A stretch of DNA of 64,000 bases from Patescibacteria group bacterium. Its GTDB lineage: Bacteria; Patescibacteriota; Patescibacteriia; UBA2591; JAQUPP01. Below are positions 1 through 64,000 of this stretch, one piece after another. How positions within the stretch are numbered: position 1 is the stretch's first letter; every line of letters starts with the position of its first letter. A program made the position numbers and the translations under genes. The DNA is taken from the NCBI GenBank assembly GCA_028716665.1, contig JAQUPP010000002.1, positions 139,717-203,716 of the forward strand. The letters run 5' to 3'. The notes beneath the pieces were generated by a model that saw only the letters and a program-made list of their open reading frames with translations, ran no database searches and was not told the DNA's origin.

Positions 1-121
1 ATTTTATTTTGTTTTTTACGTTACGGTTAAATTGAAATTAATAGAAAGAGACATTACCAAAATTGTCGGAAAAATAAGTTTAAATGACAAGGAAGACAAA
101 AATTAATTAAAATTCATACTT

Positions 122-742
122 ATGATAGATTCGGAAAATATAAATCCAGAAGAAGAACCGAAAAAGGGCGGCTTTTTTAAAGCAAAACCTTATTGGGCGG
201 AATTTATTTTAGATTTGGCTAAAATTGTCATTTTGGCTTTTATAATCATTTGGCCGATTCATCATTTTGTCTTCCAGCCATTTTACGTAAGTGGACCATC
301 AATGGAACCGAATTATTACGATAAAGATTATTTGATTGTTGAAGAAATAAGTTACCGTTTTAATTCTCCGCAGAGAGGAGAGGTGATTGTTTTCCATTCG
401 CCCAATAATTCTCAAGATTATTTAATCAAGAGAGTGATCGGGTTGCCCGGAGAAAGAGTCGTTATCACAAAAAATAAAATTTCTATTTATAATCAGCAGT
501 TTCCCCAAGGAGCCGGGCTTAATGAAAACAGTTATTTAAATCCGGGCCTGATTACAATGGGGGAGATCGATATTCAATTGAATCCGGATGAATACTATGT
601 TTTGGGTGATCATCGAAATGTAAGTTTGGACTCCAGGGTTTTTGGGCCGATTAAAAAAAGCACCATTGTCGGCAGAGCTTGGTTTAGGGGATGGCCTTTT
701 AAAAACTTAGGATTATTAAAAACTCCAATTTTTACTTTTTAA
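122..742 (+). CDS. lepB: Signal peptidase I
   Basis: Motifs SGPSMEPN, KRVIGLPGE, GDHRNVSLDSR typical of S26 signal peptidase I; N-terminal TM anchor. Confidence 0.85.
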   Translation: MIDSENINPEEEPKKGGFFKAKPYWAEFILDLAKIVILAFIIIWPIHHFVFQPFYVSGPSMEPNYYDKDYLIVEEISYRFNSPQRGEVIVFHSPNNSQDYLIKRVIGLPGERVVITKNKISIYNQQFPQGAGLNENSYLNPGLITMGEIDIQLNPDEYYVLGDHRNVSLDSRVFGPIKKSTIVGRAWFRGWPFKNLGLLKTPIFTF

Positions 743-1057
743 AGAGTTTTGTCCCGCCCAAGTTTTCGCGAAGCGAAAATTTAGGCGGGCTACAAAACCT
801 TTACCCCCTCCTTTATCCCAACGATAAATTCTCGATAATCGTTAGGAATAAGGCGAAGCCGCTTCGCTTACGGCGTATCGTAAAAGGGTAGACCCCCGAT
901 GGAGTAAGGGAGGGGGTACTCAAATTTTTAGTAAAATTTTTCGCGTTATTGCCAAGCGAGTGAGAGAAAAGAAAATTTATTTTCTTTTCCGAGTAAGCGT
1001 AGGCAACACAGATCTGATAATCTTTATAAATAACTTAAAAATTTTAAAAAATTCGGT
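743..1057 (+). other. GC-rich highly structured intergenic element (candidate structured RNA / hisS leader), function unknown
   Basis: Nested hairpins (cccgcc...ggcggg, ttttcgc/gcgaaaa, ccccctcc...ggaggggg, gcgaagc/gcttcgc) in ~260 nt of atypically GC-rich sequence between lepB and hisS; no ORF. Confidence 0.3.
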
Positions 1058-2605
1058 ATGAACAAAAAAAAGAACAAAAAAATTAACAAAATAGCGAAAA
1101 AGAATAAGAATAATAAAAATAAGAGCAAAAAAAAGCAATTGATTAAACGACCTGAAAAAAGTCCGGTTAGACGAGAAAATAAAATTAGAAATATTCAAGA
1201 TAATACCGTTCAGCCTCTTATTCAACATAAAAAATATTTGCCGAAAAGTTTGCGCGGCATGGAAGATATTTTACCTGAAGAAGGAAAATATTGGGATTTC
1301 GTTTTTCAAAAGGCGCAGGATTTGGCAGAGGATTATGGGTTTAAGAAAATTGAAACCCCTGTTTTGGAAGAAAGAGTTTTATTTGAAAAAAGTACAGGGA
1401 TGACCACCGAAGTGGTTGAGAAACAAATGTATCAGTTTACTGATCGAGGACAAAATCAAGTGGCGCTGCGGCCGGAATTCACACCTTCAATGGTTAGAGC
1501 TTATATTGAACACGGAATGTTTAACTTATCTCAGCCGATAAAATTATTTTGTTTCGGCCCGCTCTTTCGTTATGAAAGACCTCAAGCCGGTCGGCTCCGC
1601 CAATTTCACCAAATTAATTTGGAAGTTTTAGGATCAGACAAACCGGTCAGTGACGCCCAGGTTATTCTATTTTGTAAAACTTTTTTTGAGGAATTGGGAA
1701 TTAAAATTTCCATTCAAATCAACAGTTTGGGCTGTTTGGAATGCCGTAAAGTTTATCGCGCCAAATTGATAAATTATTTTAAATCAAAACGAAACAGACT
1801 TTGTCCTGATTGCCAAAAAAGATTGGTTCGCAATCCTTTGAGAATTTTGGATTGCAAGCAAGAAAATTGTAAAGATTTGATAACTGATGCTCCTCAAATA
1901 GTCGATAGTTTATGTGAAAATTGTCATTCTCACTTTGTAAAAGTTTTAGAATGTCTTGATGAGGCGGAAATTGCTTATGAATTGAATCCGTTTTTGGTTC
2001 GAGGATTGGATTATTACACCCGAACAGTATTTGAAATCGTACCCGTCAGAACGGAAGTTATTTCAATGAAAAAAGTTTCTAAGCCGAAAGAAGAAAATAA
2101 AGAATTATTACCCGGTATGCTTCCTGGTCAGGTAAGCGAAGAACCGATAGAAGTTGTTCCCGTGGCTCCTCCTATGTCAGCTTTGGGTGGCGGAGGAAGA
2201 TATGATAATTTAGTCGGAGAATTAAGCGGCAGAGAAACACCGGCGCTTGGCGTGGCTTTTGGCGTGGAAAGAATTATTGAAGAATTGAAATATCAAAATA
2301 TCAGAATTTCCAAAGAACGGGCGCCAAAAATTTTCTTGGCTCAGCTCGGAGAATTGGCCATGCGAAGATCTTTGAAATTACTTGAAGATTTGCGCAAAGA
2401 AGGATTCAGAGTGGCGGAGAATTTAGCCAAAGACAGCTTGCGGGCTCAATTGGAAATGGCCAATAAAATAGGCGTTAAATTAACTTTGATTTTAGGACAG
2501 CAAGAAATGAGTGATAAAACTATTATTTTCCGCGATATGTCCAGCGGCAATCAAGAAACAATTGATCAGGAAAAAATGATTAAAGAATTAAGAAAAAGAA
2601 TATAA
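1058..2605 (+). CDS. hisS: Histidyl-tRNA synthetase with lysine-rich N-terminal extension and Cys-rich insertion
   Basis: Class II aaRS motifs (VALRPEFTPSMVRAY, FRYERPQAGRLRQFHQ, GGGRYDNL); first ~60 aa are K/N-rich low complexity, true start may be internal. Confidence 0.88.
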   Translation: MNKKKNKKINKIAKKNKNNKNKSKKKQLIKRPEKSPVRRENKIRNIQDNTVQPLIQHKKYLPKSLRGMEDILPEEGKYWDFVFQKAQDLAEDYGFKKIETPVLEERVLFEKSTGMTTEVVEKQMYQFTDRGQNQVALRPEFTPSMVRAYIEHGMFNLSQPIKLFCFGPLFRYERPQAGRLRQFHQINLEVLGSDKPVSDAQVILFCKTFFEELGIKISIQINSLGCLECRKVYRAKLINYFKSKRNRLCPDCQKRLVRNPLRILDCKQENCKDLITDAPQIVDSLCENCHSHFVKVLECLDEAEIAYELNPFLVRGLDYYTRTVFEIVPVRTEVISMKKVSKPKEENKELLPGMLPGQVSEEPIEVVPVAPPMSALGGGGRYDNLVGELSGRETPALGVAFGVERIIEELKYQNIRISKERAPKIFLAQLGELAMRRSLKLLEDLRKEGFRVAENLAKDSLRAQLEMANKIGVKLTLILGQQEMSDKTIIFRDMSSGNQETIDQEKMIKELRKRI

Positions 2606-2642
2606 AGAGTTTTGTCTCATTAAATTTTTAAATAATTTTGGT

Positions 2643-3884
2643 ATGAAGACAATAGCCATTTGCACATTGGGCTGCAAATTAAATCAGGCTGAAGCGGAAG
2701 AATTGAAAGAAAAATTTGAAGAAAGGGGATTGAGAATAGTGGAGCCGCTTCAAAAAGCTGATTTTTATATTATCAATGCCTGCGCCGTTACCCAAAAAGC
2801 GGAGAAAGAAACTCGGCAGCTTATTTCCCGAATCAAGCGGATGTTTCCTAAAACTTATTTGATAGTTGTTGGCTGTTTTCCTTCCATTCTCAGGCTTGAT
2901 CGCGAATTTATCGGCAAGGTTGATAAATGGATTGATAACAAAAATAAAGAAAAAACCGACAAACTTATTTTGGGACAAATCATTAAAAAGAAGAAAGGCA
3001 AAAATGATTTAAAAAAGAAAACGAGAGCGTTTATTAAAATTCAGGATGGATGCCAAAATTATTGTTCTTATTGTATTGTTCCTTATTTGCGAAAAGAAAT
3101 TTCAAACAAGCCGGCGCAAAAAATCATTCAGGAAATTAAAAATAGAGAAAAAAACGGCTGCCAGGAAATAGTTCTGGTCGGCACCAACATCGGCAACTAC
3201 CGGATAGGGAAATATGATTTGAAGGATTTGTTAAAAGAAATTTTAAATAAAACCACCATCAAGAGAATAAGGCTTTCCTCGCTTTGGCCGACCTTAATTG
3301 ACTCGGAGTTCGTCAAATTAATTCAGAATAATCCGAGAATTTGTCCGCACATTCATTTGTCAATTCAATCCGCTTCCGGCGAAGTTTTGGAAAAAATGAA
3401 TCGCCCCTACAATCGCAAAGATTTGGAAAAAATAATAAAACAACTTAAACAGATTAAAGATATCAATCTCACGGCCGATATTATCGTCGGTTTCCCCGGA
3501 GAGAGCGAGAAAGATTTTCAAGAAACTTATAATTTCGTCAAATCAAGTCAATTTTTGAAAATTCATGTTTTTAAATTTTCCGCCCGCCCGGGCACCAAAG
3601 CTTCTCTTGTTGAAGACGAAATTTCGGATAAAATAAAAAAAACAAGAAGCAATAAATTGATTAAGCTCGGCGAGAAATTATCAGAAAAACAAAGGAAAAT
3701 ATTCATTAATTCAACTTCGGAAGCGTTGATTGAAAACAAAAGAAGCGAATATTGGCAAGGATATACCCCGAATTATCTCAAAGTTTTTTTCAAAAGTGGT
3801 AAAGATTTAACCAATCAAATAGTCAAAGTGAAATTAGTTAAATTTTATCAAGACGGTTTCATGGGCAAATTAATTTCTTTATGA
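2643..3884 (+). CDS. MiaB/RimO-family radical SAM methylthiotransferase (MTTase N-domain, radical SAM core, C-terminal TRAM-like)
   Basis: N-terminal CTLGCKLNQ...NACAV, radical SAM CQNYCSYC motif, family architecture. Confidence 0.8.
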   Translation: MKTIAICTLGCKLNQAEAEELKEKFEERGLRIVEPLQKADFYIINACAVTQKAEKETRQLISRIKRMFPKTYLIVVGCFPSILRLDREFIGKVDKWIDNKNKEKTDKLILGQIIKKKKGKNDLKKKTRAFIKIQDGCQNYCSYCIVPYLRKEISNKPAQKIIQEIKNREKNGCQEIVLVGTNIGNYRIGKYDLKDLLKEILNKTTIKRIRLSSLWPTLIDSEFVKLIQNNPRICPHIHLSIQSASGEVLEKMNRPYNRKDLEKIIKQLKQIKDINLTADIIVGFPGESEKDFQETYNFVKSSQFLKIHVFKFSARPGTKASLVEDEISDKIKKTRSNKLIKLGEKLSEKQRKIFINSTSEALIENKRSEYWQGYTPNYLKVFFKSGKDLTNQIVKVKLVKFYQDGFMGKLISL

Positions 3885-5194
3885 AAATTACTAAAATTTA
3901 CAAACGAGACGGAACAATAGTTCCATTTCATCAAATAAAGATTACCCATGCTATTTACAAGGCTGCCCAGGAAGCCGGGGGACATGATATGAATCTGGCG
4001 GAAAAACTTTCGGATATGGTGGTGGATATTGTGGAAAATCATTCGCCCGAAACCATTCCCACGGTTGAAGAAATTCAGGATATTGTTGAACAAGTTTTAA
4101 TCAAAGAAGGGCATATTAAAACTTCAAAACTTTATATTTTATATCGTCAAAAACGCAAAGAACTGCGAGAAAAAAGAGACAAAAAGGAAATAGAGAATAT
4201 ACCTTATAAAACTATTTGGCAAAGCTTGGTTTGGAATTTGGAACATTCTTGCGACACAATCAGTAAATTAAACGAGCATGTTGAAGCTGGTACTTTTTCT
4301 CAATTAATAAAAGATTCAGAAGCAAGATATGACGAAGAGATTTCAAAAGTGGCGGCGTCAATAAAAGAAAATCTTAACAGAGTAAAATTATTGATTATCA
4401 GCGGCCCGTCTTCTTCCGGTAAAACCACCACCACTCAAAGAATTGCCGAAGAGCTCAAAAGAGAGGGGATGGATTTTATCAAGCTTACGGTGGATAATTA
4501 TTTTTACAGTTTAAAATATCAATTAAAAGACGATTATAGCGATTATGATTTTGAAGGTCCTTATGCTTTGGATATCCCTTTGATCAATCAGCACTTGGCG
4601 GATTTATTAAGAGGAAAGGAAATTGACGTGCCAAGATATAATTTTCAATTGGGTTGCCGCGAAGAAAAAACCGATAAATTAAAACTTAAGGGCAATCAAA
4701 TAATTTTAATAGATTCTCACTTCGGCATTTACGACAAATTAACCGAGATTGTGCCGGAAGATAAAAAATACAAGCTTTATTTGGAGACTCTTTGTCAATT
4801 GAGAGACAAAGACGGACAATTTGTCAGATGGACCGATATCAGATTATTGAGACGGATGATCAGGGATGTTCAATTCAGAGGTTATAATCCGAAAGAAACA
4901 ATCGGACATTGGCATTACGTGCGGCAGGGAGAATTGAAAAATATTATTCCTTACATTCATACGGCTGATTACGTTTTTAACACCAGTCTGGCTTATGAAC
5001 TGCCGATTTTAAAACATTGCCTTTTTAAATTTTTTCCGGAAATGATTGAAACTTATAAAAAAGATCCGAATCGTCAAGACGCTTATATTCGGGCTCAAAG
5101 AGTTTATGATTTATTGAAAGAAGTTAAAGAATTGTCGGACAAATCTTTAGTGCCTCAAAATTCAATTTTAAGAGAATTCATCGGCGATAATTAA
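3881..5194 (+). CDS. ATP-cone domain fused to uridine kinase/PRK-family P-loop kinase
   Basis: N-term KRDGTIVPF..KI..AI (ATP-cone); GPSSSGKTT Walker A; RLLRRMIRDVQFRGYNP...HTADYVFNT matches Udk C-terminal signature. Confidence 0.7.
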   Translation: MKITKIYKRDGTIVPFHQIKITHAIYKAAQEAGGHDMNLAEKLSDMVVDIVENHSPETIPTVEEIQDIVEQVLIKEGHIKTSKLYILYRQKRKELREKRDKKEIENIPYKTIWQSLVWNLEHSCDTISKLNEHVEAGTFSQLIKDSEARYDEEISKVAASIKENLNRVKLLIISGPSSSGKTTTTQRIAEELKREGMDFIKLTVDNYFYSLKYQLKDDYSDYDFEGPYALDIPLINQHLADLLRGKEIDVPRYNFQLGCREEKTDKLKLKGNQIILIDSHFGIYDKLTEIVPEDKKYKLYLETLCQLRDKDGQFVRWTDIRLLRRMIRDVQFRGYNPKETIGHWHYVRQGELKNIIPYIHTADYVFNTSLAYELPILKHCLFKFFPEMIETYKKDPNRQDAYIRAQRVYDLLKEVKELSDKSLVPQNSILREFIGDN

Positions 5195-5218
5195 AAATTA
5201 GTATTTAAAATAATATGC

Positions 5219-5430
5219 CAGGTAGTGGACTTTGACTTGTCCTCTCACAACTAAAAAGTTTTATCTGGTATATATTTTGCGCATCTAACATATTGTTGAA
5301 GATTTAATTTGTTGATTTTTGGTCGGACAAAAAAAATTCATAAAATAAAAAAGGTTTCCTAAAATAATTTAATTAATAACTTAAAACTTTGGTAATTTTA
5401 CAAAAATTGTCAAAGTTCTACTACCTGGTA
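5219..5430. repeat. ~19-bp inverted repeat pair (ccaggtagtggactttgac / gtcaaagttctactacctgg) flanking ~170 bp AT-rich spacer upstream of nucleoside phosphorylase gene
   Basis: Direct reading of sequence; arms at ~5219-5240 and ~5409-5428. Confidence 0.4.
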
Positions 5431-6260
5431 TGGTTAAACCAACCGCTAAAATGCCCGCTCAACCAAGTGGGGCTCAATATCATATTAATTGTAAAAAAGG
5501 AGACTTGGCGCCATTCGTGCTTTTGCCCGGCGATCCGGGGAGAGTGGCGAAAGTGGCCAATCTTTGGGATAAGAAAAAAGAAATAGCCAATCATCGGGAA
5601 TATCATTCCATGACCGGTGAATATAATGGCACAAAAATTTCTTGTCTTTCCACCGGCATCGGTTCGCCATCCACGGCTATTGCTGTTGAAGAAGCGGCCA
5701 GAATCGGCTGTCATACTTTTATTCGCATTGGTTCCACGGGCGCGATTCAACCGCACATTAAACCGGGTGATTTAATTATCAATACTGCCGGAGTCAGATT
5801 GGAAGGAACTTCTCATTCTTATGTTGACGCGAATTATCCAGCCTTTGCTCATTACGAAGTAATTTTGGCTTTAATAGAGGCGTGTGAAAAATTAAAAATA
5901 AAATATCATTTGGGAATTACCGCTTCAACCGATGCTTTTTATGTTGGTGAAGGCAGACCGGGTTTTAGGAGATACGACCAATCGCGCTTTAAACACACCC
6001 TGGAAGATTTGCAACAAACCAGAGTGACTAATTTGGAGATGGAATCTTCGGCTCTTTTCACCATTGCTAATTTATATGGTTTGAGAGCGGGTTCGGTTTG
6101 CGCGGTTTTTGACAACATCGTGACAGGAGATTGGGGAATAATTGGTGAAAAAGAAATCGGCTTGGTAGCTTCGGAAGCGGTGGCGATTTTGGACAAGTGG
6201 GATAAATTAAAAGATAAAAAACATAAAAAATATTTTTACCCTTCACTTTTAACTAATTAA
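5430..6260 (+). CDS. PNP/UDP-family nucleoside phosphorylase (purine/uridine phosphorylase-like)
   Basis: GDPGRVAKVA, STGIGSPS, EMESSALFT motifs of PNP_UDP_1 family. Confidence 0.8.
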   Translation: MVKPTAKMPAQPSGAQYHINCKKGDLAPFVLLPGDPGRVAKVANLWDKKKEIANHREYHSMTGEYNGTKISCLSTGIGSPSTAIAVEEAARIGCHTFIRIGSTGAIQPHIKPGDLIINTAGVRLEGTSHSYVDANYPAFAHYEVILALIEACEKLKIKYHLGITASTDAFYVGEGRPGFRRYDQSRFKHTLEDLQQTRVTNLEMESSALFTIANLYGLRAGSVCAVFDNIVTGDWGIIGEKEIGLVASEAVAILDKWDKLKDKKHKKYFYPSLLTN

Positions 6261-6275
6261 TTTAAATTTAAATTT

Positions 6276-6539
6276 ATGTGTTGTAAAGGAAAAAAAGTTT
6301 TTAAAGGATTTGCGTTAGGAACAATTTTAGGAGGCGTTTTAGGCGTATTGTTTGCCAAAAAATCCGGCAAAGAAACCAGAAAAGAATTAGGCAAAAAAAT
6401 GGAAGAAATAGGTGAAAGAGCTACTGATGCCAAAGAAAAAGTTTTTGAAACCGCCAAAAATACAGCCGAGAAGGTTAAAGAAATCAAAGACGAAGTTGTG
6501 AAAAATGTTGAAGAAATTAAAGATGTTTTTAAAGAATAA
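6276..6539 (+). CDS. YtxH-like small membrane-associated protein
   Basis: GFALGTILGGVLGVLFAKKSGKETRKEL matches YtxH/DUF948 signature followed by coiled-coil. Confidence 0.55.
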   Translation: MCCKGKKVFKGFALGTILGGVLGVLFAKKSGKETRKELGKKMEEIGERATDAKEKVFETAKNTAEKVKEIKDEVVKNVEEIKDVFKE

Positions 6540-6560
6540 ATAATTTAAAATAATTTTTGT

Positions 6561-6752
6561 ATGTTTAAAATTCAAATAGACAAAGAAAAATGTATTGGCT
6601 GCGGAACTTGCGAAGCGGTCTGTCCGATTAATTGGGAAATGGGGGATGATGGCAAAGCCAAAATGATTAAAGACGAAATTGAAGATTTGGGCTGCAATCG
6701 TTTAGCGGAAGAAAATTGCCCGGTTCAAGCCATTAAACTTACGCCGCAATAA
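6561..6752 (+). CDS. 4Fe-4S ferredoxin
   Basis: CIGCGTCEAVCP cluster motif plus distal C...CP. Confidence 0.75.
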   Translation: MFKIQIDKEKCIGCGTCEAVCPINWEMGDDGKAKMIKDEIEDLGCNRLAEENCPVQAIKLTPQ

Positions 6753-6758
6753 AAAGTC

Positions 6759-6933
6759 GCGAAATTCACCTTCACTCAACGCTCCAAATCCTTGAAAATT
6801 AAAGTCGTTTTGCTTAAAGAAAAATTCATAACTCCTCTCCCGACTATAGCGGGATCGTCAAACAGATGAATTTTTCTGCAAAACTCCTTAATTTTCTAAG
6901 GCTTTTCCGCGACATCGTTCAGGTGAATTTCGC
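6759..6933. repeat. Interspersed ~175-nt repeat, copy A, with 12-bp terminal inverted repeats (gcgaaattcacc...ggtgaatttcgc); MITE-like or structured ncRNA
   Basis: Near-identical core shared with 33917-34089; internal hairpin cccg-actatag-cggg. Confidence 0.6.
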
Positions 6934-6984
6934 TAAAGCGTAATTTGTAGTATTCATAAAATTCATAGATTAGTATTATAACTT

Positions 6985-7545
6985 ATGTTTGAAATTCGCA
7001 TTCATGGTCGAGCAGGTCAAGGAGCAAAAACAATTGCTCAACTTTTTGCTGAAGTCAATTTGGCGGTAGGCAAATTTGTTCAGGCTTTTCCTTCGTACGG
7101 ACCGGCCAGAGAAGGGGCAGCGATGAATGCTTTTGTCAGAATTGACAATCAGCCGATTAAACTGCATTCGGATATTAAAAAACCGGACGCGGTTTTGGTA
7201 ATTGACCCCTTGTTGGTTGAAACTGAAAATGTCACTCAAGGTTTGAAAAAAAACGGAATTGTTATTATCAATTCAAACGCTTCAAGCGACAGTTTTAAAA
7301 AGAAACTGGGTAATAATTTCAGAATTTATACCGTTCCGGCTTCGCATATTGCTTTGAAATTTTTCAAGAAAGATATTCCCAATACCGTTTTGCTCGGCGC
7401 TTTGGTCAAGGCGACGAAAATTATTTGTTTGGACGAATTGCTCAAGGGAACTAAAGAAAAATTCGTAAAAAAATTAAGTCCTCAATTGATTGAGGCAAAT
7501 TTAAAATCAATTCAAGAAGGTTATAATTTTCTTAAAATATCATAA
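6985..7545 (+). CDS. porC: 2-oxoacid:ferredoxin oxidoreductase gamma subunit
   Basis: IHGRAGQGAKTIAQL...AFPSYGPAREGA typical of PorC/OorC. Confidence 0.8.
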   Translation: MFEIRIHGRAGQGAKTIAQLFAEVNLAVGKFVQAFPSYGPAREGAAMNAFVRIDNQPIKLHSDIKKPDAVLVIDPLLVETENVTQGLKKNGIVIINSNASSDSFKKKLGNNFRIYTVPASHIALKFFKKDIPNTVLLGALVKATKIICLDELLKGTKEKFVKKLSPQLIEANLKSIQEGYNFLKIS

Positions 7546-7817
7546 TGACTGAAAAAAATAAAATTTTAATTGGCGGAATAATTGACAAACCGGGTTCGTC
7601 AAAAGATTATAAAACCGGCTCTTGGCGGTCTCAAGTGCCTGTTTGGGATAAAAAAAAATGCATTCAATGTTTAGTTTGCGTTAATTATTGTCCGGAAAAT
7701 TGCATCCCGCTCAAAGAAGACAAAAGAGTTGAAACAGATTTTGATTATTGCAAGGGTTGCGGAATTTGCGCTCAAGTTTGTCCGGTCAAAGCAATAATAA
7801 TGAAAGAGGGAAAATAA
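7545..7817 (+). CDS. porD: 2-oxoacid:ferredoxin oxidoreductase delta subunit (2x[4Fe-4S])
   Basis: CIQCLVCVNYCP and CKGCGICAQVCP motifs; position between gamma and alpha. Confidence 0.8.
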   Translation: MTEKNKILIGGIIDKPGSSKDYKTGSWRSQVPVWDKKKCIQCLVCVNYCPENCIPLKEDKRVETDFDYCKGCGICAQVCPVKAIIMKEGK

Positions 7818-7818
7818 A

Positions 7819-8988
7819 ATGATTAAAAATAATTTTAAAACAATAGCCTTAACCGGCGGAGAAGCCGCAGCCGAAGCGATGAGACAAATTAATCCGGCTG
7901 TTTTTTCGGCTTATCCGATTACTCCACAAACTCCGATTATTGAAAAATTCGCGAAAATAGTTGAACAGGGATTGGTGGAGACGAAATTCATTTCCGTTGA
8001 ATCAGAACATTCGGCTATGAGTTTGGTGGTTGGCGCTACTGCCGCGGGCGGACGGGCGATGACGGCCACTTCCAGTCAAGGATTGGCTTTAATGATTGAA
8101 ATTTTGCCCATTGCCTCGGGTTTGCGTTTGCCGATTGTGATGAATTTGGCAATGAGAGCTTTATCCGCTCCTTTAAATATTCATAATGATCATCAAGATG
8201 CGATGCTGGCGCGCGATTTGGGTTGGATACAAATATTCTGTGAAAATAATCAGGAAGTTTATGAAAATAATTTTTTAGCCGTTCGTTTGGCCGAAAGTCA
8301 AAAAGTTAAATTGCCGGTTATGGTTTGCCAAGACGGTTTTATCGCTTCGCATAATTTGGAAGGCGTTAAAGTTTATGACGATAAAATAATCAAAAATTTC
8401 GTCGGCGATTATACTCCGGAAAATTATCTTTTAAATCTTAAAAAACCTTTAACCATCGGAGCGTTCGTGATGCCGGATTATTATTTTGAAATTAAAAAAC
8501 AAGTGGCGGACGCGATGAACGAGGCAAAAAAAGTTTATTTGAAAATAGGACAAGAGCTTAAAAAAATCACCGGCAATAATTACGGATATTTTGAAGAATA
8601 TTTTATGTCTGACGCGAAAGCGGTGATCGTGGCCATGGGTTCTGTCAGCGGCACAGCCAAAGCAGCAGTGGATAAATTGAGATCTCAGGGCAAGAAAGTC
8701 GGCTTGTTGAAAATTAATTTATACCGGCCATTTCCTTATAAAGAAGTGGAAAAAGTTTTAAATAAAATAAAATTTGTCGGCATTTTGGAAAGAGTGATGG
8801 GTTGCGGTTCAATAACGCCGTTGACCAGCGATATCAGCGAATGCTTGAATTCAAAAACCTCAAGACAAACTTATATTTTGGGATTGGGCGGAAGAGATGT
8901 TCAAATGGAAGAAATAGAAGGAATTTTCAATGATTTGCTTAAAGGAAAATTAAGTAAAGAACCGAAATATGTTGGACTGAAAAACTAG
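7819..8988 (+). CDS. porA: 2-oxoacid:ferredoxin oxidoreductase alpha subunit
   Basis: Length/architecture and operon context; SAYPITPQTPIIEKFA N-terminus typical of PorA. Confidence 0.75.
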   Translation: MIKNNFKTIALTGGEAAAEAMRQINPAVFSAYPITPQTPIIEKFAKIVEQGLVETKFISVESEHSAMSLVVGATAAGGRAMTATSSQGLALMIEILPIASGLRLPIVMNLAMRALSAPLNIHNDHQDAMLARDLGWIQIFCENNQEVYENNFLAVRLAESQKVKLPVMVCQDGFIASHNLEGVKVYDDKIIKNFVGDYTPENYLLNLKKPLTIGAFVMPDYYFEIKKQVADAMNEAKKVYLKIGQELKKITGNNYGYFEEYFMSDAKAVIVAMGSVSGTAKAAVDKLRSQGKKVGLLKINLYRPFPYKEVEKVLNKIKFVGILERVMGCGSITPLTSDISECLNSKTSRQTYILGLGGRDVQMEEIEGIFNDLLKGKLSKEPKYVGLKN

Positions 8989-9026
8989 CTTCTTAGCTTG
9001 TAGCTTTTTAGCTTCTTAGGATTAAT

Positions 9027-9434
9027 ATGATTATAGAAATCAATAAATTAATAAAATTTAATCTCAGCAAGAATTTTATTAAATTGATTTTGAAAAGAAT
9101 TTTGAAGGAAACCGCCAAGAAAATTCCAAAAATAAAAAATATCGATTCTTTCTCCGTTGTTTTTACAAACGAAAAAACGATTCAGGCGATTAATAAAAAA
9201 TATCGCAAAATCAATAAAGCCACTGACGTTCTGTCTTTCAGCGATCCGGCCGAAATTATAATTTGCTGGTCTCAGCTCAAAAAGCAGGCGAAAGAATTCA
9301 AGCACACTCAAATTGAAGAATTGAAAATTTTATTGGTTCACAGTGTTCTGCATATTTTGGGACACGACCATCGTTTTGAAAAAGAAAAAAATAAAATGGA
9401 CAAACTCGCTAATCAAATACTTAGAGTAATATAA
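9027..9434 (+). CDS. ybeY: rRNA maturation endoribonuclease YbeY
   Basis: HSVLHILGHDH zinc-binding H-x3-H-x5-H motif. Confidence 0.85.
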   Translation: MIIEINKLIKFNLSKNFIKLILKRILKETAKKIPKIKNIDSFSVVFTNEKTIQAINKKYRKINKATDVLSFSDPAEIIICWSQLKKQAKEFKHTQIEELKILLVHSVLHILGHDHRFEKEKNKMDKLANQILRVI

Positions 9435-9586
9435 GACTTCGTAAGTTGGCGGACGCGAATTGCCGTGAAAATTTATAGTTATTAGTTAATGGTTTTTAGT
9501 CTTGGTTTATTGGTTGCCGGTTTCTAACTGACAACTGAATAACTATAACCAATAACTATGAACTAAAAACTATTATAAATACGCAT

Positions 9587-9946
9587 ATGTTTTTCAATCG
9601 TTTAATTAAAAGTTTCATCAATGCTTTTCGGGGGATAGGGTATACCTTTCGCCACGAAGTCAGCTTCAGAATTCAGATTATTTTTGCAATTGTTGTTTTA
9701 ATCGGCGCTTTTTATTTGCCTTTGAGAACTCTGGAAAGAGTGGTGATTATCTTATTAGTGGCGATGGTTTTAATTTTGGAACTGGCCAATTCGGTATTGG
9801 AAAGAGTGGTTGATTTATTTCAACCGAAAATAGATTATATCGCCAAAGCGGTTAAAGATATTATGGCCGCCGCGGTTTTTGTGGCCGCCTTGGCTTCGGT
9901 CGTGGTGGGACTAATTATCTTCGTACCATATCTTCTTAAAATTTAA
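9587..9946 (+). CDS. dgkA: Diacylglycerol/undecaprenol kinase (DgkA family)
   Basis: Three TM helices, conserved EL.NS.LE region (LILELANSVLERVVD). Confidence 0.75.
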   Translation: MFFNRLIKSFINAFRGIGYTFRHEVSFRIQIIFAIVVLIGAFYLPLRTLERVVIILLVAMVLILELANSVLERVVDLFQPKIDYIAKAVKDIMAAAVFVAALASVVVGLIIFVPYLLKI

Positions 9947-9999
9947 ACATTAAAAATTTGTTTAGAAATTAAAAATTAGAAATTAGAAATTTAAATCAT

Positions 10000-11220
10000 A
10001 TGTCTTCCAAAGAAATAATTACAGGAATTGACCTCGGGTCAAAATCAATAAAAATCGCCGTTGGGCAAGAAGTTGCCGGTGAGTTGAATATTATCGGCTT
10101 GGCCGAAGAACCATCGGAAGGAATTTCAAAAGGAATGATTATCAGCATTGAAGATACCATTTCTTCTCTTTCTTCTTGTCTTGAAAAAATTGATAAAATG
10201 ATAAGCATGCAAATAGAGCATGCTTATATCGGTATTTCCGGCTCGCATATTATTTCGCAAGAAAGCAAGGGCGTGATAGCCATTTCCCGAGCTGACGGAG
10301 AAATAAAAGACGATGATGTCAGAAGAGTTTTGGAAGCGGCTCAAACCGTGGTTACGCCGCCGAATTATGAATTCATTCACAGCATCCCGAGAAGTTTTAC
10401 GGTTGATAATCAGCCCGGAATCATAGATCCGATCGGTATGACCGGCGTGCGCTTGGAAGTGGAATCGCAAATTATTTTAGGCCTTTCAAATCAAATTAAA
10501 AATTTAACAAAATGTTTTTATCGCGTCGGCGTTAACATTGATGACAAAATTTTATCGGTTTTGGCCGCCGCGGAAACAGTGCTTTCCAGAAGACAGAAAG
10601 ATTTCGGCGTGGCCGTGGTCAATTTGGGACACACCACCACCAGCTTGGTTGTTTTTGAAGAAGGAGATATTTTATTGGCAAAAGTGTTGCCCATTGGCGC
10701 CCGCCATATTACCGGCGATATTTCTCTCGGTTTGAAAATTCCTCTTGATTTGGCCGAGGCGATTAAATTAAGATATGGAACAACTTTGCCCGACAAAGTG
10801 GACAAGCATGAACAAATCAATTTGAAAGATTTGGATGAAAATGAAGAAGGCCTGGTTTCCAGAAAAGAAGTGGCGAAAATCATTGAAGCAAGATGCGAAG
10901 AAATTTTTGAAATAGTTGATAAAGAATTAATGACCGTGGCCAGAAGCGGCAAATTGCCGGCCGGCGTGGTCTTGATCGGCGGGGGATCAAAATTGGACGG
11001 ATTGGTGGAAACGGCTAAAAATGTTTTCAAAACTCCGGCTTCAATCGGCGTGTCTCAAGGATTCACGAGCGGAATCAATAAATCTTACGACCCGATTTTT
11101 TCCACAGCCGTGGGTTTGGTTTTATACGGACCGAAAAACAGCATCAGGAACACAAAAGTTCTCAAGAATGAAACTTTTTCAAAAATAAAAAAAATGTTTA
11201 AAATGCTTAATCCGCTTTAA
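10000..11220 (+). CDS. ftsA: Cell division protein FtsA
   Basis: Actin-like ATPase fold motifs (GIDLGSKSIKIAVG, VVNLGHTTTSLVVF, LIGGGSKL); upstream of ftsZ. Confidence 0.9.
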   Translation: MSSKEIITGIDLGSKSIKIAVGQEVAGELNIIGLAEEPSEGISKGMIISIEDTISSLSSCLEKIDKMISMQIEHAYIGISGSHIISQESKGVIAISRADGEIKDDDVRRVLEAAQTVVTPPNYEFIHSIPRSFTVDNQPGIIDPIGMTGVRLEVESQIILGLSNQIKNLTKCFYRVGVNIDDKILSVLAAAETVLSRRQKDFGVAVVNLGHTTTSLVVFEEGDILLAKVLPIGARHITGDISLGLKIPLDLAEAIKLRYGTTLPDKVDKHEQINLKDLDENEEGLVSRKEVAKIIEARCEEIFEIVDKELMTVARSGKLPAGVVLIGGGSKLDGLVETAKNVFKTPASIGVSQGFTSGINKSYDPIFSTAVGLVLYGPKNSIRNTKVLKNETFSKIKKMFKMLNPL

Positions 11221-11223
11221 ACT

Positions 11224-12396
11224 ATGGCTCAATCCAAAAATCAGTCGTCAAAGTTGGCGGTAAAAATAAAAGTTATTGGCATCGGCGGGGCGGGTGGAGC
11301 GACTATCGGCAGGCTGATTAAAGCTAAAATAAACAATATTGAATACGTCGCCATCAATACTGATTTTAAATCTCTGGATTCAATCAAGGGAAAAGTTCAA
11401 AAAATAAAAATAGGAAAAAAAATCACCAAAGGATTGGGAACGGGAATGAATTTGGAACTGGGCAGAATGGCTATTGAAGAAAGCATCAATGACGTGAAAA
11501 AATCTTTAAACAACGCTGACTTGATTTTTATCGTTTCCGGATTGGGCGGGGGAACGGGCAGCGTGGTAACGCCCATTGTGGCGGAATTGGCGAAAAAAAA
11601 TGGAGCTCTTGTTATCGGCGTAATGACTACGCCTTTTATTTTTGAAGGAGCTCAACGCAAGCATATTGCCGATGAAGCTCTTAAAAAAATAATTCATCGA
11701 GTTGACGCGATGGTTACCATTCCGAACAGCCGGCTTTTGCAGACCATTGATAAATCAACTCCTTTATTGGAAGCGTTTAATATTTCCAGCGAAATTTTAA
11801 AACAGGCGATAGAAGGAATTTATAATATTCTTAATTTGCCCGGTTTGATTAACATAGATTTTGTTGAAGTCAAAACGGTTATTGAAAACGCCGGAGAAAC
11901 AATACTCGGCATGGGCACGGCCGAAGGAGAGGACAGAGCCAGGCAAGCCGCAAAATTGGCCTTGGAAAATCCTTTAATAGATATTTCCATCAAGGGAGCG
12001 AAAAAAGTTCTTTGCACCATCAGCGGCGGACCGGATTTAACCATGAATGAAGTTTATGAAATCACTCAAGAAATCACCAATCAAATCGGAAAAGAGGCGC
12101 AAATTATTTTCGGCGCCGTAACAGATGATAATTTAAAAAATAAAGTTAAGGTGACGATTGTCGCCACGGGTTTCAGCCAATTGCATTCTTATACGCCAAT
12201 TTTTGAGCCGTTCCACAAAAAAGAATTTACCGAAACTCCACTGCCTCAAAAATCTTCAATTAAAGAAGAAAAAAAAGAAATATTGAAAATAGAACCGATT
12301 TCAAAACAGGAATATAAATCAAAGTTTCAAAACAACAGCGAATTGTCGGAAGATGAATTGGAAATTCCCGCGTATTTGAGAAAGAAAAAGATGTAA
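11224..12396 (+). CDS. ftsZ: Cell division GTPase FtsZ
   Basis: Tubulin signature GGGTGSVVTPIVAELAKK; C-terminal conserved tail EIPAYLRKKKM. Confidence 0.95.
   Translation: MAQSKNQSSKLAVKIKVIGIGGAGGATIGRLIKAKINNIEYVAINTDFKSLDSIKGKVQKIKIGKKITKGLGTGMNLELGRMAIEESINDVKKSLNNADLIFIVSGLGGGTGSVVTPIVAELAKKNGALVIGVMTTPFIFEGAQRKHIADEALKKIIHRVDAMVTIPNSRLLQTIDKSTPLLEAFNISSEILKQAIEGIYNILNLPGLINIDFVEVKTVIENAGETILGMGTAEGEDRARQAAKLALENPLIDISIKGAKKVLCTISGGPDLTMNEVYEITQEITNQIGKEAQIIFGAVTDDNLKNKVKVTIVATGFSQLHSYTPIFEPFHKKEFTETPLPQKSSIKEEKKEILKIEPISKQEYKSKFQNNSELSEDELEIPAYLRKKKM
12331..12396 (+). repeat. Direct repeat copy 1 (authentic ftsZ 3' end, 66 nt)
   Basis: Sequence aacaacagcgaattgtcggaagatgaattggaaattcccgcgtatttgagaaagaaaaagatgtaa recurs at 13391, 14847, 16866. 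Confidence 0.9.
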
Positions 12397-12418
12397 TTTA
12401 AGGTGAAATTATAGTCAA

Positions 12419-12490
12419 AACCGTGAAAATCCGTGTTTTTTACCAGTTTTTCACGGTTATCTTGACAAAACCGTGAAAAAAGTGTATAAT
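12419..12490 (+). promoter_or_regulatory. Sigma-70-like promoter (TTGACA-17-TATAAT at 12462-12490) overlapped by three AACCGTGAAAA operator-like repeats (two inverted, one direct)
   Basis: Hexamers and spacing read directly; aaccgtgaaaa at 12419 and 12469, ttttcacggtt at 12448. Confidence 0.6.
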
Positions 12491-12498
12491 AGTAGTAT

Positions 12499-13386
12499 AT
12501 GACAAAAATACTTAATGTTTTCAATAATATAAATTCTCTTCGTGAGAGATACTATAAAGCGTCTATAGGCAAGCAGGCGCTTATTAAACTTATCGCCGAA
12601 ACCGAAGTCGCCGAACAGGTTTATAACTCAAACGCCATTGAAAACAGCACGCTTACTTTCGAAGAAACCGAAAAAATACTTCTTCAAATTGATTTGGACA
12701 GATTTATTACCGAACGAGAAATTTTTGAAGCAAAGAATTTGGCAAAAGTTGTATCCTATATAGACAAAAAAGCCAAAGAACAAGAACTTACACTTGAAGT
12801 AATTTTATCACTTCATAAAATGTTAATTTCAAATATCCGCGATGATGTCGCCGGAAGATTTAGAAAAGACAATGAATTTGTGCGTGTTGGAAACCATATA
12901 GCCCCGAATCCAAAAGAAGTAGTGGATCGCCTTGAAAAAATGTTGGCGGAATATAATGCCGCAAGCCATGAGAATATTATTAAGCGCATAGCGAAATTGC
13001 ATCTTGCTTTTGAATATACCCATCCGTTTATTGACGGCAATGGCCGCATTGGACGCGTTATTAACAATTATTTACTGATACGAGAAGGATTCGTCCCGAT
13101 AAATATAAAATTTATTGACAGGAAAAAATATTATGAAGCATTTAAAGAATTTGACGAAAAAGGCGCGACGGCTGTTATGGAAGAAATAGTGGGTAGGGCG
13201 CTTACTAATAGTTATCACAAACGATTGGCATATTTGGAAGGTAAAAAAATTATCACTCTGGCTGACTATGCTAAAAATAATAAACTTTCGCATTCAAATC
13301 TTATAAATAAAGCGGTTCGTCAAACAATTGAAGCTTTCTTGGAAAAGAATGTCTGGAAGATCGGCGTTAATAATACTAAAAAATAA
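12499..13386 (+). CDS. Class II Fic-family protein (AMPylator-like) with N-terminal inhibitory motif
   Basis: HPFIDGNGRIGR canonical Fic motif; SNAIEN matches (S/T)xxxE(G/N) inhibitory helix. Confidence 0.85.
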   Translation: MTKILNVFNNINSLRERYYKASIGKQALIKLIAETEVAEQVYNSNAIENSTLTFEETEKILLQIDLDRFITEREIFEAKNLAKVVSYIDKKAKEQELTLEVILSLHKMLISNIRDDVAGRFRKDNEFVRVGNHIAPNPKEVVDRLEKMLAEYNAASHENIIKRIAKLHLAFEYTHPFIDGNGRIGRVINNYLLIREGFVPINIKFIDRKKYYEAFKEFDEKGATAVMEEIVGRALTNSYHKRLAYLEGKKIITLADYAKNNKLSHSNLINKAVRQTIEAFLEKNVWKIGVNNTKK

Positions 13387-13390
13387 TATA

Positions 13391-13456
13391 AACAACAGCG
13401 AATTGTCGGAAGATGAATTGGAAATTCCCGCGTATTTGAGAAAGAGAAAGATGTAA
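13391..13456 (+). repeat. Direct repeat copy 2 of ftsZ 3' end (66 nt, 1 mismatch)
   Basis: Sequence identity to 12331-12396. Confidence 0.9.
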
Positions 13457-13667
13457 AATGAAAAAGCCCCCGATAGAGACGGAACTCTATAAGGGTCTTC
13501 TTCGTGGTGATATAATCATCTTATCAAATATAAAATTTTTGTCAAAACATTTATTGTGAATAAATTTCAAAATTTTTAGAAATAGTGAGTAGTATGTTGG
13601 AGTAAAATTTGATATAATTAAAAATTAACAGTTAATACTTGAACAGTAATAACTAACCAAAAAAATA

Positions 13668-13925
13668 ATGTACTCAATTATAGAAACAATCAAACAGGCT
13701 GCCAGTAAAAGAAAGATTTTAAAGATTATTTATCGTGAGAAAGATGGTACAAGCGAGGGGTGGCGATATATAGAACCCTATAGTTTCAGTCATGATGATG
13801 GCGAAGACGGTCTTTTTGCTTGGGATATTAGTAAAGGTGGCATCAGGAGATTTTCATTTGATAGAATTAATGATATTCAACTCACTGATGAAACATATAA
13901 TCCGCGTTATGGGATAGAAATTTAA
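13668..13925 (+). CDS. Stand-alone WYL-domain-like small protein
   Basis: KILKIIYREKDG..RYIEPYSF...GLFAWD...GIRRFSFDRI matches WYL domain consensus (iiY..g..R.veP..l.....wyL.aw....g.R.FrldRI). Confidence 0.55.
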   Translation: MYSIIETIKQAASKRKILKIIYREKDGTSEGWRYIEPYSFSHDDGEDGLFAWDISKGGIRRFSFDRINDIQLTDETYNPRYGIEI

Positions 13926-13926
13926 T

Positions 13927-14727
13927 ATGGAAAATAAAAAATTTAAATTAAAAATAAAAAAAAGAACTTTACTTATTATTGATTGGGCAAACGTTTGGGG
14001 TTGGTCAAAAACTTTAAAATGGGAAGTATGCCCTCAAAAATTATTTAAATTTTTTGATAGACCAAAAATTATTGATAAAAGATTTTATTATGGAGTAGAA
14101 AAGGGTCAGCCAAAATCAGAAAATTTTGAATTAGAAATTAAAAACATCGGATTTACTCCTATTTTTAAAGAAGTTAAATGGATACCAGTTTTGCTGGAAG
14201 AACAGTCTCATTTTAAGAAAATTGTTAAAGATTTATTTAATGTATTAGATAATGTGAAAAATACAAATTCTAATATTTCAAATAAACTTTATGAGTTGAT
14301 TAAAAAAATCAATGATTTGTCTGAAACAAGCGTTGGTAACAACAAGGAATCTTTTAACTTGTCTAGTGAGAAAAGTTTAAAGGAAATATTTGACTTAATT
14401 GAAGAATTGGATATTGATTTGAAAAATTTGAATATTGAAATAGGCGGGCTTCAAGAAAATTTAAAATTGCCGGTTCGAAGGCGGAAATGTGATTTTGATG
14501 TAGAAATAACTAGAGATGCTTTGAATGCTCAAGATAATTATGATACATTATTGTTATTTAGTGGGGATGGTGATTATTCTGCCTTAACAGCGGATTTAAT
14601 TGCAAAAGGTAAAAAGGTAATTTTAGTTTTTGCTTCTGATCATTTAGGGAAGGAATATCGAGAGATAAAGAGTAATCTTTTTTATGCTTGTTTAATTGAT
14701 AATTTAAGAGATATTTTACAAAAATAA
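13927..14727 (+). CDS. NYN/LabA-like (PIN-fold) predicted ribonuclease with central coiled-coil insert
   Basis: N-terminal LLIIDWANV and C-terminal LLLFSGDGDYSALTADLIAKGKKVILVFA match NYN/LabA core. Confidence 0.55.
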   Translation: MENKKFKLKIKKRTLLIIDWANVWGWSKTLKWEVCPQKLFKFFDRPKIIDKRFYYGVEKGQPKSENFELEIKNIGFTPIFKEVKWIPVLLEEQSHFKKIVKDLFNVLDNVKNTNSNISNKLYELIKKINDLSETSVGNNKESFNLSSEKSLKEIFDLIEELDIDLKNLNIEIGGLQENLKLPVRRRKCDFDVEITRDALNAQDNYDTLLLFSGDGDYSALTADLIAKGKKVILVFASDHLGKEYREIKSNLFYACLIDNLRDILQK

Positions 14728-14728
14728 A

Positions 14729-14757
14729 TCCGAGGAAGTAATTCCTCGGATTTATGT
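14729..14757 (+). terminator. Hairpin terminator after NYN gene (ccgagga-agtaatt-cctcgg + T)
   Basis: Inverted repeat read directly. Confidence 0.5.
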
Positions 14758-14846
14758 GTATCTCAATGAATAAATTCATTGAGCGCGATTAATTAAAATA
14801 TAGCATATAATGTTAAAATTACAATAGGCCATTGTGGATAACCTCA

Positions 14847-14910
14847 AACAGCGAATTGTCGGAAGATGAATTGGAAATTCCCGCGTATTTGAGAAAGAAA
14901 AAGGGGTAAT
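14847..14910 (+). repeat. Direct repeat copy 3 of ftsZ 3' end (~64 nt; gatg->gggg change)
   Basis: Sequence identity to 12333-12396. Confidence 0.85.
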
Positions 14911-14983
14911 TTATCTTGCACTATTCCTTAAATAAACCGCGATAGAACAATAGAAGGGGAATAAATTAATTATAATATAAAAT

Positions 14984-15241
14984 ATGAGCCTAACAAATAG
15001 AATAAGTGATGGGTGGCTTCGCTTATTAATAACAATTTGCTATACAATTATTTCTTTATTTTTTCTATATAAAGGAGTTGATTTAATAAAAATAGGAGCA
15101 AGAGGAGAATGGAGGGTTGTTGCTGATTTTAAAGATATACCACTTTATATAACAAGTATTTCCCCTGGTGTATTAGTAATTTTAGCTGGCATGCTGATAA
15201 TGTGTTGGGGCCTGCCAACAACTATAAAGAATTTAAAATAA
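14984..15241 (+). CDS. Small two-TM membrane protein, unknown function
   Basis: Two hydrophobic helices; no recognisable motif. Confidence 0.4.
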   Translation: MSLTNRISDGWLRLLITICYTIISLFFLYKGVDLIKIGARGEWRVVADFKDIPLYITSISPGVLVILAGMLIMCWGLPTTIKNLK

Positions 15242-15394
15242 ATATGGCCCGAATAAGATACAAAAATCCAATTGAATATAAAGGGTTATAGGCGGGGAAA
15301 ATTTTATGACAAGAAGATACCTATTAATGAGTCCACGAAGAGAAATTTTAATATATGATGAAAAAAATTAAAAACTAATTTAATCGTCAGTCAT

Positions 15395-15883
15395 ATGCAT
15401 GCAAAAATTTTAAATCAAGATGCCGATACTTATTACAATGAAGGAATAGGCTTAGAAAAATTGGGACACTACGAAGAAGCAATAGAAATGTATGACCAAG
15501 CAATTAAAATTAATCCTCGATTTGACGCCGCCTATTACAGTAAAGGAAGGACCTTAAATGAATTAGGGAATTACAGAGAAGCGATAAAAATGTTTGATCA
15601 GGCAATTAAAATTGCCCCTCAATTTGCCTGGATTTATAATAAAGGATATCAAGAAGTGATAGAAAGATCCTGTCAGGCAATCAAATTTAGAGGAAGTGAC
15701 TTAAATGAATTAGGGAATTACAGAGAAGCGATAAAAATGTTTGATCAGGCAATTAAAATTGATCCTCAGAATGCCGATGTTTATATTAGAAAAGGATATG
15801 CCTTAGATAAATTAGGTAATCATAGAGAAGCGATAAAAATGTATAAAAAGGCACTTAAAATTGATCCTCATTTTGGAGAATAA
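15395..15883 (+). CDS. TPR-repeat protein (contains two nucleotide-identical internal repeats)
   Basis: Repeated YxEAIKMxDQAIKIxP TPR-like units; DLNELGNYREAIKMFDQAIKI duplicated. Confidence 0.65.
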   Translation: MHAKILNQDADTYYNEGIGLEKLGHYEEAIEMYDQAIKINPRFDAAYYSKGRTLNELGNYREAIKMFDQAIKIAPQFAWIYNKGYQEVIERSCQAIKFRGSDLNELGNYREAIKMFDQAIKIDPQNADVYIRKGYALDKLGNHREAIKMYKKALKIDPHFGE

Positions 15884-15947
15884 ATAATTGAATAAAAATA
15901 ATGAATAGTGACTACGATGATTTAATTAAATTAAAGTAAATGAATCT

Positions 15948-16844
15948 ATGGAAGAAAAATTAAAAAAACGATTTACTTTTAAACTTTGGAGTCGCGAAAG
16001 AGATTTAAAAACTTTAAAATATATTGCTATATTTATAGTTGTTTTCGCTTCAATCATAATAATCTTGGATGCGATTGACTATCAGTTTGGCTCCAATGAA
16101 GATAACTCAGCTAATGAACCTACTGAGCAAAAAGTGGAAGAAAATAATTGCAATGTGTCGGGCATTCAATTGCATGGGGAATTTGTGACTTATATTCCAT
16201 CAAATAATTTTGATAAAGACGGAAATGTTTTGGAAGATCAAACCTCTTCTGACAATATTGTTTATTACATCAATGAAGCAGAAAAAAATGAAAGTATTAA
16301 AGCTATCATTTTAGAAATTGATTCTTACGGCGGTTCAGGAGTAGCCGCGGAAGAAATCAGTAATGCTTTAAAAAATGCTAAAAAGCCAACAGTTGCTTTA
16401 ATTAGAGATATTGGAGCCTCGGCTGCTTATTTTGCGGCAACCGGTACAGACAGAATTTTTGCTTCTAAAAATTCTAACGTTGGCAGCATAGGAGTTACCA
16501 TGTCTTATCTAGACTATACTCAACAAAATCAAAAAGAGGGAGTGACTTATATTCCGCTTAGTTCAGGAAAATTCAAAGATACCGGCGACCCGGATAGGGC
16601 ACTCTCACAAGAAGAAAAAGACCTTTTAATGCGTGACGTCAATATCCAATATCAAAATTTCATAAAATCAGTAGCGGAAAATAGAAATTTAGATATTAAA
16701 AAAGTGGCAGAATTAGCTGATGGTTCAACTATGCTTGGAGAAATGGCACTTCAAAACGGATTAATTGATCAAATCGGCGGGATAGAGGAGGTTAAAGAAT
16801 ATCTAAAAGAAAAAATCGGAGAAGACGTGGATATTTGTTGGTAA
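15948..16844 (+). CDS. SppA-like signal peptide peptidase (S49 family), N-terminal TM anchor
   Basis: IDSYGGSGVAAEEI, GASAAYFAA (Ser nucleophile context), SIGV motifs of S49/ClpP-fold peptidases. Confidence 0.7.
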   Translation: MEEKLKKRFTFKLWSRERDLKTLKYIAIFIVVFASIIIILDAIDYQFGSNEDNSANEPTEQKVEENNCNVSGIQLHGEFVTYIPSNNFDKDGNVLEDQTSSDNIVYYINEAEKNESIKAIILEIDSYGGSGVAAEEISNALKNAKKPTVALIRDIGASAAYFAATGTDRIFASKNSNVGSIGVTMSYLDYTQQNQKEGVTYIPLSSGKFKDTGDPDRALSQEEKDLLMRDVNIQYQNFIKSVAENRNLDIKKVAELADGSTMLGEMALQNGLIDQIGGIEEVKEYLKEKIGEDVDICW

Positions 16845-16865
16845 ATAATTTTATTTAAGAAAAAA

Positions 16866-16899
16866 TAATTCCCGCGTATTTGAGAAAGAAAAAGATGTA
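16866..16899 (+). repeat. Direct repeat copy 4 (partial, 34 nt) of ftsZ 3' end
   Basis: aattcccgcgtatttgagaaagaaaaagatgtag. Confidence 0.8.
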
Positions 16900-17070
16900 G
16901 TTTATTCCCTACCGGATTGACAATTTTTTATCGCTCAAATTCTAGCAGTTTGAATTAAAATTTTGCATAAGTTTTCAAAATATATTATTTTTTAAATGAT
17001 GATGAATATAAATGGATTATTGCACAATTTAATGAATAAGTGAGTTAAGAAATATAAGGTTCAAAATAGT

Positions 17071-18564
17071 ATGAAAAATATTCAAATTCAGAAATCGAAT
17101 AGTAGTGAGAAAGAAACCATAACAATTGAAAAAAATATGGTTATTATTGGGGCAAATGGTTCTGGTAAAACAAGACTCGGAGCAATGCTTGAACAAATAA
17201 ATACTCCTACAAAAAGAATTTCTGCACAGAGATATTTGACATTGCGTGAATTAGTAGAAAAGCAAGACGTTGAGACTGCAGATAATCAACTTAAAAATAT
17301 TTATAAAAATCAACCTTCTAATTCACCTCAAAATGATTATCAGCAAGTACTTATTTTATTGTTTGCCCAAGAATCAAGGAGGGATTCAGAGTACGTAGCA
17401 TCTTCGCGTGAGTCTAGAGGGAGGGTAGAAATTCCACAATCAATAAAAGAGAAGGTGATTGATTGTTGGATTTCTATTTTTCCTTATCGAGCATTAAAAC
17501 TTGAGAAAGATAGGGTTCGAGCTGATGATTTCTCTGGGCAAGAGATGAGTGACGGCGAAAAAGTTGGCCTGTATTTAATCTCTCAAATTTTACTTGCTGA
17601 AAAAGACTGTATTCTAATTATTGATGAACCAGAACTTCATCTACATAAAGCTTTAATGACAAGATTGTGGAATAAATTAGAAGAATATAGAAGTGACTGT
17701 ACTTTTATTTATATAACCCATGATCTCGATTTCGCAGTTAGTAAGTCGTCAAGTAAGCTCATTTGGGTCCAGAGTTATAAAGATAATTTATGGATTTGGA
17801 AAGAGATTGATCCAAATAATATAATTCCTGAGAATCTTTATCTTGAAATACTTGGAAGTCGAAAATCAATTTTATTTGTTGAAGGTGAGAAGGGTTCGCT
17901 AGATATACAAATTTATCAGTTATTCTATGATAATTTTACAGTTATTCCTCGCGGCTCTTGTGGAGAAGTAATTGAATCGGTAAAGGGTTTAAAAAAGAAT
18001 CCTAATCTTCACGACAAAAAGGTTTATGGGCTTATTGACAGGGATTTTCATTCTGAAGAAAAGATTAAATCATGGCATAAAAAAGGAATATTTAGTATTA
18101 AATTAAATAAGGTAGAAAATCTTTTTTTGATACCAGAAATAATTGAGATGGTCTGTAATCATTTGTCGAAACCAGAAGAAAAAGAAAAAATTATCTCAAA
18201 AATTAAGGAAAATTATAAAAAAAATAAAAAGAAAATATTTTTTACTGCTTCAAAAGATCGACAACATAGGCACTTAGGTGAAAAATTTGGATTGGTAAAA
18301 AATAAAAAGAATTATGATAATTTTAAAAGTGTTATTTTTTCTGAATTAGATAGCCTGTTTGTAAGTGATTTGCCAGATAATAATAGTGAAATTATAGAAA
18401 TATTGAAGGTTTATCCGTATAAGGGTTTTGTTAGAGAGATACAGGGAATGGTAGGATTATCAAAAAATGAATATATAAATTTGGTGTTAAGTTTTTTATC
18501 ATCTTCCGATAAAAGAAAAAAAATAATTAAAATTTTAAAATTTTATTTACCCAGAATAAACTAA
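17071..18564 (+). CDS. OLD-family-like ABC-type ATPase fused to Toprim-like/DUF4435-like C-terminal domain (candidate defence nuclease)
   Basis: Walker A GANGSGKT, signature MSDGEK, Walker B ILIIDEPELHLH, H-loop IYITHD; C-term ILFVEGEKGSLD ... GLIDRDF resembling Toprim E and DxD motifs. Confidence 0.6.
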   Translation: MKNIQIQKSNSSEKETITIEKNMVIIGANGSGKTRLGAMLEQINTPTKRISAQRYLTLRELVEKQDVETADNQLKNIYKNQPSNSPQNDYQQVLILLFAQESRRDSEYVASSRESRGRVEIPQSIKEKVIDCWISIFPYRALKLEKDRVRADDFSGQEMSDGEKVGLYLISQILLAEKDCILIIDEPELHLHKALMTRLWNKLEEYRSDCTFIYITHDLDFAVSKSSSKLIWVQSYKDNLWIWKEIDPNNIIPENLYLEILGSRKSILFVEGEKGSLDIQIYQLFYDNFTVIPRGSCGEVIESVKGLKKNPNLHDKKVYGLIDRDFHSEEKIKSWHKKGIFSIKLNKVENLFLIPEIIEMVCNHLSKPEEKEKIISKIKENYKKNKKKIFFTASKDRQHRHLGEKFGLVKNKKNYDNFKSVIFSELDSLFVSDLPDNNSEIIEILKVYPYKGFVREIQGMVGLSKNEYINLVLSFLSSSDKRKKIIKILKFYLPRIN

Positions 18565-18688
18565 GAATCTATAAATTATTTTTTAGGATTTAATTAATAT
18601 AGTTAAGCTTTTTTATTCGCATTTCAACATCGTTCTGTCACTCTCAATAAATAAATTTTAGCTTGAAAATCAACAATAATTTAAATCT

Positions 18689-20590
18689 ATGAAAAAACAA
18701 TTCTCATTTTTTAAAATTACAATAATCATTTTAATATTTGGTGTTTTTGCATTTGTCAATCAAGTTTGTGCAGAAATAAATGATTATCAACTAAATAAAA
18801 ATGATGTTCAATATGCGATAACACCATTAATATTTAACGAAGGGGATAGAGAGCCAATTGAATTAAAGTTTAAAATATTATCATCAAATTTTGATTATAC
18901 TGAAATTAAGTCTATTTATTTTAAGTTTTATAATTATTCTGATGATTTATACTTTTCTTTTTCTAAAGGAATCTTTGAAAATGATTGGAACACAAATAAC
19001 AAAGAATTCACATTCAGTATGACAAATGATTGGTCTACAAGATATAATGCCAAGTTAATTTCAATTGATTATCAGGTTAAATATCAAAATATTTTGTATT
19101 CTATTCCAATTGATGATGAAACCAAAATAATAGTTATACCGACGGTGCCGATTACTTGTAATTCTTTTATTTATTCTAATTGGTCTTCTTGCTCTGAGGG
19201 CGGTTCACAGACAAGGTCTATAATTTCTTCTTCTCCAAGTGGATGTTCCGGGGGCAACCCTATTTTAACTCAAACTTGTACTTATGTTCTACCAGTTTGC
19301 ACTTCATGGGTATATTCCGATTGGAATATTTGTCAATCTAATGGGACACAAAATAGAACTGTAACTTCATTTTCACCAAACGGTTGCACGGGTGGCAACC
19401 CTATTTTAACTCAATCCTGTGCTTATGTTGCACCAACCTGCACTTCATGGACTTATTCTAATTGGTCTTCGTGTTTAGACAACAGTCAGCAAACAAGGTC
19501 TATAATTTCTTCTTCTCCAAATGGTTGTTCTAATGGAAATCCAATATTGACTCAATCTTGCACATATATTTACACTCCACCAACCTGCACTTCATGGACT
19601 TATTCTGATTGGGGCGCGTGTGTTAATAATCAACAAAGCAGAACAATAATATCGTCACAGCCTGCAAGCTGTATTGGCGGTAATCCTATATTAATACAAA
19701 CTTGTAATCTTACACCAGCCTGTTCAGAAAACGATTGGACGTCTCTTTTAACTCCAACGGCTTGTCCAAATAACGGTCAGCAAACAAAAACATGGTATAA
19801 AATAGGGCAATGCCAAGAGGGAGTTACTCATCCATCTACAGAAACAATCAGCTGTAATTATCAAGCACTTACTTGTACTGATTTCACATACAATAATTGG
19901 GGTGAGTGCGGTTTAAGCGGTGTGCAATCAAGGACGGTATTTTCTTCTTCTCCAAGTGGATGTTCCGGGGGCAACCCTATTTTAACTCAAACTTGTACTT
20001 ATATTCCTACCTGCATAGTAAATAATTGGTCTTGTGGTAATTGGTCTAGTTGTTCTTCAAATGGTGCTCAAACTAGAATATGTAATAAAATTTTAAATTG
20101 CGATGGGGGCGTATTGTCGCCTGCAACTACACAATCATGTATTTATACATCGCCAGAAAAACAAGAAAATATCGGTTCACTTTCGGACGGAACCTTGGTC
20201 AGAATAAAAGGTACTGCCGGTGTTTATTTAATTTATAACAATCAAAAACGTCCCATTAAGAGTGCTGCGGTATTTTTAGGCAGAGGATATAAATGGAAAA
20301 ATATAATTGATGTTGATGCGAATATATTAAATGTTTATCCTACGGGCTCAGAATTAACAATTTCAGAAGTAATAAATATAGTGCCAAAAAATCAGGGTAT
20401 CAAGATAAAGATTAATGTCCCGAGTTTGCGAGTTAGAAGTTTACCCAATGCGAACGGAAAAATTATTATTTCAGTCTTGAACGGGAAAGAATATCAAGTG
20501 ATCGAAAAACAAACCGGTTGGTATAAAATAAATTATACTGCTAATAAAACAGGCTGGATAATGAGCCAATATACAAAAATAATTAAATAA
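18689..20590 (+). CDS. Secreted protein with ~7 thrombospondin-type-1-like Cys-rich repeats and C-terminal SH3b-like domain
   Basis: Signal peptide; repeats CTSW.YS.WS.C..NG.QTR...SSSP.GC.GGNPILTQ.C.Y (W-S-x-W-S-x-C...QTR) with near-identical DNA copies; C-term GWYKINYTANKTGWIMSQYTKI. Confidence 0.55.
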   Translation: MKKQFSFFKITIIILIFGVFAFVNQVCAEINDYQLNKNDVQYAITPLIFNEGDREPIELKFKILSSNFDYTEIKSIYFKFYNYSDDLYFSFSKGIFENDWNTNNKEFTFSMTNDWSTRYNAKLISIDYQVKYQNILYSIPIDDETKIIVIPTVPITCNSFIYSNWSSCSEGGSQTRSIISSSPSGCSGGNPILTQTCTYVLPVCTSWVYSDWNICQSNGTQNRTVTSFSPNGCTGGNPILTQSCAYVAPTCTSWTYSNWSSCLDNSQQTRSIISSSPNGCSNGNPILTQSCTYIYTPPTCTSWTYSDWGACVNNQQSRTIISSQPASCIGGNPILIQTCNLTPACSENDWTSLLTPTACPNNGQQTKTWYKIGQCQEGVTHPSTETISCNYQALTCTDFTYNNWGECGLSGVQSRTVFSSSPSGCSGGNPILTQTCTYIPTCIVNNWSCGNWSSCSSNGAQTRICNKILNCDGGVLSPATTQSCIYTSPEKQENIGSLSDGTLVRIKGTAGVYLIYNNQKRPIKSAAVFLGRGYKWKNIIDVDANILNVYPTGSELTISEVINIVPKNQGIKIKINVPSLRVRSLPNANGKIIISVLNGKEYQVIEKQTGWYKINYTANKTGWIMSQYTKIIK

Positions 20591-20594
20591 AGAT

Positions 20595-20813
20595 ATGATA
20601 GGTACGATTGGATTAATTTTTAATTTTATCGGTACATTATTGATTATCCTTTTTATAGGTAAAGATCAAAATGAGTGGACGGAGAACGAAGGAAAATATA
20701 AAAATAAAAAATATTATGCCTTATTTATTAAGTGCCCCCGTTGTTTAAATTTTGGAATTATTTTAATAGTTATAGGATTTATTTTTAGTTTAATTGATAG
20801 TTTATTAAAATAG
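20595..20813 (+). CDS. Small membrane protein with CPRC motif, unknown function
   Basis: ORF with two hydrophobic segments; weak. Confidence 0.3.
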   Translation: MIGTIGLIFNFIGTLLIILFIGKDQNEWTENEGKYKNKKYYALFIKCPRCLNFGIILIVIGFIFSLIDSLLK

Positions 20814-20849
20814 CGAGTAGTACGACAGGGTAAAATTTCAAAAAAGTCA

Positions 20850-20878
20850 TTGTCAACAAATTAATTTTGTGATATAAT
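20850..20878 (+). promoter_or_regulatory. Promoter TTGTCA-17-TATAAT with extended -10 (TGTGATATAAT) upstream of gyrB
   Basis: Hexamers/spacing read directly. Confidence 0.5.
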
Positions 20879-20885
20879 ATTACTG

Positions 20886-22928
20886 ATGAAAAATAAACAA
20901 ACAGACAAAAAGACGGAAGTCAAAATAACTCCTCAAGACAAAAAGAAGGCGGATATTAAAGAATATGGCGCCAAGCAAATTACCGTTCTTGAAGGATTGG
21001 AACCGGTTAGAAAAAGACCGGCCATGTATATTGGTTCAACCGATTTAACCGGCTTGCATCATCTTATTTGGGAAGTGGCGGACAACGCTTTGGACGAAGC
21101 CACGGGCGGTTTTTGCAATGAAATAAGCATTGAATTATTGGAAGGCAACAGAGTCAGAGTTTCGGATAACGGCCGAGGTATTCCGGTTGATATTCACAAA
21201 GGCACGGGTAAAAGCGCGCTTGAAGTGGTTATGACCAAACTTCATGCCGGCGGAAAATTTGACCAAGGAGCTTATAAAATTTCAGGCGGATTGCACGGGG
21301 TGGGAGTTTCAGTGGTAAACGCTTTGTCAGTTTACACAAAAGCGGAAGTTAAGAGAGACGGAAAACTTTGGGCGCAAGAATATAAACGGGGAATTCCAAC
21401 CGGAAAAGTCAAACCAGTCGGAAAAGCAGAGGGGAGCGGAACAATCATTACTTTCCAGCCTGATCCGGAAATTTTTCCAAGAACAGATTTTAATTTTGAA
21501 ACAATTTTAAATCATCTTCGCCAGCAAGCTTATTTGACACGCGGAATAAAAATCAGTGTTTCCGACGAATCGTCTCCGAAAAATAAAAAATCATACACTT
21601 TTTATTTTGAAGGCGGCGTATATTCGTTTGTTCAATATTTAAATAGAACCAATGAACCGCTGCATCCGAATGTTTTTTACGTGGCCAAAGAAGCGGAAGA
21701 TATTTTCGTGGAAGTCGGTTTTCAATACACCAATGATTTCAGAGAATGTTTGCTCGGTTTTGCCAATAATATTTATACTCCCGAAGGCGGATCGCACGTG
21801 GTCGGTTTTCGTTCAGCTTTGACCAGAGTATTAAACAGCTATGCCAGAGATAAAGATTATATAAAAGAAAAAGATGCCAATTTGACAGGTGATGATGTTC
21901 GCGAAGGATTAACCACGGTTATCAGCGTGAAATTAAAAGATCCGCAATTTGAAGGCCAGACCAAAAGCAAGTTGGGAAATGTTGAAGCGAGAACGGCGGT
22001 TGATACGATTTTCTCCGCTGCTTTCAAAGATTTTTTGGAAGAACATCCCAAAGATGCGGAAGCGATTATTAAACGTTGCGTTTTGTCGGCCAAGGCCAGA
22101 CAAGCGGCCAAATCAGCCCGAGAAACAATTTTAAGAAAAGGCGTTTTGGAAAGCTTGGCTTTGCCGGGAAAATTGGCTGATTGCACTTCGAGAGATCCTC
22201 AATTGAGCGAACTTTTCATTGTCGAAGGAGACAGTGCCGGTGGAAGTTGTAAAATGGCTCGCGACAGAATGTATCAGGCGATTTTGCCATTGCGCGGAAA
22301 AATTATGAACGTTGAGAGAGCGCGTTTGGATAAAATTCTTTCCAATCAAGAATTAAAATCTTTGGTTATCGCTTTGGGAACAAATATCGGAGAACAATTT
22401 GAAATTGAAAAATTGCGCTATCATAAAATTATTATTATGACTGATGCGGACGTAGACGGTTCGCACATCAGAACGCTTCTTTTGACTTTCTTCTATCGTT
22501 ATTTTCCGGAATTGGTCAATCAGGGATTTATTTACGCCGCTCAACCGCCATTGTATCGCGTTCAATTTGGCGGTAATTCCAAATATTTTTACAATGAAGA
22601 AGACAAAGATAAATTTTTAAAACAAGAGAGAAATGATAAATCGGAAGAAGTGGGCAAAGGATTTAAAGTAAAGAAAATAGGGGATACGCCCAAGCAATCA
22701 GCGCCGAAAAATTTTAACATTCAAAGATATAAAGGTTTGGGTGAAATGAATCCGGACGAACTTTTTGAAACCACCATGAATAAAAACACCCGCATTTTGA
22801 AAAAGATAGAAGTGGAAAACGCCTCCAAAACAGACGAGATATTTGATATTTTAATGGGCAAAGACGTTGAACCGAGAAAAAGATTTATTCAAACCCACGC
22901 CAAAGCCGTTAAAAATTTGGATATCTAA
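20886..22928 (+). CDS. gyrB: DNA gyrase subunit B
   Basis: GHKL ATPase motifs (HHLIWEVADNALDEA, DNGRGIP, GGLHGVG), Toprim EGDSAGGS, C-terminal QRYKGLGEMNP. Confidence 0.93.
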   Translation: MKNKQTDKKTEVKITPQDKKKADIKEYGAKQITVLEGLEPVRKRPAMYIGSTDLTGLHHLIWEVADNALDEATGGFCNEISIELLEGNRVRVSDNGRGIPVDIHKGTGKSALEVVMTKLHAGGKFDQGAYKISGGLHGVGVSVVNALSVYTKAEVKRDGKLWAQEYKRGIPTGKVKPVGKAEGSGTIITFQPDPEIFPRTDFNFETILNHLRQQAYLTRGIKISVSDESSPKNKKSYTFYFEGGVYSFVQYLNRTNEPLHPNVFYVAKEAEDIFVEVGFQYTNDFRECLLGFANNIYTPEGGSHVVGFRSALTRVLNSYARDKDYIKEKDANLTGDDVREGLTTVISVKLKDPQFEGQTKSKLGNVEARTAVDTIFSAAFKDFLEEHPKDAEAIIKRCVLSAKARQAAKSARETILRKGVLESLALPGKLADCTSRDPQLSELFIVEGDSAGGSCKMARDRMYQAILPLRGKIMNVERARLDKILSNQELKSLVIALGTNIGEQFEIEKLRYHKIIIMTDADVDGSHIRTLLLTFFYRYFPELVNQGFIYAAQPPLYRVQFGGNSKYFYNEEDKDKFLKQERNDKSEEVGKGFKVKKIGDTPKQSAPKNFNIQRYKGLGEMNPDELFETTMNKNTRILKKIEVENASKTDEIFDILMGKDVEPRKRFIQTHAKAVKNLDI

Positions 22929-23037
22929 ACAGCTTTTTAGCTTGTAGCTTATTAGCTTTTTAGGCCTTAGAAACTAGCTTATTAAAAATTTTAGCCTACA
23001 GGCTAAAAAGCCAGTTTATCCACTTGCATGTTTTTAA

Positions 23038-23277
23038 ATGAGTGTTATTATAAATAAGACCCGCCGGGTCATTTTAAAAACCAATAATATTAGTATGATA
23101 AATAAATTTAGCAATTATATTAAAAGTTCCATTAGCGAACTGAAAAAAGTGGCTTGGCCTTCACGAAAAGAAACCACAAACCACACTATTTTGGTTATTG
23201 GTATAAGTTTAGGCCTCGCTGCTTTTTTAGGTTTGATTGATTTTTTCTTAACCAAATTATTACAAGTGATATTATAA
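23038..23277 (+). CDS. secE: Preprotein translocase subunit SecE (true start probably internal, ~23098)
   Basis: Single C-terminal TM helix, position immediately upstream of nusG. Confidence 0.6.
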   Translation: MSVIINKTRRVILKTNNISMINKFSNYIKSSISELKKVAWPSRKETTNHTILVIGISLGLAAFLGLIDFFLTKLLQVIL

Positions 23278-23281
23278 ATTT

Positions 23282-23827
23282 ATGCCTAGGCAAATTCAAC
23301 AAGAAGGCCGCCGTTGGTATGCCATTCATACTTATGCCGGATACGAAGAAAACGTGGCCGAAAACTTGCAGCAAAGAATTGACTCAATGGACATGCACGA
23401 TAAAATTTTTAATATTTTAATTCCCACTGAAAAGAGAATTAAAATAAGAAATAGCAAGCGAAGAGTGGTGATTGAAAAAATGTTTCCCGGTTATGTATTA
23501 GTGGAAATGGATGTAACCGATGATTCATGGTATGTGGTCAGAAATACACCGAATGTTACCGGTTTTATCGGCTCGGGCACTACGCCTACTCCGTTGTCTG
23601 ACGCGGAATTTAAAAATATTCAGAAAAGAATGGGTGTTGAAGAACCCAAATATAAAATTGATATCAGCATCGGTTCTCCTGTTAAAATCAATGATGGACC
23701 GTTTAAGGGTTTTGAAGGCAGAGTAGAGGAAGTTGACGAAATGAGAGGAAGATTAAAAGTTCTGATTTCCGTCTTCGGCCGCGAAACTCCTATTGAATTA
23801 GACTTTTTACAGATTAAAAAAATATAA
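23282..23827 (+). CDS. nusG: Transcription termination/antitermination factor NusG
   Basis: NGN domain ([14 protein letters not shown]) and KOW motif ([21 protein letters not shown]). Confidence 0.9.
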
Positions 23828-23834
23828 TAATTTT

Positions 23835-24260
23835 ATGGCTAAAAAAATAAAAAGCGTTATTAAACTTCAAATTCAGGCAGGACAAGCTAATCCCGCGCCG
23901 CCAGTCGGTCCGGCATTAGGCCAGCACGGTTTAAATATCGCGGAATTTTGCAAAAAATTTAATGACGCCACTAAAGATAAAATCGGCAACATTATTCCGG
24001 CGGAAATTACTGTTTTTGAAGACAGGACTTATTCTTTTGTTCTCAAAACTCCTCCCGCTTCGGAATTGCTTAAAAAAGCGGCCGGTATTGAGAAAGGTTC
24101 AGGAAAACCATTGCAAGTGAAAGTTGGAAAAGTAACCAAAGCTCAAATCAGAGAAATTGCCAAAATAAAATTACCGGATTTGAATACTGATAATTTGGAA
24201 GCGGCTTGTAAAATTATTGAAGGCACAGCCAGACAAATGGGCATTGAGGTGAAAAACTAA
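23835..24260 (+). CDS. rplK: 50S ribosomal protein L11
   Basis: [27 protein letters not shown]. Confidence 0.93.
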
Positions 24261-24295
24261 AAAGCTAATAAGCTAATTCCTAAAAAGCTAATTTT

Positions 24296-24973
24296 ATGTA
24301 CAGCAAACGTTATCAAAAAATAAAAAAACAAACAGATTCTTCTAAAGCTTATAATTTAGGCGAAGCTATAGATCTTATTAAAAGTTTGAAATCCGCCAAA
24401 TTTGACGAGACGATTGATATTCATATTAAATTGGGTATTAATCCTTCCAAAACAGAACAGCAAGCCAAGGGCTCGGTTATTCTGCCAAATGGAGCGGTAA
24501 AAACAAAAAAAATTGTTGCTTTTGTTTCTGAAAAGCACGTTCAGGAAGCCAAAGACGCCGGAGCTGATTTGGTTGGCGGCGAAGAATTGATCAAGGAAAT
24601 CAAGGAAACAGGTAAATGCAATTTTGACGTAGCCGTCGCTCATCCTGATATGATGAGAAGTTTGGCTCAAGTGGCAAAAGTTTTAGGACCAAAGGGTTTA
24701 ATGCCAACGCCAAAACTCGGCACCATTACCGAAGATATTTCTAAAATTATCGGTGAATTGAAAAAAGGCAAAGTGGCTTTTAAAAATGACGCCGGCGGAA
24801 ATGTCCATCAAGCAATGGGAAAAGTTTCTTGGGATAAAGAAAAAATTCAAGGCAATATGGAAGCATTTTTGTCCGCGGTCAGAAAATCAAAACCGGCCGG
24901 AGTGAAAAGTAATTTTATCAAATCAGTGTCCATTGCCTCAACCATGGGGCCGGGATTAAAGATTAGTATCTAA
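24296..24973 (+). CDS. rplA: 50S ribosomal protein L1
   Basis: Family-typical sequence, follows rplK. Confidence 0.9.
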   Translation: MYSKRYQKIKKQTDSSKAYNLGEAIDLIKSLKSAKFDETIDIHIKLGINPSKTEQQAKGSVILPNGAVKTKKIVAFVSEKHVQEAKDAGADLVGGEELIKEIKETGKCNFDVAVAHPDMMRSLAQVAKVLGPKGLMPTPKLGTITEDISKIIGELKKGKVAFKNDAGGNVHQAMGKVSWDKEKIQGNMEAFLSAVRKSKPAGVKSNFIKSVSIASTMGPGLKISI

Positions 24974-24976
24974 TTT

Positions 24977-25672
24977 ATGAAGAAGAAAGGGCTATTCATC
25001 GTTTTGGAAGGAACTGATGGCTCGGGCAAAAGCGAACAATTTAATCGTTTGCTTAAAAGATTAAAACAATCAGGTCAAAATATAAAAACAGTGGACTTTC
25101 CGCAATACGGGAAGTCTTCTGCTTATTTCGTGGAAAAATATTTAACCGGCGAATACGGCGGATGGAAAGAAGTCGGACCGTATAAAGCTTCTCTTTTTTA
25201 TGCCTTGGACAGATTTGATATTTCCGCGCAAGTTAGAAAATGGTTAAAACAGGGAAATATAATTTTAGCCAATCGTTATGTAGCTTCCAATTTGGGACAC
25301 CAGGGTGTTAAAATAAAAAATAAAAACACTCGGCATAATTTTTTCAAATGGATTAATAATTTGGAATATGAAATTTTAGGCATTCCCAGACCGGATATCA
25401 ATTTTTTTCTTCACGTGCCGGCCAAGGTGGCTTATAAATTAGTGGCTAAAAAAGGAGCGCGCGAATATTTGCACGGTAAAAAAAGAGATATCCATGAACA
25501 GGATATCAAACACTTGCAGCAAGCGGAAAAAAATTATTTGGAAATCGTAAAATTTTTCCCTAAAGATTTTTTATTGATTGAATGCGCTTCAAATAATAAG
25601 CTTTTAAGCAGAGAGGAGATAGAGGAAAGAATTTGGAAAAGTTTCAAAAGAAAATATCCAAGCTTAGGATAA
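24977..25672 (+). CDS. tmk: Thymidylate kinase
   Basis: [14 protein letters not shown]-loop and DRF/LID regions. Confidence 0.8.
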
Positions 25673-27058
25673 TTTCTTGATAATTGATCCTTGCTCAGCA
25701 TCTTCCACCGTAAATCCTAAATCTTCAATTTTTTTGCGAACTTGGTCGGCTTCCGACCATTTTTTTTGTTTTCTTAATTCTTCCCGTTCTTTGGCCAAGG
25801 CAGATATTTCTTCCGGAATTTCTATCGGTTTTACTTTATCCAAATTTAATCCCAAAACTTGGTCAAACTTCAATAAAGTGGCCATTTTTTGTTCATCAGG
25901 ATATTTTTCTTTTAATAAATCCCAAACAACCGCCAAAGCTTTTGGCGTGTTTAAGTCATCGTTAATGGCTTGGTCAAATTTTTCTTCAACTTCTTTAATT
26001 ATGGTAGTTGGTTTAGGAAAATTTCCCACGATTTGATAAAGATTATTCAAAGCATTCTGAGCCGCAGTTAAACTTTCCAAATCAAAGGATAGGGGAGAAC
26101 GGTAATGAGTGTTTAAACATAAATAACGGAAAGCCAAAGATTGAAAATTTAAATTTTTTAATTCTGAAAGGGTATAAATTTCACCTTTACTTTTTGACAT
26201 TTTTCCGCCTTTAAACAAGAGCCATCTTATATGCAGCCAATAATTGACGAATTTTTTACCCGTGGCCGCTTCGCTTTGGGCGATTTCATTAGTATGATGA
26301 ATGGCAATATGTTCTTCACCGCCGGTATGAATGTCGAAATGTTCTCCCAGATATTTCATACTCATAGCCGAGCATTCAATATGCCAGCCCGGAAAACCAA
26401 TTCCCCAAGGGCTTTCCCATTCTTGCTGCCTTTTCGCTTGTCCTGAGCCATGAGCTTGTCGAATGGTCGAAGGGGAGAATTTCCAAAGAGCAAAATCAGT
26501 AATGTTCTTTTTTTCTTTCATCTCAATTCTCGCACCTGCCTCAAGCCCTTCTATTTTGAGTCCGGCCAATTTGCCATAATCTTTTAATTTGGAAGTGTCA
26601 AAATAAATTCCGTCAGAAGTTTTGTAAGTATATCCTTTTTCTTCCAATTTTTTTATCAATTCAATTTGTTCTTTAATATGTTCGGTTGCCTTGCACCAAA
26701 TATCGGGTTCGGAGATATTTAATTTTTTAAAATCATCTTTAAGAATTTGCCAATAATAATTGGCGATATCTTCCGCTTTTTTCCCTTCTTTGGCAGCCGC
26801 TTTTTCCATTTTATCTTCGCCTGTGTCCGCATCAGAAGTTAAATGTCCAACATCAGTTACATTGATAACATGCTTGATTTGATAATTATTGTAAATTAAG
26901 GTTTTTTTGAGAACATCGGCAAAAATATAAGCTCTTAAACAGCCGATGTGCTGATACCAATAAACCGTTGGGCCGCAAGAATAAATGCCGGCAAAACCGG
27001 GTTTAATCGGTTTAAATTCTTCTTTCTGGCGAGTGAGAGTGTTATAAAGTTTTAACAT
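25664..27058 (-). CDS. cysS: Cysteinyl-tRNA synthetase (with 12-16 aa insertion [13 protein letters not shown] before the GWHIECS zinc motif)
   Basis: Class I HIGH-like region ([17 protein letters not shown]), [14 protein letters not shown]. Confidence 0.92.
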
Positions 27059-27089
27059 ATTAAAATTATTTTAACATTATAAAATAGGG

Positions 27090-27117
27090 TTGACAAGTGT
27101 TCAAAATTTGCTATATT
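27090..27117 (+). promoter_or_regulatory. Promoter TTGACA-16-TATATT for 27174 gene; divergent TTGAAC-17-TATAAT for cysS on opposite strand
   Basis: Read directly. Confidence 0.5.
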
Positions 27118-27173
27118 ATTAATTAATAATTCCAAACATGTTTTGGAAAGAAAATTAAAAAAGGAGGAAAACC

Positions 27174-27569
27174 ATGAATAGCGGAGTATATGCCGTTAGG
27201 CAGCTACGGAAAATTCGCAAAATTCAGAAAGAACAGAATAGGGTTATAAAAAGATATGAAAAAGAAAAAAGGATAATTGCAGATGCAATTATCACGAGAA
27301 TCGAAGAACCGGTTTTAAGCGGAGATTTATTTCGGATCATGAAAGACTCAGGTAATCGTCCGCCGGAAGAAATTAGATTTGAAGTTAATAAAGAAAAAGG
27401 AACCCTGGATGTCATTTTTGACTACAGCGGAAATTATCTCGATAATAATAAGGTGAATGGCGAATTCATTGATGATTGGGTGCAAAAAAAAGTTCAAGAA
27501 AGATTTAAAGAATGGGGTATGTCTTCGGAGTATATTTCCAGTTGTATTATCGCAGAATATGGGAAATAA
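27174..27569 (+). CDS. Hypothetical protein (paralog-leader gene 1)
   Basis: ORF preceded by conserved 41-nt leader with near-palindrome ttccaaacatgttttggaa and AGGAGG SD. Confidence 0.5.
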   Translation: MNSGVYAVRQLRKIRKIQKEQNRVIKRYEKEKRIIADAIITRIEEPVLSGDLFRIMKDSGNRPPEEIRFEVNKEKGTLDVIFDYSGNYLDNNKVNGEFIDDWVQKKVQERFKEWGMSSEYISSCIIAEYGK

Positions 27570-27577
27570 TAAAAAAA

Positions 27578-27612
27578 GCGGCGTGAGAAAATCTCACCCG
27601 CTTTTATTTTTT
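27578..27612 (+). terminator. Rho-independent terminator (gcggcgtgaga...tctcacccgc + T-tract)
   Basis: GC hairpin followed by ttttattttttt. Confidence 0.7.
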
Positions 27613-27680
27613 TATTAAAATTTTTTACTCTTGACAAAAGCTAAAAAATATGCTAATATATTAATAATTCCAAACATGTT

Positions 27681-28085
27681 TTGGAAAGAAAATTAAAAAA
27701 AGGGGGAAGAATGACGGAAATCCAAGAAAATTTTTATGATGGAATGAGAGCGGCCGAAAAGGGCCTTTTAAGTTCTGGCCTTCCGATAACTATGCCCGAT
27801 CTTATTGGTTTCAGATTTGTTTTTGGGTGTAAATATGGTTCTCATTACCAAATTCTTGTTGGTACTATCACCGGAGTTCGTATTTCCGATATAGGGGGAT
27901 TTCAGCTTCAGATTTCTAATGAGAAGATGGGTGGGGACAAGATTGACTGTATTATACAAACAGAAGAGGGTTGGGAATTAATAACTCTTCCAGAGGAAAA
28001 AGAGTGTTCAAGGCCAATAATGGGCGCCACGAATCTTTACCATCCCAAAGATAGGGGGTATTATCCGGGAGTTTTCTTAAAATAA
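27681..28085 (+). CDS. Hypothetical protein (paralog-leader gene 2), own TTGACA-17-TAATAT promoter at ~27632
   Basis: Same 41-nt leader as 27174 gene; no recognised domain. Confidence 0.5.
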   Translation: MERKLKKGGRMTEIQENFYDGMRAAEKGLLSSGLPITMPDLIGFRFVFGCKYGSHYQILVGTITGVRISDIGGFQLQISNEKMGGDKIDCIIQTEEGWELITLPEEKECSRPIMGATNLYHPKDRGYYPGVFLK

Positions 28086-28166
28086 GGACTAATAATAGAA
28101 GGAGTGATTGATGTAAAACATCTTTCGCTCCTTTTCTTTTTCTTAAAATTTGATAGAATATGAAAC

Positions 28167-29099
28167 ATGATTCAGGTTAAGAAAAATGTTTGTTTGGCGC
28201 CTTTGACCAGTTTTAAAATTGGCGGACCGGCCAAATATTTTTTGGAAGCCAAAAATGTTGATGAAGTTGCAGGGGGTTTGAAATGGGCCAAGAAAAATAA
28301 AATTAAATATTTTGTTTTGGGCGGCGGGAGCAATATATTGATATCGGATAGGGGATTTAACGGATTGGTGATAAAATTACTAATTACTAATTACAAATTA
28401 CTAAATAATAAATTAGTTGTCGGAGTTGGAACATCACTGGCCAAATTAGTCAGTACTTCAATTAAGGCCGGTTTAACTGGACTAGAATGGGCGGCAGGCA
28501 TTCCGGGCACTCTTGGGGGCGCAATATACGGCAATACGGGAGCCATGGGTCATTCTATTTCACAATCAGTGGAAAAGATAAAAGTTTTGAGAAACGGCAA
28601 GATAAAAAATTTAAAAAACAAAGACGCAAAATTCGCTTATCGGAAAAGTATTTTTCAAAAAAATAAAGATATTATTTTAGAGATTGAATTAAAATTGCAG
28701 AAAGGGGACAAGGAGGAAATTAAAAAATTGATAAAAGAAAATTTATTAAAAAGATCTCCAAATCAACCCCGTTATCCAAGCGCCGGATGCGTATTTAAAA
28801 ATTTCAGCTTAAGGCTGACCAGCCTCGGGCTGGCGAAATTATCAGAAAAGTACCCCGAGCTAGAAAATTTCAAGAAATCAGGCACGGTTTCAGCCGGCTG
28901 GTTGATTGAGAAATGCGGTTTAAAAGGCAAGCAAATCGGCCAAGCGCAAATCAGTGAGAAACATGCTAATTTCATAGTTAATCTGTGCAATGCCAGGGCC
29001 AAAGATGTTATTGCTTTAATCAATTTAGTCAAGAAAACAGTTAAAAATAAATTTAATTTTGATTTGAAAGAAGAAATACAATATGTCGATTTTAAATAG
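28167..29099 (+). CDS. murB: UDP-N-acetylenolpyruvoylglucosamine reductase
   Basis: FAD-binding N-term (LTSFKIGGPAKYF), GGSNIL, C-terminal MurB domain. Confidence 0.85.
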   Translation: MIQVKKNVCLAPLTSFKIGGPAKYFLEAKNVDEVAGGLKWAKKNKIKYFVLGGGSNILISDRGFNGLVIKLLITNYKLLNNKLVVGVGTSLAKLVSTSIKAGLTGLEWAAGIPGTLGGAIYGNTGAMGHSISQSVEKIKVLRNGKIKNLKNKDAKFAYRKSIFQKNKDIILEIELKLQKGDKEEIKKLIKENLLKRSPNQPRYPSAGCVFKNFSLRLTSLGLAKLSEKYPELENFKKSGTVSAGWLIEKCGLKGKQIGQAQISEKHANFIVNLCNARAKDVIALINLVKKTVKNKFNFDLKEEIQYVDFK

Positions 29100-29766
29100 A
29101 AAATCATTGGAAATTGACGATTCGGTGAAGGTAGATTTTTTTTCTTTTGCTTTTAAATTTTATTTTTTCGGCGTTATCGGTTTAGCCTTGATTTTTTTGT
29201 CCGTTTGGCTGCCGATGTCCAAGGTTCAATTGACTGTTGCTTCCGAACCGTTAATTGCCAATTTTGAAATAAATTTGGATACTCAAGTTGATAACCCGAT
29301 TTTTAATTTGGATACTATTGGCGCCAAAATTATTCCCGTTTCAACCATAAAAAGTTTTCCCGGATATAAAACTTTGGAAGGACTTCAAGATAATGAAAGC
29401 GGCAAGGCAATAGTTTTTAAAGAAAAAGATTTGATTAATTTGGTGGATTATAAAATAAATTTTTTACTGGGCAATAATAAGCGTGTTCTTGATCCGGATC
29501 CTAAAAAATGGGGGATTGAGATTCTTGATAAAAATTTTTCAAAAGGCGAAGGGAAGATAAAGCTGGCTATTTCACAAAAAGTTGTTTATGATTATAATCT
29601 CAGTGAAATCAGGCAAAGCTTGTCTTTTAAGCCGCGAATTCAAGCTCAAGAAAAACTTAATGAATTGCCCGGTCTTCAAAAAATCAATATTAAAATTTAT
29701 TCCCCTTGTTATAGAAGAATGCCCATTTTTCCAAGCAGGATTTTTGTCTCTTTTATACCCATCTAG
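29083..29766 (+). CDS. Hypothetical membrane-anchored protein
   Basis: ORF with N-terminal TM; no motif. Confidence 0.4.
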   Translation: MSILNRKSLEIDDSVKVDFFSFAFKFYFFGVIGLALIFLSVWLPMSKVQLTVASEPLIANFEINLDTQVDNPIFNLDTIGAKIIPVSTIKSFPGYKTLEGLQDNESGKAIVFKEKDLINLVDYKINFLLGNNKRVLDPDPKKWGIEILDKNFSKGEGKIKLAISQKVVYDYNLSEIRQSLSFKPRIQAQEKLNELPGLQKINIKIYSPCYRRMPIFPSRIFVSFIPI

Positions 29767-29849
29767 AGGTACTGCCCTTTGTTGGGGAAAACTTTAAAAG
29801 GGGCTTGACAAGATTTTTAAGATGTATAGAATAATAGTAATATTTATTT

Positions 29850-30080
29850 ATGCCAGATATTCAAAAAGTGTCCAAAGATTTTATAGAAGTTGAGGGAATG
29901 GTTACAGAGTCATTGCCAAATACTACTTTTCGTGTACAATTAAGTAACGAAAAAGTTATCTTAGCTTATTTATCGGGTAAGATGCGTTTGCATAAAATTA
30001 AAATTTTGCCTGGTGATAGAGTAAGAATTGAAATGAGCCCCTACGACTTAACTAAAGGAAGAATAGTGTATAGGAACTAA
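29850..30080 (+). CDS. infA: Translation initiation factor IF-1
   Basis: S1-like fold sequence [16 protein letters not shown]...[16 protein letters not shown]. Confidence 0.92.
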
Positions 30081-30178
30081 ATGCAAATCACTACAAATTT
30101 TATTAGAGTTACAAATTTTTACAAATATTGGTAGCGATTTGCATATTTGTTTAATTTGTAATAATTCGTAATCATAAT

Positions 30179-30292
30179 ATGAAAGTAAGATCATCCGTAA
30201 AAGCAATGTGCAGATTATGCAAAGTCGTCCGCCGAAAAAAGCGGCTTTATGTGCTTTGTAAAAATGCGAAACATAAACAAAGACAAGGATAA
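30179..30292 (+). CDS. rpmJ: 50S ribosomal protein L36 (37 aa; below ORF-track cutoff)
   Basis: Translation [37 protein letters not shown] with C-x2-C...C-x4-H zinc ribbon; infA-rpmJ-rpsM context. Confidence 0.85.
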
Positions 30293-30304
30293 AATTTTAA
30301 ATTT

Positions 30305-30691
30305 ATGGCAAGAATACAAGGCGTTGATTTACCAAAAGACAAAAGAATAGAAATAGGTTTAACCTATATTTTTGGCATTGGTCAAACAACTTCAAATAAA
30401 ATTTTAAAAGAAGCAAAAATAAATCCTAATAAGCGGGTTAAAGAACTGAATGCTCAAGAAGTTGAACAGCTTAAAAGTATTATAGATAGTATTAAAGTGG
30501 AAGGAGCATTACATAGCGCTATCGTGGCCAATATTAAAAGATTAAGAGATGTAGGTTGTTATAGAGGTATTAGACATACTCGTCATCTTCCTGTTCGTGG
30601 TCAACGAACAAAAACTAATTCAAGAACAGTTCGTGGCAATGTACGCAGAACTATGGCCAGCGGACATAAAGAAGCTACTAAAAAAGGATAA
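30305..30691 (+). CDS. rpsM: 30S ribosomal protein S13
   Basis: [26 protein letters not shown]. Confidence 0.93.
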
Positions 30692-30697
30692 AATTAT

Positions 30698-31141
30698 ATG
30701 GCAAAAGAAAAAAAAGAAACTAAAAAAGAAACAGCTGAAGAACCCAAGAAAAATAAAAAAGTTAAAAAGATTAAAAAGGGTCAGGCTGTCAGACAAATTC
30801 CAAAAGGCCAGGCCTATATTCAGGCTACCTATAATAACACAATTGTGTCTCTTACTGATTTAATGGGTAATGTTTTATCTTGGTCAAGCGCCGGTAAATT
30901 GGGTTTTAGAGGTCCAAAAAAAGCGACTCCTTATGCCGCCAATATTATTGTTAAAGACGCGGTGGAAAAAGCTCAAAAATACGGACTTAAAGAAGTTCAA
31001 GTTTTTGTTAAGGGAGTTGGAATGGGAAGAGAAGCAGCGGTCAGATCTCTTTATACTTATGGCCTTGAAATTTCAACTATTAAAGATACAACTCCGACTC
31101 CTCATAATGGATGTCGCCCGCCAAAAGTAAGAAGGGTATAA
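30698..31141 (+). CDS. rpsK: 30S ribosomal protein S11 (K-rich N-terminal extension)
   Basis: [16 protein letters not shown]...[19 protein letters not shown]. Confidence 0.92.
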
Positions 31142-31165
31142 CTTAAATTTTAAAACAATTTTAAT

Positions 31166-31789
31166 ATGAAATTCGGTCCTCAATGTAAAATATGTCGTCG
31201 TGAAGGCAAAAAACTTTTTCTAAAAGGTGATCGTTGTAATGCAGCGAAATGTCCTTTGCTTAAAAGAAAATATCCGCCGGGAATGCATGGCCCTAAGGGT
31301 TATGGTCGTTTATCAGAATACGGCGTTCAGTTAAGAGCAAAACAATGCCTTAAACGTTCTTATAATATTTTGGAACAGCAAATAAAAAATTATTTTAAAA
31401 AAGCCAAACGATTGAAAGGGGATACCGGAGTCAATTTCATGAAATTGATAGAATTAAGATTAGACAGTGTTATTTATCTGGCCGGTTTTGTTAATTCAAG
31501 AAAAAATGCCCGTCAGACAGTTTCTCACGGCAATATATTTGTTAATAATAAAGCGGTTGATATCCCGTCTTATCAAGTACAAGTGGGCGATATCATCACT
31601 CCTCGGCCGAAAAAGGAAATTACCGATAAAGTCAGCGAACAATTAAATTCAAGAAAAGACCAAGGATTAAAATCATGGTTTAACGTTGATGCCAAGAATC
31701 TTAAGGTTACGATTCTTAAAGAACCGGAGCCGGAAGATCTTCCTAAAGAATTTGATATTAAATTAATTATTGAGTTTTATAATCGATAG
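31166..31789 (+). CDS. rpsD: 30S ribosomal protein S4
   Basis: N-terminal zinc ribbon CKICRREG...CNAAKC; S4 domain. Confidence 0.9.
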   Translation: MKFGPQCKICRREGKKLFLKGDRCNAAKCPLLKRKYPPGMHGPKGYGRLSEYGVQLRAKQCLKRSYNILEQQIKNYFKKAKRLKGDTGVNFMKLIELRLDSVIYLAGFVNSRKNARQTVSHGNIFVNNKAVDIPSYQVQVGDIITPRPKKEITDKVSEQLNSRKDQGLKSWFNVDAKNLKVTILKEPEPEDLPKEFDIKLIIEFYNR

Positions 31790-32597
31790 TTTATATATTA
31801 TGAAAAATATTTCTTTGCCAGTTAAAATTGAATATCAAGCTGACGAAAAAAATAAAAATAAAGGTTCTGTTATTGTCGAACCTTGCTATCCGGGTTATGG
31901 AAACACATGGGGAAATGCCTTACGCCGCGTTTTGCTTTCATCATTAGAAGGAGCAGCGGTAACCGCAGTTAAGATTAAGGGCGCGAAATATGAATTTTCC
32001 GCCATGTCGGACGTTTCAGAAGATATTTTGGATATAATTTTGAATTTGAAATCATTACGCCTTAAAATTTTAAGTGATACCAATGAACCGATTAAATTGA
32101 ATCTTAAAGCAAGCGGAGAAAAAAAGGTAACCGCCGGCGATATTACGCCTTGTGCTGATGTTGAAATTTTAAATCCAGAATTGATTATTGCCACTTTAAC
32201 AGACAAAAAAATTCATTTTGAAATGGATATTTGGGTACAGAAAGGATATAGCTGGATTTCTTCAGAAGAGAAAAGCCGTGAAGGATTAGAAGTGGGAATA
32301 ATCGTTACTGATTCAATTTTTACTCCTGTTGTGCAAGTGGCGGTTAATATAGAAAATGTCCGTGTCGGCAAAAGAACTGATTTTGACAAACTTATAGTAA
32401 CCATTGAAACAAATGGCGCTCTAACTCCTCAGGAAGCTTTTTATACCGCCAGCCAATTATTAACTGAACAATTTTCCGCTTTAACTGACGGTTCTAGATT
32501 GATAATGGAAACTAAGGCGACAAAAGAAAAAACTAAAGATAAAAAAGAGAAAAAAGAGAAAAAAACTGCCGTAAAATCTAAGAAAAAATCGAAATAA
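31770..32597 (+). CDS. rpoA: DNA-directed RNA polymerase alpha subunit, N-terminal domain only; CTD replaced by lysine-rich tail
   Basis: NTWGNALRRVLLSSLEGAAVTAV alpha-NTD; no HhH CTD, ends KEKTKDKKEKKEKKTAVKSKKKSK. Confidence 0.85.
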   Translation: MSFIIDSLYIMKNISLPVKIEYQADEKNKNKGSVIVEPCYPGYGNTWGNALRRVLLSSLEGAAVTAVKIKGAKYEFSAMSDVSEDILDIILNLKSLRLKILSDTNEPIKLNLKASGEKKVTAGDITPCADVEILNPELIIATLTDKKIHFEMDIWVQKGYSWISSEEKSREGLEVGIIVTDSIFTPVVQVAVNIENVRVGKRTDFDKLIVTIETNGALTPQEAFYTASQLLTEQFSALTDGSRLIMETKATKEKTKDKKEKKEKKTAVKSKKKSK

Positions 32598-32606
32598 AAT
32601 TTTGGT

Positions 32607-32960
32607 ATGAAGCATAGAAATAAAAAAAAGATTCTATCTAGAAAAATCGGTCCGCGAAAGGCCTTGATTAGAATTATGGCCATTAATTTTCTTTTAAAAG
32701 AAAAAATTAAAACCACAGAAGCAAAAGCCAAGGCAGTAAGACCGATAATTGAACGTTTAATTTCTTCGGCTAAAACTGATGATTTGGCTACCAGAAGAAA
32801 AATCATTGCCTCTCTTAATAATATTGAAGTTACCAAAAAACTTTTGGAAAAAATCGGTCCGAGATATAAAGAAAGAGCAGGCGGTTATATAAGAATTATA
32901 AAAATCGGCCGACGCCGCGGAGACGCTGCGGAGATGGTTTTTATGGAATTAGTTAAATAA
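32607..32960 (+). CDS. rplQ: 50S ribosomal protein L17
   Basis: Family-typical sequence; position after rpoA. Confidence 0.88.
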   Translation: MKHRNKKKILSRKIGPRKALIRIMAINFLLKEKIKTTEAKAKAVRPIIERLISSAKTDDLATRRKIIASLNNIEVTKKLLEKIGPRYKERAGGYIRIIKIGRRRGDAAEMVFMELVK

Positions 32961-32975
32961 ATTTGATATCATTCT

Positions 32976-33332
32976 ATGAAAAATGTAATTCGTAAAATAC
33001 ATACAATTGATGCCACAGATAAAGCGATTGGGCGTTTGGCGACAGAAGCTGTCAGGCTTCTTTCAGGTAAGCATAAAGTTGAATATGTTCCGTATCTTGA
33101 CCAAGGCGACATTGTAGTTGTCAAAAATCTTGAAAAGGTTAAAATTACCGGTCAAAAATTAACTCAGAAAAAATATTATCATTATAGTGGTTATCCGGGC
33201 GGTATGAAAACGAGAACAATGGGCAAGATTTTTGTAAAAAATCCGCAAGATGTTTTACATCGAGCTGTTTACAATATGTTACCCAAGAATCAGTTGAGAA
33301 GGGGAATGATTAAAAGATTAAAATTTATTTAA
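32976..33332 (+). CDS. rplM: 50S ribosomal protein L13
   Basis: AIGRLATEAVRLLSGKHKVEYVPYLDQGDIVVV typical L13 N-terminus. Confidence 0.85.
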   Translation: MKNVIRKIHTIDATDKAIGRLATEAVRLLSGKHKVEYVPYLDQGDIVVVKNLEKVKITGQKLTQKKYYHYSGYPGGMKTRTMGKIFVKNPQDVLHRAVYNMLPKNQLRRGMIKRLKFI

Positions 33333-33355
33333 AATTTATTTTTTACAAATAAAAA

Positions 33356-33388
33356 AACTTCCCCGTTAAGGGGTTGTTTTTTTAGTTA
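33356..33388 (+). terminator. Rho-independent terminator (cccc-gtta-gggg + T-tract)
   Basis: aacttccccgttaaggggttgttttttt. Confidence 0.65.
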
Positions 33389-33407
33389 AATTTGATAAAA
33401 TGATTCT

Positions 33408-33899
33408 ATGTCAAAAATGGATATCAAAAAATTCGGCGACTCTATCTTAAGAGTAAGATGCCAAGAAATAAAAAATATCGACGACCAGGTAAAAAAAACC
33501 GCCATGGAAATGTTGGAAACAATGTATCATGGCAGGGGAGTTGGGTTAGCCGCTCCTCAAGTTGGTCTTAATTGGCAGTTGGTTGTAATTGATGCGGGCA
33601 AAGGGCCTCTGGTTTTAATTAATCCAAAAATTATTCAAAAATCAAATATTTTGGTCAAAGGCGAAGAGGGTTGTTTAAGTTTGCCAAATGTGAGTTTAAA
33701 AATAAAAAGGCCTTCTTGGGTTGAAATAGAAAACAGAAATATTAAAACTGATAATATTCAAAAATTTAAAGCTGAGGGATTGTTGGCCAGAGTCATTCAA
33801 CACGAAATGGATCATCTTGAAGGAAAATTGATTATTGATCGAGTTCCATTTTGGGAAAAATGGTGCGCCTTGGGAAAATTAAAAACAAACATGAAATAA
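33408..33899 (+). CDS. def: Peptide deformylase
   Basis: GVGLAAPQVG, EGCLSLP, HEMDHLEG motifs. Confidence 0.92.
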   Translation: MSKMDIKKFGDSILRVRCQEIKNIDDQVKKTAMEMLETMYHGRGVGLAAPQVGLNWQLVVIDAGKGPLVLINPKIIQKSNILVKGEEGCLSLPNVSLKIKRPSWVEIENRNIKTDNIQKFKAEGLLARVIQHEMDHLEGKLIIDRVPFWEKWCALGKLKTNMK

Positions 33900-33916
33900 A
33901 TTGATAACGAATGGTG

Positions 33917-34089
33917 GCGAAACCCGCCTTCACTCAGCGCTCCAAATCCTTGAAAATTATACTCGTTTTATTTTTAAAAATTCATAACTCCTCTCCCGAC
34001 TATAGCGGGATCGTCAAACAGATGAATTTTTCAATAAAACTCCTTAATTTTCTAAGGCTTTTCCGCGATTTCGTTCAGGCGAATTTCGC
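33917..34089. repeat. Interspersed ~175-nt repeat, copy B, with terminal inverted repeats (gcgaaacccgcc...ggcgaatttcgc)
   Basis: Core near-identical to 6759-6933; ORF 33911..34126 in track is considered spurious. Confidence 0.6.
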
Positions 34090-34163
34090 CATAAGCATAT
34101 TTGATAATTTTGCGAGCGTAGTATAAGGGGTATTATGTCATCTTCTTTACCCCGTTAAATTTT

Positions 34164-34234
34164 GCGGGATTAGTATAGTGGTAATACGCTTCCTTCCCAA
34201 GGAAGAACTGCCAGTTCGATTCTGGTATCCCGCT
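34164..34234 (+). tRNA. tRNA-Gly (anticodon CCC)
   Basis: Manual cloverleaf: acceptor gcgggat/atcccgc, D-stem gtat/atac, anticodon stem cttcc/ggaag, loop ttCCCaa, T-arm gccag-ttcgatt-ctggt. Confidence 0.8.
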
Positions 34235-34254
34235 CATAACGAAGCAAAATTTTT

Positions 34255-34300
34255 GCGGGGCCAAGGTGAAGAAACGGGTTCGATTCCCGTTACTCCAAAT
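34255..34300 (+). pseudogene. Truncated tRNA-like fragment (5' acceptor strand + T-arm only)
   Basis: gcggggcc...aaacgggttcgattcccgtt; too short (46 nt) and 3' end does not pair with 5' strand. Confidence 0.3.
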
Positions 34301-34302
34301 AA

Positions 34303-34376
34303 GCCCTCTTAGTTCAGTGGTAGAACAGCGGTATCGTAAACCGCATACGTCAGTTCGATTCTGACAGAGGGCTCCA
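34303..34376 (+). tRNA. tRNA-Thr (anticodon CGU), CCA encoded
   Basis: Manual cloverleaf: acceptor gccctct/agagggc, D-stem gttc/gaac, anticodon stem gcggt/accgc, loop atCGTaa, T-arm gtcag-ttcgatt-ctgac, tCCA. Confidence 0.8.
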
Positions 34377-34404
34377 TAAATGAATATTTTTTATATTTTA
34401 AAAT

Positions 34405-35178
34405 ATGCCAAATTCAATGGAACAATTTGATTTTTTTGAATCAAAAAGTTTGAAAAAAACAAAGAATAAAAGAGAGGATGAACAAAAAATTGATACAAGT
34501 GTTATCTTGAAAAAAATAAAAACTCCTCGATTTAGAGAAGCCATTTATGGAGATGGCTTATTTGAGTCGCTCATTCATTTAGTTAAAGAGCTTAAAAAAG
34601 AAATGCCAAATTATGACACCATTCTTTCAGATGATATCAGCGGGCGAGAAGTTTCTCTATTATTACGGCGTTTAATCGATAAAAAAAGAACTGAATTGAA
34701 TAAGCCTCCGGTAAAAACTTATTTTTTAGCCTCCGGTCGCCATATAACTTATGAATCAAAAATTTTTGATGGTATTAAAAATTTTATAAAAAATGAAAAA
34801 GATCATTTGGGTAAGGTTTTATTAGTCACGGAATTTATTTCTTCGGGTGAGAGCATATCTAAATTAGTGAATATTTTAGAACAATTAGAAATTGATTTTG
34901 ACATAGCTGCTGTTTCTATGCAAAATTCACCTAAAGATGAGGGTTATCAGAATAATATTGGTTATTTAAATAAAAAAATTAAATACGGAGATGTTGGCAA
35001 GGGAGGGCTTGCTTTTCATGATCGAACGCAATCAATAGATAAAATATTTATATATGAAAAAGATATTTCAGCTCATCCTTATGTTAAACAAGATATTCTC
35101 AAAGAAGAACAAAAAGAAATAAAGGAATCACGCGAAGACGTGGAAGTTCTGGCGGAAGAATTATCCAAGTTTATTTAA
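34405..35178 (+). CDS. Hypothetical protein
   Basis: Long ORF, no recognised motif. Confidence 0.4.
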   Translation: MPNSMEQFDFFESKSLKKTKNKREDEQKIDTSVILKKIKTPRFREAIYGDGLFESLIHLVKELKKEMPNYDTILSDDISGREVSLLLRRLIDKKRTELNKPPVKTYFLASGRHITYESKIFDGIKNFIKNEKDHLGKVLLVTEFISSGESISKLVNILEQLEIDFDIAAVSMQNSPKDEGYQNNIGYLNKKIKYGDVGKGGLAFHDRTQSIDKIFIYEKDISAHPYVKQDILKEEQKEIKESREDVEVLAEELSKFI

Positions 35179-35231
35179 ATTAGTTTTCAGAGGATAGAAA
35201 AATAACTATTTTAATGCTATAATGTTAAGGT

Positions 35232-35912
35232 ATGATCAAATTTGCTAATGTTACTAAATTCTATCGGCCGAATACTTACGCTTTGCGCAATGTTTCTTTT
35301 CATATTAAACCGGGCGAATTTGTTTCCATTGTCGGTCAATCAGGAGCGGGGAAAAGCACTATCATAAAATTATTAACCGCAGAAGAAAAAGCAGACGAAG
35401 GAAAAATTATTATCGGCGGATGGGATATTACCAAAGTCAGGCCGGCCGAAATACCGACTTTAAGACGGCAGCTTGGCGTAGTTTTCCAGGATTTCAAGCT
35501 TTTATCTAAAAAAACGGTTTATGAAAATATCGCCTTTGCCTTGGAAGTGATTAACACGCCCTATAAAAATATCAAACCGATTGTTAAACAAGTTTTAAAA
35601 ATTGTCGGTTTGGAGAATAAAATTAATTATTTTCCGAGACAATTATCATCCGGCGAGGCACAGAGAGTGGTTATTGCCAGATCGCTCGTTCATCGCCCAA
35701 AAATATTATTGGCCGACGAACCGACCGGCAATCTTGATCCTATCACTACTCGCGATATTATTGAACTTTTGACAAAAATCAATGAATTTGGCACCACAAT
35801 TTTATTGGTAACCCATAATCGGGAAATAGTTAATTTCTTTAAAAAGAGAGTTATTACCTTGGATAGAGGAGTGGTTATTGGCGATCAGACAAGAGGCAGA
35901 TACGTTATCTAA
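35232..35912 (+). CDS. ftsE: Cell division ABC ATPase FtsE
   Basis: GQSGAGKST Walker A, LSSGEAQRV signature, ILLADEPTGNLD Walker B; no ftsX follows. Confidence 0.8.
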   Translation: MIKFANVTKFYRPNTYALRNVSFHIKPGEFVSIVGQSGAGKSTIIKLLTAEEKADEGKIIIGGWDITKVRPAEIPTLRRQLGVVFQDFKLLSKKTVYENIAFALEVINTPYKNIKPIVKQVLKIVGLENKINYFPRQLSSGEAQRVVIARSLVHRPKILLADEPTGNLDPITTRDIIELLTKINEFGTTILLVTHNREIVNFFKKRVITLDRGVVIGDQTRGRYVI

Positions 35913-35994
35913 ATGCCAATAGTTACAAATTTTAATATTTACGATGATAAAGTTTTTAAAGTAATCGGGTAAGAATATTTTTTAACATAATAAT

Positions 35995-36228
35995 TTGATT
36001 ATGCCGCAAAAAATTGAAGACGCGGACAAGATTCTAATATCCAAACAAAAATGGATGATTATCGGTTTATTGATTATTATTTTTAATCCTTTGCCGGCAG
36101 GATTGATTTACGGTTTTGCTTTATGGCGGGAGAAAAAATTTCAAGCTGAAGGGAAATTAATGATGATTTTTTCTTTGCTTTGGGGTGGAATTTCTTTAGC
36201 TTTGACTAAGCAATATTTAGGATATTAA
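35995..36228 (+). CDS. Small membrane protein, unknown function
   Basis: Two TM segments; followed by hairpin + T-tract at ~36252-36280. Confidence 0.35.
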   Translation: MIMPQKIEDADKILISKQKWMIIGLLIIIFNPLPAGLIYGFALWREKKFQAEGKLMMIFSLLWGGISLALTKQYLGY

Positions 36229-36371
36229 ATATCTACCTTCATTGAGAGTTAATAGGGGTTCTAAGACCCTCTATTTTTTACTTCATATACTGAATTGGAG
36301 CGGGGTTGACAATATTAAACTTTAAGGATATATTTAAATATAGAGGAAAATAATAAATTAAATTTAATTTT

Positions 36372-36836
36372 ATGAGGAAAGAAAACAATCTACCTCAAAA
36401 TTTAACCTCAAACAAGAGAGAACAAATGGGACCAATGGGAGACGAAGACGTTTTAGATGTAAAAAATGGAATATCAGAAATAATGGCTTCTGTTGAAGAA
36501 ATTTATGATCCAAAAAAGAGAAAAGAAGTTTTAGAAAAAATGTTAGAAAAGATAGACGGTGTAACAGAAAGCGCGCCCCAAAAAGCAGAAAAAGAAATTG
36601 GAAATAACGAAATAGGAAATTTTAATTATCCATCTTTAGGGGCGGGCGAAATAGATAAAAAATTTACCTCGGACATAGAAGTGGAAATTGAGCACACTGC
36701 GATGCCGAAAATTAAAAAAATTATCAATACAATTCAAAATTCAAAAATTAAAACAGAAGTCTTGGAAAATATAATAAGTATGATAAAGGGAGAACTAGAA
36801 AAAGTGAAAACGGAATTAGAAAAATTAGGAAAGTAA
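36372..36836 (+). CDS. Hypothetical protein (acidic, coiled-coil rich); TTGACA-17-TATATT promoter at ~36305-36335
   Basis: ORF; promoter read directly. Confidence 0.4.
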   Translation: MRKENNLPQNLTSNKREQMGPMGDEDVLDVKNGISEIMASVEEIYDPKKRKEVLEKMLEKIDGVTESAPQKAEKEIGNNEIGNFNYPSLGAGEIDKKFTSDIEVEIEHTAMPKIKKIINTIQNSKIKTEVLENIISMIKGELEKVKTELEKLGK

Positions 36837-36850
36837 TTTAGTATTGTTTT

Positions 36851-37141
36851 ATGCGTATTAAAATTGATTTAGACGATTCCATTAATCCGGTTGTTTTTAT
36901 CAGGCGAACCGGTTACGCGGAAATTAAAGATTTTAGAAGCGGTCAAACAAGTTATATTCGCAGATTGCGCGGCTATCATTATCCGCGTTTTCATATTTAT
37001 ATAGAAAATGGATATTTTAATCTTCATTTGGATCAGAAAGCGCCCAGTTATGAAGGCACTTCGGCTCATAGCGGCGAATATGAAGGCAGGGTAGTAGAAG
37101 AAGAGGCGGAAAGAATTAAAAAATTTTTTAATAAAAAATAA
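36851..37141 (+). CDS. Hypothetical protein
   Basis: ORF only. Confidence 0.35.
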   Translation: MRIKIDLDDSINPVVFIRRTGYAEIKDFRSGQTSYIRRLRGYHYPRFHIYIENGYFNLHLDQKAPSYEGTSAHSGEYEGRVVEEEAERIKKFFNKK

Positions 37142-37145
37142 ATTT

Positions 37146-38120
37146 ATGACTCAAAAAGAAATTTACAATTTAGCCATTAAAATGGGCATTGAAGCGGATT
37201 TGCGAGGCAAAAAAATGGTTGAAAAAATAATGAAAAGAATCAATCAAAAATACGAGGCAATGTCTAAGGATCAAAAAGAAGAATTTGATGAAGAAAGATT
37301 GACTAATCCGTATTCCGATTCGCGTATTTTATTTGACCCTTCGACCATTCGACAAGCTCATGGCTCAGGGCAGGCAAAAAAGCAAATTAAAAGAATTTTA
37401 GTCGGCGTTGATATGGAAATAGGCGAACTTTTACTAGCCGACAAATTGGGTAATATTGATTTGGTTTTAGCGCATCATCCGGATGGTTGCGCTTTGGCCG
37501 GGCTGGACGATGTGATGAAACTTCAGGCAGACGTTTTAAATCTTTACGGCGTGCCGATTAATATTGCCGAGAATTTAATTCATATTCGCATGGAAGAGGT
37601 GAGTAGAGGGGTTTCTTCAGCTAATCACAATGAAGCCGTGGATGCGGCAAAATTATTAAATATGGGTTTTATGTGTGTTCATACTCCGTGCGATAATTTA
37701 GTGGCTGATTTTCTCAAGAAAAAAATAGAAAAAGAAAAACCGGAATTTGTTGAAGATTTATTGAAATTATTAAAAAGCATTCCTGAATATAAAGAGGCGA
37801 TTAAAATCGGAGTCGGGCCGAGGCTTTTTACCGGCAAATCGGAAAATCATTGCGGAAAAATTGCCTTAACCGAACTTACCGGCGGTACCGAAGGCTCGCC
37901 CGAAATTTACGAAAAATTATCTCAGGCCGGAGTTGGTACGGTGGTGGCCATGCATCTCAGCGAAAAACATGTTAAAGAAGCTATTAAAGCACACATTAAC
38001 GTAGTCGTGGCCGGGCATATTTCATCAGATTCGCTGGGCTTGAATTTATTTTTAGATAAACTTGCCAAACAAAAAATTGAAATCATTCCTTGTTCCGGAC
38101 TAATCAGAATAAAAAGATAA
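37146..38120 (+). CDS. NIF3/YbgI-family dinuclear-metal protein with N-terminal extension carrying [13 protein letters not shown] segment
   Basis: RILVGVD...DLVLAHHP...VVAGHISSDSLG motifs of NIF3 family. Confidence 0.7.
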   Translation: MTQKEIYNLAIKMGIEADLRGKKMVEKIMKRINQKYEAMSKDQKEEFDEERLTNPYSDSRILFDPSTIRQAHGSGQAKKQIKRILVGVDMEIGELLLADKLGNIDLVLAHHPDGCALAGLDDVMKLQADVLNLYGVPINIAENLIHIRMEEVSRGVSSANHNEAVDAAKLLNMGFMCVHTPCDNLVADFLKKKIEKEKPEFVEDLLKLLKSIPEYKEAIKIGVGPRLFTGKSENHCGKIALTELTGGTEGSPEIYEKLSQAGVGTVVAMHLSEKHVKEAIKAHINVVVAGHISSDSLGLNLFLDKLAKQKIEIIPCSGLIRIKR

Positions 38121-38154
38121 AATATAAATAATAATTATTTTAAAATTTATACTT

Positions 38155-38448
38155 ATGACAAAACTTCAACCATTAGGCAGTCGGTTAATCGTTAAGCCGA
38201 TTGAAGTAAACGAAACAACCAAATCAGGCATTATTTTGCCGGATACAGCTGATAAAGAAAAACCTGTCAGAGGGAAGGTGATAGCCGTCGGCAAGGGCAA
38301 AATGTTGGAAAACGGCCAACGGGAAATTATTGACGTAAAAGTCGGTGATGAAATTTTATTTGAAAAATACGGTACGGACGAATATAAAATAGACAAGGAA
38401 GAATTTTTAGTTGTTGATTACGAAAAAGTTGTCGCGTTAATTAAATAA
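38155..38448 (+). CDS. groES: Co-chaperonin GroES
   Basis: LQPLGSRLIVKPIE...GIILPDTA...GKVIAVG. Confidence 0.93.
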   Translation: MTKLQPLGSRLIVKPIEVNETTKSGIILPDTADKEKPVRGKVIAVGKGKMLENGQREIIDVKVGDEILFEKYGTDEYKIDKEEFLVVDYEKVVALIK

Positions 38449-38460
38449 TTATTTAAATAT

Positions 38461-40110
38461 ATGGCAAAACAAATTTTATTTGATGAAAAAGCTCGCGCTG
38501 CTATAAAGCGAGGAGTAGATCAATTGGCGGCAGCAGTCAAAGTGACTATGGGACCGGTTGGCCGCAATGTTATTTTGGACAAAGGTTTCGGTTCGCCGAT
38601 TATCACCAATGACGGCGTAACCGTGGCAAAAGAAATAGAATTGGAAGATAAATATGAAAATGTCGGCGCGCAATTGCTTCAAGAAGTGGCGACAAAAACC
38701 AATGATATAGCCGGTGATGGTACGACCACCGCGGTTATTTTGGCTCAAGCCATTATTTCCGCCGGTTTAAAAAATGTGGCTGCCGGAGCCAATCCATTAG
38801 CCTTGAAAAGAGGCATTGATAAAGGCGTGGCAGTAGTGGTTAAAGAATTGAAAGAAAAAATATCCAAACCGGTTTCCACTAAAGCGGAAATTAAACAAGT
38901 GGCTTCAATTTCGGCCAACAGCGAAGCAATCGGCAGTATTATTGCCGAAGCAATGGAAAAAGTCGGCAAAGACGGAGTTATTACCGTGGAAGAATCTCAA
39001 TCTTTTAATATGGAATTGGAAGTAACTGAAGGAATGCAATTTGATCACGGTTATGTTTCTCCTTATATGATTACCAATCCGGAAAAAATGTCAGCTGAAT
39101 ATGATAATCCTTATATTTTAATCACTGAAAGAAAAATTTCAGCCGTGAGTGAAATTTTGCCGATTATGGAAAAAATCGCTCAATCAGGAAAAAAAGATTT
39201 AGTGGTGATTGCTGATGAAATTGAAGGCGAAGCTCTGGCCACTTTTGTGGTTAATAAATTACGAGGAGTTTTTAATGTCTTGGCTGTCAAAGCGCCTGGT
39301 TTTGGCGATCGCAAAAAAGAAACACTTGGCGATATTGCTGCTTTAACTGGCGGTAAAGTTATTACTGAAGATTTGGGTTTAAAATTGGAAAATGTAAATT
39401 TAAACGATCTTGGCAAGGCAAGAAAAGTTATTGCCAATAAAGAAGAAACAACCATTGTTAACGGTAAGGGAAAAGAAGAAGCGATTAAAAACAGAATTGC
39501 CGGCATTAAAAGAGAATTGGAAAAAACAACTTCTGAATTTGATAAAGAAAAACTTCAAGAAAGATTGGCGAAATTATCAGGCGGCGTGGCGGTAATTAAA
39601 GTTGGAGCCGCAACCGAAACAGCGATGAAAGAAATTAAATTTAAAGTTGAAGACGCGGTTCATGCCACTAAAGCGGCCGTGGAGGAAGGAGTGGTTGTCG
39701 GCGGAGGATTGGCTTTATTAAGATGCTTGTCAATCGTGGATAAAATAAAACTTGAAGGCGATGAAATAATCGGACTGCAAATTTTAAAAAGAGCATTGGA
39801 AGAACCGATTCGTCAAATTGCCATTAATTCCGGTGAAGACGGCGCGGTGATTGCTCAAAAGGCAAAAGAGACAAAAGGTAATATGGGTTATAATGCCGCG
39901 ACAAATAAATTTGAAGATTTGATTGAAGCGGGAATTGTTGATCCGGCCAAAGTGACTCGGACGGCTTTGCAAAATGCCGCTTCCATTGCTACTTTATTTT
40001 TAACCACTGAAGCGGTAATAACCGATAAACCTGTTAAAGAAGAATGCAAGCACGAACACGGAATGGGTGGCGGAATGCCCGGAATGGGAGGAATGGGCGG
40101 GGAGTACTAG
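38461..40110 (+). CDS. groEL: Chaperonin GroEL
   Basis: [23 protein letters not shown]-terminal GGM repeats. Confidence 0.96.
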
Positions 40111-40262
40111 TCCTTGGACAGGCCACAAAAAAAGACACTGTCGATTTCCCCAGCGGGAAAATCGCAGCTCGTTCTCGGTCTCGCTCCTCCGACATTCGTC
40201 GGAGACCGTGCCCGCTCGACCTGCGAAACGCTTTTTTTGCGGCACAATCCTCGGACTATTAG
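40111..40262 (+). other. GC-rich structured segment in groEL 3' region (candidate ncRNA / structured 3' UTR)
   Basis: ~150 nt of ~60% GC with hairpins (tccgac-attc-gtcgga; outer tagtcc...ggacta) between groEL stop and terminator; ORFs 40044/40067 in track are arginine-rich GC artefacts. Confidence 0.3.
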
Positions 40263-40270
40263 ATAGATAA

Positions 40271-40310
40271 AATGAAAAGAAGAGGTTTACGCCTCTTCTT
40301 TTCATTTTAT
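40271..40310 (+). terminator. Strong Rho-independent terminator (15-bp stem aatgaaaagaagagg / cctcttcttttcatt + T)
   Basis: Read directly. Confidence 0.8.
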
Positions 40311-40399
40311 TGGCAATATGGTATAATTAGAATAAGTAATAAGCTAGTAAGCTGATAAGTAAATAAGCTAAATAATTTAATAAATTAAATAAAAATTAT

Positions 40400-40762
40400 A
40401 TGGACCAAAAAGAAACTTTAGAGAAAATTAAATCTGCGATTGAGACGACTAAAAATACCAGTCTTTTAAGCAAGTTTTTAGCCGCTATTTCTTACGTCGG
40501 TGTTTTTTGTTTTGTCCCTCTCGTGGTAAAAGTAAAAGATGAAGGCGTCAATATTCATGCTCGTCAAGGCATGGTTTTATTTGTGGCCGAGATTATCTTT
40601 ACTTTAATCTGGGTTATTCCGTTTATCGGTTGGGTTGTTGGTTTTATCGGCTGGATATTCTGTATTATTGTTTCAGTAATCGGATTTATTCAATCTATCT
40701 CAGGCCGTCTTTTTACCGCGCCTTTTATCCATCGTTTTGCCGACAAGATTAAAATTATCTAA
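40400..40762 (+). CDS. DUF4870-like small membrane protein
   Basis: Multi-TM; HARQGMVLF motif region typical of DUF4870. Confidence 0.45.
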   Translation: MDQKETLEKIKSAIETTKNTSLLSKFLAAISYVGVFCFVPLVVKVKDEGVNIHARQGMVLFVAEIIFTLIWVIPFIGWVVGFIGWIFCIIVSVIGFIQSISGRLFTAPFIHRFADKIKII

Positions 40763-40836
40763 CTCAAAAAGTTTTTAGTATTTTTTAACTCGCAAGATCG
40801 ACGAGATTGTTGATTTTTTATTAAATTATATTTTTT

Positions 40837-43335
40837 ATGACCAAAAAATTAGTTATACCTTTTAAAGATTTAACCATTAAAGACGTTCCCAGAGTTGGCG
40901 GTAAAAATGCTTCCTTAGGAGAAATGTATCAGAAATTAACGAAAAAAGGGATTAGAATACCAAATGGTTTTGCCACCACATCTGATGCTTATTGGTATTT
41001 TTTGGATGAATCAGGTCTCAAAAAAGGAATCAAAGAAATTTTAAAGGGCCTTGATGTAAAGGACATGAAAAATTTAATGACTCGCGGTAAAAAGATTCGA
41101 GAGTTAATTTTAAAATCAGAATTGTCTCAAGATTTAAAATCGGAGATTGTTAAATTTTATAAAAATCTCTCCAAAGAATACGGCGTGGAAAATGTGGATG
41201 TGGCGGTAAGAAGTTCTGCCACCGCTGAAGATTTGCCCGGTGCTTCTTTTGCCGGCCAGCAAGAAACTTTTTTAAATATTCATGGCGAAAAAGAACTTTT
41301 AATAGCAGTACTTAAATGTATTGCTTCTCTTTTTACTGACAGAGCTATTGTTTATCGAACAGAACAGGGATTTGATCATCTTAATGTGGCTCTCTCAGTC
41401 GGAGTGCAAAAAATGATTCGTAGTGATTTGTCTTGTTCCGGAGTAATGTTTTCTTGCGATACGGAATCCGGTTTTGCAGACGTGACGGTTATAAATTCAT
41501 CATGGGGATTGGGTGAAAATGTCGTGCAAGGAAAAGTCAGCCCAGACGAATTTATAGTTTATGAACCGTTGAATAAAGGCCAATTTAAGCCAATTGTCAG
41601 CAAGAAATTAGGTTTGAAAGAATGGACAATGACTTATGACAATAAAGGAAATAAATCGACAAAAAATTTGCGCACTGCTTTTGAAAAACAAAATAAATTT
41701 ACTTTAACTGATGAAGAAGTTTTGGAATTGGCGCGTTACTCGGTTATTATTGAAGAACATTATAAGCGGCCAATGGATATGGAATGGGCGAAAGACGGTC
41801 ACGATAAAAAATTATATGTTTTACAGGCAAGACCGGAAACAATCCAATCCAAAAGATCTCTTGATGTTTTGGAAGAATATGTTTTATCGGGAAAGGAAAT
41901 AAATTCACGAACTTTAGCGAGAGGTAAAAAGTTCTCGGCCCAAGGCCGATCCGCCTCGGGCGGAAGTGTTTTAACAACCGGCGTGGCAATTGGCAGTAAA
42001 ATCGGCACAGGTGAAGTTAATATTATTAAAACCGCAAAAGATATCAGTAAATTTAAACCCGGACAAATTTTAGTTACTGAAATGACTGATCCTGATTGGG
42101 TACCGATTATGAAAATCGCCAAAGCCATTGTTACTGATGCCGGCGGCAGAGTTTGCCATGCGGCGATTGTCTCTCGCGAATTGGGAATTCCTTGCGTAGT
42201 GGGTACGGGGAATGCCACTCAAAAAATTCATCAAGGACAAAAAATAACCGTTTCTTGTTCCGAAGGGGAACAGGGCTTTGTTTATAACGGTTTGCTGCCT
42301 TTTAAAATTAAAAAAACCGTGATTAAGGGTTTGAAAAGACCGAAGACAAAAATTATGATGAATGTCGGCGATCCGGAGCAGGCTTTTGCTTTTGGCTTGA
42401 TTCCAAATGACGGCGTTGGCTTGGCGCGAGAAGAATTCATTATTAATGATTATATTAAAATTCATCCTTTGGCGCTTATTCATTATTCGAAAATTAAAGA
42501 TAAAAAAATAAAAGAACAAATTAATAAAATTACCATTGGTTATTCTGATAAAGTTAAATTTTACGTTGATAAATTGGCCGAAGGCATTGCTCATATCGGC
42601 GCCGCGTTTTATCCAAAAGACGTAATTGTCAGATTTTCTGATTTCAAAACCAATGAATACGCGAATTTAGTCGGCGGTTCTTTGTTTGAACCGACGGAAG
42701 CAAATCCGATGATCGGCTGGCGCGGGGCTTCCCGTTATTACGGAGAAAAATTTAAACCGGCTTTTGAATTGGAATGCCAAGCGATTAAAAAAGTTCGCGA
42801 AGTGATGGGATTGGACAATGTGATTGTAATGGTGCCGTTTTGCCGAACCGTTAAAGAAGGGGAGGATGTGCTGAAAATTATTGACCAATACGGTTTGCGT
42901 AAAAATAAAAAAGGCATTAAACCTTTGAAGGTTTATGTGATGTGCGAAATTCCTTCCAATGTTATTTTGGGCGAGGAATTTGCCAAGATTTTTGACGGTT
43001 TTTCAATCGGCTCAAATGATTTGACTCAATTGACTTTGGGACTTGATAGAGATTCGGCTTTGGTGGCGCATTTATTTGACGAAAGAAATGAAGCGGTAAA
43101 AAGATTAGTTAAAAAAATTATTGAAATTGCTCATCAGTATAAACGAAAAGTTGGAATTTGCGGCCAAGCGCCAAGCGATTTTCCTGATTTTGCCGAATTC
43201 TTGGTTAAAGAAGGAATTGATTCCATTTCTCTTAATCCTGATACGGTGGTTAAGACTACGATGGATATTTTAAAGACCGAGAAAAATATTCGGCCCAAGG
43301 CCGATCCGCCTCGGGCGGAAAAGAAAAATAAATAA
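40837..43335 (+). CDS. ppsA: Phosphoenolpyruvate synthase / pyruvate,water dikinase
   Basis: PEP-utilising enzyme domains; GGRVCHAAIVSRELGIPCVVG phosphohistidine region; C-terminal TIM barrel. Confidence 0.88.
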   Translation: MTKKLVIPFKDLTIKDVPRVGGKNASLGEMYQKLTKKGIRIPNGFATTSDAYWYFLDESGLKKGIKEILKGLDVKDMKNLMTRGKKIRELILKSELSQDLKSEIVKFYKNLSKEYGVENVDVAVRSSATAEDLPGASFAGQQETFLNIHGEKELLIAVLKCIASLFTDRAIVYRTEQGFDHLNVALSVGVQKMIRSDLSCSGVMFSCDTESGFADVTVINSSWGLGENVVQGKVSPDEFIVYEPLNKGQFKPIVSKKLGLKEWTMTYDNKGNKSTKNLRTAFEKQNKFTLTDEEVLELARYSVIIEEHYKRPMDMEWAKDGHDKKLYVLQARPETIQSKRSLDVLEEYVLSGKEINSRTLARGKKFSAQGRSASGGSVLTTGVAIGSKIGTGEVNIIKTAKDISKFKPGQILVTEMTDPDWVPIMKIAKAIVTDAGGRVCHAAIVSRELGIPCVVGTGNATQKIHQGQKITVSCSEGEQGFVYNGLLPFKIKKTVIKGLKRPKTKIMMNVGDPEQAFAFGLIPNDGVGLAREEFIINDYIKIHPLALIHYSKIKDKKIKEQINKITIGYSDKVKFYVDKLAEGIAHIGAAFYPKDVIVRFSDFKTNEYANLVGGSLFEPTEANPMIGWRGASRYYGEKFKPAFELECQAIKKVREVMGLDNVIVMVPFCRTVKEGEDVLKIIDQYGLRKNKKGIKPLKVYVMCEIPSNVILGEEFAKIFDGFSIGSNDLTQLTLGLDRDSALVAHLFDERNEAVKRLVKKIIEIAHQYKRKVGICGQAPSDFPDFAEFLVKEGIDSISLNPDTVVKTTMDILKTEKNIRPKADPPRAEKKNK

Positions 43336-43341
43336 GAAATA

Positions 43342-44142
43342 ATGGATTTTAAAAAACCGAAAATAATTTTTGTTTTAAGCGGCGGGGGAGCGAGAGGACT
43401 CGCGCATTTGGGTTTTTTAAAAGTTTTGGAAAAAGAAGGAATTAAACCGGACGCAATAATCGGGGTGAGTATGGGAGCATTTATCGGCGGTTTATACGCA
43501 GCCGGCATGAGTATTGAAGAAATAGGAGAAACAGCGAAGCAAATCAAAAAATTTAAAAAAGTTTTATTTTTTACTTCCCGGCCCAATAAAACAGGTTTAA
43601 TTCAGGGAGACCAAATAGAAAAATACATTGCGAATATTGTCGGTAAAAAAAGAATTGAAAATTTAAAAATTCCATTTTATGCCGTGGCCACTGATTTAAA
43701 TAAGGGGACTGATGTGGTGATAAATAAAGGACCCTTAATTAAAGCTATCTTGGCGAGCATGGCTATTCCGGGGCTTATTTCGCCGGTTAAATTTAAAAAT
43801 AAAATTTTAATTGACGGCAGAATCAGTAATCCGTTGCCCATAGATTTGGCGCGTGATTTGGGAGGCGATTTGATAATTGTTTCCAATACTCAGTTTCCTG
43901 TGCAAAAAATAAATGTCTATTCAATCAATATTATTGGCATTTTACGACGCAGTTTGGAAATAGTTGAAAGTAAAAATTTGGAGAATTTACTTTCAAAAGA
44001 AAAAGAAATTGTTGTTGTTATGCCAAAGGTGGCTAAAATTAACATATTGGAATACGAATTGGCGGAAAAAATAATTTCATTGGGTAAATTGGCAACTCAG
44101 AAAAAATTGGGAGAAATAAAAAAACGATTAAATATTGTTTAA
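43342..44142 (+). CDS. Patatin-like phospholipase
   Basis: GGGARG oxyanion motif and GVSMG nucleophile elbow; DGR..N near C-term. Confidence 0.8.
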   Translation: MDFKKPKIIFVLSGGGARGLAHLGFLKVLEKEGIKPDAIIGVSMGAFIGGLYAAGMSIEEIGETAKQIKKFKKVLFFTSRPNKTGLIQGDQIEKYIANIVGKKRIENLKIPFYAVATDLNKGTDVVINKGPLIKAILASMAIPGLISPVKFKNKILIDGRISNPLPIDLARDLGGDLIIVSNTQFPVQKINVYSINIIGILRRSLEIVESKNLENLLSKEKEIVVVMPKVAKINILEYELAEKIISLGKLATQKKLGEIKKRLNIV

Positions 44143-44147
44143 AAATG

Positions 44148-44503
44148 GCTTGACATTAAAAATAAATAGATTATACTGTTAAAATAATAGTTCTTTGGAA
44201 AATAATTGATGTGGCCAGGAGGGGAAGGTTAGTCTAAGCAGACCCTAACGACCGATGGCGCTGATGGTTGCTCTCGTACAGAGAATCGGTCTCTCAAATA
44301 ATGTGACCGAGCATAAGAGCAGGCAAATACTTAGATTACCGATGATAAAAGATCTTTAATTTTAAATATCTTTTATCTCTCCAAGCAAGATTGGAGTAGT
44401 TTTGGCCTGGACTGTTGGCTATTAGTTTTGCATACTTGCAAGCTGTAGCCATAACTGGCGCATCTGGAAATTAAGGACGTATACAAAGATATACGTCCTT
44501 TTC
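44148..44503 (+). ncRNA. Candidate ~320-nt non-coding RNA: TTGACA-16-TATACT promoter (44148-44178) to Rho-independent terminator (44473-44503), no ORF
   Basis: Promoter and terminator hairpin (aaggacgtat/atacgtcctt) read directly; GC-rich internal segments incl. pseudoknot-like GACCGAU...AUCGGUC. Confidence 0.4.
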
Positions 44504-44625
44504 AATTATAAAATTTATGTTATAATTGAAATGTTATGGAGAGGTCGCACCCGCTCGGCGATGCGAGCGGGCTCGCTCAACCTGCTCAATAATTTGAGTA
44601 GGGCTGAGCGTAGTAGAAAATTATT

Positions 44626-44880
44626 ATGTTTTATGTTTATATCTTACAAAGCAAAAAAGATGGTAAAAAATATATTGGATTTAGTTCTGATTTAAAAGAG
44701 AGAATTAAACAACATAAAAGTGGTGAAGTGAGAGCAACTAAAAATAGATTGCCGTTAGAATTGGTTTATTACGAAGCATTTAGTGATAAAAAAGCAGCTC
44801 AACAACAAGAGTTATTTTATAAAACAGGACAAGGAAGAAGAATTTTAAATAAAAGATTATTTTTTGTAAATAAAATATAA
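44626..44880 (+). CDS. GIY-YIG nuclease domain small protein (YhbQ/UPF0213-like)
   Basis: FYVYILQSKKDGKKYIGFSSDLKERIKQH matches GIY-x10-YIG..R..H core. Confidence 0.7.
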   Translation: MFYVYILQSKKDGKKYIGFSSDLKERIKQHKSGEVRATKNRLPLELVYYEAFSDKKAAQQQELFYKTGQGRRILNKRLFFVNKI

Positions 44881-44899
44881 ATAAAGTTTAGATAGATGA

Positions 44900-44984
44900 G
44901 GAGAGGTCGCATAGTGGTCGAGTGCGCTTGCTTGGAAAGCAAGTATACCGCAAGGTATCGGGGGTTCGAATCCCCCCCTCTCCG
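44900..44984 (+). tRNA. tRNA-Ser (anticodon GGA), type II with long variable arm
   Basis: Manual fold: acceptor ggagagg/cctctcc, anticodon stem cttgc/gcaag loop ttGGAaa, variable arm tataccgcaaggtatc, T-arm ggggg-ttcgaat-ccccc. Confidence 0.8.
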
Positions 44985-45039
44985 TTTTTAAATATTATTA
45001 TTTATTAAAAAATAAATAATAATATACAAATATATAAAT

Positions 45040-45130
45040 AAATATGATTCGAACCGCGGGCCGCAGTCCCCGAAGAGGGGACGAAGGTTTCGAGCCGCAG
45101 CAGCGGCGAGAAGCGAATCTCCCCCCGTTT
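45040..45130 (+). other. GC-rich tRNA-3'-end-like remnant / small structured element downstream of tRNA-Ser
   Basis: Hairpins gtcccc-gaag-ggggac and gccgc-agca-gcggc; 3' end cgaatctccccccgttttta resembles tRNA-Ser 3' end cgaatccccccctctccgttttta. Confidence 0.3.
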
Positions 45131-45168
45131 TTAATAACGTATTATTTTTAATTTAATCGAAAAAAATT

Positions 45169-45891
45169 ATGACTGAATCAAAATTAAATGTTAGTGTTAT
45201 TCTCGGAGTCGCCCTAATAATCAGTGCATTGATATTCGGCGGATTTTATTATTTCGCTCAATCAAAAAATTCCACAGACGCATTATCCGTTACCGGTTCG
45301 ACTAAAATACGTGTGACCTCAGATCAGGCTAAATTGATAATCAATCTTTCCAGTATTGTTTATGCCAATGATTTATCTTCGGGTAATCGTGATATTGCCC
45401 ATGATTTGGCTTTGACACGCGATCTGTTAAAAAAATCAGGTGTGGCCGACACTGATATTGTGGAAGGACCGGTTTCCATGAATCAAGTGTGGGATCAAAA
45501 TAATACCGGTCAAATTCGTTATCAATTAAGCCAGATAATCACCGTGCAATCAAATGATGTTAATAAAATAACCGATATCTCCAAAAAAATTCCGACTCTG
45601 TCTGAGCAGGGAGCTATTATTTCAGTTCAATCATTGGAATATTATTATTCCAAATTACCAGATCTTCGCGTATCGCTTTTAACACAAGCGGTTCAAGATG
45701 CCAAAGCTAGGGCTGAAAAAATTGCCGAAGGCACAGGCAGGTACGTTGGCAGCGTCATATCGGCTTCAAATGGCGTGGTGCAAATTTTAACGCCCAATTC
45801 GGTTGATATTTCCGATTACGGCAATTATGACACTTCCAGTATTGAAAAAGACGTGATGGTAACAATTAAAGCTTCTTTCCGTCTTAAATAA
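45169..45891 (+). CDS. SIMPL/DUF541-family protein (YggE-like), N-terminal TM
   Basis: Family-like pattern LSVTGSTKIRVTSDQAKLIINL ... VMVTIKASFRLK. Confidence 0.55.
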   Translation: MTESKLNVSVILGVALIISALIFGGFYYFAQSKNSTDALSVTGSTKIRVTSDQAKLIINLSSIVYANDLSSGNRDIAHDLALTRDLLKKSGVADTDIVEGPVSMNQVWDQNNTGQIRYQLSQIITVQSNDVNKITDISKKIPTLSEQGAIISVQSLEYYYSKLPDLRVSLLTQAVQDAKARAEKIAEGTGRYVGSVISASNGVVQILTPNSVDISDYGNYDTSSIEKDVMVTIKASFRLK

Positions 45892-45988
45892 TTATTTAAG
45901 ACGATCAGTAAATTTATTAATCTGTTAATATAGAAAATGTCACTTCTCAAGAAATGACATTTTCTATATTATTCAGGTATGTTATATT

Positions 45989-46966
45989 ATGAAACAAAAT
46001 TTTTGGGAAAAATTGAAAAAACCAATTATGGCTATCGCGCCGATGGCAAATGTCACTGATGCGGCGTTTCGGCAAATGCTTTTAAAATACGGTCGGCCGG
46101 ATATTTTTTTGACAGAATTCGTTTCCGTGGAAGGATTAACTTCAAAGGGCAAAGAACAATTGTTGGTGGATTTGTGGTATAATAAAAAAGAGCATCCGAT
46201 TGTGGCTCAAATATTCGGCGCCAAACCTGAAAAATTTGAAAAGGCGGCTGAAATAATACGCGAACTCGGTTTTGACGGCATTGATATCAATATGGGTTGT
46301 CCGGACAAAGATATTGAGAAACAAGGTGCCGGAGCGGCATTAATCAAAAATCCGGAATTGGCAAAACAAATTATCAGAGCGACAAAAAAAGGAGCAGGGG
46401 ATCTGCCAATTTCCGTAAAAACGCGAATCGGTTATTCCAAAAATCAAATTAAAGAATGGATTCCGATTCTTTTGAAAGAAAATTTAGCCGCGCTGACTGT
46501 CCATCTTCGCACAAAAAAAGAGGGGTATAACATTGCCGCGCATTGGGAGCTTGCCCCTGAGATCGCAGCATTAAGAGATTGTTACGCGTCGGAGACGATT
46601 ATTCTCGGCAATGGCGATATAAATACATTGGATGAAGCGCGCGAAAAAACAAAAAAATCCGGACTGGACGGAGTAATGGTTGGAAGGGGAATTTTGGCAA
46701 ATCCGTGGTTATTTTCAAAAAAAATGCTCCGCATTCAGGAGCGGCTCGAATGCATGGTAAAACACGTCGAGCTTTTTGAAAAAATGTATAAAACAGATAG
46801 TGATAAAAATTTAAAAAGTTTCAATACTATAAAAAAATATTTCAAAGCATATATCAGTGGATTTGACAATGCGAAAGATTTAAGAGTTCTGCTGATGGGG
46901 GCGAAAAATGCTATTGAAGTGAAAAAGATTACGAAAAAATTTATCAAAGAAACTAATATATTTTAA
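45989..46966 (+). CDS. tRNA-dihydrouridine synthase (Dus family)
   Basis: MAIAPMANVTDAAFRQM, DINMGCPDKDI catalytic Cys region, TIM-barrel Dus fold. Confidence 0.85.
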   Translation: MKQNFWEKLKKPIMAIAPMANVTDAAFRQMLLKYGRPDIFLTEFVSVEGLTSKGKEQLLVDLWYNKKEHPIVAQIFGAKPEKFEKAAEIIRELGFDGIDINMGCPDKDIEKQGAGAALIKNPELAKQIIRATKKGAGDLPISVKTRIGYSKNQIKEWIPILLKENLAALTVHLRTKKEGYNIAAHWELAPEIAALRDCYASETIILGNGDINTLDEAREKTKKSGLDGVMVGRGILANPWLFSKKMLRIQERLECMVKHVELFEKMYKTDSDKNLKSFNTIKKYFKAYISGFDNAKDLRVLLMGAKNAIEVKKITKKFIKETNIF

Positions 46967-46972
46967 AATATT

Positions 46973-47596
46973 ATGAAAAATAAAATACTTATTTTAATTT
47001 TTGTTATCTTATTTTGTGCGGGGATCGGTTGCTGGTTTATTAGAAAATATCAAATTCCTGTTTCAAAAACAATCAGCGAATCTGTTGCGATTGAAATAAT
47101 AAAAAATCAATTTCCAGAATTCAAAGAATATCCAAGCAATCAGTTGCCGCCAAAATCCATTAAAACTCAGAAAACAGACGACGGCTGGCATATTGCTTTT
47201 ATTCAAGAAGGTTCCGGACGGCCGATTATTTCAGCAACCTGTTTTTTTATGGATAACCAAAAGAATATTATGAGCCAGAGAATATATAATCCAACCATTG
47301 AAGAAGATTCAACCGTAGAATTGTCGCCGATAACTTGCACTCCGGGCGCCTGTTCATTGGAAAATTGTCATGGATTGGACATAAAATGCGGTTCAAATCC
47401 GCCTGATGTTTGCACGGAAATATACTTAATCGGGGATAAATGTCTGCAATATGCCAAATGCGGCGTTCAAAATGGCGAATGCCGGCAAATAGAAAATTCT
47501 CAATTTACAGAGTGCAAATCATGCGTTCAAAAATGCATAGACGCTAATGAAAATGATAATATAAAGTTGTTTAACTGTGAGAGTAAGTGTAAATAA
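46973..47596 (+). CDS. Secreted/membrane-anchored Cys-rich hypothetical protein
   Basis: N-terminal TM/signal; 12 Cys in C-terminal half. Confidence 0.4.
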   Translation: MKNKILILIFVILFCAGIGCWFIRKYQIPVSKTISESVAIEIIKNQFPEFKEYPSNQLPPKSIKTQKTDDGWHIAFIQEGSGRPIISATCFFMDNQKNIMSQRIYNPTIEEDSTVELSPITCTPGACSLENCHGLDIKCGSNPPDVCTEIYLIGDKCLQYAKCGVQNGECRQIENSQFTECKSCVQKCIDANENDNIKLFNCESKCK

Positions 47597-49427
47597 AAAA
47601 AGAATATTTAGCATGAAATCAACACATTCAAATATAATTTATCCAAAAGTATACGTTAAAGACGTATTTAATTCAATTTGGAAGGGTGTACGCCGAAACT
47701 GGCCTTCACTGGCAATCAGTGTTATTGGCATTGGCGCTCAAAACGTTTTTGCCATAATTATTCCTCTTTATTATAAGCATTTATTTGATGCCTTAACTTC
47801 GGGAGAAAAAATTATGTCCTCTCAAGCTAAAGCCGATTTGGCGCCCCAACTTATACATATTATTTTAATCATTTTAGGTCTCAATATTTTAAAATGGCTC
47901 GGCGCGCGCATTGGCTCATTTGCAAACGGGTATTTTCAAATAAAATCAATGGCCACTTTACGCGAGCAAGCCTATGATTCTTTGCAGTATCATTCATACA
48001 GTTTTTTTACTAATAATTTTACCGGCGCTTTAGTGCAGAGAATAAGTCGATACGCGCGGGCTTTTGAGCGTTTGGCTGATCGTATTACTTGGGATTTATG
48101 GCCGCTCATTATCCGCATTACCGGTACGGTTATTATCGTTTGGACTATCAAGCCAGGATTAGCCATTCTGATTTTATGTTGGGCGTTGGTAAATATGACT
48201 GTTAATTATTTTTTTTCGCTCTGGCGCCTGCCTTATAGAATAAAAGCCGCCGCAGCGGACTCGCATACTACCGCTGTTCTCGCTGATGCTATTACCAATC
48301 AAAACAATATTGATGTATTTAATCGTCATAAAGACGAATTTAAATATTTAAAAAAAGCGACAACCGCTCAGCAAGAAATAAATCTTTTAAATTGGAATAT
48401 TCACAATTGGCTTGATGCTATCCAATCTGGTCTTATTTTGCTGGTGGAATTTTTTATTTTTTATTTTGCCATTCATTATTGGCAAGCAGGCGTTGTGACC
48501 GTAGGCACTTTTATATTATTGCAACTTTACGTCATCAGTCTTGGCGGGACCTTATGGGATTTTAGCCGTATTATCCGCGATTTTTATGAAAGCTATGCCG
48601 ATGCCAAAGAAATGGTTGAAATTATGAAACTGCCTCATGAAATTAAAAATATTCCAACAGCGCAACCCCTCCGCGTTTCTTCCGGCAAAGTGGCCTTTAA
48701 TGACGTCAGTTTTTCTTTTAATAATAATCGTAAAGTTTTGAAAAATATAAATGTCAAAATTGAAGCCGGAGAAAAAGTGGCTTTAGTCGGTCCTTCAGGT
48801 GCCGGAAAAACAACTTTTATCAGATTGCTTTTGAGATTTCATGATGTGACCAGCGGCGAAATTGTGATTGACGGACAAAATATTCATAATGTGACGCTAG
48901 AAAGTTTGCGAGAGGCGATTAGTTTAGTGCCGCAAGATCCGCTCCTTTTTCATCGCACGATTATGGAAAATATCCGCTATGGCAAGCCATCGGCCACGGA
49001 TGACGAAGTGATAAAAGCGGCTGAGCTTGCTCATTGCGACGAATTTATAGAAGGTTTGGCTCAAAAATATGATACCTATGTCGGCGAACGGGGCATCAAA
49101 CTCTCGGGCGGAGAGAGGCAAAGAGTTGCCATTGCCCGGGCTATTCTTAAAAATGCTCCGATTTTAATTCTTGACGAAGCCACTTCAAGCTTGGATTCTT
49201 ATTCGGAAAGCTTGATTCAAGACGCTCTTGATAATCTTATGAAAGACAAGACGGTAATTGTTATTGCTCATCGTCTTTCCACTATTCGCAAAATGAACAG
49301 AATCATAGTGATGAAGCAGGGGAGTATTTCTGAAGAAGGCACGCACGAAAATCTTATTAATGAGAAAGACGGCTTATACGCCAAATTATGGAATCTTCAA
49401 GCCGGCGGTTTTATCGCGAAAAAATAA
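47577..49427 (+). CDS. ABC transporter permease/ATPase fusion (MsbA-like exporter)
   Basis: 6-TM domain then GPSGAGKTT, LSGGERQRVAIARA, ILILDEATSSLD. Confidence 0.85.
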   Translation: MRVSVNKKRIFSMKSTHSNIIYPKVYVKDVFNSIWKGVRRNWPSLAISVIGIGAQNVFAIIIPLYYKHLFDALTSGEKIMSSQAKADLAPQLIHIILIILGLNILKWLGARIGSFANGYFQIKSMATLREQAYDSLQYHSYSFFTNNFTGALVQRISRYARAFERLADRITWDLWPLIIRITGTVIIVWTIKPGLAILILCWALVNMTVNYFFSLWRLPYRIKAAAADSHTTAVLADAITNQNNIDVFNRHKDEFKYLKKATTAQQEINLLNWNIHNWLDAIQSGLILLVEFFIFYFAIHYWQAGVVTVGTFILLQLYVISLGGTLWDFSRIIRDFYESYADAKEMVEIMKLPHEIKNIPTAQPLRVSSGKVAFNDVSFSFNNNRKVLKNINVKIEAGEKVALVGPSGAGKTTFIRLLLRFHDVTSGEIVIDGQNIHNVTLESLREAISLVPQDPLLFHRTIMENIRYGKPSATDDEVIKAAELAHCDEFIEGLAQKYDTYVGERGIKLSGGERQRVAIARAILKNAPILILDEATSSLDSYSESLIQDALDNLMKDKTVIVIAHRLSTIRKMNRIIVMKQGSISEEGTHENLINEKDGLYAKLWNLQAGGFIAKK

Positions 49428-49453
49428 TCAATAAATTATAAAATTTTTACATT

Positions 49454-49717
49454 ATGGAAAATAAAATCATTCAATTAAAGAAGGGTATATGGTCCAATAA
49501 ATATTTCTGCAAATTGGCGTTATTGGATCACTTGCGCGAATGTTTGGAAAAAGATAATTATTTAAAGGCCACTGACGCGTCCAAAAATTCAGACGGCTAC
49601 AAAAATTTGGATAAAGAATTAATGGATCTTAAAATCATTTTGGACTTGTATTTTGATGACAACAATGAACTTCACGCGCAAAGAATTGACAAGTTTATAG
49701 ATAAGTTGGAAAAATAG
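49454..49717 (+). CDS. Hypothetical small protein
   Basis: ORF only. Confidence 0.3.
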   Translation: MENKIIQLKKGIWSNKYFCKLALLDHLRECLEKDNYLKATDASKNSDGYKNLDKELMDLKIILDLYFDDNNELHAQRIDKFIDKLEK

Positions 49718-49758
49718 GCGTAAAAATAAGTTAGGCGCAATAAAGTTGAAATTAATTT

Positions 49759-50628
49759 ATGATTTATAAAATATCCTTACTGAATTTTTTATACGGCCAT
49801 CTCATGCCATCCGAAGATTCAATGCTGGTTGATGGAAAAATTTTTTGTGTTGCTGACGGAGTAACAAGGGATCCAATTTTTTCAAAAGATTTTACCAGAT
49901 TGTCATACGAAGAGGCTTTGAAAAAATATCCGAATCCGAGTGGTGCAAAATTAGCAGCGGATATTTTTTGTGAATCGTTTATAAAGTCATTAAAAAACAA
50001 AAGCTTTTCAATAAAAAATGTTAGAGACGCATTTATTTTCGGGAATAAAGAAATTTTTAAACTAAACAAGAAGTATATTAAAAAAGTTGATTATCTGGTA
50101 AATGATTTTTTCAGCTGTGTTGCTATTGGTGGAATAATTCATGGCAATAAACTATTCTGGGGTGGAATATGTGATTGTGGAATAATTATTTACGATAAAC
50201 ATGGCAAGGTAAAATTTCAAACTCCAAACTGGATGAAGCCATTTGAAGAATATGAAAAACAATATCTGCAAAAATCCGATTTCAATTTTGCTATGCCTAA
50301 ATATCGCAAAATGATCAGGTCGGAATATAGAAACAACATTAAAAAAATCATAGATGATAAATGTGTTTCTTATGGCGCTTTAACGGGCGAGAGTGCAGGT
50401 GAAAAGTTTATGAATTTTGGAGAAATTGAATTGAACAAAGGAGATTTAATCATTTTTTATTCCGATGGTTTTGAAGCTACAGTACAACACAAAAAATTTT
50501 TCAGAATTATTTATCAAAAAACGAAACGCCTAATTGACCAACAATTTATTCCTTTTAGCTTATATCTTGCAAAACAAGATTATAATAAATTCGGCAAAGA
50601 AAGAACTTTAATAGCGGTTATTAATTAA
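49759..50628 (+). CDS. Hypothetical protein, weak PP2C/SpoIIE-like phosphatase similarity
   Basis: FCVADGVTRD and IIFYSDGFEA resemble PP2C metal-binding motifs; weak. Confidence 0.3.
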   Translation: MIYKISLLNFLYGHLMPSEDSMLVDGKIFCVADGVTRDPIFSKDFTRLSYEEALKKYPNPSGAKLAADIFCESFIKSLKNKSFSIKNVRDAFIFGNKEIFKLNKKYIKKVDYLVNDFFSCVAIGGIIHGNKLFWGGICDCGIIIYDKHGKVKFQTPNWMKPFEEYEKQYLQKSDFNFAMPKYRKMIRSEYRNNIKKIIDDKCVSYGALTGESAGEKFMNFGEIELNKGDLIIFYSDGFEATVQHKKFFRIIYQKTKRLIDQQFIPFSLYLAKQDYNKFGKERTLIAVIN

Positions 50629-50650
50629 AATTTTTTAATTTTTACTAATT

Positions 50651-51388
50651 ATGGCATTAAATTTGTACGAAATGGATCCTCAAATTTATGATGACTATAT
50701 AGATACCAGAATTGAAAGAATAAATTTCAATAAAGTTTTTGATTTAATCAAAAAAATTGCCAACAAAAAAGAATCTGTTGAAATTCTTGATTTTTGTTGT
50801 GGGACAGGCCTTTTTCCAAGAAAATGGCTGACAAAAATAAACAATATAAAATATCTTGGAGTTGATATAAATTCTGATTTTATCAAGTTCGCCAAAAAGA
50901 AATTAAAAAATAATAGGTTTGGTTTTGTTGTTAATGATTCAATTTTATTCAAAACTGATAAAAAATTTGATATTATTCTCGCTACTTCGTCTTATCATCA
51001 TATTCAAGATAATAAAAAAAGAGTATTTCTTAAAAATATTTTTTCTCATCTTAAAAACGATGGTATTTTAATTGTTTATGAAAAAATTATTGACACTTTT
51101 TCTAATAAAATTGAAGCAGTTGATAGTAGTACTCAATTTTACCTTGAAAGAATAAAATATATGATGAAAGCTGAGAAGCTCAGTAAAAATCAATTATTTG
51201 CTTTGTTTAACGAACAATATCTTACTGCAATTCGCCACGAAGAATATAAAGTTGATTTTCAGTATTTTAAAGATGACATAGAAGCCAGCGGAATGAATAT
51301 AAAAGAATATATTAAATTATGGCCAAAAGAAAATTTATTTCACAACGATAAAATCGGAGATTTTGTGTTTCTTATTGTAAAAAAATAA
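50651..51388 (+). CDS. Class I SAM-dependent methyltransferase
   Basis: ILDFCCGTGLF motif I; Rossmann-like pattern. Confidence 0.65.
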   Translation: MALNLYEMDPQIYDDYIDTRIERINFNKVFDLIKKIANKKESVEILDFCCGTGLFPRKWLTKINNIKYLGVDINSDFIKFAKKKLKNNRFGFVVNDSILFKTDKKFDIILATSSYHHIQDNKKRVFLKNIFSHLKNDGILIVYEKIIDTFSNKIEAVDSSTQFYLERIKYMMKAEKLSKNQLFALFNEQYLTAIRHEEYKVDFQYFKDDIEASGMNIKEYIKLWPKENLFHNDKIGDFVFLIVKK

Positions 51389-51441
51389 TATAAATTTGCT
51401 TCTTTTAGTAAAATTTATTAATATTAAGTCATATCTTAATC

Positions 51442-52515
51442 ATGAAAAAGCTTGAATATTATCCATGGAGCCCTAGAATATTAGATAATGCCCTAAAAGA
51501 ATATACCAAAGGCAAAATTCCCACAGCTTATCTTGAATTGACGGCCAAGTGCAGTTATTGTCAATGTTTATATTGCGATTCAAAGTCAGGTATGGCAAAT
51601 CGCGGCGAATTGACATTTCCGGAAATAAAGAAACTGATTTTAAAACTCAAGAAATTGGGACTTCAATGGCTTTTTATTTGCGGTCTGGGAGAACCAAGAG
51701 AAGAAAATAATTTTTTTGACATTCTTAAATTTTTAAAAGATCAAAATATCAAGGTTTCTTTTTTCACCAATGGTTTGGCTTATAAAGAAGAAGACGTAAA
51801 ACTTTTAAAAAAATATAATGCCAATATTATACTCAAGTTAGACACATTTGACGGAAAGACGTTTGATAAAATTTTATCTAAAAAAGGAGCCAGCAAGAAA
51901 ATATATAATTTCGTGGATAAGCTTATTCAAGATAATTTCATAAAAGTCAACTCGGATAACGAAACAAATCTTGCTTTTTCCATTGTCGCGACAAAGTTGA
52001 ATTTTGACGCAATCCCCGATGTTATTAATTTTTGCAAAAAGCATAATATTTTTCCGTGTGTTGATGAAATGGAATATACGCATAGAGCTAAATTAAATTA
52101 TAAAGATCTTAAAATAAACGATAGCGATTTAATTGAATTAAAAACAAAAATAGATAAAATTTTAGGTTATCCGTACAAGAGAACTCTTTGCCAGGGAATA
52201 ATACCCGGCCTGCACATAAATAATGTCGGAAAAATTATTATTGATAAAAGAACGGGTTTAAGTTGTGATTGGTTTTTTCAAGAAGATCCTGTATATGTGG
52301 AAATAGGAGATGCAAGAAGCGATAATTTATCTGATGTCGTGCGCAAAATGAATGAATACAGAATAAAAAAACTTCCGGATATTAAATCTTTATTTTCAAA
52401 CAGAACATCAACAATATCTGCGGGCGGGGGCACAAAGCCAAGTACTTGGTATAAACGCTATATTAATGTAATGAATGCGATAAAAAAAGAAAATGATTTT
52501 GTAAATATGTTATAA
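51442..52515 (+). CDS. Radical SAM-like Fe-S protein
   Basis: Cys cluster KCSYCQCLYCD near N-term and CGLGEPREE glycine-rich motif; non-canonical Cys spacing. Confidence 0.45.
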   Translation: MKKLEYYPWSPRILDNALKEYTKGKIPTAYLELTAKCSYCQCLYCDSKSGMANRGELTFPEIKKLILKLKKLGLQWLFICGLGEPREENNFFDILKFLKDQNIKVSFFTNGLAYKEEDVKLLKKYNANIILKLDTFDGKTFDKILSKKGASKKIYNFVDKLIQDNFIKVNSDNETNLAFSIVATKLNFDAIPDVINFCKKHNIFPCVDEMEYTHRAKLNYKDLKINDSDLIELKTKIDKILGYPYKRTLCQGIIPGLHINNVGKIIIDKRTGLSCDWFFQEDPVYVEIGDARSDNLSDVVRKMNEYRIKKLPDIKSLFSNRTSTISAGGGTKPSTWYKRYINVMNAIKKENDFVNML

Positions 52516-52527
52516 TAATTTAATACT

Positions 52528-53106
52528 ATGACCGAAATTAAAATTTTAATTGAGGGTTACGCAAAACCATTGAAAAATGGCTGGTTGGCGAATTCTTCTG
52601 TTGTTTTTATAAAATCAAATGGAAAAAATATCATTGCAGACCCCGGTTTTGACAGAGAAAAATTATTAAGCGCATTGAAGAAAGAAAAATTAAAAACTTC
52701 GGATATTGATTTTGTATTTTTAACTCACGGACATATTGATCATTCGCTTCTGTCTGGAATTTTTGAAAAGGCAAAAATAGTTGATGAACTTTATATTTAT
52801 CAAAAAGATATCATTATTAAACACAATGGAATTATTCCTAACACTGACCTAAAAGTAATTCGTACGCCCGGCCATATGGAAGAGCACTGTTCCTTAATTG
52901 TTGAAACAAAAAAAGGAGTTTATGCTGTTGCCGGAGATGTTTTTTGGTGGTTGGAGAATGAAAAGCAAGAAATAGATATCAGTAAACCGGATAACGATCC
53001 GGAACATATGAATCTTCAAAAACTTATTGTCTCCCGTAAAAAAATACTAAAACTGGCTGATTATATAATTCCAGGACACGGTAAAATGTTTAGGGTTAAA
53101 AAATAA
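52528..53106 (+). CDS. MBL-fold metallo-hydrolase
   Basis: LTHGHIDH motif. Confidence 0.7.
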   Translation: MTEIKILIEGYAKPLKNGWLANSSVVFIKSNGKNIIADPGFDREKLLSALKKEKLKTSDIDFVFLTHGHIDHSLLSGIFEKAKIVDELYIYQKDIIIKHNGIIPNTDLKVIRTPGHMEEHCSLIVETKKGVYAVAGDVFWWLENEKQEIDISKPDNDPEHMNLQKLIVSRKKILKLADYIIPGHGKMFRVKK

Positions 53107-53115
53107 TTTTTATTT

Positions 53116-53520
53116 ATGACAAAACAATATTTAAATCCAAAAAATTTTACTCACATCATGGGTGCGTATTCGCACGGCCTAAAGATTGATATTGGCGATT
53201 CCGAGATGATTTTTGTAACCGGCCAAATCGCCATGGACAAAGATGGAAATGCGGTCGCGCCGAACGATATAGTAAAACAGACGGAATTTGTGTTTGAGAA
53301 TATTCAAGCTATTCTTAAAGAAGGCAATGCCTCAATTGACGATGTGGTAAAAGCGGTTATTTACGTTACTGATATTTCTAAATTTAAAGAAATTTCGGCT
53401 GTGAGAAATAAATATTTTGCAAACGCCAAGCCCGTAAGTACGCTGGTTGAAATTAATAAAACCGTAAAAGAGGGTTGCGATATTGAGATTGAAGTGATGG
53501 CGATAAAAAAGAAACATTAA
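53116..53520 (+). CDS. RidA/YjgF-family reactive-intermediate deaminase
   Basis: Family-typical length and sequence (FVTGQIAMD, VKAVIYVTD, EIEVMA). Confidence 0.75.
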   Translation: MTKQYLNPKNFTHIMGAYSHGLKIDIGDSEMIFVTGQIAMDKDGNAVAPNDIVKQTEFVFENIQAILKEGNASIDDVVKAVIYVTDISKFKEISAVRNKYFANAKPVSTLVEINKTVKEGCDIEIEVMAIKKKH

Positions 53521-53532
53521 TTTTAATAATTT

Positions 53533-54549
53533 ATGAAGTTTTATCAAGAAATAATAAAAAAATCCAAATCTGTTGATGGTAAATTCAAGAAAATCAATGA
53601 ATCTCAACTAAACAGGATAAAGATAATTTTTCATATTCCTAAATTTCATCCTAGGGCAAAAGCAATTTCAGGCTATACTTTTAGTCCATTGGCTTTGGAA
53701 AATCTTACAAAAAATAAAACTTACAATTTAACGAAAAATCATATCTTTATTATAGATGAATCAGTCAGCAAGCAATCATTTGTCAGAGAGTTTATTAAAA
53801 AACAAAATATCAGTCCAATCATTCTTAAATCAATTGAGGGTAAAGTTAAGACCAAGCCTTTTCTTGATGAATTGATAAAAAACCATGATTTGAATAAAAA
53901 ACAAAATTTAACATTAGTCATTATTGGAGGGGGTTTGCTTCTTAATGTCGGCGCTTATCTTGCGGAAAAATTGTCAGCAAATCTTATTCTTTTCCCGACT
54001 ACTGTTATAGCAATGGCTGATGGCGCAGGAGGAAAAGTTAGAATAAATTTTATTTCCGATAATCGCGCCTACAAACATTTTTATAAGTCGTTTTACGAAC
54101 CAAACGCGATTTTTCTTGATAAGAGATTTCTTGAGTCGCTTCCCAAAAAACAAATCAGTATTGGTTTTGTTGAGATTATAAAACATGGTTTGTTTCAGAG
54201 TCCTAAACTTTATGATTATATTCTTCGTTCAGGAAAAGATTTTTTTGTCGACATAAAAAAACTAAAAAAAGCCATTTTTTGGGCAGCAGCCTTGAAGAAT
54301 GTATGTATTGATGTTGACGTAGAAGAAAATGAGAATGGTTCTAGAAAAATTCTAAGGGGAGGACATGATTTTTCTGATAGAATCGAGGAAGATTTAAAAC
54401 TTGAAATTCCTCACGGAATTGCTGTTGCAATTGGAATCATAAAGCAGCTAGAAATGGAGCGCGAAAATGAGCTTCTTGATAAAGCAAAAAAGTTATTTAA
54501 TATCTTAAATATTCCTTATACTATTGAAGATTTTAATAAATGGAATTAA
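53533..54549 (+). CDS. Dehydroquinate-synthase-like / iron-ADH superfamily enzyme (sugar-phosphate cyclase or glycerol-phosphate dehydrogenase-like)
   Basis: LVIIGGGLLLNVGAYLAEKL nucleotide-binding motif; size ~340 aa. Confidence 0.5.
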   Translation: MKFYQEIIKKSKSVDGKFKKINESQLNRIKIIFHIPKFHPRAKAISGYTFSPLALENLTKNKTYNLTKNHIFIIDESVSKQSFVREFIKKQNISPIILKSIEGKVKTKPFLDELIKNHDLNKKQNLTLVIIGGGLLLNVGAYLAEKLSANLILFPTTVIAMADGAGGKVRINFISDNRAYKHFYKSFYEPNAIFLDKRFLESLPKKQISIGFVEIIKHGLFQSPKLYDYILRSGKDFFVDIKKLKKAIFWAAALKNVCIDVDVEENENGSRKILRGGHDFSDRIEEDLKLEIPHGIAVAIGIIKQLEMERENELLDKAKKLFNILNIPYTIEDFNKWN

Positions 54550-55775
54550 CGCGTCTCTATTTATCTTTAATTTTTATTTCCAAAATTATGCAAGTAAAAG
54601 AAATGGATAAAAAATTTTTATCACGAGATTTGCCGCCCGACGATATTGAAATAGTAAAGTCAGATGGGAATTTTTTATTTGATTCCAAAGGGAAAAAATA
54701 CATAGATTTTTTAATGGGTTGGTGCGTTGGAAATGTCGGTTGGGGGAACGAAGAAATAAAAAAGAAAATAAAAAAATATAATGGGCCGGACTATGTTAAT
54801 CCGAATTATTTGTATAAATCATGGGCTGAATTGGCAGAATTGTTGGCAAAAATAACACCGGGTAAATTGAAAAAGAGTTTTCGCGCGACTGGCGGAACGG
54901 AAGCGGTGGAAATCGCGCTTCAAGCGGCTATGTCGCACACCAAACGGCATAAATTTATTTCCATTGAAGGCAGCTATCACGGCCATTCAATCGGAGCGAT
55001 GAGCGTCGGGTCTTCTGATTTTCGTAATTGGTATAAAAATCTCCTGCCGGATTGTTATAAAATAAAACCGCCCTTGGACGATAAAGCGGCTGATGAAGTT
55101 GAAAAATTATTAAAACAAAAAGACATTGCTGCTCTGATTATGGAACCGATTATTTGTAATCTCGGCGTAATAATTCCGGAAAAAGAATTTATGACCCGAG
55201 CGCAATCGTCTTGTAAAAAATACGGTACCTTACTGATTATGGACGAAGTGGCGACCGGTTTTGAGAGAACCGGAAAATTATTTGCTTCAGAATATTTTGA
55301 CCTAGAACCGGACATTATGTGTTTGGCAAAGGGGATTACCGGCGGTTATGGCGGTTTGGGCGCGACAATCACAACCGAAGAAATTGCAAAATCAATGGAA
55401 TACGAATTCAGTTTTTATTCAACCTATGGTTGGCATCCGTTAAGCGCAGAAATTGCCATTGCTAATATCAAATATATCTTGAAACATAAAAAACAATTGG
55501 AGAAAAATATAAATGAAATGAGCAAATATTTTACAGAACGGCTTTCAAAAATGAAATTTAAATATCCGGCCAATGTTCATGTCAAAGGATTGGCAATAGG
55601 AGTTGAATTTAAAAAACCAAATTACGCTAATCAAATAGTTGCTCAATCGCAAAAAAACGGTGTTTTATTTTCATCACTTGGTAATACGATATTCACTTTA
55701 TTTCCGGCTTTAAATATTGATAGAAAAACAGCCGAAAAAGGATTGAATATTTTAGAAAAATCTTTAATGTTATAA
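54540..55775 (+). CDS. Class III PLP-dependent aminotransferase
   Basis: GGTEAVEIALQAA, LIMDEVATGF, CLAKGITGG (PLP-Lys region). Confidence 0.75.
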   Translation: MELTRLYLSLIFISKIMQVKEMDKKFLSRDLPPDDIEIVKSDGNFLFDSKGKKYIDFLMGWCVGNVGWGNEEIKKKIKKYNGPDYVNPNYLYKSWAELAELLAKITPGKLKKSFRATGGTEAVEIALQAAMSHTKRHKFISIEGSYHGHSIGAMSVGSSDFRNWYKNLLPDCYKIKPPLDDKAADEVEKLLKQKDIAALIMEPIICNLGVIIPEKEFMTRAQSSCKKYGTLLIMDEVATGFERTGKLFASEYFDLEPDIMCLAKGITGGYGGLGATITTEEIAKSMEYEFSFYSTYGWHPLSAEIAIANIKYILKHKKQLEKNINEMSKYFTERLSKMKFKYPANVHVKGLAIGVEFKKPNYANQIVAQSQKNGVLFSSLGNTIFTLFPALNIDRKTAEKGLNILEKSLML

Positions 55776-55806
55776 TTTAAATAATTAATTAATTTAAATA
55801 AAATTT

Positions 55807-56001
55807 ATGGTACAATTTTTAACGCAGAATCCATGGGCAATGTATTTAATAATTATCTGGTGTTTGCCGTGGAAGGGAATAGCGCTTTGGATGGCGGCCA
55901 GACGAAATGATATTTGGTGGTTTGTGGCACTCTTAGTGATTAATACCTTGGGAATACTTGAAATTCTTTATATTTTTGTATTCAGCAAAAGGAAGGTTTA
56001 A
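55807..56001 (+). CDS. Small membrane protein, unknown
   Basis: Two TM helices. Confidence 0.3.
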   Translation: MVQFLTQNPWAMYLIIIWCLPWKGIALWMAARRNDIWWFVALLVINTLGILEILYIFVFSKRKV

Positions 56002-56033
56002 TTTTTTCAATTGGCTGATTAAACCTTAAAATT

Positions 56034-56573
56034 ATGCCGCTTTATTTTATTACCGGAAATAAAAATAAATTCGCTGAAGTAAAATCAATATTGAATGATG
56101 TTGAACAATTGGATATTAATTTGACGGAAATTCAGGATATTGACGCAAAAAATATTGTTAAAGAAAAATTATTGGAAGCGTTAAAACATCAAAAAGGCGA
56201 ATTTATTATTGAAGACACATCGCTTTATTTGGATTGTCTTAATGGTTTGCCCGGTCCGTTGATAAAATGGTTTTTACAGACGATCGGGAATGAAGGCATA
56301 TTTAAAATCGCGGAAAAGTGGGGTAATTTTAAAGCAGAGGCCAAAACTATTGTCGGTTACGCCAAAAGTCCGGAAGAAATATATTTTTTTGAGGGCTCGG
56401 TAAAAGGAGAAATTGTCGTTCCAAGAGGGGAAACTAATTTTGGCTGGGATCCGATTTTTCAGGCGGAAGGCATGGATAAAAGTTTTGCCGAAATCAGCCG
56501 AGAAGAAAAAAATTCCATCAGTATGAGACGAAAGGCATTGAATAAATTTAAAGAATTTATTGAGAAAAAATAA
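56034..56573 (+). CDS. Non-canonical purine NTP pyrophosphatase (Ham1/RdgB ITPase)
   Basis: FITGNKNKFAEV, EDTSL, GFGWDPIF motifs. Confidence 0.8.
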   Translation: MPLYFITGNKNKFAEVKSILNDVEQLDINLTEIQDIDAKNIVKEKLLEALKHQKGEFIIEDTSLYLDCLNGLPGPLIKWFLQTIGNEGIFKIAEKWGNFKAEAKTIVGYAKSPEEIYFFEGSVKGEIVVPRGETNFGWDPIFQAEGMDKSFAEISREEKNSISMRRKALNKFKEFIEKK

Positions 56574-56624
56574 TTATAATTTATAAAATAGCTCCATCTT
56601 CGGATTAGAGGGGCTATTTTTTAA

Positions 56625-56655
56625 AATTTGACCTTTTTTTAATTTGTGATATAAT
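56625..56655 (+). promoter_or_regulatory. Promoter TTGACC-16-TATAAT with extended -10 TTTGTGATATAAT (same extended -10 as gyrB promoter)
   Basis: Read directly. Confidence 0.45.
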
Positions 56656-56711
56656 TAGAAAAAGCAGGCTGATTAGCATTATTACTTTATTAGTGTTAAA
56701 ATAATATTAAT

Positions 56712-57374
56712 ATGAAAATTACGCGATTTGCGCAATCTTGTGTTCTAATTGAAACAAAAAATAAAAGGATTTTAATTGATCCCGGAAATATTCAATACCA
56801 GGAATCATTTTTAAATAATGAATGGAAAGACGTTGATGTTTTATTGATTACACATAAACACGCGGATCATTGCCATATTGATGCTATTAAAGAAATTATA
56901 AAAAATAAAAAAACAAAGTTTTATACCACCCAAGAAGTTGCCGCCGCTTATCCGGAAATTCAATCAGAAATTATAAAGGAAGGTGATATTTTAAACTGCG
57001 ATGATATTAAAATTGAGGCAGTAAAGGCGATTCACGGTTATGTCCCTTTTCTTAAGGGCGATAAAGAAATAAAAGAAAATGTCGGATATATAATTGATGA
57101 TGGTGCTTGCAGAGTTTATCAAACCAGCGACACCATTTGTTTTAATAATAATTATAAGTGTGATGTTCTATTCGTGCCGGTTTGCGATCACGGTTTAGTG
57201 ATGGGTCCTTATGAGGCAGCATTGTTCACCAAAGAAACGGGTGCCAAATTAGTTGTGCCGATCCATTATGACAATCCGAAATATCCCGCTGATTTTGAGC
57301 GCGTGAAAAAAGAATTTGAAGCACAAGATTTGAATTTTAAATTTTTAACGATAGGAGAGAGTTTTATAAAATAA
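56712..57374 (+). CDS. MBL-fold metallo-hydrolase
   Basis: LITHKHADHC motif. Confidence 0.65.
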   Translation: MKITRFAQSCVLIETKNKRILIDPGNIQYQESFLNNEWKDVDVLLITHKHADHCHIDAIKEIIKNKKTKFYTTQEVAAAYPEIQSEIIKEGDILNCDDIKIEAVKAIHGYVPFLKGDKEIKENVGYIIDDGACRVYQTSDTICFNNNYKCDVLFVPVCDHGLVMGPYEAALFTKETGAKLVVPIHYDNPKYPADFERVKKEFEAQDLNFKFLTIGESFIK

Positions 57375-57381
57375 TATTAAT

Positions 57382-58146
57382 ATGAAACTAAACAATAAAA
57401 CAATCTTAATTTTTTTGATTGTAATAATGGTAATCGCAGTTTGTATTGTGCTATTTTCTTTTAATAAAATACAAAAAATATCAGATCAATATCGACAACC
57501 GAATTTACCGAAAACACAGCCGCAAACCGGATTGGCAAATCCCGCTTCGGTTAATTGCGTTAATAAAGGCGGAAATTTAGAAATAAAAACTGATTTAACC
57601 GGCGGCCAATACGGTCTTTGTGTTTTTTCAAGCGGCGCAAAATGCGAGGAATGGGCGTTATTTAGAGGGGAGTGCGGCGCGGAAAATCCGAATTATTGCG
57701 AGCAAGATTTAGACTGCGCTTGCGGGAAAAATAAAACAACCGATAACTGTTTTTATGGACAAAAAGAATTTGTAAACACAAATCAACAGTGTCCGGATTT
57801 TTGCAACGGAATTGCAGCCAATTTGGAAATAAAATGTGAAAATTATAAATGTACGCAGATTAATAAACTAAACCAAAAATGCACTGATTACAGCGTGGAA
57901 AATTGTCCAACTGATTGCGTAGTTTGTCCGCCTTGCGCCGAATGCAGTTCCATAAGCTGCCAATCAAAAGAATTTTGTAAAAATATCGGATTTGACAGCA
58001 GTTGGTATGAAAGCATTAAACATCAAAGCTCTGCAAAAAATTGCGAAGACCAGTGCGGGAACGGCATTTGTGAAGAAGTAGTTTGTTTGACTGTCGGTTG
58101 CCCGTGCGCGGAAACAAAAGAAACTTGTCCAAAAGATTGTAAATAA
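57382..58146 (+). CDS. Secreted DUF333-domain Cys-rich protein (paralog 1)
   Basis: NPASVNCVNKGGNLEI...GQYGLCVF..GAKCEEWALFRGECG matches DUF333; C-terminal CGNGICEEVVC...PCAETKETCPKDCK module. Confidence 0.6.
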   Translation: MKLNNKTILIFLIVIMVIAVCIVLFSFNKIQKISDQYRQPNLPKTQPQTGLANPASVNCVNKGGNLEIKTDLTGGQYGLCVFSSGAKCEEWALFRGECGAENPNYCEQDLDCACGKNKTTDNCFYGQKEFVNTNQQCPDFCNGIAANLEIKCENYKCTQINKLNQKCTDYSVENCPTDCVVCPPCAECSSISCQSKEFCKNIGFDSSWYESIKHQSSAKNCEDQCGNGICEEVVCLTVGCPCAETKETCPKDCK

Positions 58147-58154
58147 TTTAGATT

Positions 58155-58580
58155 ATGAAAGTAAATAAAAAATTAATTTTTAGCATTATAATTATTGCGG
58201 TTATTGCCGGAATAATTTTGTTATGTTGTTTATGGAAAAGTGGTTATTGGCAAAAGAAAAAAATAAATCAAATTCAAGAGCAATTTAAAAATCAGTCCCA
58301 ATCGCAAACCGGAATGGTCAATCCAGCTTCAAAATATTGCGTTGAACAAAACGGAACATTGGAAATAAGAAAAAATGAAGCAGGCGAGTATGGAGTTTGT
58401 GTTTTCGCGAATGGCACCGAGTGCGATGAATGGGAATTTTTTCGCGGAGAATGCAAGGTAGAAAGAGATAAATGTGTTGATTTATGCGGAGATCAAATAT
58501 GTCAAGAAGTTGTTTGCAAGGAAATAGGGAGTCCTTGCGCGGAAACAAAAGAAACTTGTCCGGCAGATTGTAAAAAATAA
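58155..58580 (+). CDS. Secreted DUF333-domain Cys-rich protein (paralog 2)
   Basis: NPASKYCVEQNGTLEI...GEYGVCVF..GTECDEWEFFRGEC; same C-terminal Cys module. Confidence 0.6.
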   Translation: MKVNKKLIFSIIIIAVIAGIILLCCLWKSGYWQKKKINQIQEQFKNQSQSQTGMVNPASKYCVEQNGTLEIRKNEAGEYGVCVFANGTECDEWEFFRGECKVERDKCVDLCGDQICQEVVCKEIGSPCAETKETCPADCKK

Positions 58581-58611
58581 CTTTAAAAAATTAAAATAAA
58601 AAATATTATTT

Positions 58612-59061
58612 ATGATTTATTTAGGGGCGGATCACGCCGGATTCAAATTAAAAGAAGAAATAAAAAAATATTTAAAAAATTCAGGTTTTAAATATCAAGA
58701 TTTAGGTAATCAAATTTTTGATTCAGAGGATGATTATCCGGACTTTGCTTATCAAGTGGCGAAGAAAGTGGCTCAAGAAAAAAATTCCAAAGGAATTTTA
58801 TTTTGCGGCACCGGTCAAGGAATGGCCTTGGCGGCCAATAAAGTAAAAGGAATCTATGCCATGCCGGCCTGGAATAAATTAACCGCCAAGCACGCGGCAG
58901 ATCATAATCAAGCCAATATTTTAACTTTGGGCGGACACATTACTTCAACTAAATCGGCCAAAGAAATAATTAAAATTTGGTTAAAAACCAAACCGTTGAA
59001 AAATATAAAATATTCAAGAAGAATTAATAAAATAAAGAGTTTTGAAAATGAATTAAAATAA
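58612..59061 (+). CDS. rpiB: Ribose-5-phosphate isomerase B
   Basis: IYLGADHAGF...ILFCGTGQGMALAANKVKGI. Confidence 0.85.
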   Translation: MIYLGADHAGFKLKEEIKKYLKNSGFKYQDLGNQIFDSEDDYPDFAYQVAKKVAQEKNSKGILFCGTGQGMALAANKVKGIYAMPAWNKLTAKHAADHNQANILTLGGHITSTKSAKEIIKIWLKTKPLKNIKYSRRINKIKSFENELK

Positions 59062-59106
59062 TCCGAATCTGCGAATGTATCCGAATGCTACAAATAAATA
59101 AAAATT

Positions 59107-60936
59107 ATGAGCAGCGTCATTGACGAGATAAAATCTAAATTGGATATTGTTGATGTTCTGTCCGAATATATCCAACTCAAACAGGCGGGCGCCAATTTCA
59201 GAGCGGTTTGTCCATTTCATCGCGAGAAGACGCCGTCATTTTTTATTTCTCCGGAAAGGCAAATTTGGCATTGCTTCGGGTGCGGCAAGGGAGGAGATAT
59301 TTTTGGTTTTATCAGAGAAATAGAAGGGGTGGAATTTCCGGAAGCTTTGAGAATTTTGGCTCAGCGCGCCGGAGTTAAAATTGAAAAATATAATCAGGCC
59401 GAAGTCAGCCAAAAAACAAAATTACAGGATATTTGTTCCATTTCGGCAAAATTTTATCATAAAATTCTTTTGGAATCTTCCTCCGCGGAAAAAGCCCGTC
59501 AATATCTTAAAGAAAGGGAATTGGATCAAAAAACCATTGCCGAATTTCAATTGGGTTTTGCGCCGGAAAAAGGAAATTTGCTTTTGGAGTTTCTTTCAAA
59601 AAGAGGTTATAAGCCGGCCGAGATTGAAGCGTCAGGCATGATTATCAAGTCAACTCATCAATCTTCATATTATGATCGTTTTCGCAGTCGGATAATGTTT
59701 CCGATTTTTAATCTTTTCGGCCAAGTGGTCGGTTTCACGGGAAGAGTTATGCCCGCCTTCTCCGACCAGCTGGCGGATACGGCGGGCAGGCCCGTCGATG
59801 AACAAAAAGAAGTGGCAAAATATATCAATACGCCGGAAACTCAAATTTACAGCAAGAGCCGCGTTTTATACGGTTTGGATAAGGCCAAATTAGAAATTAA
59901 ACTCCAAGATTTTGTTATTTTAGTTGAAGGGAATATGGACGTGATCGCTTGCCATCAATTCGGCACCAAAAATGTGGTTTGCACTTCGGGCACGGCTTTA
60001 ACCTCGGAACAGATCAAGCTTTTAAAACGTTACACGCCAAATATAATTTTAGCTTTTGATGTTGATTTGGCCGGTCAAAATGCCACTCAAAGAGGCATAG
60101 ATTTATTGCTTCAAGAAGATTTGAATGTTAAAATTCTTCATTTGTTATCCGGAAAAGATCCTGACGAATGTATCAGGAAAACACCGGAGATTTGGCAAAA
60201 AGCCATTAAAGAACCATTGCCGATTATGGAATATTATTTTTCTTCGGCCATTGCTCGCGTTAATCCGGATTCAAAAATTTTAAGTATTGAAAATAAAAAG
60301 CAAGTTTCACAAATTTTATTGCCTTTTATCGCCAAATTGGGCAGTCCGGTTGAACAAGGCCTCTGGGTAAAAAAACTCAGCAATGATTTGGATATTTCCG
60401 AAATTTCTTTACACGATGCTTTGAAAAAAATTAAATTGCCACAAAAAAATAAAGAAAAAGATAATTCGGAAGCCAATGAAAAACCATCAAGCGAAGAACA
60501 AGTAGGCGATATGCTGCTCGGCTTGATTTTAAAATATCCGGAAAAAGGAGAAATAGCGAGCAAATTGATTTTTGATATGTTCATTAGGCCCAGGGCTCAA
60601 ACCCTTGCCAAAATCATAAAAGAATGTTATATTAAGAATAATAAAATTGAAGTTGATCAAATTAAGGAAGAATTCAAAGACAAAGATTCGGAATATATTG
60701 ATTTTTTGTTTTTTTTGATTGAAAAGGAATTTGCCGGCCAAAAAGACAAAGAAATAGAAAAAGAATTCAATAATTTATTCCGCATTTTAAAAAAACGGCA
60801 TTTGGAAAAAAGAAGAGAAAAAGTGATGCTGGAATTGAAAGAAGCGGAAAAAAATAAAGATAAAGAAATGGTTGAAAAAATTATCAGGGAAATTACGGAA
60901 TTATCGCATGAAATAAATGTTTGCGACCATTCTTAA
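59107..60936 (+). CDS. dnaG: DNA primase
   Basis: Zinc finger CPFHREKTPSF...WHCFGCGKGGD, Toprim EGNMDV...DVDLAG. Confidence 0.92.
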   Translation: MSSVIDEIKSKLDIVDVLSEYIQLKQAGANFRAVCPFHREKTPSFFISPERQIWHCFGCGKGGDIFGFIREIEGVEFPEALRILAQRAGVKIEKYNQAEVSQKTKLQDICSISAKFYHKILLESSSAEKARQYLKERELDQKTIAEFQLGFAPEKGNLLLEFLSKRGYKPAEIEASGMIIKSTHQSSYYDRFRSRIMFPIFNLFGQVVGFTGRVMPAFSDQLADTAGRPVDEQKEVAKYINTPETQIYSKSRVLYGLDKAKLEIKLQDFVILVEGNMDVIACHQFGTKNVVCTSGTALTSEQIKLLKRYTPNIILAFDVDLAGQNATQRGIDLLLQEDLNVKILHLLSGKDPDECIRKTPEIWQKAIKEPLPIMEYYFSSAIARVNPDSKILSIENKKQVSQILLPFIAKLGSPVEQGLWVKKLSNDLDISEISLHDALKKIKLPQKNKEKDNSEANEKPSSEEQVGDMLLGLILKYPEKGEIASKLIFDMFIRPRAQTLAKIIKECYIKNNKIEVDQIKEEFKDKDSEYIDFLFFLIEKEFAGQKDKEIEKEFNNLFRILKKRHLEKRREKVMLELKEAEKNKDKEMVEKIIREITELSHEINVCDHS

Positions 60937-60976
60937 AGTTTAATTTTGATAAGACGAATAAAATTTAATAAAGTTC

Positions 60977-61888
60977 ATGAAATTTAAAATAGTCAGTGAT
61001 TATAAAGAAGCCAAAGAATTATGGCAGATGTTCAGTCCTAATCAATGCCTGTGGGATCTATGGGAAGTCAGGGATTGTTTTATCAGGGGTACGAATTATC
61101 CGTTATATTTTATCGTTGGTTACGAAGGAGATGAAATCTTGGGCATTTTGCCGTTATGGTATAATCCGGATCAAAAATATTATTCTTTCATCGGCGATGA
61201 TTTGCCGGAAGAAAATAAATTATTTTTAAAAGATAAAAAGCTTTTGCCTGAATTTTTGAAACAATGTCCAGACAGGACTTATCTGGAATATCTTAATCAA
61301 GATGATAAGAATTTTTTCCCTTCTTTCAAAATTGTAGTTCATCCGGATGATTGTTATTATCACTTGAATTTGACAGGCTTTAATTCTTTTGAAGATTATT
61401 TGCAAAGCTTTGGTAAAAAACATCGCAAAAATCTTAAATACGATCTTAACGGTTTGTCGGTTCAAGGTTTTACCGCTGACTTGGAAAATAATTTTGAAGA
61501 AAATATTATTGATATTATTTCTCGTTATAATTTAGGGCGATTTAAAGATGATTCTTTTTTTGCCACTCCCAGTTTTAGCAAGAGTTTATTAAATTTAATT
61601 CTTTTGACTAAGGAAAAAGGGGAGCTGCACATGGTTGTTATTAAAAAATTAAATCAGATATACGGCGCGCAATTTGCCATTCTCCATAAGGGTGTTTATA
61701 CTGTTATTATGGGCGGACATGATTCAAGTATAAAAAATTTAGGCAAATTATTGACAGTCGGTCATATCAAAAATGCCGTCAATTTGGGCATTCAAGAAAT
61801 AGATTTTATGGCTGGCGGAGAGTGGAAACAATTATGGCAGATGTTCGGAAGCGACGTTTACGAATGGGATAATTCGACCGGCAATTAA
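60977..61888 (+). CDS. Hypothetical protein, possibly FemAB/CelD-like (Acetyltransf_6) GNAT-fold
   Basis: Weak pattern similarity only; located between dnaG and rpoD. Confidence 0.3.
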
Positions 61889-61901
61889 GAAAAATAATAT
61901 T

Positions 61902-63137
61902 TTGTTTTTTATTTTTAATTCCGTTAAGGCGGAAAAAAAATCAATGAAATCAAATCATAAACAAAAAATCAACAAGAAAAAATCAGTTAAAATAGTGAAG
62001 AAGGCTTCCAAAAAAGTTTATAATTCTGATCATCAAGATAATGCTTCGCGAATAAAATGGCCGGAACAAGAAGCTCAGGCATTAATCAATAAGGGCAGAC
62101 AGAGAAGTTTTGTGACAGAAAAAGAACTTTTTTATACTTTTCCCCGCTGTGAGAAATATTTGAATGAATATGAAGACTTTTTGGATTATATGGAAAGAAT
62201 GGGAATCAAAATCATTGAATCTCCGGAAGGATTTTTGGAAAAACCTCATAAAAAAGAAGAAAAGAAATCAGGAAAGGATGGGGGATTAATGTTTGATTTA
62301 AGCCAGCTTTCATCCGATTCAATTCAAATGTATTTAAAAGAAATTGGACGCGTTCCATTATTAACCCCGGGCGAAGAAGTGGAATATGCGAAGGCTAAAG
62401 ATAAGGGGGATCATAAATCATCTCAAAAATTAATAGAAGCGAACTTGCGTTTGGTTGTCAGTATTGCCAAGAAATTTACCGGTTATGGACTAAGTTTTTT
62501 AGATTTGATTCAAGAAGGCAATATCGGTTTGTTCAAAGCCGTGGAGAAATATGATTGGAAAAGGGGTTATAAATTTTCCACTTATGCCACTTGGTGGATT
62601 AAACAAGCGGTCACTAGAGCTCTGGCGGATCAATCAAGAACAATCAGAATTCCAGTTCACGTGGTGGAAACTTTAAGCAAATTCCAACAAGCCACTCGCT
62701 GGTTGGCTCAGCAACTTGGACGTCAGCCGACTCCGGAAGAAGTGGCAAGCGAATTAAGCATTCCGATTGATGAGTCAAGATATTTAATGAAAATTTCTCA
62801 AGAAACGGTTTCGCTTGAAACCACAGTTGGCGACGACGAAGACAGCGACACGGAATTGGGAGATTTTATTGAAGATGTCAAAACTTTAACTCCGGATCGT
62901 TCCGCCGCCTTGAAATTATTAAGAGATTATATTAAAGAAATTGTCGTTGACTTGCCTCAGCGCGAAAGAAAAATTTTGGATATGCGTTTCGGTTTAACCG
63001 ATGGCGCCGCCCATACCTTGGAAGAGGTGGGGCAAGTTTTCTGTGTTACTCGTGAAAGAATTCGTCAAATTGAATCTAAAGCATTGGAGCGAATGAGAGA
63101 ATTCAAGGGTATTGAAAAAATTAAAGACTATTACTAA
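61902..63137 (+). CDS. rpoD: RNA polymerase sigma-70 (primary sigma factor)
   Basis: Regions 1.2 ([12 protein letters not shown]), 2.x ([16 protein letters not shown]...[13 protein letters not shown]), 3, 4 ([23 protein letters not shown]). Confidence 0.93.
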
Positions 63138-63197
63138 TTTGCAGAGCAAATTAGTAACCAATAACAAAAGACGAATAACTAATAACCACCAATAACT

Positions 63198-63554
63198 ATG
63201 TTTCGCTTTCAGAAATGGAATATTTATAATGAAACGAGAAAGTTAAGATTGGATATTAAAAGAAATTTATTACCAAAAATTTCATCTGCAGAAAAATATA
63301 TTTTAATACCTCAAATTGAGAGAGCAATTAATTCAATTATTTTAAATATTGCCGAGGGTTCATATAGAAAGTCTGATAAAGATTTTGCTCATTTTCTTAA
63401 TCAAGCGATAGCATCTCTTTATGAGGTTGTAGCCTGCCTTGATCTTATGTTGGATAGTTGTTATATTAATGAGGAAGATCATAGTAAATATTTGTTTCAA
63501 TTAGAGAATATCGCTAGACAAATTAGCGCTTTTACTCGATCATTAAAGAAATAA
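63198..63554 (+). CDS. Four-helix-bundle protein (TIGR02436 family, 23S-rRNA-IVS-type protein), stand-alone and flanked by short inverted repeats
   Basis: LNIAEGSYRKSDKDFAHFLNQAIASLYEV matches family signature; IRs aataactaataac (63170) / gttattagttatt (63563). Confidence 0.75.
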   Translation: MFRFQKWNIYNETRKLRLDIKRNLLPKISSAEKYILIPQIERAINSIILNIAEGSYRKSDKDFAHFLNQAIASLYEVVACLDLMLDSCYINEEDHSKYLFQLENIARQISAFTRSLKK

Positions 63555-63613
63555 TATTTTGTTATTAGTTATTTGTTCTTTGTTATTTGTAAAATTGTTT
63601 TAGCAATTTTTAT

Positions 63614-63939
63614 TCCGGCGTAGCTCAATGGTAGAGCAGCTGGCTGTCAAAAAAAGGCAGCCCTCCGAAGTAATTCGGGGTAGAAAAATAGGGTGAAATC
63701 GGGGAAACCCCACTGGGGCAATCCCGAGCCAAGCCTTAACCTATAAAGTTAAGGAAGGTGTAGAGACTATCCATTTATGGAGTAGCCGATCAACTTGTTG
63801 ATGTAGGCGAAGCGCCCTATCCCGCACAGAATTTAATATTTTATTAAATTCTACGGGAATGATATAGTCCACGCTTAGAAGCAATTCTAGGATAAGTGTA
63901 ACCAGCTTGTTGTGGGTTCGATTCCCTCCGCCGGAGCCA
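63614..63939 (+). tRNA. tRNA-Asn (anticodon GUU) interrupted by group I intron; exon1 63614-63647, exon2 63899-63936 (+CCA to 63939)
   Basis: Exons fold as tRNA with U1-A72, G73, D-stem gctc/gagc, anticodon stem gctgg/ccagc, loop cuGU|Uaa, T-arm gtggg-ttcgatt-ccctc. Confidence 0.7.
63648..63898 (+). ncRNA. Group I self-splicing intron (IC3-like, tRNA-intron family), 251 nt
   Basis: Hallmark P3/P7 sequences GGCAATCCCGAGCCAAGCC and AAGGTGTAGAGACTATCCATTTATGG (cf. trnL intron GCAAUCCUGAGCCAA / AGGUGCAGAGACUCAAUGG); P1 exon ggcugU pairs with intron gcagcc (U.G at splice site); intron ends with G. Confidence 0.75.
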
Positions 63940-64000
63940 AATATTCTTGTGAAAGCGACCCGTCCCCGTCAGGGAATTGGTCAATAAAAATAAGGGTTTT

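Follow-up and report, generated by a model that had tools for sequence, protein, structure and literature searches.

To which family of defence proteins does the single gene at positions 17071–18564 of this stretch belong, and how would its product act? The stretch as a whole, referred to below as the window, comprises 64 kb of Patescibacteria DNA. An initial annotation recognized the motif set of an ABC ATPase and, fused to it, a Toprim-like domain with residues resembling the catalytic Glu and DxD, and placed this candidate defence nuclease near the OLD and Gabija GajA proteins or near the DUF4435 partner of AbiL-type systems. In this study, the reading frame, its conservation, its profile and structure matches and the surroundings of its homologues were analyzed. 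The product is predicted to be a single-chain PARIS-type (AriAB) anti-phage protein, with a probability of roughly 0.65. The features on which this reading draws are as follows, with residues numbered as in the product.

17071–18564, + strand: ariAB-like open reading frame, ATG start, 497 amino acids, ABC ATPase fused to DUF4435/Toprim
17071–17820, + strand: N-terminal ABC ATPase domain, residues 1–250, with a short helical insert only (Pfam, profile and Foldseek matches)
17149–17172, + strand: Walker A GANGSGKT, residues 27–34; G27, N29 and K33 invariant
17221–17232, + strand: Q-loop SAQR, residues 51–54; R54 invariant, S51, A52 and Q53 conserved to at least 90%
17545–17562, + strand: ABC signature MSDGEK, residues 159–164; S160, D161, G162 and E163 invariant
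17611–17646, + strand: Walker B and D-loop ILIIDEPELHLH, residues 181–192; D185, E186, P187, E188, H190 and H192 invariant
17707–17724, + strand: H-loop IYITHD, residues 213–218; Y214, T216 and H217 invariant
17863–18360, + strand: DUF4435 domain with predicted Toprim core, residues 265–430 (PF14491, PADLOC AriB; four predicted beta–alpha units, pLDDT 94)
17869–17904, + strand: Toprim Glu motif ILFVEGEKGSLD, residues 267–278; E271 and D278 invariant, E271 ending predicted strand 1
18028–18048, + strand: Toprim DxD motif GLIDRDF, residues 320–326; D323 and D325 invariant, where predicted strand 3 ends
18112–18126, + strand: third acidic motif VENLF; E349 and N350 invariant, including in relatives of 22–36% identity
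18163–18561, + strand: C-terminal all-helical region, residues 365–497, the most variable part (helices in the model)

The reading frame is present exactly as first annotated, and it is single and uninterrupted, as it is in all of the 120 best homologues. All of the motifs quoted in the initial annotation (GANGSGKT, MSDGEK, IYITHD, GLIDRDF and the two longer ones listed above) lie in the expected places, with their catalytic positions invariant in the homologues, and the fusion of a complete ABC ATPase to a Toprim-type domain is supported. Conservation was assessed in an alignment of 30 sequences of 36–72% identity. The residues without any exchange in this alignment were G27, N29, K33, S160-D161-G162-E163, D185, E186 and H217 in the ATPase half and E271, D278, D323, D325, E349 and N350 in the C-terminal half, and the catalytic residues of the ATPase and the Toprim domain were also unchanged in homologues down to 22–36% identity. 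Conservation scores were 0.8–0.9 in the catalytic cores versus 0.36–0.60 in the C-terminal helical region. E271, D323 and D325 together with D278 and E349 are predicted to be the ligands expected for two-metal catalysis. The distance from the Walker A Lys to the Walker B Glu (K33 to E186) is 153 residues, and only three short helices occupy the ATPase insert in the AF2 model. The protein had been described as short, which holds within its own family as well, the usual length there being 520–570 amino acids versus 497 here.

The PADLOC AriAB profile PDLC02982 matched the protein over essentially its full length (E = 1.2e-110, 368.8 bits; residues 5–496 against profile positions 30–567 of 570), which supports the proposed defence role. 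In Pfam, DUF4435 (PF14491) was matched by residues 265–430 with 45–47 bits against a cutoff of 27 (E = 1.4e-11 and 3.1e-12), and the ATPase half scored above cutoff with AAA_21 (43.4 bits, cutoff 27), SMC_N (41 bits) and ABC_tran (29 bits). Since AAA_21 passes its cutoff and AAA_15 stays below its own (30.0 versus 32.1 bits), the protein is an AAA_21-type fusion. When the C-terminal half was searched in isolation against 5,027 PADLOC defence profiles, it matched only AriAB and AriB, even at E ≤ 1, with E = 4.8e-12 for AriB on the C-terminal domain. Profile matches in the ATPase half were to retron PtuA, Rad50, AriA and Ts OLD.

Membership of other described families was also considered. Class 1 OLD was rejected, Toprim_Old (PF20469) being unmatched in the C-terminal half even at E ≤ 10 in Pfam. 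Gabija was rejected as well, as there is no flanking helicase and the GajA profiles reach at most 29 bits on the ATPase and give no match on the C-terminal domain; the OLD/GajA-type placement first suggested is therefore not retained. The alternative suggestion of a DUF4435 partner of an AbiL-type system was correct as to the domain, which Pfam confirms, and incorrect as to the system: DUF4435 here is that of the PARIS effector AriB, AbiLi matches the ATPase core alone, with 32.6 bits, and AbiLii is unmatched on the C-terminal domain at E ≤ 1. Membership of AbiL was likewise rejected.

The AF2 model of the full-length protein has a pLDDT of 90.5, and that of the C-terminal half, with a pLDDT of 94.3, contains a beta–alpha–beta Toprim-like core. 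The best Foldseek matches of the full-length model are the ABC–Toprim defence proteins GajA, retron PtuA and Ts OLD, with Rad50 also matched by the ATPase half; the GajA matches (8x5i, 8u7i and 8sm3) reach E values of about 1e-7 over more than 600 aligned columns, although the two chains as a whole superimpose badly (TM about 0.3, rmsd about 20 Å). For the isolated C-terminal model, none of the PDB matches is significant (Ts OLD, E = 0.23, probability 0.90; RNase M5 Toprim, E = 0.64), AriB is absent from the top 50, and Toprim proteins rank at the top of a BFVD search, each with E > 0.1. Sequence similarity to the solved two-gene PARIS chains is weak or missing. A full-length profile matched solved AriA at E = 0.01 in the Walker B region only (AriA 366–425, holding E393; PMC11464382), solved AriB was missed by a diverse profile of the C-terminal half alone even at E ≤ 10, and phmmer with the whole protein against the PDB returned only ABC-F or transporter NBDs and no PARIS chain. 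A bridge to the two-gene form was sought in 116 loci, where fragments but no stand-alone DUF4435 gene beside a separate ATPase were seen, and the tblastn matches on plasmids and phages are fused forms throughout.

Single-gene ariAB fusions have been described previously and comprise two 'merged' clades (Rousset et al. 2022; Burman et al. 2024; PMC9122126, PMC11464382), and the family is large, forming some 1,000 clusters when grouped at 50% identity. The gene in the window is an ordinary member of this family; it therefore adds a member to the described merged form of PARIS and does not found the distinct subfamily that had been suggested.

The surroundings of the gene are those of acquired DNA. 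It lies between an S49 peptidase gene upstream and a gene for a secreted Cys-rich/SH3 protein downstream, with no UvrD-like helicase adjoining; the single-gene arrangement first described is borne out. A scan for promoters and terminators around ariAB gave nothing above the shuffled background. The region also holds Fic (SoFic/PDC-S04 profiles) and WYL+NYN genes, its GC3 is low, and the composition of ariAB is atypical for the host; the gene sits in low-GC acquired DNA beside other defence-type genes. A sequence from the 3' end of ftsZ recurs in the window as four direct copies (0.00 expected by chance) that bound three cassettes, the copy nearest to the gene being

16867–16904, + strand: fourth copy of the ftsZ 3'-end repeat, 38 nt, 167 nt upstream of ariAB and outside the gene

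A fifth copy was not found anywhere in the window, and ariAB comes after the fourth one, with no repeat beyond it. The initial annotation placed the gene in the last cassette; cassettes bounded by repeats do exist, but ariAB lies outside the repeat-bounded segments, and this part of the claim was an over-reading. No integrase-like match that might represent a recombinase for the repeats was detected in the window at E < 0.05, and the repeat core was not found in viral contigs. The three contigs with an identical FtsZ share one and the same ftsZ–gyrB arrangement.

Two alternative readings concern the biochemical nature of the protein. The full-length structural neighbours could be taken to indicate a Class-1-OLD-like single-gene DNA nuclease, in which a Toprim domain under the control of the ABC ATPase would nick or degrade DNA, of phage or host, and not RNA. 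The architecture fits, being one polypeptide with an ABC ATPase, a Toprim domain and no helicase partner; GajA and Ts OLD, the best full-length neighbours, are both described as DNA nucleases, and Ts OLD is the sole PDB match of the C-terminal model with a sizeable probability. Furthermore, a Class 1 OLD protein of V. cholerae is reported to nick DNA (PMC12392090), and a review of the OLD family leaves the distinction between fused AriAB and Class 1 OLD unsettled. However, Pfam assigns the C-terminal half to DUF4435 and not to Toprim_Old, and no GajA or retron Toprim profile matches this domain even at E ≤ 1. AriB, the characterized DUF4435 protein, is a two-metal Toprim tRNase, P2 OLD itself is now reported to cleave tRNA, and the ATPase lacks the inserted dimerization domain described for OLD proteins. 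A DNA nuclease of this kind is considered unlikely. A housekeeping ABC ATPase (an ABC-F translation factor, a transporter subunit or a repair protein of the RecF/SbcC/SMC kind) carrying an unrelated C-terminal extension is very improbable and is effectively refuted by the NCBIfam cutoffs: the best score, for ribo_prot_ABC_F, is 49.1 bits against a cutoff of 380, the others are lower, and the matches do not extend beyond the region of the signature and Walker B. Source annotations do name homologues 'ABC-type transport system ATPase', ABC-F proteins (ExpZ, PoxtA and YbiT) head the single-sequence PDB matches of the ATPase half, and the short spacing of Walker A and Walker B resembles that of transporter NBDs. 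Against this, the protein has just one NBD and its gene adjoins no permease gene, a conserved DUF4435 domain whose acidic residues are invariant makes up the C-terminal half, the composition is not that of the host, and homologues have a patchy distribution that is associated with mobile elements and restriction–modification (R-M). A housekeeping placement, the outcome that the initial annotation had set against its own proposal, did not arise.

Other readings concern the role of the R-M systems near which many relatives are found. Nine of the 11 close homologues from candidate-phyla-radiation (CPR) bacteria lie inside or beside R-M operons: five are located between hsdS and hsdR, the position of PrrC in the E. 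coli prr locus, and are translationally coupled (overlaps of 4–14 nt or gaps of 3–8 nt), and four further ones come after restriction or methylase genes. R-M genes are the only conserved neighbours across the 11 contexts. These contexts, together with a rough NJ tree in which the window copy clusters with Type I-embedded copies and embedded copies take basal positions as well, would be consistent with a PrrC-kind 'guardian' that must associate physically with a Type I (or other) R-M complex, which keeps it latent, and that fires once the enzyme is knocked out by an anti-restriction factor of the phage; PrrC and PARIS have both been discussed as R-M guardians (PMC12707154). The solo copy in the window would then be an orphan that is inert, decaying or reliant on R-M elsewhere in the genome. 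This seems doubtful, because canonical PARIS functions in cells that have neither Type I R-M nor BREX (PMC9122126), and because the window copy is intact, has complete catalytic residues and is present as an identical protein in three NCBI Patescibacteria MAGs, while no HsdM, HsdS or HsdR homologue is found within the 64-kb window. In addition, homologues without nearby R-M exist (P0031, P0077, 82 of 89 distant loci and the copies on 5–6 kb E. coli/Salmonella plasmids). With local HMMs for HsdM/S/R and methylases, R-M was found within 3 kb in only seven of the 89 distant loci, so that the linkage is specific to the clade and not to the family. The scan of metagenome contigs for relatives yielded at least 11 distant loci, and that of genome contigs only matches at 41% identity or less. 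A more speculative and improbable extension would regard the fused AriAB of CPR bacteria as a minimal PARIS lacking the scaffold, which evolved into a built-in accessory subunit of restriction enzymes, coupled between hsdS and hsdR and sensing anti-restriction through the R-M complex instead of by direct binding of a phage protein; the window copy would be an escapee from such an operon, captured in an integrase-less hotspot of cassette accretion at the 3' end of ftsZ.

For the preferred reading, a fused PARIS protein, the steps of a mechanism can be proposed from the characterized two-gene PARIS and from P2 OLD. By this analogy, the protein is most likely an ATP-dependent sensor that unleashes a two-metal Toprim nuclease on a phage cue and arrests the cell. 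In the uninfected cell, the nuclease would be kept inactive inside an oligomer. A phage-derived cue would be sensed by the ATPase in an ATP-dependent manner, probably through the variable insert (residues 61–120), the variable C-terminal helices or both, and the location of relatives in R-M operons points to an anti-restriction protein as a possible cue. Following a change in conformation or oligomeric state, two Toprim domains would then be able to assemble the active nuclease. The nuclease is probably a tRNase, the choice of tRNA or DNA as the substrate being pure analogy, and would cut host RNA, most likely the anticodon stem-loop of tRNA, so that translation stops and the infection is aborted. 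Because the two halves are covalently joined and there is no AriA coiled-coil scaffold, activation could not consist in freeing the nuclease from an AriA hexamer; it would have to be a rearrangement within the molecule or the oligomer, of the kind reported for fused P2 OLD. The copy in the window would act alone, no R-M gene being found within the 64 kb.

Taken alone, the gene represents a routine improvement in annotation, fused PARIS (AriAB) taking the place of 'AAA family ATPase', and it enlarges by one defence gene the immune repertoire known from CPR bacteria, which is sparse. The wider interest lies in the merged AriAB class, for which the OLD-family review leaves undecided whether its members act in a PARIS-like or a Class 1 OLD-like manner. 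In the solved complex, sensing and effector release are explained by the coiled-coil scaffold of AriA; the fused proteins do not have this scaffold, and their activation mechanism must therefore differ. The CPR clade, in which the gene usually sits in R-M operons at the PrrC slot, offers a natural setting for the question whether PARIS-type proteins can directly guard restriction enzymes, and the fused relatives on the small E. coli and Salmonella plasmids are a tractable entry point. If the reading as an R-M accessory subunit were true, the 'guardian' logics of PrrC and PARIS would be unified in one protein family and, with its cassette part, a new site-specific cassette system would exist in Patescibacteria.

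Among the known systems, PrrC of the EcoprrI Type Ic R-M locus is related by analogy of working only, and through the relatives that occupy its slot. Its gene lies between hsdS and hsdR, and it is a latent tRNA nuclease that is NTPase-regulated and tied to the sensing of anti-restriction; however, its effector is unrelated, no PrrC-type domain was detected here, the C-terminus is DUF4435, and the window copy lies outside any R-M locus. Gabija GajA (Class 2 OLD) has the same domain order and provides the best full-length Foldseek matches, but the gene has no GajB/UvrD-like neighbour and GajA profiles match the ATPase only, with 23–29 bits. Class 1 OLD proteins (P2 Old and Thermus scotoductus OLD, 6P74) are likewise single polypeptides with an ABC ATPase at the N-terminus and a Toprim domain at the C-terminus, encoded by one gene with no partner gene adjoining, and Ts OLD is among the structural matches of both the full-length and the C-terminal models. 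The window protein differs from them in its DUF4435-type Toprim domain, in its ATPase without the dimerization insert and in its C-terminal helices. P2 OLD, reported to be a tRNase activated through destabilization of its tetramer, nevertheless offers a precedent for a fused protein that cuts tRNA upon oligomer rearrangement.

Two-gene PARIS in its canonical form, from E. coli B185 (AriA hexamer with AriB; 8UX9, 8V45), likewise combines an ABC ATPase sensor with a DUF4435/Toprim effector, and the PADLOC AriA and AriB profiles each match one half of the window protein. The five acidic residues follow the order of AriB E26, D30, D88, E90 and E122, an equivalence by order and not by alignment. 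Of the solved chains, AriA shows marginal similarity (E = 0.01), whereas for AriB none was detected. In canonical PARIS, ariA and ariB are separate and the effector can be released, whereas the effector is fused and not releasable here. Walker A and Walker B are 354 residues apart in AriA (K39 and E393) versus 153 in the window protein, whose ATPase is about 200 residues shorter and lacks the coiled coil, IS1 and IS2, which form the hexamer and the trigger pores in AriA. As these roughly 200 residues are missing, trigger sensing cannot be transferred from canonical PARIS. The closest known system is merged PARIS (AriAB; the AAA_21+DUF4435 class with the 'merged 1/2' clades), for which no experiments were found in the published literature. 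With this class the window protein shares the one-polypeptide architecture, the full-length profile match and a similar length class, and there is no defining difference; it stands at the short end of the class, and the CPR/Patescibacteria clade to which it belongs is for the most part embedded in R-M operons.

The open reading frame under study and all of the motifs quoted for it in the initial annotation were recovered in the order originally described.

17071-18564, + strand: ariAB-like open reading frame, ATG start, 497 aa
aa 27-34 of the ariAB product: Walker A, GANGSGKT
aa 159-164 of the ariAB product: ABC signature, MSDGEK
aa 181-192 of the ariAB product: Walker B/D-loop, ILIIDEPELHLH
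aa 213-218 of the ariAB product: H-loop, IYITHD
aa 267-278 of the ariAB product: Toprim Glu motif, ILFVEGEKGSLD
aa 320-326 of the ariAB product: Toprim DxD motif, GLIDRDF

Exactly the same protein is recorded from Patescibacteria MAGs, with 'AAA family ATPase' as its sole annotation. In an alignment of 30 homologues (36-72% identity), the catalytic columns of the ABC ATPase are invariant (G27, N29 and K33; S160-D161-G162-E163; D185 and E186; H217) and the Q-loop is almost so. The C-terminal half contains the invariant acidic residues E271, D278, D323, D325 and E349 together with the invariant Asn N350, and a C-terminal alignment retains these residues among relatives of just 22-36% identity. 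The product is a complete ABC ATPase covalently linked to a DUF4435 domain, whose acidic residues form an invariant two-metal constellation. Conservation is lowest within the insert of the ATPase, at aa 61-80 and 101-120, and in the helices at the C-terminus (aa 361-440); these stretches are candidates for cue recognition or oligomerization.

PARIS is defined as an ATPase (AAA_15 or AAA_21) with a DUF4435 protein (Rousset et al., 2022; PMC9122126). DUF4435 was assigned by Pfam to aa 265-430 (45-47 bits versus a cutoff of 27), and AAA_21, SMC_N and ABC_tran all exceeded their cutoffs when the N-terminal half was scanned alone. The PADLOC profile AriAB (PDLC02982) aligned residues 5-496 with profile positions 30-567 of 570 (E = 1.2e-110), and this match is the decisive one. 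Against all 5,027 PADLOC models at E <= 1, the only matches of the C-terminal domain alone were to two AriAB models, one of them at 1e-46, and to AriB (5e-12); no match to GajA, AbiLii or retron-Toprim was obtained. No NCBIfam model came close to its cutoff; the top match, ABC-F, scored 49 bits versus 380, which argues against a housekeeping ABC ATPase, a hardly tenable reading. On these profile results, the protein is therefore very probably a member of the fused PARIS family. The OLD/Gabija placement in the initial annotation is not upheld at the family level, as GajA profiles reached at most 29 bits and touched only the ATPase core, and Pfam Toprim_Old gave no match. Its alternative of DUF4435/AbiL named the correct domain but the wrong system, the AbiLi profile (33 bits) also being confined to the ATPase core. 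The original observation thus stands, and its interpretation does so in part.

Fused relatives are carried by plasmids of Campylobacter, Bacillus, Rhizobium and E. coli/Salmonella (the last of 5-6 kb) and by Oenococcus phage phi9805, and a PHROG family exists for them. The relative on the small E. coli and Salmonella plasmids (records such as NZ_CP041680.1 and NZ_CP091609.1; search matches H65-H84) shares 26% identity over aa 26-361 and is annotated merely as 'AAA family ATPase'; it would be a handy experimental model for the merged PARIS class.

The ariAB lineage is associated with restriction systems. Eleven close homologues (50-71% identity), picked for the length of their surrounding sequence, were looked up. 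Five (P0007, P0015, P0027, P0039 and P0042) lie inside Type I R-M operons in the order hsdM-(variable cargo)-hsdS-ariAB-hsdR, in which neighbouring genes overlap by ATGA or are 3-8 nt apart; this hsdS-hsdR slot is the one that prrC occupies in the EcoprrI locus. The embedding of prrC in that R-M locus has been described (PMC12707154). Four others lie directly downstream, on the same strand, of restriction or methylase genes (NgoPII and a C5 methylase; HindVP and a C5 methylase; an N4/N6 methylase and HNH; DpnI), and the remaining two occupy a housekeeping context and an integrase-flanked element. In the Type I operons of loci L001, L004, L094, L097 and L113, the interval from hsdM to hsdS forms another variable slot, filled by KilA-N, RhuM, DUF4145, a Schlafen/AlbA_2-HATPase protein or unknown ORFs; the R-M operon of these CPR relatives therefore serves to carry accessory genes of defence type. 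R-M genes occur within 3 kb in just 7 of 89 distant relatives, and R-M linkage is therefore specific to this CPR clade. A crude NJ tree, which carries no support values, clusters the window copy with Type I-embedded copies, and embedded copies also branch at its base. The 64-kb window contains no hsd genes. A reading as an obligate R-M guardian, with the window copy left as an orphan, accords with this clustering; we consider it quite unlikely.

Low-GC DNA separates ftsZ from gyrB and contains ariAB, whose GC3 is 0.22 versus 0.40 for ftsZ and 0.37 for gyrB. In this stretch the 3' end of ftsZ is repeated.

12330-12396, 13390-13456, 14843-14909 and 16867-16904: ftsZ 3'-end direct repeats, four copies, coding ...ELSEDELEIPAYLRKKKM*
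12499-13386, + strand: Fic/DOC protein, 295 aa, first repeat-bounded segment
13668-13925, + strand: stand-alone WYL protein, 85 aa, second repeat-bounded segment
13927-14727, + strand: NYN-domain protein (predicted RNase), 266 aa, adjoining WYL in the second repeat-bounded segment

Three copies span 67 nt, and the fourth is reduced to a core of 38 nt (four versus 0.00 expected by chance). The terminal 67 nt of ftsZ are found again behind the Fic gene, at 99% identity, and behind the WYL+NYN pair, at 91%, and the core, with zero mismatches, follows the TM+TPR+S49 peptidase group, so that three segments are delimited. The pattern resembles cargo cassettes that accreted in tandem at an att-like site around the ftsZ stop codon. 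No recombinase was detectable within the window, and the repeat core was not found in viral contigs; the ftsZ-repeat/ariAB arrangement is identical in three MAGs. The initial annotation had placed ariAB in the last cassette. The cassettes have a concrete basis, but ariAB starts 167 nt past the fourth copy, outside the bounded segments, and no fifth copy is present in the window; the gene therefore either belongs to the ancestral flank or was inserted earlier and has lost its distal repeat. In PADLOC, the Fic/DOC protein matches the candidate defence families PDC-S04 (E 1e-34) and SoFic (E 3e-27), which supports reading the region as a defence island, and WYL and NYN may form a sensor-nuclease or toxin-antitoxin-like pair. 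The TPR protein (162 aa, 15395-15883, +) contains an internal direct duplication of 185 nt (15442-15626 and 15691-15875; 74% identity). Directly 3' of ariAB lies a predicted secreted protein (633 aa, 18689-20590, +) with about five tandem Cys-rich repeats of about 47 aa each, repeating every 141 nt in the DNA, and a bacterial SH3 domain at the C-terminus. A group I catalytic intron (Rfam; 63638-63891, +) matches its model at full length (75.5 bits versus a gathering score of 50).

A defence role for the product is likely, and we put the overall PARIS-type explanation at roughly 0.65. The resting protein would be auto-inhibited and probably oligomeric; its ATPase would sense a phage cue, plausibly an anti-restriction factor, in an ATP-dependent manner, and in the ensuing rearrangement two Toprim domains would come together as an active dimer that cuts tRNA and arrests translation. 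The choice of tRNA as substrate is tentative, at a little under even odds. An OLD-like DNA nuclease, which would share the ATPase-Toprim layout, is unlikely. The OLD-family review leaves open whether the fusion differs in its working from Class 1 OLD, and fused P2 OLD is itself reported to be a tRNase switched on by destabilization of an inactive tetramer (2026 preprint).

PARIS-like OLD-ABC and Toprim modules are recruited into BREX and R-M-like loci (PMC12839542), and the recruitment theme is therefore known; the present arrangement may not be. Single-gene PARIS has also been described, the fusions forming two 'merged' clades of single origin from a two-gene clade (Burman et al., 2024; PMC11464382), and this gene is a further member. 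It is of value because no experiment on fused AriAB, the merged class, was found in the literature, because it lacks the scaffold domain and because its closest relatives are embedded in the manner of PrrC; the array of cassettes beside it, at the 3' end of ftsZ, adds to this. The solved AriA shows marginal similarity (E 0.01, Walker B region) and the solved AriB no detectable sequence similarity. In canonical PARIS, three AriB are sequestered by an AriA hexamer and released upon ATP-dependent binding of Ocr; the freed AriB dimerizes and cleaves tRNAs, tRNA-Lys among them, through a two-metal Toprim mechanism that uses E26, D30, D88, E90 and E122. Here, in contrast, the halves are fused and effector release is therefore impossible. 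Furthermore, 153 residues separate the Walker A Lys from the Walker B Glu, compared with 354 in AriA (K39 and E393), and the predicted model has just three short helices in between; the protein therefore has no counterpart of the AriA coiled coil, with its IS1 and IS2, from which the AriA hexamer and trigger pores are built (PMC11464382), and family lengths of 520-570 aa suggest that the merged class generally differs from canonical PARIS in this respect.

Follow-up and report, generated by a model that had tools for sequence, protein, structure and literature searches.

A segment shared by cysS and a NIF3-family gene of a Patescibacteria bacterium: probable copies of a short GC-rich interspersed repeat

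We believe that the GC-rich segments shared by the cysteine--tRNA ligase gene (cysS) and a NIF3-family gene of this bacterium are probably copies of one subfamily of a short GC-rich interspersed repeat (hereafter family 1), patch-copied into coding DNA. Both segments belong to this family, are inserted relative to orthologues and lie in protein loops, and the family is found in multiple reading frames and hosts. The family-1 repeat is selfish-looking DNA tolerated in floppy protein loops, not a shared protein module. Of the readings offered in the preliminary description, which was made from the sequence of the region alone, the in-frame mini-insertion element is the one supported by the evidence below.

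In-frame “selfish DNA” in essential genes has been regarded as a Rickettsia curiosity since 2000. The same outcome is now observed in CPR/Patescibacteria (the largest uncultured bacterial radiation), via much smaller non-palindromic units, which bears on how repeat invasion is tolerated in tiny, gene-dense genomes. For the annotation and phylogenomics of CPR proteins, GC-rich loop inserts such as PSTSSGQA, LRQAQGK, SASGG and ADPPRAE represent repeat DNA and not homology signals; structure prediction is affected as well, because the inserts are disordered.

The shared segment and its two host genes

The window, i.e., the whole stretch of DNA analysed, covers 64 kb, and the contig it belongs to is at least 334 kb long; the features of the window are collected in Table 1. 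The 32-mer CCTTCGACCATTCGACAAGCTCATGGCTCAGG, earlier described as identical in the two genes, is indeed exact at 26442-26473 (minus strand) and 37338-37369 (plus strand), and the identity is 33/33 once the preceding C is counted; the copies are 10.9 kb apart. The window contains no third match with up to 3 mismatches allowed, and the opinion that the coincidence is not due to chance holds, the expected number of matches being 0 in 100 shuffles. The description of a shared segment of 48 nt and 16 amino acids could be retained only in part. The 48-nt arms (26427-26474 and 37337-37384) are 92% identical as copies, i.e., 92% complementary as the longest inverted repeat of the window, but the element proper has 39 nt (13 codons). 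The last ~8 “shared” bases, AAAARGCA (K-K/R-Q), also occur in orthologues without the element and are therefore target sequence, not element. Both copies are in frame and in sense orientation, and each encodes the same 13-residue peptide. The copies differ at five positions, in each case by an A/G transition, with both directions represented, and the first two differences fall at positions variable (R) across the whole repeat family.

Table 1. Position and content of the features discussed in the window
Feature	Position	Strand	Description
Cysteine--tRNA ligase (cysS), 464 aa	25664..27058	-	Pfam tRNA-synt_1e; 100% identical to a Patescibacteria MAG protein
Family-1 repeat, long subfamily, in cysS	26435..26474	-	C + CCTTCGAC-CATTCGAC-AAGCTCA-TGGCTCA-GGACAAGCG (39 nt); encodes P196-A208
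Second repeat family, diverged copy (67%) in murB	28796..28839	+	In frame (FSLRLTSLGLA)
NIF3-family (DUF34) protein, 324 aa	37146..38120	+	Four closest orthologues have 312 aa
Family-1 repeat, long subfamily, in NIF3-family gene (45-nt patch)	37332..37376	+	TTTGAC + CCTTCGAC-CATTCGAC-AAGCTCA-TGGCTCA-GGGCAGGCA
NIF3 element proper	37338-37376	+	Encodes P65-A77
Second GC-rich repeat, copy 1	41936..41965	+	CGGCCCAAGGCCGATCCGCCTCGGGCGGAA, two mini-hairpins; in frame mid-protein (FSAQGRSASGGS) in PEP-utilising enzyme ORF 40837-43335
Second GC-rich repeat, copy 2	43291..43320	+	Different frame (IRPKADPPRAEK); C-terminus of the same PEP-utilising enzyme ORF

The alignment of orthologues, proposed earlier as a check of the insertion, proved informative for both genes. 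In cysS, the element stands in place of the EKPGL loop of an 87%-identical orthologue (relative L003), and this loop of the closest CysRS is the ancestral state; another orthologue (L001, 86% identical) has a short form of the repeat, CCTTCGGCAAGCTCAGGGCAAGCG, at the same loop. The closest NIF3 orthologues (86-90% identical) have no element and show a clean 36-nt gap. Thus the in-frame insertion stands as regards the extra loop material, but neither event was a pure insertion, a patch having been replaced in both: 15 nt gave way to 42 nt in cysS and, relative to L156 (90% nucleotide identity), the 9 nt GTGGAGACA were exchanged for 45 nt in the NIF3-family gene, where the event is recent.

The location in loops is seen at the structural level. 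AlphaFold assigns pLDDT <50 to CysRS residues 198-208, and the alignment of the solved CysRS 3sp1 with the window CysRS has an 8-residue gap at the insert. In NIF3, the insert forms a coil between strands 59-63 and 83-90, with pLDDT <50 at residues 71-76.

The cysS copy as the donor of the NIF3 copy was rejected, because the NIF3 patch includes the 5' TTTGAC and the 3' GGGCAGGCA, and the cysS copy has neither. Neither a donor copy nor a candidate enzyme for the element was found in the 64-kb window, where family 1 has a low density of two copies. A scan of the window for GC-rich islands is not diagnostic, because ordinary Gly/Ala-rich protein motifs dominate its output.

The repeat family and the level at which it is conserved

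At least 120 genome stretches, which represent over 15 phyla and a GC content of 35-73%, contain the general 23-mer CCTTCGRCARGCTCAGGRCARGC without a mismatch; the matches listed include Acidobacteriota, Chloroflexota, Planctomycetota, Pseudomonadota, Bacteroidota, Cyanobacteriota, Nitrospirota, CPR and others. The flanks of these copies are unrelated, and ~0.1 chance matches would be expected. The degenerate 23-mer is also exact in 74 viral contigs (scanning the viral contigs with two single-variant patterns gave zero matches). In the plasmid collection, a few intergenic copies turned up in Sphingomonadaceae and Comamonadaceae, none of them annotated or named; in the annotated phage collection, a 20-nt match in Pseudomonas phage tail-fibre genes (E = 0.6) was judged to be chance.

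The unit has 24-25 nt, C-CCTTCGRCARGCTCAGGRCARGC-T, and is built of the modules CCTTCGRC, ARGCTCAGG and then RCARGC or RCGAACGG. Its boundaries are sharp: in 150 unique solitary copies, the information content is at background beyond C(-1) and T(+1). The long variant present in the window is a separate subfamily, in which the CCTTCGAC and GCTCA modules are doubled. Both window copies fit the definition of the unit in module order, sharp bounds and unrelated flanks, and their doubled-module build recurs in the loci L009, L056 and L101 and in the 31 metagenome contigs where the long-variant 25-mer is exact. Since these contigs are unrelated, the origin of the long variant by a lineage-private internal duplication was rejected.

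Single units, tandem arrays with a 23/24-nt period and REP-like inverted pairs are all represented in the family. Solitary units are the majority of the sampled copies (a complementary module within 90 nt is absent in 139/171). A perfect 23-nt array of 17 units was found at L122. Outside CPR, the unit is mostly intergenic. Neither Rfam, Pfam and NCBIfam nor the searchable literature has a name for the 23-mer, and a search by peptide, nucleotide string or the combination of CPR and repeat found no relevant publication on the element. The tandem units translated in five frames matched no Pfam or NCBIfam family. A response-regulator or iteron-type site (a GRCARGC direct repeat with 11-nt spacing) is unfit for the 17-unit arrays and the coding copies, and the resemblance to the tRNA T-loop/D-loop or to the Tn3 inverted repeat is too weak.

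In CysRS and NIF3 orthologues with 63-74% protein identity, whose genes have 33-44% GC, CCTTCAACAAGCTCAGGGCAAGCG, CCTTCGGCAGGCTCAGGACAAGCA and CCTTCGGCGAACTCAGGACAAGCA are present at the same loops. Among the carriers, the peptide decays freely (PSTNSEEQ, PSANSEMR, SSTGLKQNKK, PYMNLTQTKK). Judging from these comparisons, it is the nucleotides and not the amino acids that are conserved at the loops. The preliminary description had reasoned that a peptide shared by related lineages over divergent nucleotide sequences would point to an ancient feature rather than a recent insertion. A related peptide does occur in related lineages at the same positions, but the nucleotides are conserved in their canonical form rather than divergent; therefore a DNA-level element is not refuted.

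In other CPR lineages, PolX (in its linker, LRQAQGKP), a DsbA-like protein, FolD and DJ-1/PfpI contain the unit in frame, though not all in the same frame. Further host proteins are UvrC and a haemagglutinin-repeat protein, whose two copies are read differently. A module at the protein level does not exist, because other proteins read the same DNA in other frames (as LRQAQGK or FDKLMAQ) and because of the mostly intergenic location outside CPR.

In CysRS and NIF3 of many CPR lineages, the element occupies an identical codon junction in the same frame, yet close relatives are without it; to account for this, one needs a hot spot, the exchange of alleles or old insertions kept “fresh”. The near-perfect conservation of the 23-mer across phyla is difficult to explain if the repeat is neutral junk and nothing more, and it hints that some constraint or regenerating template is at work. 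Acidobacteriota, Chloroflexota, Proteobacteria, CPR and phage contigs share the same 23-mer, and an explanation of what copies or constrains it could reveal an unrecognised route of DNA copying or repair.

Patch replacement and a second repeat family

A second GC-rich repeat was found in the window. At the site of its copy 1 in the PEP-utilising enzyme (site 1), a 30-nt patch of the 92%-identical L156 orthologue corresponds to a 39-nt patch in the window. Copy 2 makes a new tail and stop codon: the L156 protein ends in NIKKKK and the window protein in NIRPKADPPRAEKKNK, with ~37 nt extra. The murB copy is older, being common to the window and L156; the L003 protein is 6 aa shorter.

The comparison with two close relatives revealed six real indels of at least 3 aa in 7,260 aligned residues. 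In five of them an identified repeat or a TIR hairpin element takes part; the remaining one is a GC-rich insert of no assigned class. Accordingly, when close relatives are compared over this region, repeat inserts account for almost every difference in protein length. Three of the four recent events (cysS, NIF3 and PEP-enzyme site 1) are patch replacements and not clean insertions, a pattern that derives from only four events and from comparison relatives that are ~10% diverged.

We presume that in gene-dense CPR genomes the copies would persist only where they are harmless, i.e., where the length is a multiple of three, the used frame has no stop, and the site is a disordered surface loop, a linker or a protein end, so that they would be seen as extra peptide loops in conserved enzymes. 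The inserted peptide would then be a by-product and not a functional module. The copies were probably put in place by the copying of a template, by a patch-type process or by one akin to gene conversion, and not by classical cut-or-copy transposition; the candidate routes are template switching via microhomology in replication or repair, and short-patch recombination. Resident copies could probably be overwritten by other family members, as the passage from the short to the long form in cysS suggests. Hence the earlier proposal of gene conversion of a shared loop module appears apt as to the process (patch replacement, with the cysS short form overwritten), but not as to a module at the protein level.

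Short-patch double illegitimate recombination (SPDIR), reportedly described by Harms et al. (2016) in Acinetobacter baylyi, deserves mention here. In SPDIR, an ectopic sequence replaces a short stretch with microhomology at the junctions and without target duplication; the events are rare and the donors arbitrary. This signature matches cysS, NIF3 and PEP-enzyme site 1; however, SPDIR alone does not explain the recurrence of one 23-mer as a donor in many phyla.

One could go further and consider the unit, which lacks a hairpin, terminal repeats, target duplication and a linked gene, as an undescribed pan-bacterial “nano-element”. It would stay nearly identical across phyla and phages because a universal template or machine continually re-copies or constrains it (its core equals the 5' end of 16S rRNA), and it would repeatedly patch-overwrite the same essential-gene loops. 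In CPR, this process and two or more additional families of small repeats would be the main source of protein-length change. We consider this extension improbable.

Known systems and alternative explanations

The uptake sequences of Haemophilus and Neisseria (USS/DUS) have lineage-specific 9-12-nt cores, recur roughly once per kb and build up where the frame is tolerant and the protein segment poorly conserved. Family 1 is similar in being a DNA motif on either strand that is translated in whatever frame or segment tolerates it; in contrast, its unit has 23-24 nt, occurs across phyla and is present in two copies per 64 kb in the window. A TR/VR pair of a diversity-generating retroelement (DGR: ~100-nt repeats, adenine mismatches, a nearby RT) was rejected, because the mismatches show no adenine specificity and an RT is missing; unlike such a pair, the repeat here has 39-48 nt and lies in two housekeeping genes.

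The closest analogue is the Rickettsia palindromic elements (RPE). These are non-coding repeats located between genes and also fused in frame in many unrelated, conserved housekeeping genes, with a length of 105-146 bp, ~12-bp TIRs and long stem-loops, restricted to Rickettsia; the RPE-containing gmk product is translated and active (Ogata et al. 2000, summarised in PMC2229807 and PMC3733652). The window element resembles RPE in its in-frame position in unrelated conserved genes, its absence from orthologues and its reduced-genome host, and the family-1 repeat in its permissive positions, its polymorphism between relatives and a peptide that would be a by-product. It differs in the unit length of 24-45 nt, the window copies without a hairpin and the absence of TIR or TSD; besides, the host belongs to Patescibacteria, and the unit is spread over more than 15 phyla as well as phage contigs. 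The truly RPE-like object in this clade is a 117-nt TIR element in cysS, private to L003.

Among the alternatives, classical non-autonomous transposition, i.e., a REP/REPIN- or MITE-type unit mobilised in trans by a RAYT/IS200-like or other transposase, survives best, and we consider it improbable. Family 1 shares with REP/BIME/REPIN sequences its short GC-rich interspersed nature, a BIME-like mosaic of modules and, since REPs are occasionally found in coding regions, such positions too (PMC3733652, PMC3116915); both REPs and MITEs can land inside genes (PMC3733652, PMC2229807). The REP arrangement (a 20-40-nt imperfect palindrome, inverted pairs) is seen in the Comamonas and Xenophilus members, which are strong hairpins (z = -7.4 and -3.9), but not in the window copies; the proteobacterial members, textbook REP-like hairpins in Comamonadaceae, have 25-40-nt arms and lie in operon spacers, and the full-length long-subfamily copies possess an outer CCGTT/AACGG stem.

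At the same time, the window copies form no hairpin, and they, like most sampled copies, are single and non-palindromic; elsewhere the family mostly consists of such half-units or of head-to-tail arrays. The consensus of 150 copies has no GTAG or CGTC tag at the unit ends (by which REPs are defined, PMC3733652), and the unit has no TIRs. There is no target-site duplication: identical flanks of k = 2 to 5 were found in 15, 1, 1 and 0 of 150 solitary copies, with 9.4, 2.3, 0.6 and 0.15 expected. No enzyme gene is linked: neither a RAYT nor any co-occurring protein family was found within ~8 kb of the 225 loci, the largest cluster covering 15/225. REP families and REPIN-RAYT systems are species-, genus- or lineage-specific, whereas the 23-mer is the same across phyla, and in three of the four recent events a patch was replaced instead of a clean insertion being made. 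As to MITEs (Correia/NEMIS, ERIC, RUP, YPAL), their length of ~100-200 bp, TIRs, usual TA target-site duplication and stable stem-loop transcripts (PMC2229807, PMC10969869) have no counterpart in the window copies.

The exchange of old loop alleles among related CPR lineages by homologous recombination of cysS or NIF3 segments seems to us still less probable. It agrees with the identical junction and frame in all carriers of each protein family, with the highly conserved flanking codons, and with the scatter of the carriers in the CysRS tree (11 changes for 15 carriers; a crude UPGMA tree). However, the long variant is present in none of the 240 retrieved NIF3/CysRS homologues, and therefore the window alleles have no known allelic donor; homologous recombination is unlikely at 63-65% protein identity; and the unit also resides in unrelated proteins, intergenic DNA and other phyla. 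Such exchange would account for the spread and not for the origin.

A function at the RNA level, in which the transcript motif binds an sRNA or an RNA-binding protein (as the preliminary description allowed) or mimics the 5' end of 16S rRNA and is conserved for that reason, is quite unlikely. The strong conservation of the 23-mer across phyla, the match of the core GCTCAGGACGAACG (in the long subfamily, TCATGGCTCAGGACGAACGG) to the 16S 5' end and the sense orientation of all confirmed CPR coding copies speak for it. However, neither strand of either window copy has a significant fold (z = +0.76 to -0.12), and no Rfam family corresponds to the element: the window yields only tRNAs and a group I intron, and 18 + 4 related loci gave only chance hairpin matches to miRNA models, permissive E-values included. 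The orientation shows no bias in intergenic copies (7 to 6), and the sense excess in coding copies (9 sense to 4 antisense) fits the ~3:2 ratio of open frames. The window copies are without the CGAACGG module and therefore match 16S over only 14 nt, and the 17-unit tandem arrays are unlike regulatory sites.

Selection of the flexible loop PSTxSGQA in both enzymes, e.g., as a modification or interaction site, is very improbable: the peptide and the frame do coincide in both window proteins and in orthologues of each, but the closest orthologues have no such peptide, it decays while the nucleotides persist, the same DNA is read in other frames elsewhere, and the inserted residues have low pLDDT and lie in a coil.

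An artefact of assembly or binning, or a CRISPR protospacer-like sequence, seems to us extremely improbable. The genome is a MAG and short repeats can mislead assemblers (the arrays at L074 are at a contig end), but each copy lies well inside an intact ORF of full length whose flanks are conserved, and the same proteins are on record from several contigs. No CRISPR-like array occurs among the repeats of the window, and one would not expect more than 15 phyla to have a protospacer in common. The artefact considered earlier as a way to refute the insertion is also at variance with the motif-bearing orthologues from many independent metagenomes; JGI, ENA, Logan and NCBI assemblies, independent of one another, contain related inserts, and so do closed long-read chromosomes.

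The repeat in cysS and the NIF3-family gene

The repeat shared by cysS and the NIF3-family gene is an element at the DNA level rather than a peptide; it belongs to a family of short GC-rich repeats with a unit of 23-24 nt (family 1), and both hosts carry its 39-nt long subfamily. The window has a GC of about 35% and contains two exact copies of the 32-mer CCTTCGACCATTCGACAAGCTCATGGCTCAGG, one at 26442-26473 (-) and one at 37338-37369 (+); a search at up to 3 mismatches gave no third copy, and 100 shuffles gave none. The 32/32 identity reported in the preliminary description is thus reproduced, and reaches 33/33 with the preceding C. Its shared segment of about 48 nt stands in part: the 48-nt arms of the pair (92% complementary) are the longest inverted repeat of the window, but the last ~8 nt are target rather than element, because empty orthologues already have the K-K/R-Q codons after it. 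RNA folding of the two copies gave no significant structure on either strand. Both encoded proteins are 100% identical to proteins from a contig, at least 334 kb long, of a "Patescibacteria group bacterium" MAG.

The CysRS segment had been described as behaving like an in-frame insertion at a short variable loop, and the homologues do show extra loop material there: between WKFS and RQQEW there are usually five residues (e.g., EKPGL, ETPGK or PLGEK; 119 homologues) versus 14 in the window. The close relative L003 (87% identical) has EKPGL, encoded by GAG AAA CCG GGT TTG; another, L001 (86%), has PSASSGQAK, encoded by CCTTCGGCAAGCTCAGGGCAAGCG, and the window loop is the L001 sequence with two extra modules, CCTTCGAC+CATTCGAC+AAGCTCA+TGGCTCA+GGACAAGCG. 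For NIF3, the proposed orthologue alignment gives a matching picture: the four closest proteins (86-90% identical, 312 aa) read RILVE-TKK-QIK without the element, at a site where the window has a 23-residue reading that includes it. The gene aligns to the syntenic contig L156 at 90% nucleotide identity with one clean 36-nt gap, where locally 45 nt stand in place of 9 nt (GTGGAGACA). The NIF3 patch has TTTGAC on its 5' side and GGGCAGGCA on its 3' side; since the cysS copy has neither, it would not have been the donor, as far as the sequences tell.

That both inserts are tolerated loops is supported by an 8-residue gap at the motif in the HMMER comparison with the solved CysRS 3sp1, and by the AlphaFold models, in which pLDDT falls below 50 at CysRS residues 198-208 (mean 81.3) and NIF3 residues 71-76 (mean 89.6), each a predicted coil flanked by two strands. 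A family-1 version is recognisable in 15 of the 119 CysRS and about 8 of 120 NIF3 homologues, in each family at exactly one shared junction and frame; decayed versions read PSTNSEEQ, PSANSEMR, SSTGLKQNKK and PYMNLTQTKK. Carriers only 63-74% identical in protein have near-canonical element nucleotides within genes of 33-44% GC (DNA of four loci, Table). A crude UPGMA tree, built with the loop masked, requires 11 state changes for the 15 CysRS carriers versus a shuffled mean of 14.4; repeated gain and loss, allelic exchange, and the refreshing of old insertions are all compatible with this scatter.

Features of the window and of related loci
Feature	Position	Strand	Description
Cysteine--tRNA ligase ORF, 464 aa	25664-27058	-	hosts family-1 copy in sense, same frame as NIF3 copy
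NIF3-family ORF, 324 aa	37146-38120	+	hosts family-1 copy in sense, same frame as cysS copy
Family 2, copy 1	41936-41965		mid-protein in 832-aa PEP-utilising enzyme ORF 40837-43335; reads FSAQGRSASGGS
Family 2, copy 2	43291-43320		C-terminus of the same ORF, another frame; reads IRPKADPPRAEK
Family 2, diverged copy	28796-28839		murB, in frame
Indel, cysS			family 1
Indel, NIF3			family 1
Indel, PEP-utilising enzyme			family 2
Indel, murB			family 2
Indel, cysS, private to L003 (also L004)	L003 ~8098-8214		117-nt TIR element, in frame, 39 aa
Sixth indel, PEP-utilising enzyme gene	L156, within 13624-16119		private 36-nt GC-rich in-frame insert (CCGCGTCAGTCTGTGTCCGGTCAGCGTAAGTCAGTG, PRQSVSGQRKSV), unclassified
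Carrier element DNA	L157		CCTTCAACAAGCTCAGGGCAAGCG
Carrier element DNA	L158		CCTTCGGCAGGCTCAGGACAAGCA
Carrier element DNA	L159		CCTTCGGCGAACTCAGGACAAGCA
Carrier element DNA	L160		CCTTCGACGGGTTCAGGACGGGCC
PolX, thumb-PHP linker	L032		Saccharibacteria; reads LRQAQGKP
DsbA-like thioredoxin, after TM helix	L069		Kaiserbacteria; reads PSASSGQA
FolD, a loop	L124		Saccharibacteria; reads PSTSSGQA
DJ-1/PfpI	L007		Peribacteria; reads PSASSGQA
UvrC	L102		Pseudomonadota MAG; reads LRQAQDRL
Haemagglutinin-repeat protein	L141		unassigned metagenome contig; two copies, two frames

Occurrence of the unit and of its long subfamily

Back-translated, the peptide PSTSSGQA is CCTTCGACAAGCTCAGGACAAGCG. The pattern CCTTCGN{0,8}RCAAGCTCAN{0,7}GGRCARGC matches at least 120 stretches in 185,579 species-representative genomes, and nearly all of the matches listed are the 23-mer without gaps (about 0.1 matches expected by chance). 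The hosts among these matches include Acidobacteriota, Chloroflexota, Planctomycetota, Alpha-, Beta- and Gammaproteobacteria, Bacteroidota, Cyanobacteriota, Nitrospirota, Verrucomicrobiota, Chlamydiota, Saccharibacteria, Kaiserbacteria, Peribacteria and others, at loci of GC 0.35-0.73 with unrelated flanks. The degenerate 23-mer is also present in 74 IMG/VR contigs. Related viral contigs (L171, L192, L210, L214) share an orthologous site whose upstream flank is identical, where the A/G states at the four R positions of the unit differ; other related phage contigs have it at different sites.

Among 150 unique solitary copies, information content drops to background right outside C (-1, 85%) and T (+1, 57%); no target-site duplication (TSD) surrounds them, and a flanking stem accompanies only 20%. 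The single unit is the commonest form in the sample. There are also about 17 perfect head-to-tail 23-nt units (CCTTCGGCAGGCTCAGGACAGGC) in an intergenic stretch of a closed Dehalococcoidia chromosome (L122, 2399-2790), 24-nt arrays (L106, L074, L054), module duplications such as CCTTCGAC-CCTTCGAC (L009, L056, L101), and REP-like inverted pairs in cultured Comamonadaceae, e.g., in the etfB-etfA spacer of Comamonas endophytica (z = -7.4).

Host proteins in other CPR lineages and beyond were identified via Pfam (Table). The unit has three open sense and two open antisense frames. The preliminary description had offered an sRNA or RNA-binding-protein target on both mRNAs; however, in low-GC loci the intergenic copies have no preferred orientation with respect to the adjacent genes (7 versus 6), which, with 9 sense and 4 antisense coding copies, argues against a transcript-level function. 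The counts fit a DNA element whose copies in genes survive only where translation can accommodate them.

The 25-mer across both extra modules is found exactly in 31 JGI metagenome contigs (GC 0.36-0.69), so the two modules are not internal duplications private to the window lineage; at the cysS site, where the nearest carrier, L001, has the short form, a long-subfamily copy would therefore have been written over it. The copies in the 31 contigs lie mainly outside long ORFs; where ORFs exist, all frames and both strands are represented. The subfamily consensus is ccgttyaCCCTTCGACCATTCGACAAGCTCATGGCTCAGGrCGAACGGtg. The core of the element, GCTCAGGACGAACG(G) (window 26435-26452; also L132, L135, L145, L153 and other long-subfamily loci), is identical to bacterial 16S rRNA at its very 5' end, i.e., the 27F primer region and the next bases. 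In full-length copies the match extends to TCATGGCTCAGGACGAACGG; it was confirmed against E. coli rrs (...TTTGATCATGGCTCAGATTGAACGCTGG) and the Gram-positive-type CTGGCTCAGGACGAACGCTGG as printed in 25 papers, and 14 nt of it are left in the window copies. The match may reflect origin, mimicry or coincidence.

Installation of the copies and known systems

No hairpin, terminal inverted repeat (TIR) or TSD was found for the family-1 element, and no gene family is linked to it, the largest cluster comprising 15 of 225 loci. Three of the four window-specific events exchange one short patch for another and are not clean insertions, and one resident copy (cysS) appears overwritten. On these grounds we lean, somewhat cautiously, towards patch-type copying over classical transposition: copies would be installed by a template-copying or gene-conversion-like process, in which microhomology serves template switching or short-patch recombination, after which selection would remove all but those that are in frame, free of stops and in disordered segments. 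The overall account, a DNA repeat tolerated in frame in protein loops, we hold to be rather probable.

In-frame repeat insertion itself is already known from Rickettsia palindromic elements (RPEs), some MITEs and GTAG/CGTC REPs (PMC2229807, PMC3733652). The family-1 element works alike, although its size, tags, TSD, host range and, for the window copies, palindromy set it apart from them; neither Rfam, Pfam and NCBIfam nor the literature search returned a match to the unit, its translations or its CPR occurrence. We therefore class it as a variant of a known phenomenon. The minority reading, in which the pan-bacterial 23-mer is something categorically new, seems to us unlikely.

Other inserts and repeats in this lineage

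In-frame repeat insertion is general in the window's lineage. Six real indels of at least 3 aa occur in 7,260 aligned residues (window versus L156 or L003), and five involve an identified repeat family or TIR hairpin element (Table). Family 2, CGGCCCAAGGCCGATCCGCCTCGGGCGGAA, forms two mini-hairpins of 5-6 bp. The L156 orthologue of the PEP-utilising enzyme, 92% identical, lacks both copies seen in the window gene: where it has a 30-nt patch, the window has one of 39 nt (first site), and at the second site ~37 extra nt supply a new tail and stop codon. The Saccharibacteria FolD that holds family 1 also has family 2, as GGSASGGK (L124, 483-499). The 117-nt element, present in the window's closest relative L003 and missing from the window, has 15-bp TIRs (CACCCCGTTAGAAGTT...AACTTCTAACGGGGTA), folds as DNA into a strong hairpin (z = -6.0) and is truly RPE/MITE-like.

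Several further features were noted. The 38-67-nt 3' ends of three to four neighbouring genes (12330-12396, 13390-13456, 14843-14909, 16867-16904) are 91-99% identical and encode ...ELEIPAYLRKKKM*, similar to the FtsZ C-terminal tail; the first is part of an FtsZ-like ORF. A ~180-nt repeat (82-95% identical) lies at 6756-6933 and, 27 kb away, at 33914-34089, directly upstream of tRNA genes at 34164 and 34303. Diverged 141-nt tandem repeats (19152-20006; 4 copies, 64-78%) and a diverged 185-nt pair (15442-15875; 74%) are probably repeated protein domains. Two intergenic blocks are GC-rich (65%, genome 35%) and may represent small RNAs or more repeat elements: 40163-40233 directly follows groEL, and 45044-45129 directly follows the tRNA at 44900-44984. 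A group I intron lies at 63638-63891 (+) (Rfam RF00028, 75.5 bits), followed by the T-arm-like GGGTTCGATTCCC at 63911-63940, where ARAGORN called no tRNA; together they may be a tRNA gene split by the intron at the edge of the window.

Follow-up and report, generated by a model that had tools for sequence, protein, structure and literature searches.

What is encoded at positions 63614-63939 of the window, the 64,000-nt stretch of contig JAQUPP010000002.1 analysed here, where neither default ARAGORN nor the Rfam tRNA model detects the gene and the intron mode of ARAGORN calls a tRNA-Asp with a wrong boundary? We conclude with high confidence that a Patescibacteria (CPR) bacterium of low GC content has here a gene for tRNA-Asn(GUU), into which a 251-nt group I intron, lacking an endonuclease gene, is inserted between U35 and U36.

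Several features of the locus bear on its host. The window has a GC content of 34.9%, and an RpoD protein 98% identical to its own belongs to an entry named "Patescibacteria group bacterium" by NCBI, as do many homologues with 65-75% identity. The gene order dnaG-rpoD-tRNA-Asn is also found, with RpoD at 50-68% identity, in loci titled Paceibacterota, Parcubacteria, Buchananbacteria and others. Three assemblies (that of the window, GCA_028690995.1 and Logan SRR22315505) contain this same sequence, which is therefore not an assembly artefact.

The tRNA-Asn gene and its splice junction

The gene is composed of two exons and the intervening intron:

63614..63647, + strand: 5' exon of tRNA-Asn(GUU), comprising the acceptor 5' strand, the D arm, the anticodon stem 5' strand and C32, U33, G34 and U35
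63648..63898, + strand: group I intron of 251 nt, ending in G, supported by RF00028, by a profile of Asn introns and by the indel relative to intron-less alleles
63899..63939, + strand: 3' exon, comprising U36, A37 and A38, the anticodon stem 3' strand, the variable loop, the T arm, the acceptor 3' strand, G73 and CCA

Joined in silico, 63614-63647 and 63899-63939 form a canonical 75-nt tRNA that ARAGORN calls tRNA-Asn(gtt), in agreement with the preliminary description, which had assigned Asn identity from U1-A72, G73 and the anticodon GUU. Both U1-A72 and G73 are present in the tRNA body, and the CCA end is encoded in the gene at 63937-63939. The T stem carries a U50-U64 mismatch, which is also found in the intron-less sister alleles. 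An isotype check against the tRNAs of the collected homologous loci returned 26 tRNAs, none of them an intron-less tRNA-Asn, and was uninformative.

Only two placements of the intron, 35/36 and 33/34, combine a U at position -1 with a terminal G, and only at 35/36 does that U take part in a U·G wobble. The junction is fixed by intron-less tRNA-Asn genes from three independent metagenome sources (L131/L164, L152 and L163), whose exons are 100% identical to those of the window and which align to it with a clean 251-nt gap at CTGT/TAACC. Because the 35/36 placement alone reproduces this junction, it is the correct one. The exact indel thus bears out the insertion site and the length proposed earlier, and it sets the intron boundary at G63898, the omega-G with which the intron had been expected to end.

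Structure of the intron and its predicted splicing

A search with Rfam RF00028 (Intron_gpI), which the preliminary description had put forward as a check, returned a significant full-length match on the + strand at 63638-63891 (model positions 1-253 of 253, 75.5 bits, E 2.3e-17), above the gathering score of 50. In this alignment, U63647 and G63657 take the positions of the conserved U and G that form the wobble pair at the 5' splice site. The P1 helix suggested earlier between ggcugU and gcagcc, with its U·G pair at the splice site, is found as such, and is extended by one further pair, C63648-G63656. The intron contains no endonuclease ORF, the longest overlapping reading frame being of 47 aa. 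Its parts are as follows:

63642..63662, + strand: P1, exon GGCUGU and intron C63648 paired with the internal guide G63656-C63662, 7 bp with an A7 loop
63663..63680, + strand: P2 hairpin, 7 bp with a GUAA loop
63688..63695, + strand: P3 5' strand, pairing with 63813-63820
63699..63727, + strand: P4, J4/5 and P5, with P4 formed by 63699-63704 and 63722-63727, J4/5 AAA, and P5 formed by 63708-63711 and 63715-63718
63728..63759, + strand: P6 and P6a, with P6 formed by 63728-63730 and 63757-63759, and P6a by 63734-63740 and 63748-63754
63763..63769, + strand: P7 5' strand, with A63764 bulged, aligned to the Rfam consensus AGACUA / UAGUC
63770..63808, + strand: P7.1 and P7.2, with P7.1 formed by 63770-63773 and 63778-63781, and P7.2 by 63785-63787 with 63806-63808 and 63789-63793 with 63798-63802
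63813..63820, + strand: P3 3' strand, from the Rfam alignment, folding and covariation
63821..63857, + strand: P8, a long hairpin rich in A+U, with 63821-63824 paired to 63854-63857 and 63828-63837 to 63843-63852
63865..63870, + strand: P7 3' strand UAGUCC, directly preceded by J8/7 AAUGAUA (63858-63864)
63874..63891, + strand: P9 hairpin, 7 bp with a GCAA loop
63892..63898, + strand: 3' tail AUAAGUG with the omega-G (G63898), its boundary set by the intron-less alleles

The defining elements of a group I core, namely the P3-P8 and P4-P6 domains and a P7 pseudoknot with a bulged nucleotide, are all present. Between P7 and P3', P7.1 and P7.2 make up an additional domain, which folds as hairpins and shows as an insertion in the alignment to the Rfam model. 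Apart from the P7 pseudoknot, all group I helices (P1-P6a, P7.1, P7.2, P8 and P9) are recovered in the minimum-free-energy fold (z = -4.35).

Covariation was assessed in a MAFFT alignment of 27 homologues scored against the explicit structure. Paired cells amount to 86.6%, compared with 35-46% when the 3' partners are slid, compensatory changes occur at 55 of 81 pairs, and none of 500 shuffles reaches the observed values. The group I structure is not due to chance. The U·G pair of P1 is kept in all 27 homologues, and the pair directly 3' of the splice site covaries (GC, AU, CG, GU). P2 shows compensatory changes at all seven of its pairs, with 96% of cells paired; three pairs covary in P3, five of six in P4, seven of seven in P6a and six of seven in P9, while P6 is 100% paired. 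The six pairs of P7 are invariant among the 27 sequences, as is the omega-G. In the variable domains, P7.1 is 84% paired with four covarying pairs and the basal 4 bp of P8 are 92% paired with three, whereas P7.2 is weaker (51-75% paired); the MAFFT alignment gives weak support for P7.2 and for distal P8 (51-63% paired).

G63765-C63869 in P7 is the probable guanosine-binding pair, an assignment modelled on the G264-C311 pair of Tetrahymena, which we take to be its counterpart. We infer that the intron would splice itself by standard group I chemistry, which has been shown experimentally for the 63%-identical homologue of GCA_016700035.1. The exon end GGCUGU would pair with the internal guide GGCAGCC to form P1 with U63647·G63657, and a free guanosine held at the G63765-C63869 site of P7 would attack the 5' splice site. 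The omega-G63898 would then take the same P7 site, and the freed 3'-OH of U35 would attack the 3' splice site, joining CUGU to UAA and restoring the anticodon loop CUGUUAA. We found no convincing P10, this pairing being essentially absent, and the exons would presumably be kept together by the anticodon stem of the tRNA. In all probability the genome has no tRNA-Asn gene other than this split one, and if so, translation depends on its splicing.

Kinship with known introns and alternative readings

The authors of the preliminary description were not aware of a group I intron described in tRNA-Asn, but such introns had already been reported by Williams 2020 and by Nakagawa et al. The former raised the number of interrupted-tRNA types from 4 to 21 (10.1101/2020.01.27.920355), and its Asn type is "Asn.4Ug" as relayed by Nakagawa et al. 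The latter counted 15 tRNA-Asn introns in 95 complete Patescibacteria genomes (10.1101/2025.07.03.662931; mSystems 2026, PMC13011429) and demonstrated precise in vitro self-splicing at 35/36 for the tRNA-Asn intron of GCA_016700035.1, sequencing the product and using a G-to-C change as control. The window intron is therefore a new example of a described and experimentally validated class, not a new discovery.

Judged by its sequence, the intron falls within the family of 35/36 tRNA-Asn/Asp introns described in Patescibacteria. An nhmmer profile built from 11 published endonuclease-less Asn introns matches 63652-63898 over profile positions 4-236 of 236 (E 1.3e-30, 101 bits). Host tRNA, insertion site, U(-1)·G wobble and omega-G are all alike, and the common blocks read ...GCAGCY..., AGGGUGAA, AGCCAAG, GGAAGGU.YAGAGACUA, GAUAUAGUCCAC and AUAAGUG/UAAC. 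The phylum is the same, an endonuclease gene is lacking as in most members, and standard tRNA finders miss or mis-call the gene, as they do for the published members (PMC13011429). A gene that is missed or mis-assigned makes a genome seem devoid of tRNA-Asn and lowers its completeness score, a point already published. The intron itself is absent from the published set: its best global identity is 0.68 (GCA_025999335.1), with 0.63 to the spliced GCA_016700035.1 intron, and among 71 reconstructed GTDB homologues the best identity is 0.73 (L028). Its source is a draft MAG, near-identical to GCA_028690995.1 and outside the complete genomes covered by Nakagawa et al., and it adds one diverged member to the described family.

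Could the intron instead derive from the cyanobacterial/plastid tRNA-Leu (IC3) lineage and have moved into tRNA-Asn? [quoted passage not shown] GGCAAUCCCGAGCCAAGCC and GGAAGGUGUAGAGACUA occur nearly verbatim in IC3 tRNA-Leu introns of Acidobacteriota, and a profile of five IC3 tRNA-Leu/Ile2 sequences matches 63694-63769 (E 8e-12). The likeness to cyanobacterial/plastid tRNA-Leu introns on which the preliminary description had drawn thus holds for the P3-P7 core motifs but does not extend to family membership, since the IC3 match is limited to that core at 39 bits, whereas the Asn-intron profile matches over its full length. The two P7 strands lie 95 nt apart in the window, compared with 26-45 nt in the five IC3 introns, and the IC3 insertion sites are 34/35, 33/34 or 36/37, not 35/36 of tRNA-Asn. 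The window intron has 43 nt of P7.1/P7.2 inserted between P7 and P3', a domain that the compact IC3 core lacks. Such an insert is a feature of subgroup IA. On the basis of the insert and of homology to the tRNA-Asn 35/36 introns labelled IA1/IA2 in Table S5 (PMC13011429), the architecture is IA-like and not of the IC3 tRNA-Leu type; the same work reports no IC introns in Patescibacteria tRNAs. We regard an IC3 origin as extremely unlikely.

Two other readings accept a group I intron but assign the gene differently. If the same 251 nt were shifted by two bases to 33/34, with the exon ending at U63645 and the intron at G63896, the product would be a tRNA-Thr(UGU); a U would still precede the 5' splice site and a G would still end the intron. 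ARAGORN calls this product tRNA-Thr(tgt), and ARAGORN/tFind give Thr-type 33/34 calls for most homologues (PMC13011429), as ARAGORN does for L174. The intron-less alleles, whose exon sequence is identical, refute this reading, since they have CTGTTAA where it would require CTTGTAA. Besides, U63645 has A63659 and not a G as its partner; the U·G of P1 involves U63647, both as aligned to Rfam and in all 27 homologues. In the homologue whose splice product was sequenced, the exons are joined at 35/36 (PMC13011429). U1-A72 and G73 occur in the window tRNA and in the 71 reconstructed homologues, while the tRNA-Thr(CGU) of the window itself has G1-C72 and U73. We give the Thr reading practically no credence. 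It is also quite improbable, if a little less so than either of these, that the insertion is decayed and non-splicing, leaving a pseudogene while another tRNA-Asn gene serves Asn decoding. The intron is indeed a lineage-specific insertion, absent from sister lineages, but every catalytic-core element is intact and in line with the covariation pattern of the family, and the exons show 100% identity with the alleles that lack the intron at the orthologous locus and are presumably functional. Among the rows considered from the table of 95 complete Patescibacteria genomes (PMC13011429), nearly all list a single tRNA-Asn gene, or no such gene where it is concealed by an intron.

Presence and absence of the intron among close relatives

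The element that is new here, and a modest one, is the presence or absence of the intron among close relatives with identical exons, a kind of polymorphism not reported by Nakagawa et al. (PMC13011429). The intron-less relatives share the dnaG-acetyltransferase-rpoD synteny with the window, with flanking genes at 88-90% nucleotide identity and RpoD at 98-99%. Of the seven rpoD-linked tRNA-Asn loci that are next closest, six likewise lack the intron. Because an intron without an endonuclease gene is present in the window and absent in its sister lineages, a fairly recent gain by the window lineage is suggested, although we propose it tentatively, rating it at somewhat less than an even chance. 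Published work has inferred that horizontal transfer is limited. Were the gain real, 35/36 tRNA introns would still be moving between Patescibacteria without a homing endonuclease of their own, by routes such as recombination after DNA uptake, reverse splicing, or an endonuclease acting in trans.

Variants that do encode an HNH endonuclease occur at the same insertion site, four of them in PMC13011429 together with L174 and L175, whose dnaG-rpoD-tRNA-Asn neighbourhood is as in the window and whose RpoD is 72% identical. These introns are 539-606 nt long with the ORF inside the P1 loop, whereas the P1 loop of the window intron is A7 and holds no ORF. The ribozyme of L174 represents a different sequence subtype (GGGAUAACGGUGAAG...) and is 0.62 identical to the window intron, and on these grounds the HNH-bearing intron of L174 was rejected as its parent. 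A close copy on a phage was not found in IMG/VR, where 11 of 18 matching contigs carry related introns, at best 0.64 identical. The polymorphism, together with the unrelated HNH-ORF intron that a relative of 72% RpoD identity has at this site, constitutes a natural system for the gain and loss of endonuclease-less introns.

A 23S_rRNA_IVP gene lies 60 nt upstream of the tRNA-Asn gene. A tblastn search (E 1e-3) found no homologue of it in the other collected tRNA-Asn loci, and this lineage-specific gene might have come in the same event as the intron.

A scan for consensus promoters showed promoter-like sites to be no commoner than in shuffled sequence. Past the 3' exon, one further feature was read by eye:

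63984..64000, + strand: 5' half of a hairpin resembling a terminator (AAAAAUAAGGGUUUU / AAAACCCUUAUUUUU with a U run), cut off by the end of the window

The consensus terminator scan did not list this hairpin at 63984..64000. It is complete in the near-identical contig L001, at 9624-9657, and is conserved in the intron-less relative L152.

Exon junction and tRNA identity

The interrupted gene occupies 63614-63939 of the window (+) and consists of the following parts:

63614-63647 (+), 5′ exon, TCCGGCGTAGCTCAATGGTAGAGCAGCTGGCTGT
63648-63898 (+), group I intron, 251 nt
63899-63939 (+), 3′ exon, TAACCAGCTTGTTGTGGGTTCGATTCCCTCCGCCGGAGCCA

Default ARAGORN, run on the whole window, does not call this gene and reports only a tRNA-Gly, a tRNA-Thr and a tRNA-Ser elsewhere, while its intron mode finds the split gene at 63614-63939 and names it tRNA-Asp(gtc) with a 236-nt intron. 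Searching the whole window with Rfam returned four matches above gathering scores, three tRNAs (Gly, Thr, Ser) and Intron_gpI. The preliminary description had proposed a group I intron that this model should recognize, and RF00028 indeed matches significantly over its full length at 63638-63891 (+; 75.5 bits, E 2.3e-17, gathering score 50 bits). In the Rfam alignment, the wobble U and G of the 5′ splice site fall on U63647 and G63657, and ~40 nt inserted relative to the model separate the P7 5′ strand from the P3 3′ strand. Together, these outcomes indicate that the intron-split gene is real and that standard tools overlook or misname it.

In-silico splicing at four placements, one base apart, yields a 75-nt cloverleaf each time, with the identity Thr(UGU) at 33/34, Thr(GGU) at 34/35, Asn(GUU) at 35/36 and Asp(GUC) at 36/37 (anticodon-loop positions). 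A U before the 5′ splice site and a G at the intron end are both present only for 35/36 and 33/34, which makes a tRNA-Thr(UGU) gene carrying the same 251-nt intron at 33/34 the rival reading. However, U63645, the splice-site U of that placement, faces A63659, so that only 35/36 provides the U·G pair, and taking out 251 nt at 33/34 leaves CTTGTAA, whereas naturally intron-less alleles read otherwise. These alleles came from a metagenome scan with the hypothetical spliced sequence GGTAGAGCAGCTGGCTGTTAACCAGCTTG as query, in which four of 40 loci (L131, L142, L144 and L152) carry tRNA-Asn exons 100% identical to those of the window, and from an RpoD look-up, which added a fifth intron-less locus (L163), identical over all 75 nt. 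L131, L152 and L163, from three different samples, share with the window the rpiB-dnaG-acetyltransferase-rpoD neighbourhood, 88-90% nucleotide identity over ~4 kb and 98-99% identity in RpoD. When the window is aligned with L152 and L131, the copies of the gene differ solely by a clean gap of 251 nt, located between CTGT and TAACC, reproducing the 35/36 junction that the preliminary description had placed by inference. The tRNA body points the same way, with U1-A72 and G73 in the window gene and in 71 of 71 reconstructed homologous split genes among the matches listed, whereas the window's own tRNA-Thr(CGU) has G1-C72 and U73. At the level of sequence, the intron-less alleles are decisive evidence on the exon junction and, with the U1-A72/G73 body, they identify the gene as tRNA-Asn(GUU) split at 35/36. 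The T stem contains a U-U mismatch at 50-64 (63913 and 63927), which is a lineage trait of this tRNA rather than decay, since the intron-less sister alleles are identical in sequence.

Ribozyme structure and family membership

Elements of the intron (window coordinates)
63642-63648 with 63656-63662 (+), P1, loop A7
63663-63680 (+), P2, GUAA loop
63688-63695 with 63813-63820 (+), P3
63699-63704 with 63722-63727 (+), P4
63708-63711 with 63715-63718 (+), P5
63728-63759 (+), P6/P6a
63763 and 63765-63769 with 63865-63870 (+), P7, A63764 bulged, G63765-C63869 the inferred G site
63770-63781 (+), P7.1
63785-63808 (+), P7.2
63821-63857 (+), P8
63874-63891 (+), P9, GCAA loop
AUAAGUG (+), tail, omega-G at 63898

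An unconstrained minimum-free-energy fold of 63638-63903 recovers every listed helix but the P7 pseudoknot, at -86.8 kcal/mol versus -65.3 ± 4.9 in shuffles (z = -4.35). In an alignment of 27 sequences (the window intron, 23 homologues from GTDB genomes and 3 published introns), standard pairs fill 86.6% of cells, versus 35-46% with the 3′ partners slid by 1-3 columns; compensatory changes occur at 55 of 81 pairs, and 0 of 500 shuffles reach the observed covariation values. Within these 27 sequences, P2, P4, P6a, P9 and the basal part of P8 show strong covariation, P7 and the splice-site U·G do not vary, and support is weak for P7.2 and distal P8. The structural reading in the preliminary description was right in every checkable detail. 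The longest ORF overlapping the intron is at most 47 aa, so it carries no homing endonuclease gene. No convincing P10 is seen in the window intron or in the experimentally spliced homologue, which has UAAAG as its P1 loop. This particular intron is predicted to self-splice.

The preliminary description knew of no such intron in tRNA-Asn; the class, however, had already been reported. Williams (bioRxiv 2020, 10.1101/2020.01.27.920355) used tFind to raise the interrupted bacterial tRNA types from 4 to 21, and Nakagawa et al. (PMC13011429; preprint July 2025, mSystems January 2026) cite the Asn type of that work as 'Asn.4Ug'. In 95 complete Patescibacteria genomes, Nakagawa et al. found 35/36 group I introns in 15 tRNA-Asn(GUU) and 3 tRNA-Asp(GUC) genes, noting that ARAGORN and tFind misname the Asn genes as Thr(UGU) through a two-base shift. 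One Asn and one Asp intron underwent precise GTP-dependent self-splicing at 35/36 in vitro, with the product sequenced and an omega-G-to-C control. Subgroup IA accounts for 25 of 28 introns at 35/36 and IC for none of the Patescibacteria tRNA introns, and two Asn introns of this kind are listed as IA1 and IA2 in Table S5 (PMC13011429).

[quoted passage not shown] An nhmmer profile of 11 published Asn introns that lack an endonuclease gene matches it end to end (63652-63898, E 1.3e-30, 101 bits), whereas one of five IC3 tRNA-Leu/Ile2 introns matches the P3-P7 core only (63694-63769, E 8e-12, 39 bits). The motifs that had suggested the cyanobacterial/plastid tRNA-Leu family are indeed common to IC3, recurring nearly verbatim in Acidobacteriota tRNA-Leu introns, but membership in that family does not hold: with its IA-like P7.1/P7.2 insert and its homology over the full length, the window intron belongs with the IA-type Asn/Asp introns. 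It adds a diverged new member to a family already published and experimentally validated.

Distribution and presence/absence among relatives

Scanning GTDB species representatives with a pattern across the exon end and intron start gave at least 120 loci. Among the matches listed, 107 of 120 match the Asn-intron profile significantly, the exon finder rebuilt a complete tRNA-Asn(GUU) with CUGU/UAA and omega-G in 71 of 120, and Patescibacteria MAGs form the majority; other locus titles name Nitrospirota, Acidobacteriota, Binatia, Deltaproteobacteria, Planctomycetes, Hormoscilla, Elusimicrobia and Margulisiibacteriota, in agreement with the rare cases outside Patescibacteria reported by Nakagawa et al. 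(PMC13011429). In IMG/VR, 18 viral-classed contigs (L179-L196) match the exon-plus-intron pattern (e.g. L195 1265-1489), 11 of 18 with a significant profile match; the closest of their introns is 0.64 identical to the window's, and none is near. They may represent phage-borne tRNAs or host tRNAs at prophage edges.

As the GTDB sample had been intron-selected, contigs of the nearest RpoD clusters were fetched irrespective of intron status.

tRNA-Asn after rpoD in the nearest RpoD clusters (RpoD identity to the window)
P0001, 98%, intron-less
P0003, 75%, intron-less
P0005, 75%, intron-less
P0002, 73%, intron-less
P0009, 73%, intron-less
P0015, 72%, 539-nt intron at 35/36 with a 123-aa HNH-like ORF
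P0054, 70%, intron-less
P0021, 67%, intron-less

The P0015 intron (contigs L174/L175; locus L174 3917-4531, likewise in L175) lies in the same dnaG-rpoD-tRNA-Asn context as the window intron and bears its ORF in the P1 loop, with the motif CxxC...HH...CANCH and a Pfam HNH match that, at E 0.002, falls short of the curated cut-off. Its ribozyme differs in sequence subtype from the window intron, to which it is 0.62 identical, and ARAGORN names the L174 gene tRNA-Thr(tgt) i(34,539). Under parsimony, the window lineage gained its intron once it had diverged from the 75% relatives, the simplest timing being later than its split from the sister group at 98-99%; alternatively, the intron may have been acquired earlier and then lost precisely by that sister group. 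No near-identical donor intron occurs among the at least 120 GTDB loci, and the metagenome scan targeted the intron-less allele. The one finding slightly beyond the literature is that close relatives differ in whether they carry this endonuclease-less intron.

Source organism and genomic neighbourhood

Window positions 54361-64000 are 99.99% identical to JAQVAD010000022.1 (GCA_028690995.1, L001), and the identical tRNA and intron occur on a Logan contig from SRR22315505. The window has a G+C content of 34.9%. The nearest RpoD cluster (98%), like many at 65-75% identity, carries the NCBI source name 'Patescibacteria group bacterium'. Loci with the gene order dnaG-rpoD-tRNA-Asn number more than 20, under titles such as Paceibacterota, Parcubacteria, Buchananbacteria and Wildermuthbacteria. 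A terminator-like hairpin follows the tRNA and extends beyond the window end (L001 9624-9657); it is conserved in L152 and absent from the consensus-scan listing.

Between rpoD and the tRNA lies a 23S_rRNA_IVP/four-helix-bundle gene (63198-63554, +, 118 aa, PF05635 E 6.6e-25). The three intron-less sister sources lack this gene, and only 85-94 nt separate their rpoD stop codon from the tRNA, compared with 476 nt in the window. Thus, the IVP gene and the intron are two lineage-specific insertions within ~700 bp. No IVP homologue lies near the other fetched tRNA-Asn loci.

In several relatives, large serine recombinase genes (Resolvase/Recombinase/Zn_ribbon_recom) stand directly 3′ of tRNA-Asn, on the minus strand in L163 (4322-5959), L174/L175 (4478-6013) and L166 (4400-5245), and just 3′ of the tRNA in L142 and L144; two contigs of sample Ga0265297 part ways right at the tRNA 3′ end. 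The downstream region of the window, seen in L001, contains no recombinase. In this clade, mobile elements seem to use the tRNA-Asn gene as an integration site.

Window DnaG (59107-60936) has 609 aa, whereas in L166 (1-2937) and L168 (66-2996), both with 75% RpoD identity, it reaches ~1000 aa, with a weak LAGLIDADG_3 match between the primase domains that suggests an intein, an insert absent from the window protein. Upstream of rpiB-dnaG, two adjacent cysteine-rich DUF333 (PF03891) genes (57382-58146 and 58155-58580, +), each with an N-terminal hydrophobic segment, look like tandem paralogues for secreted or membrane proteins.
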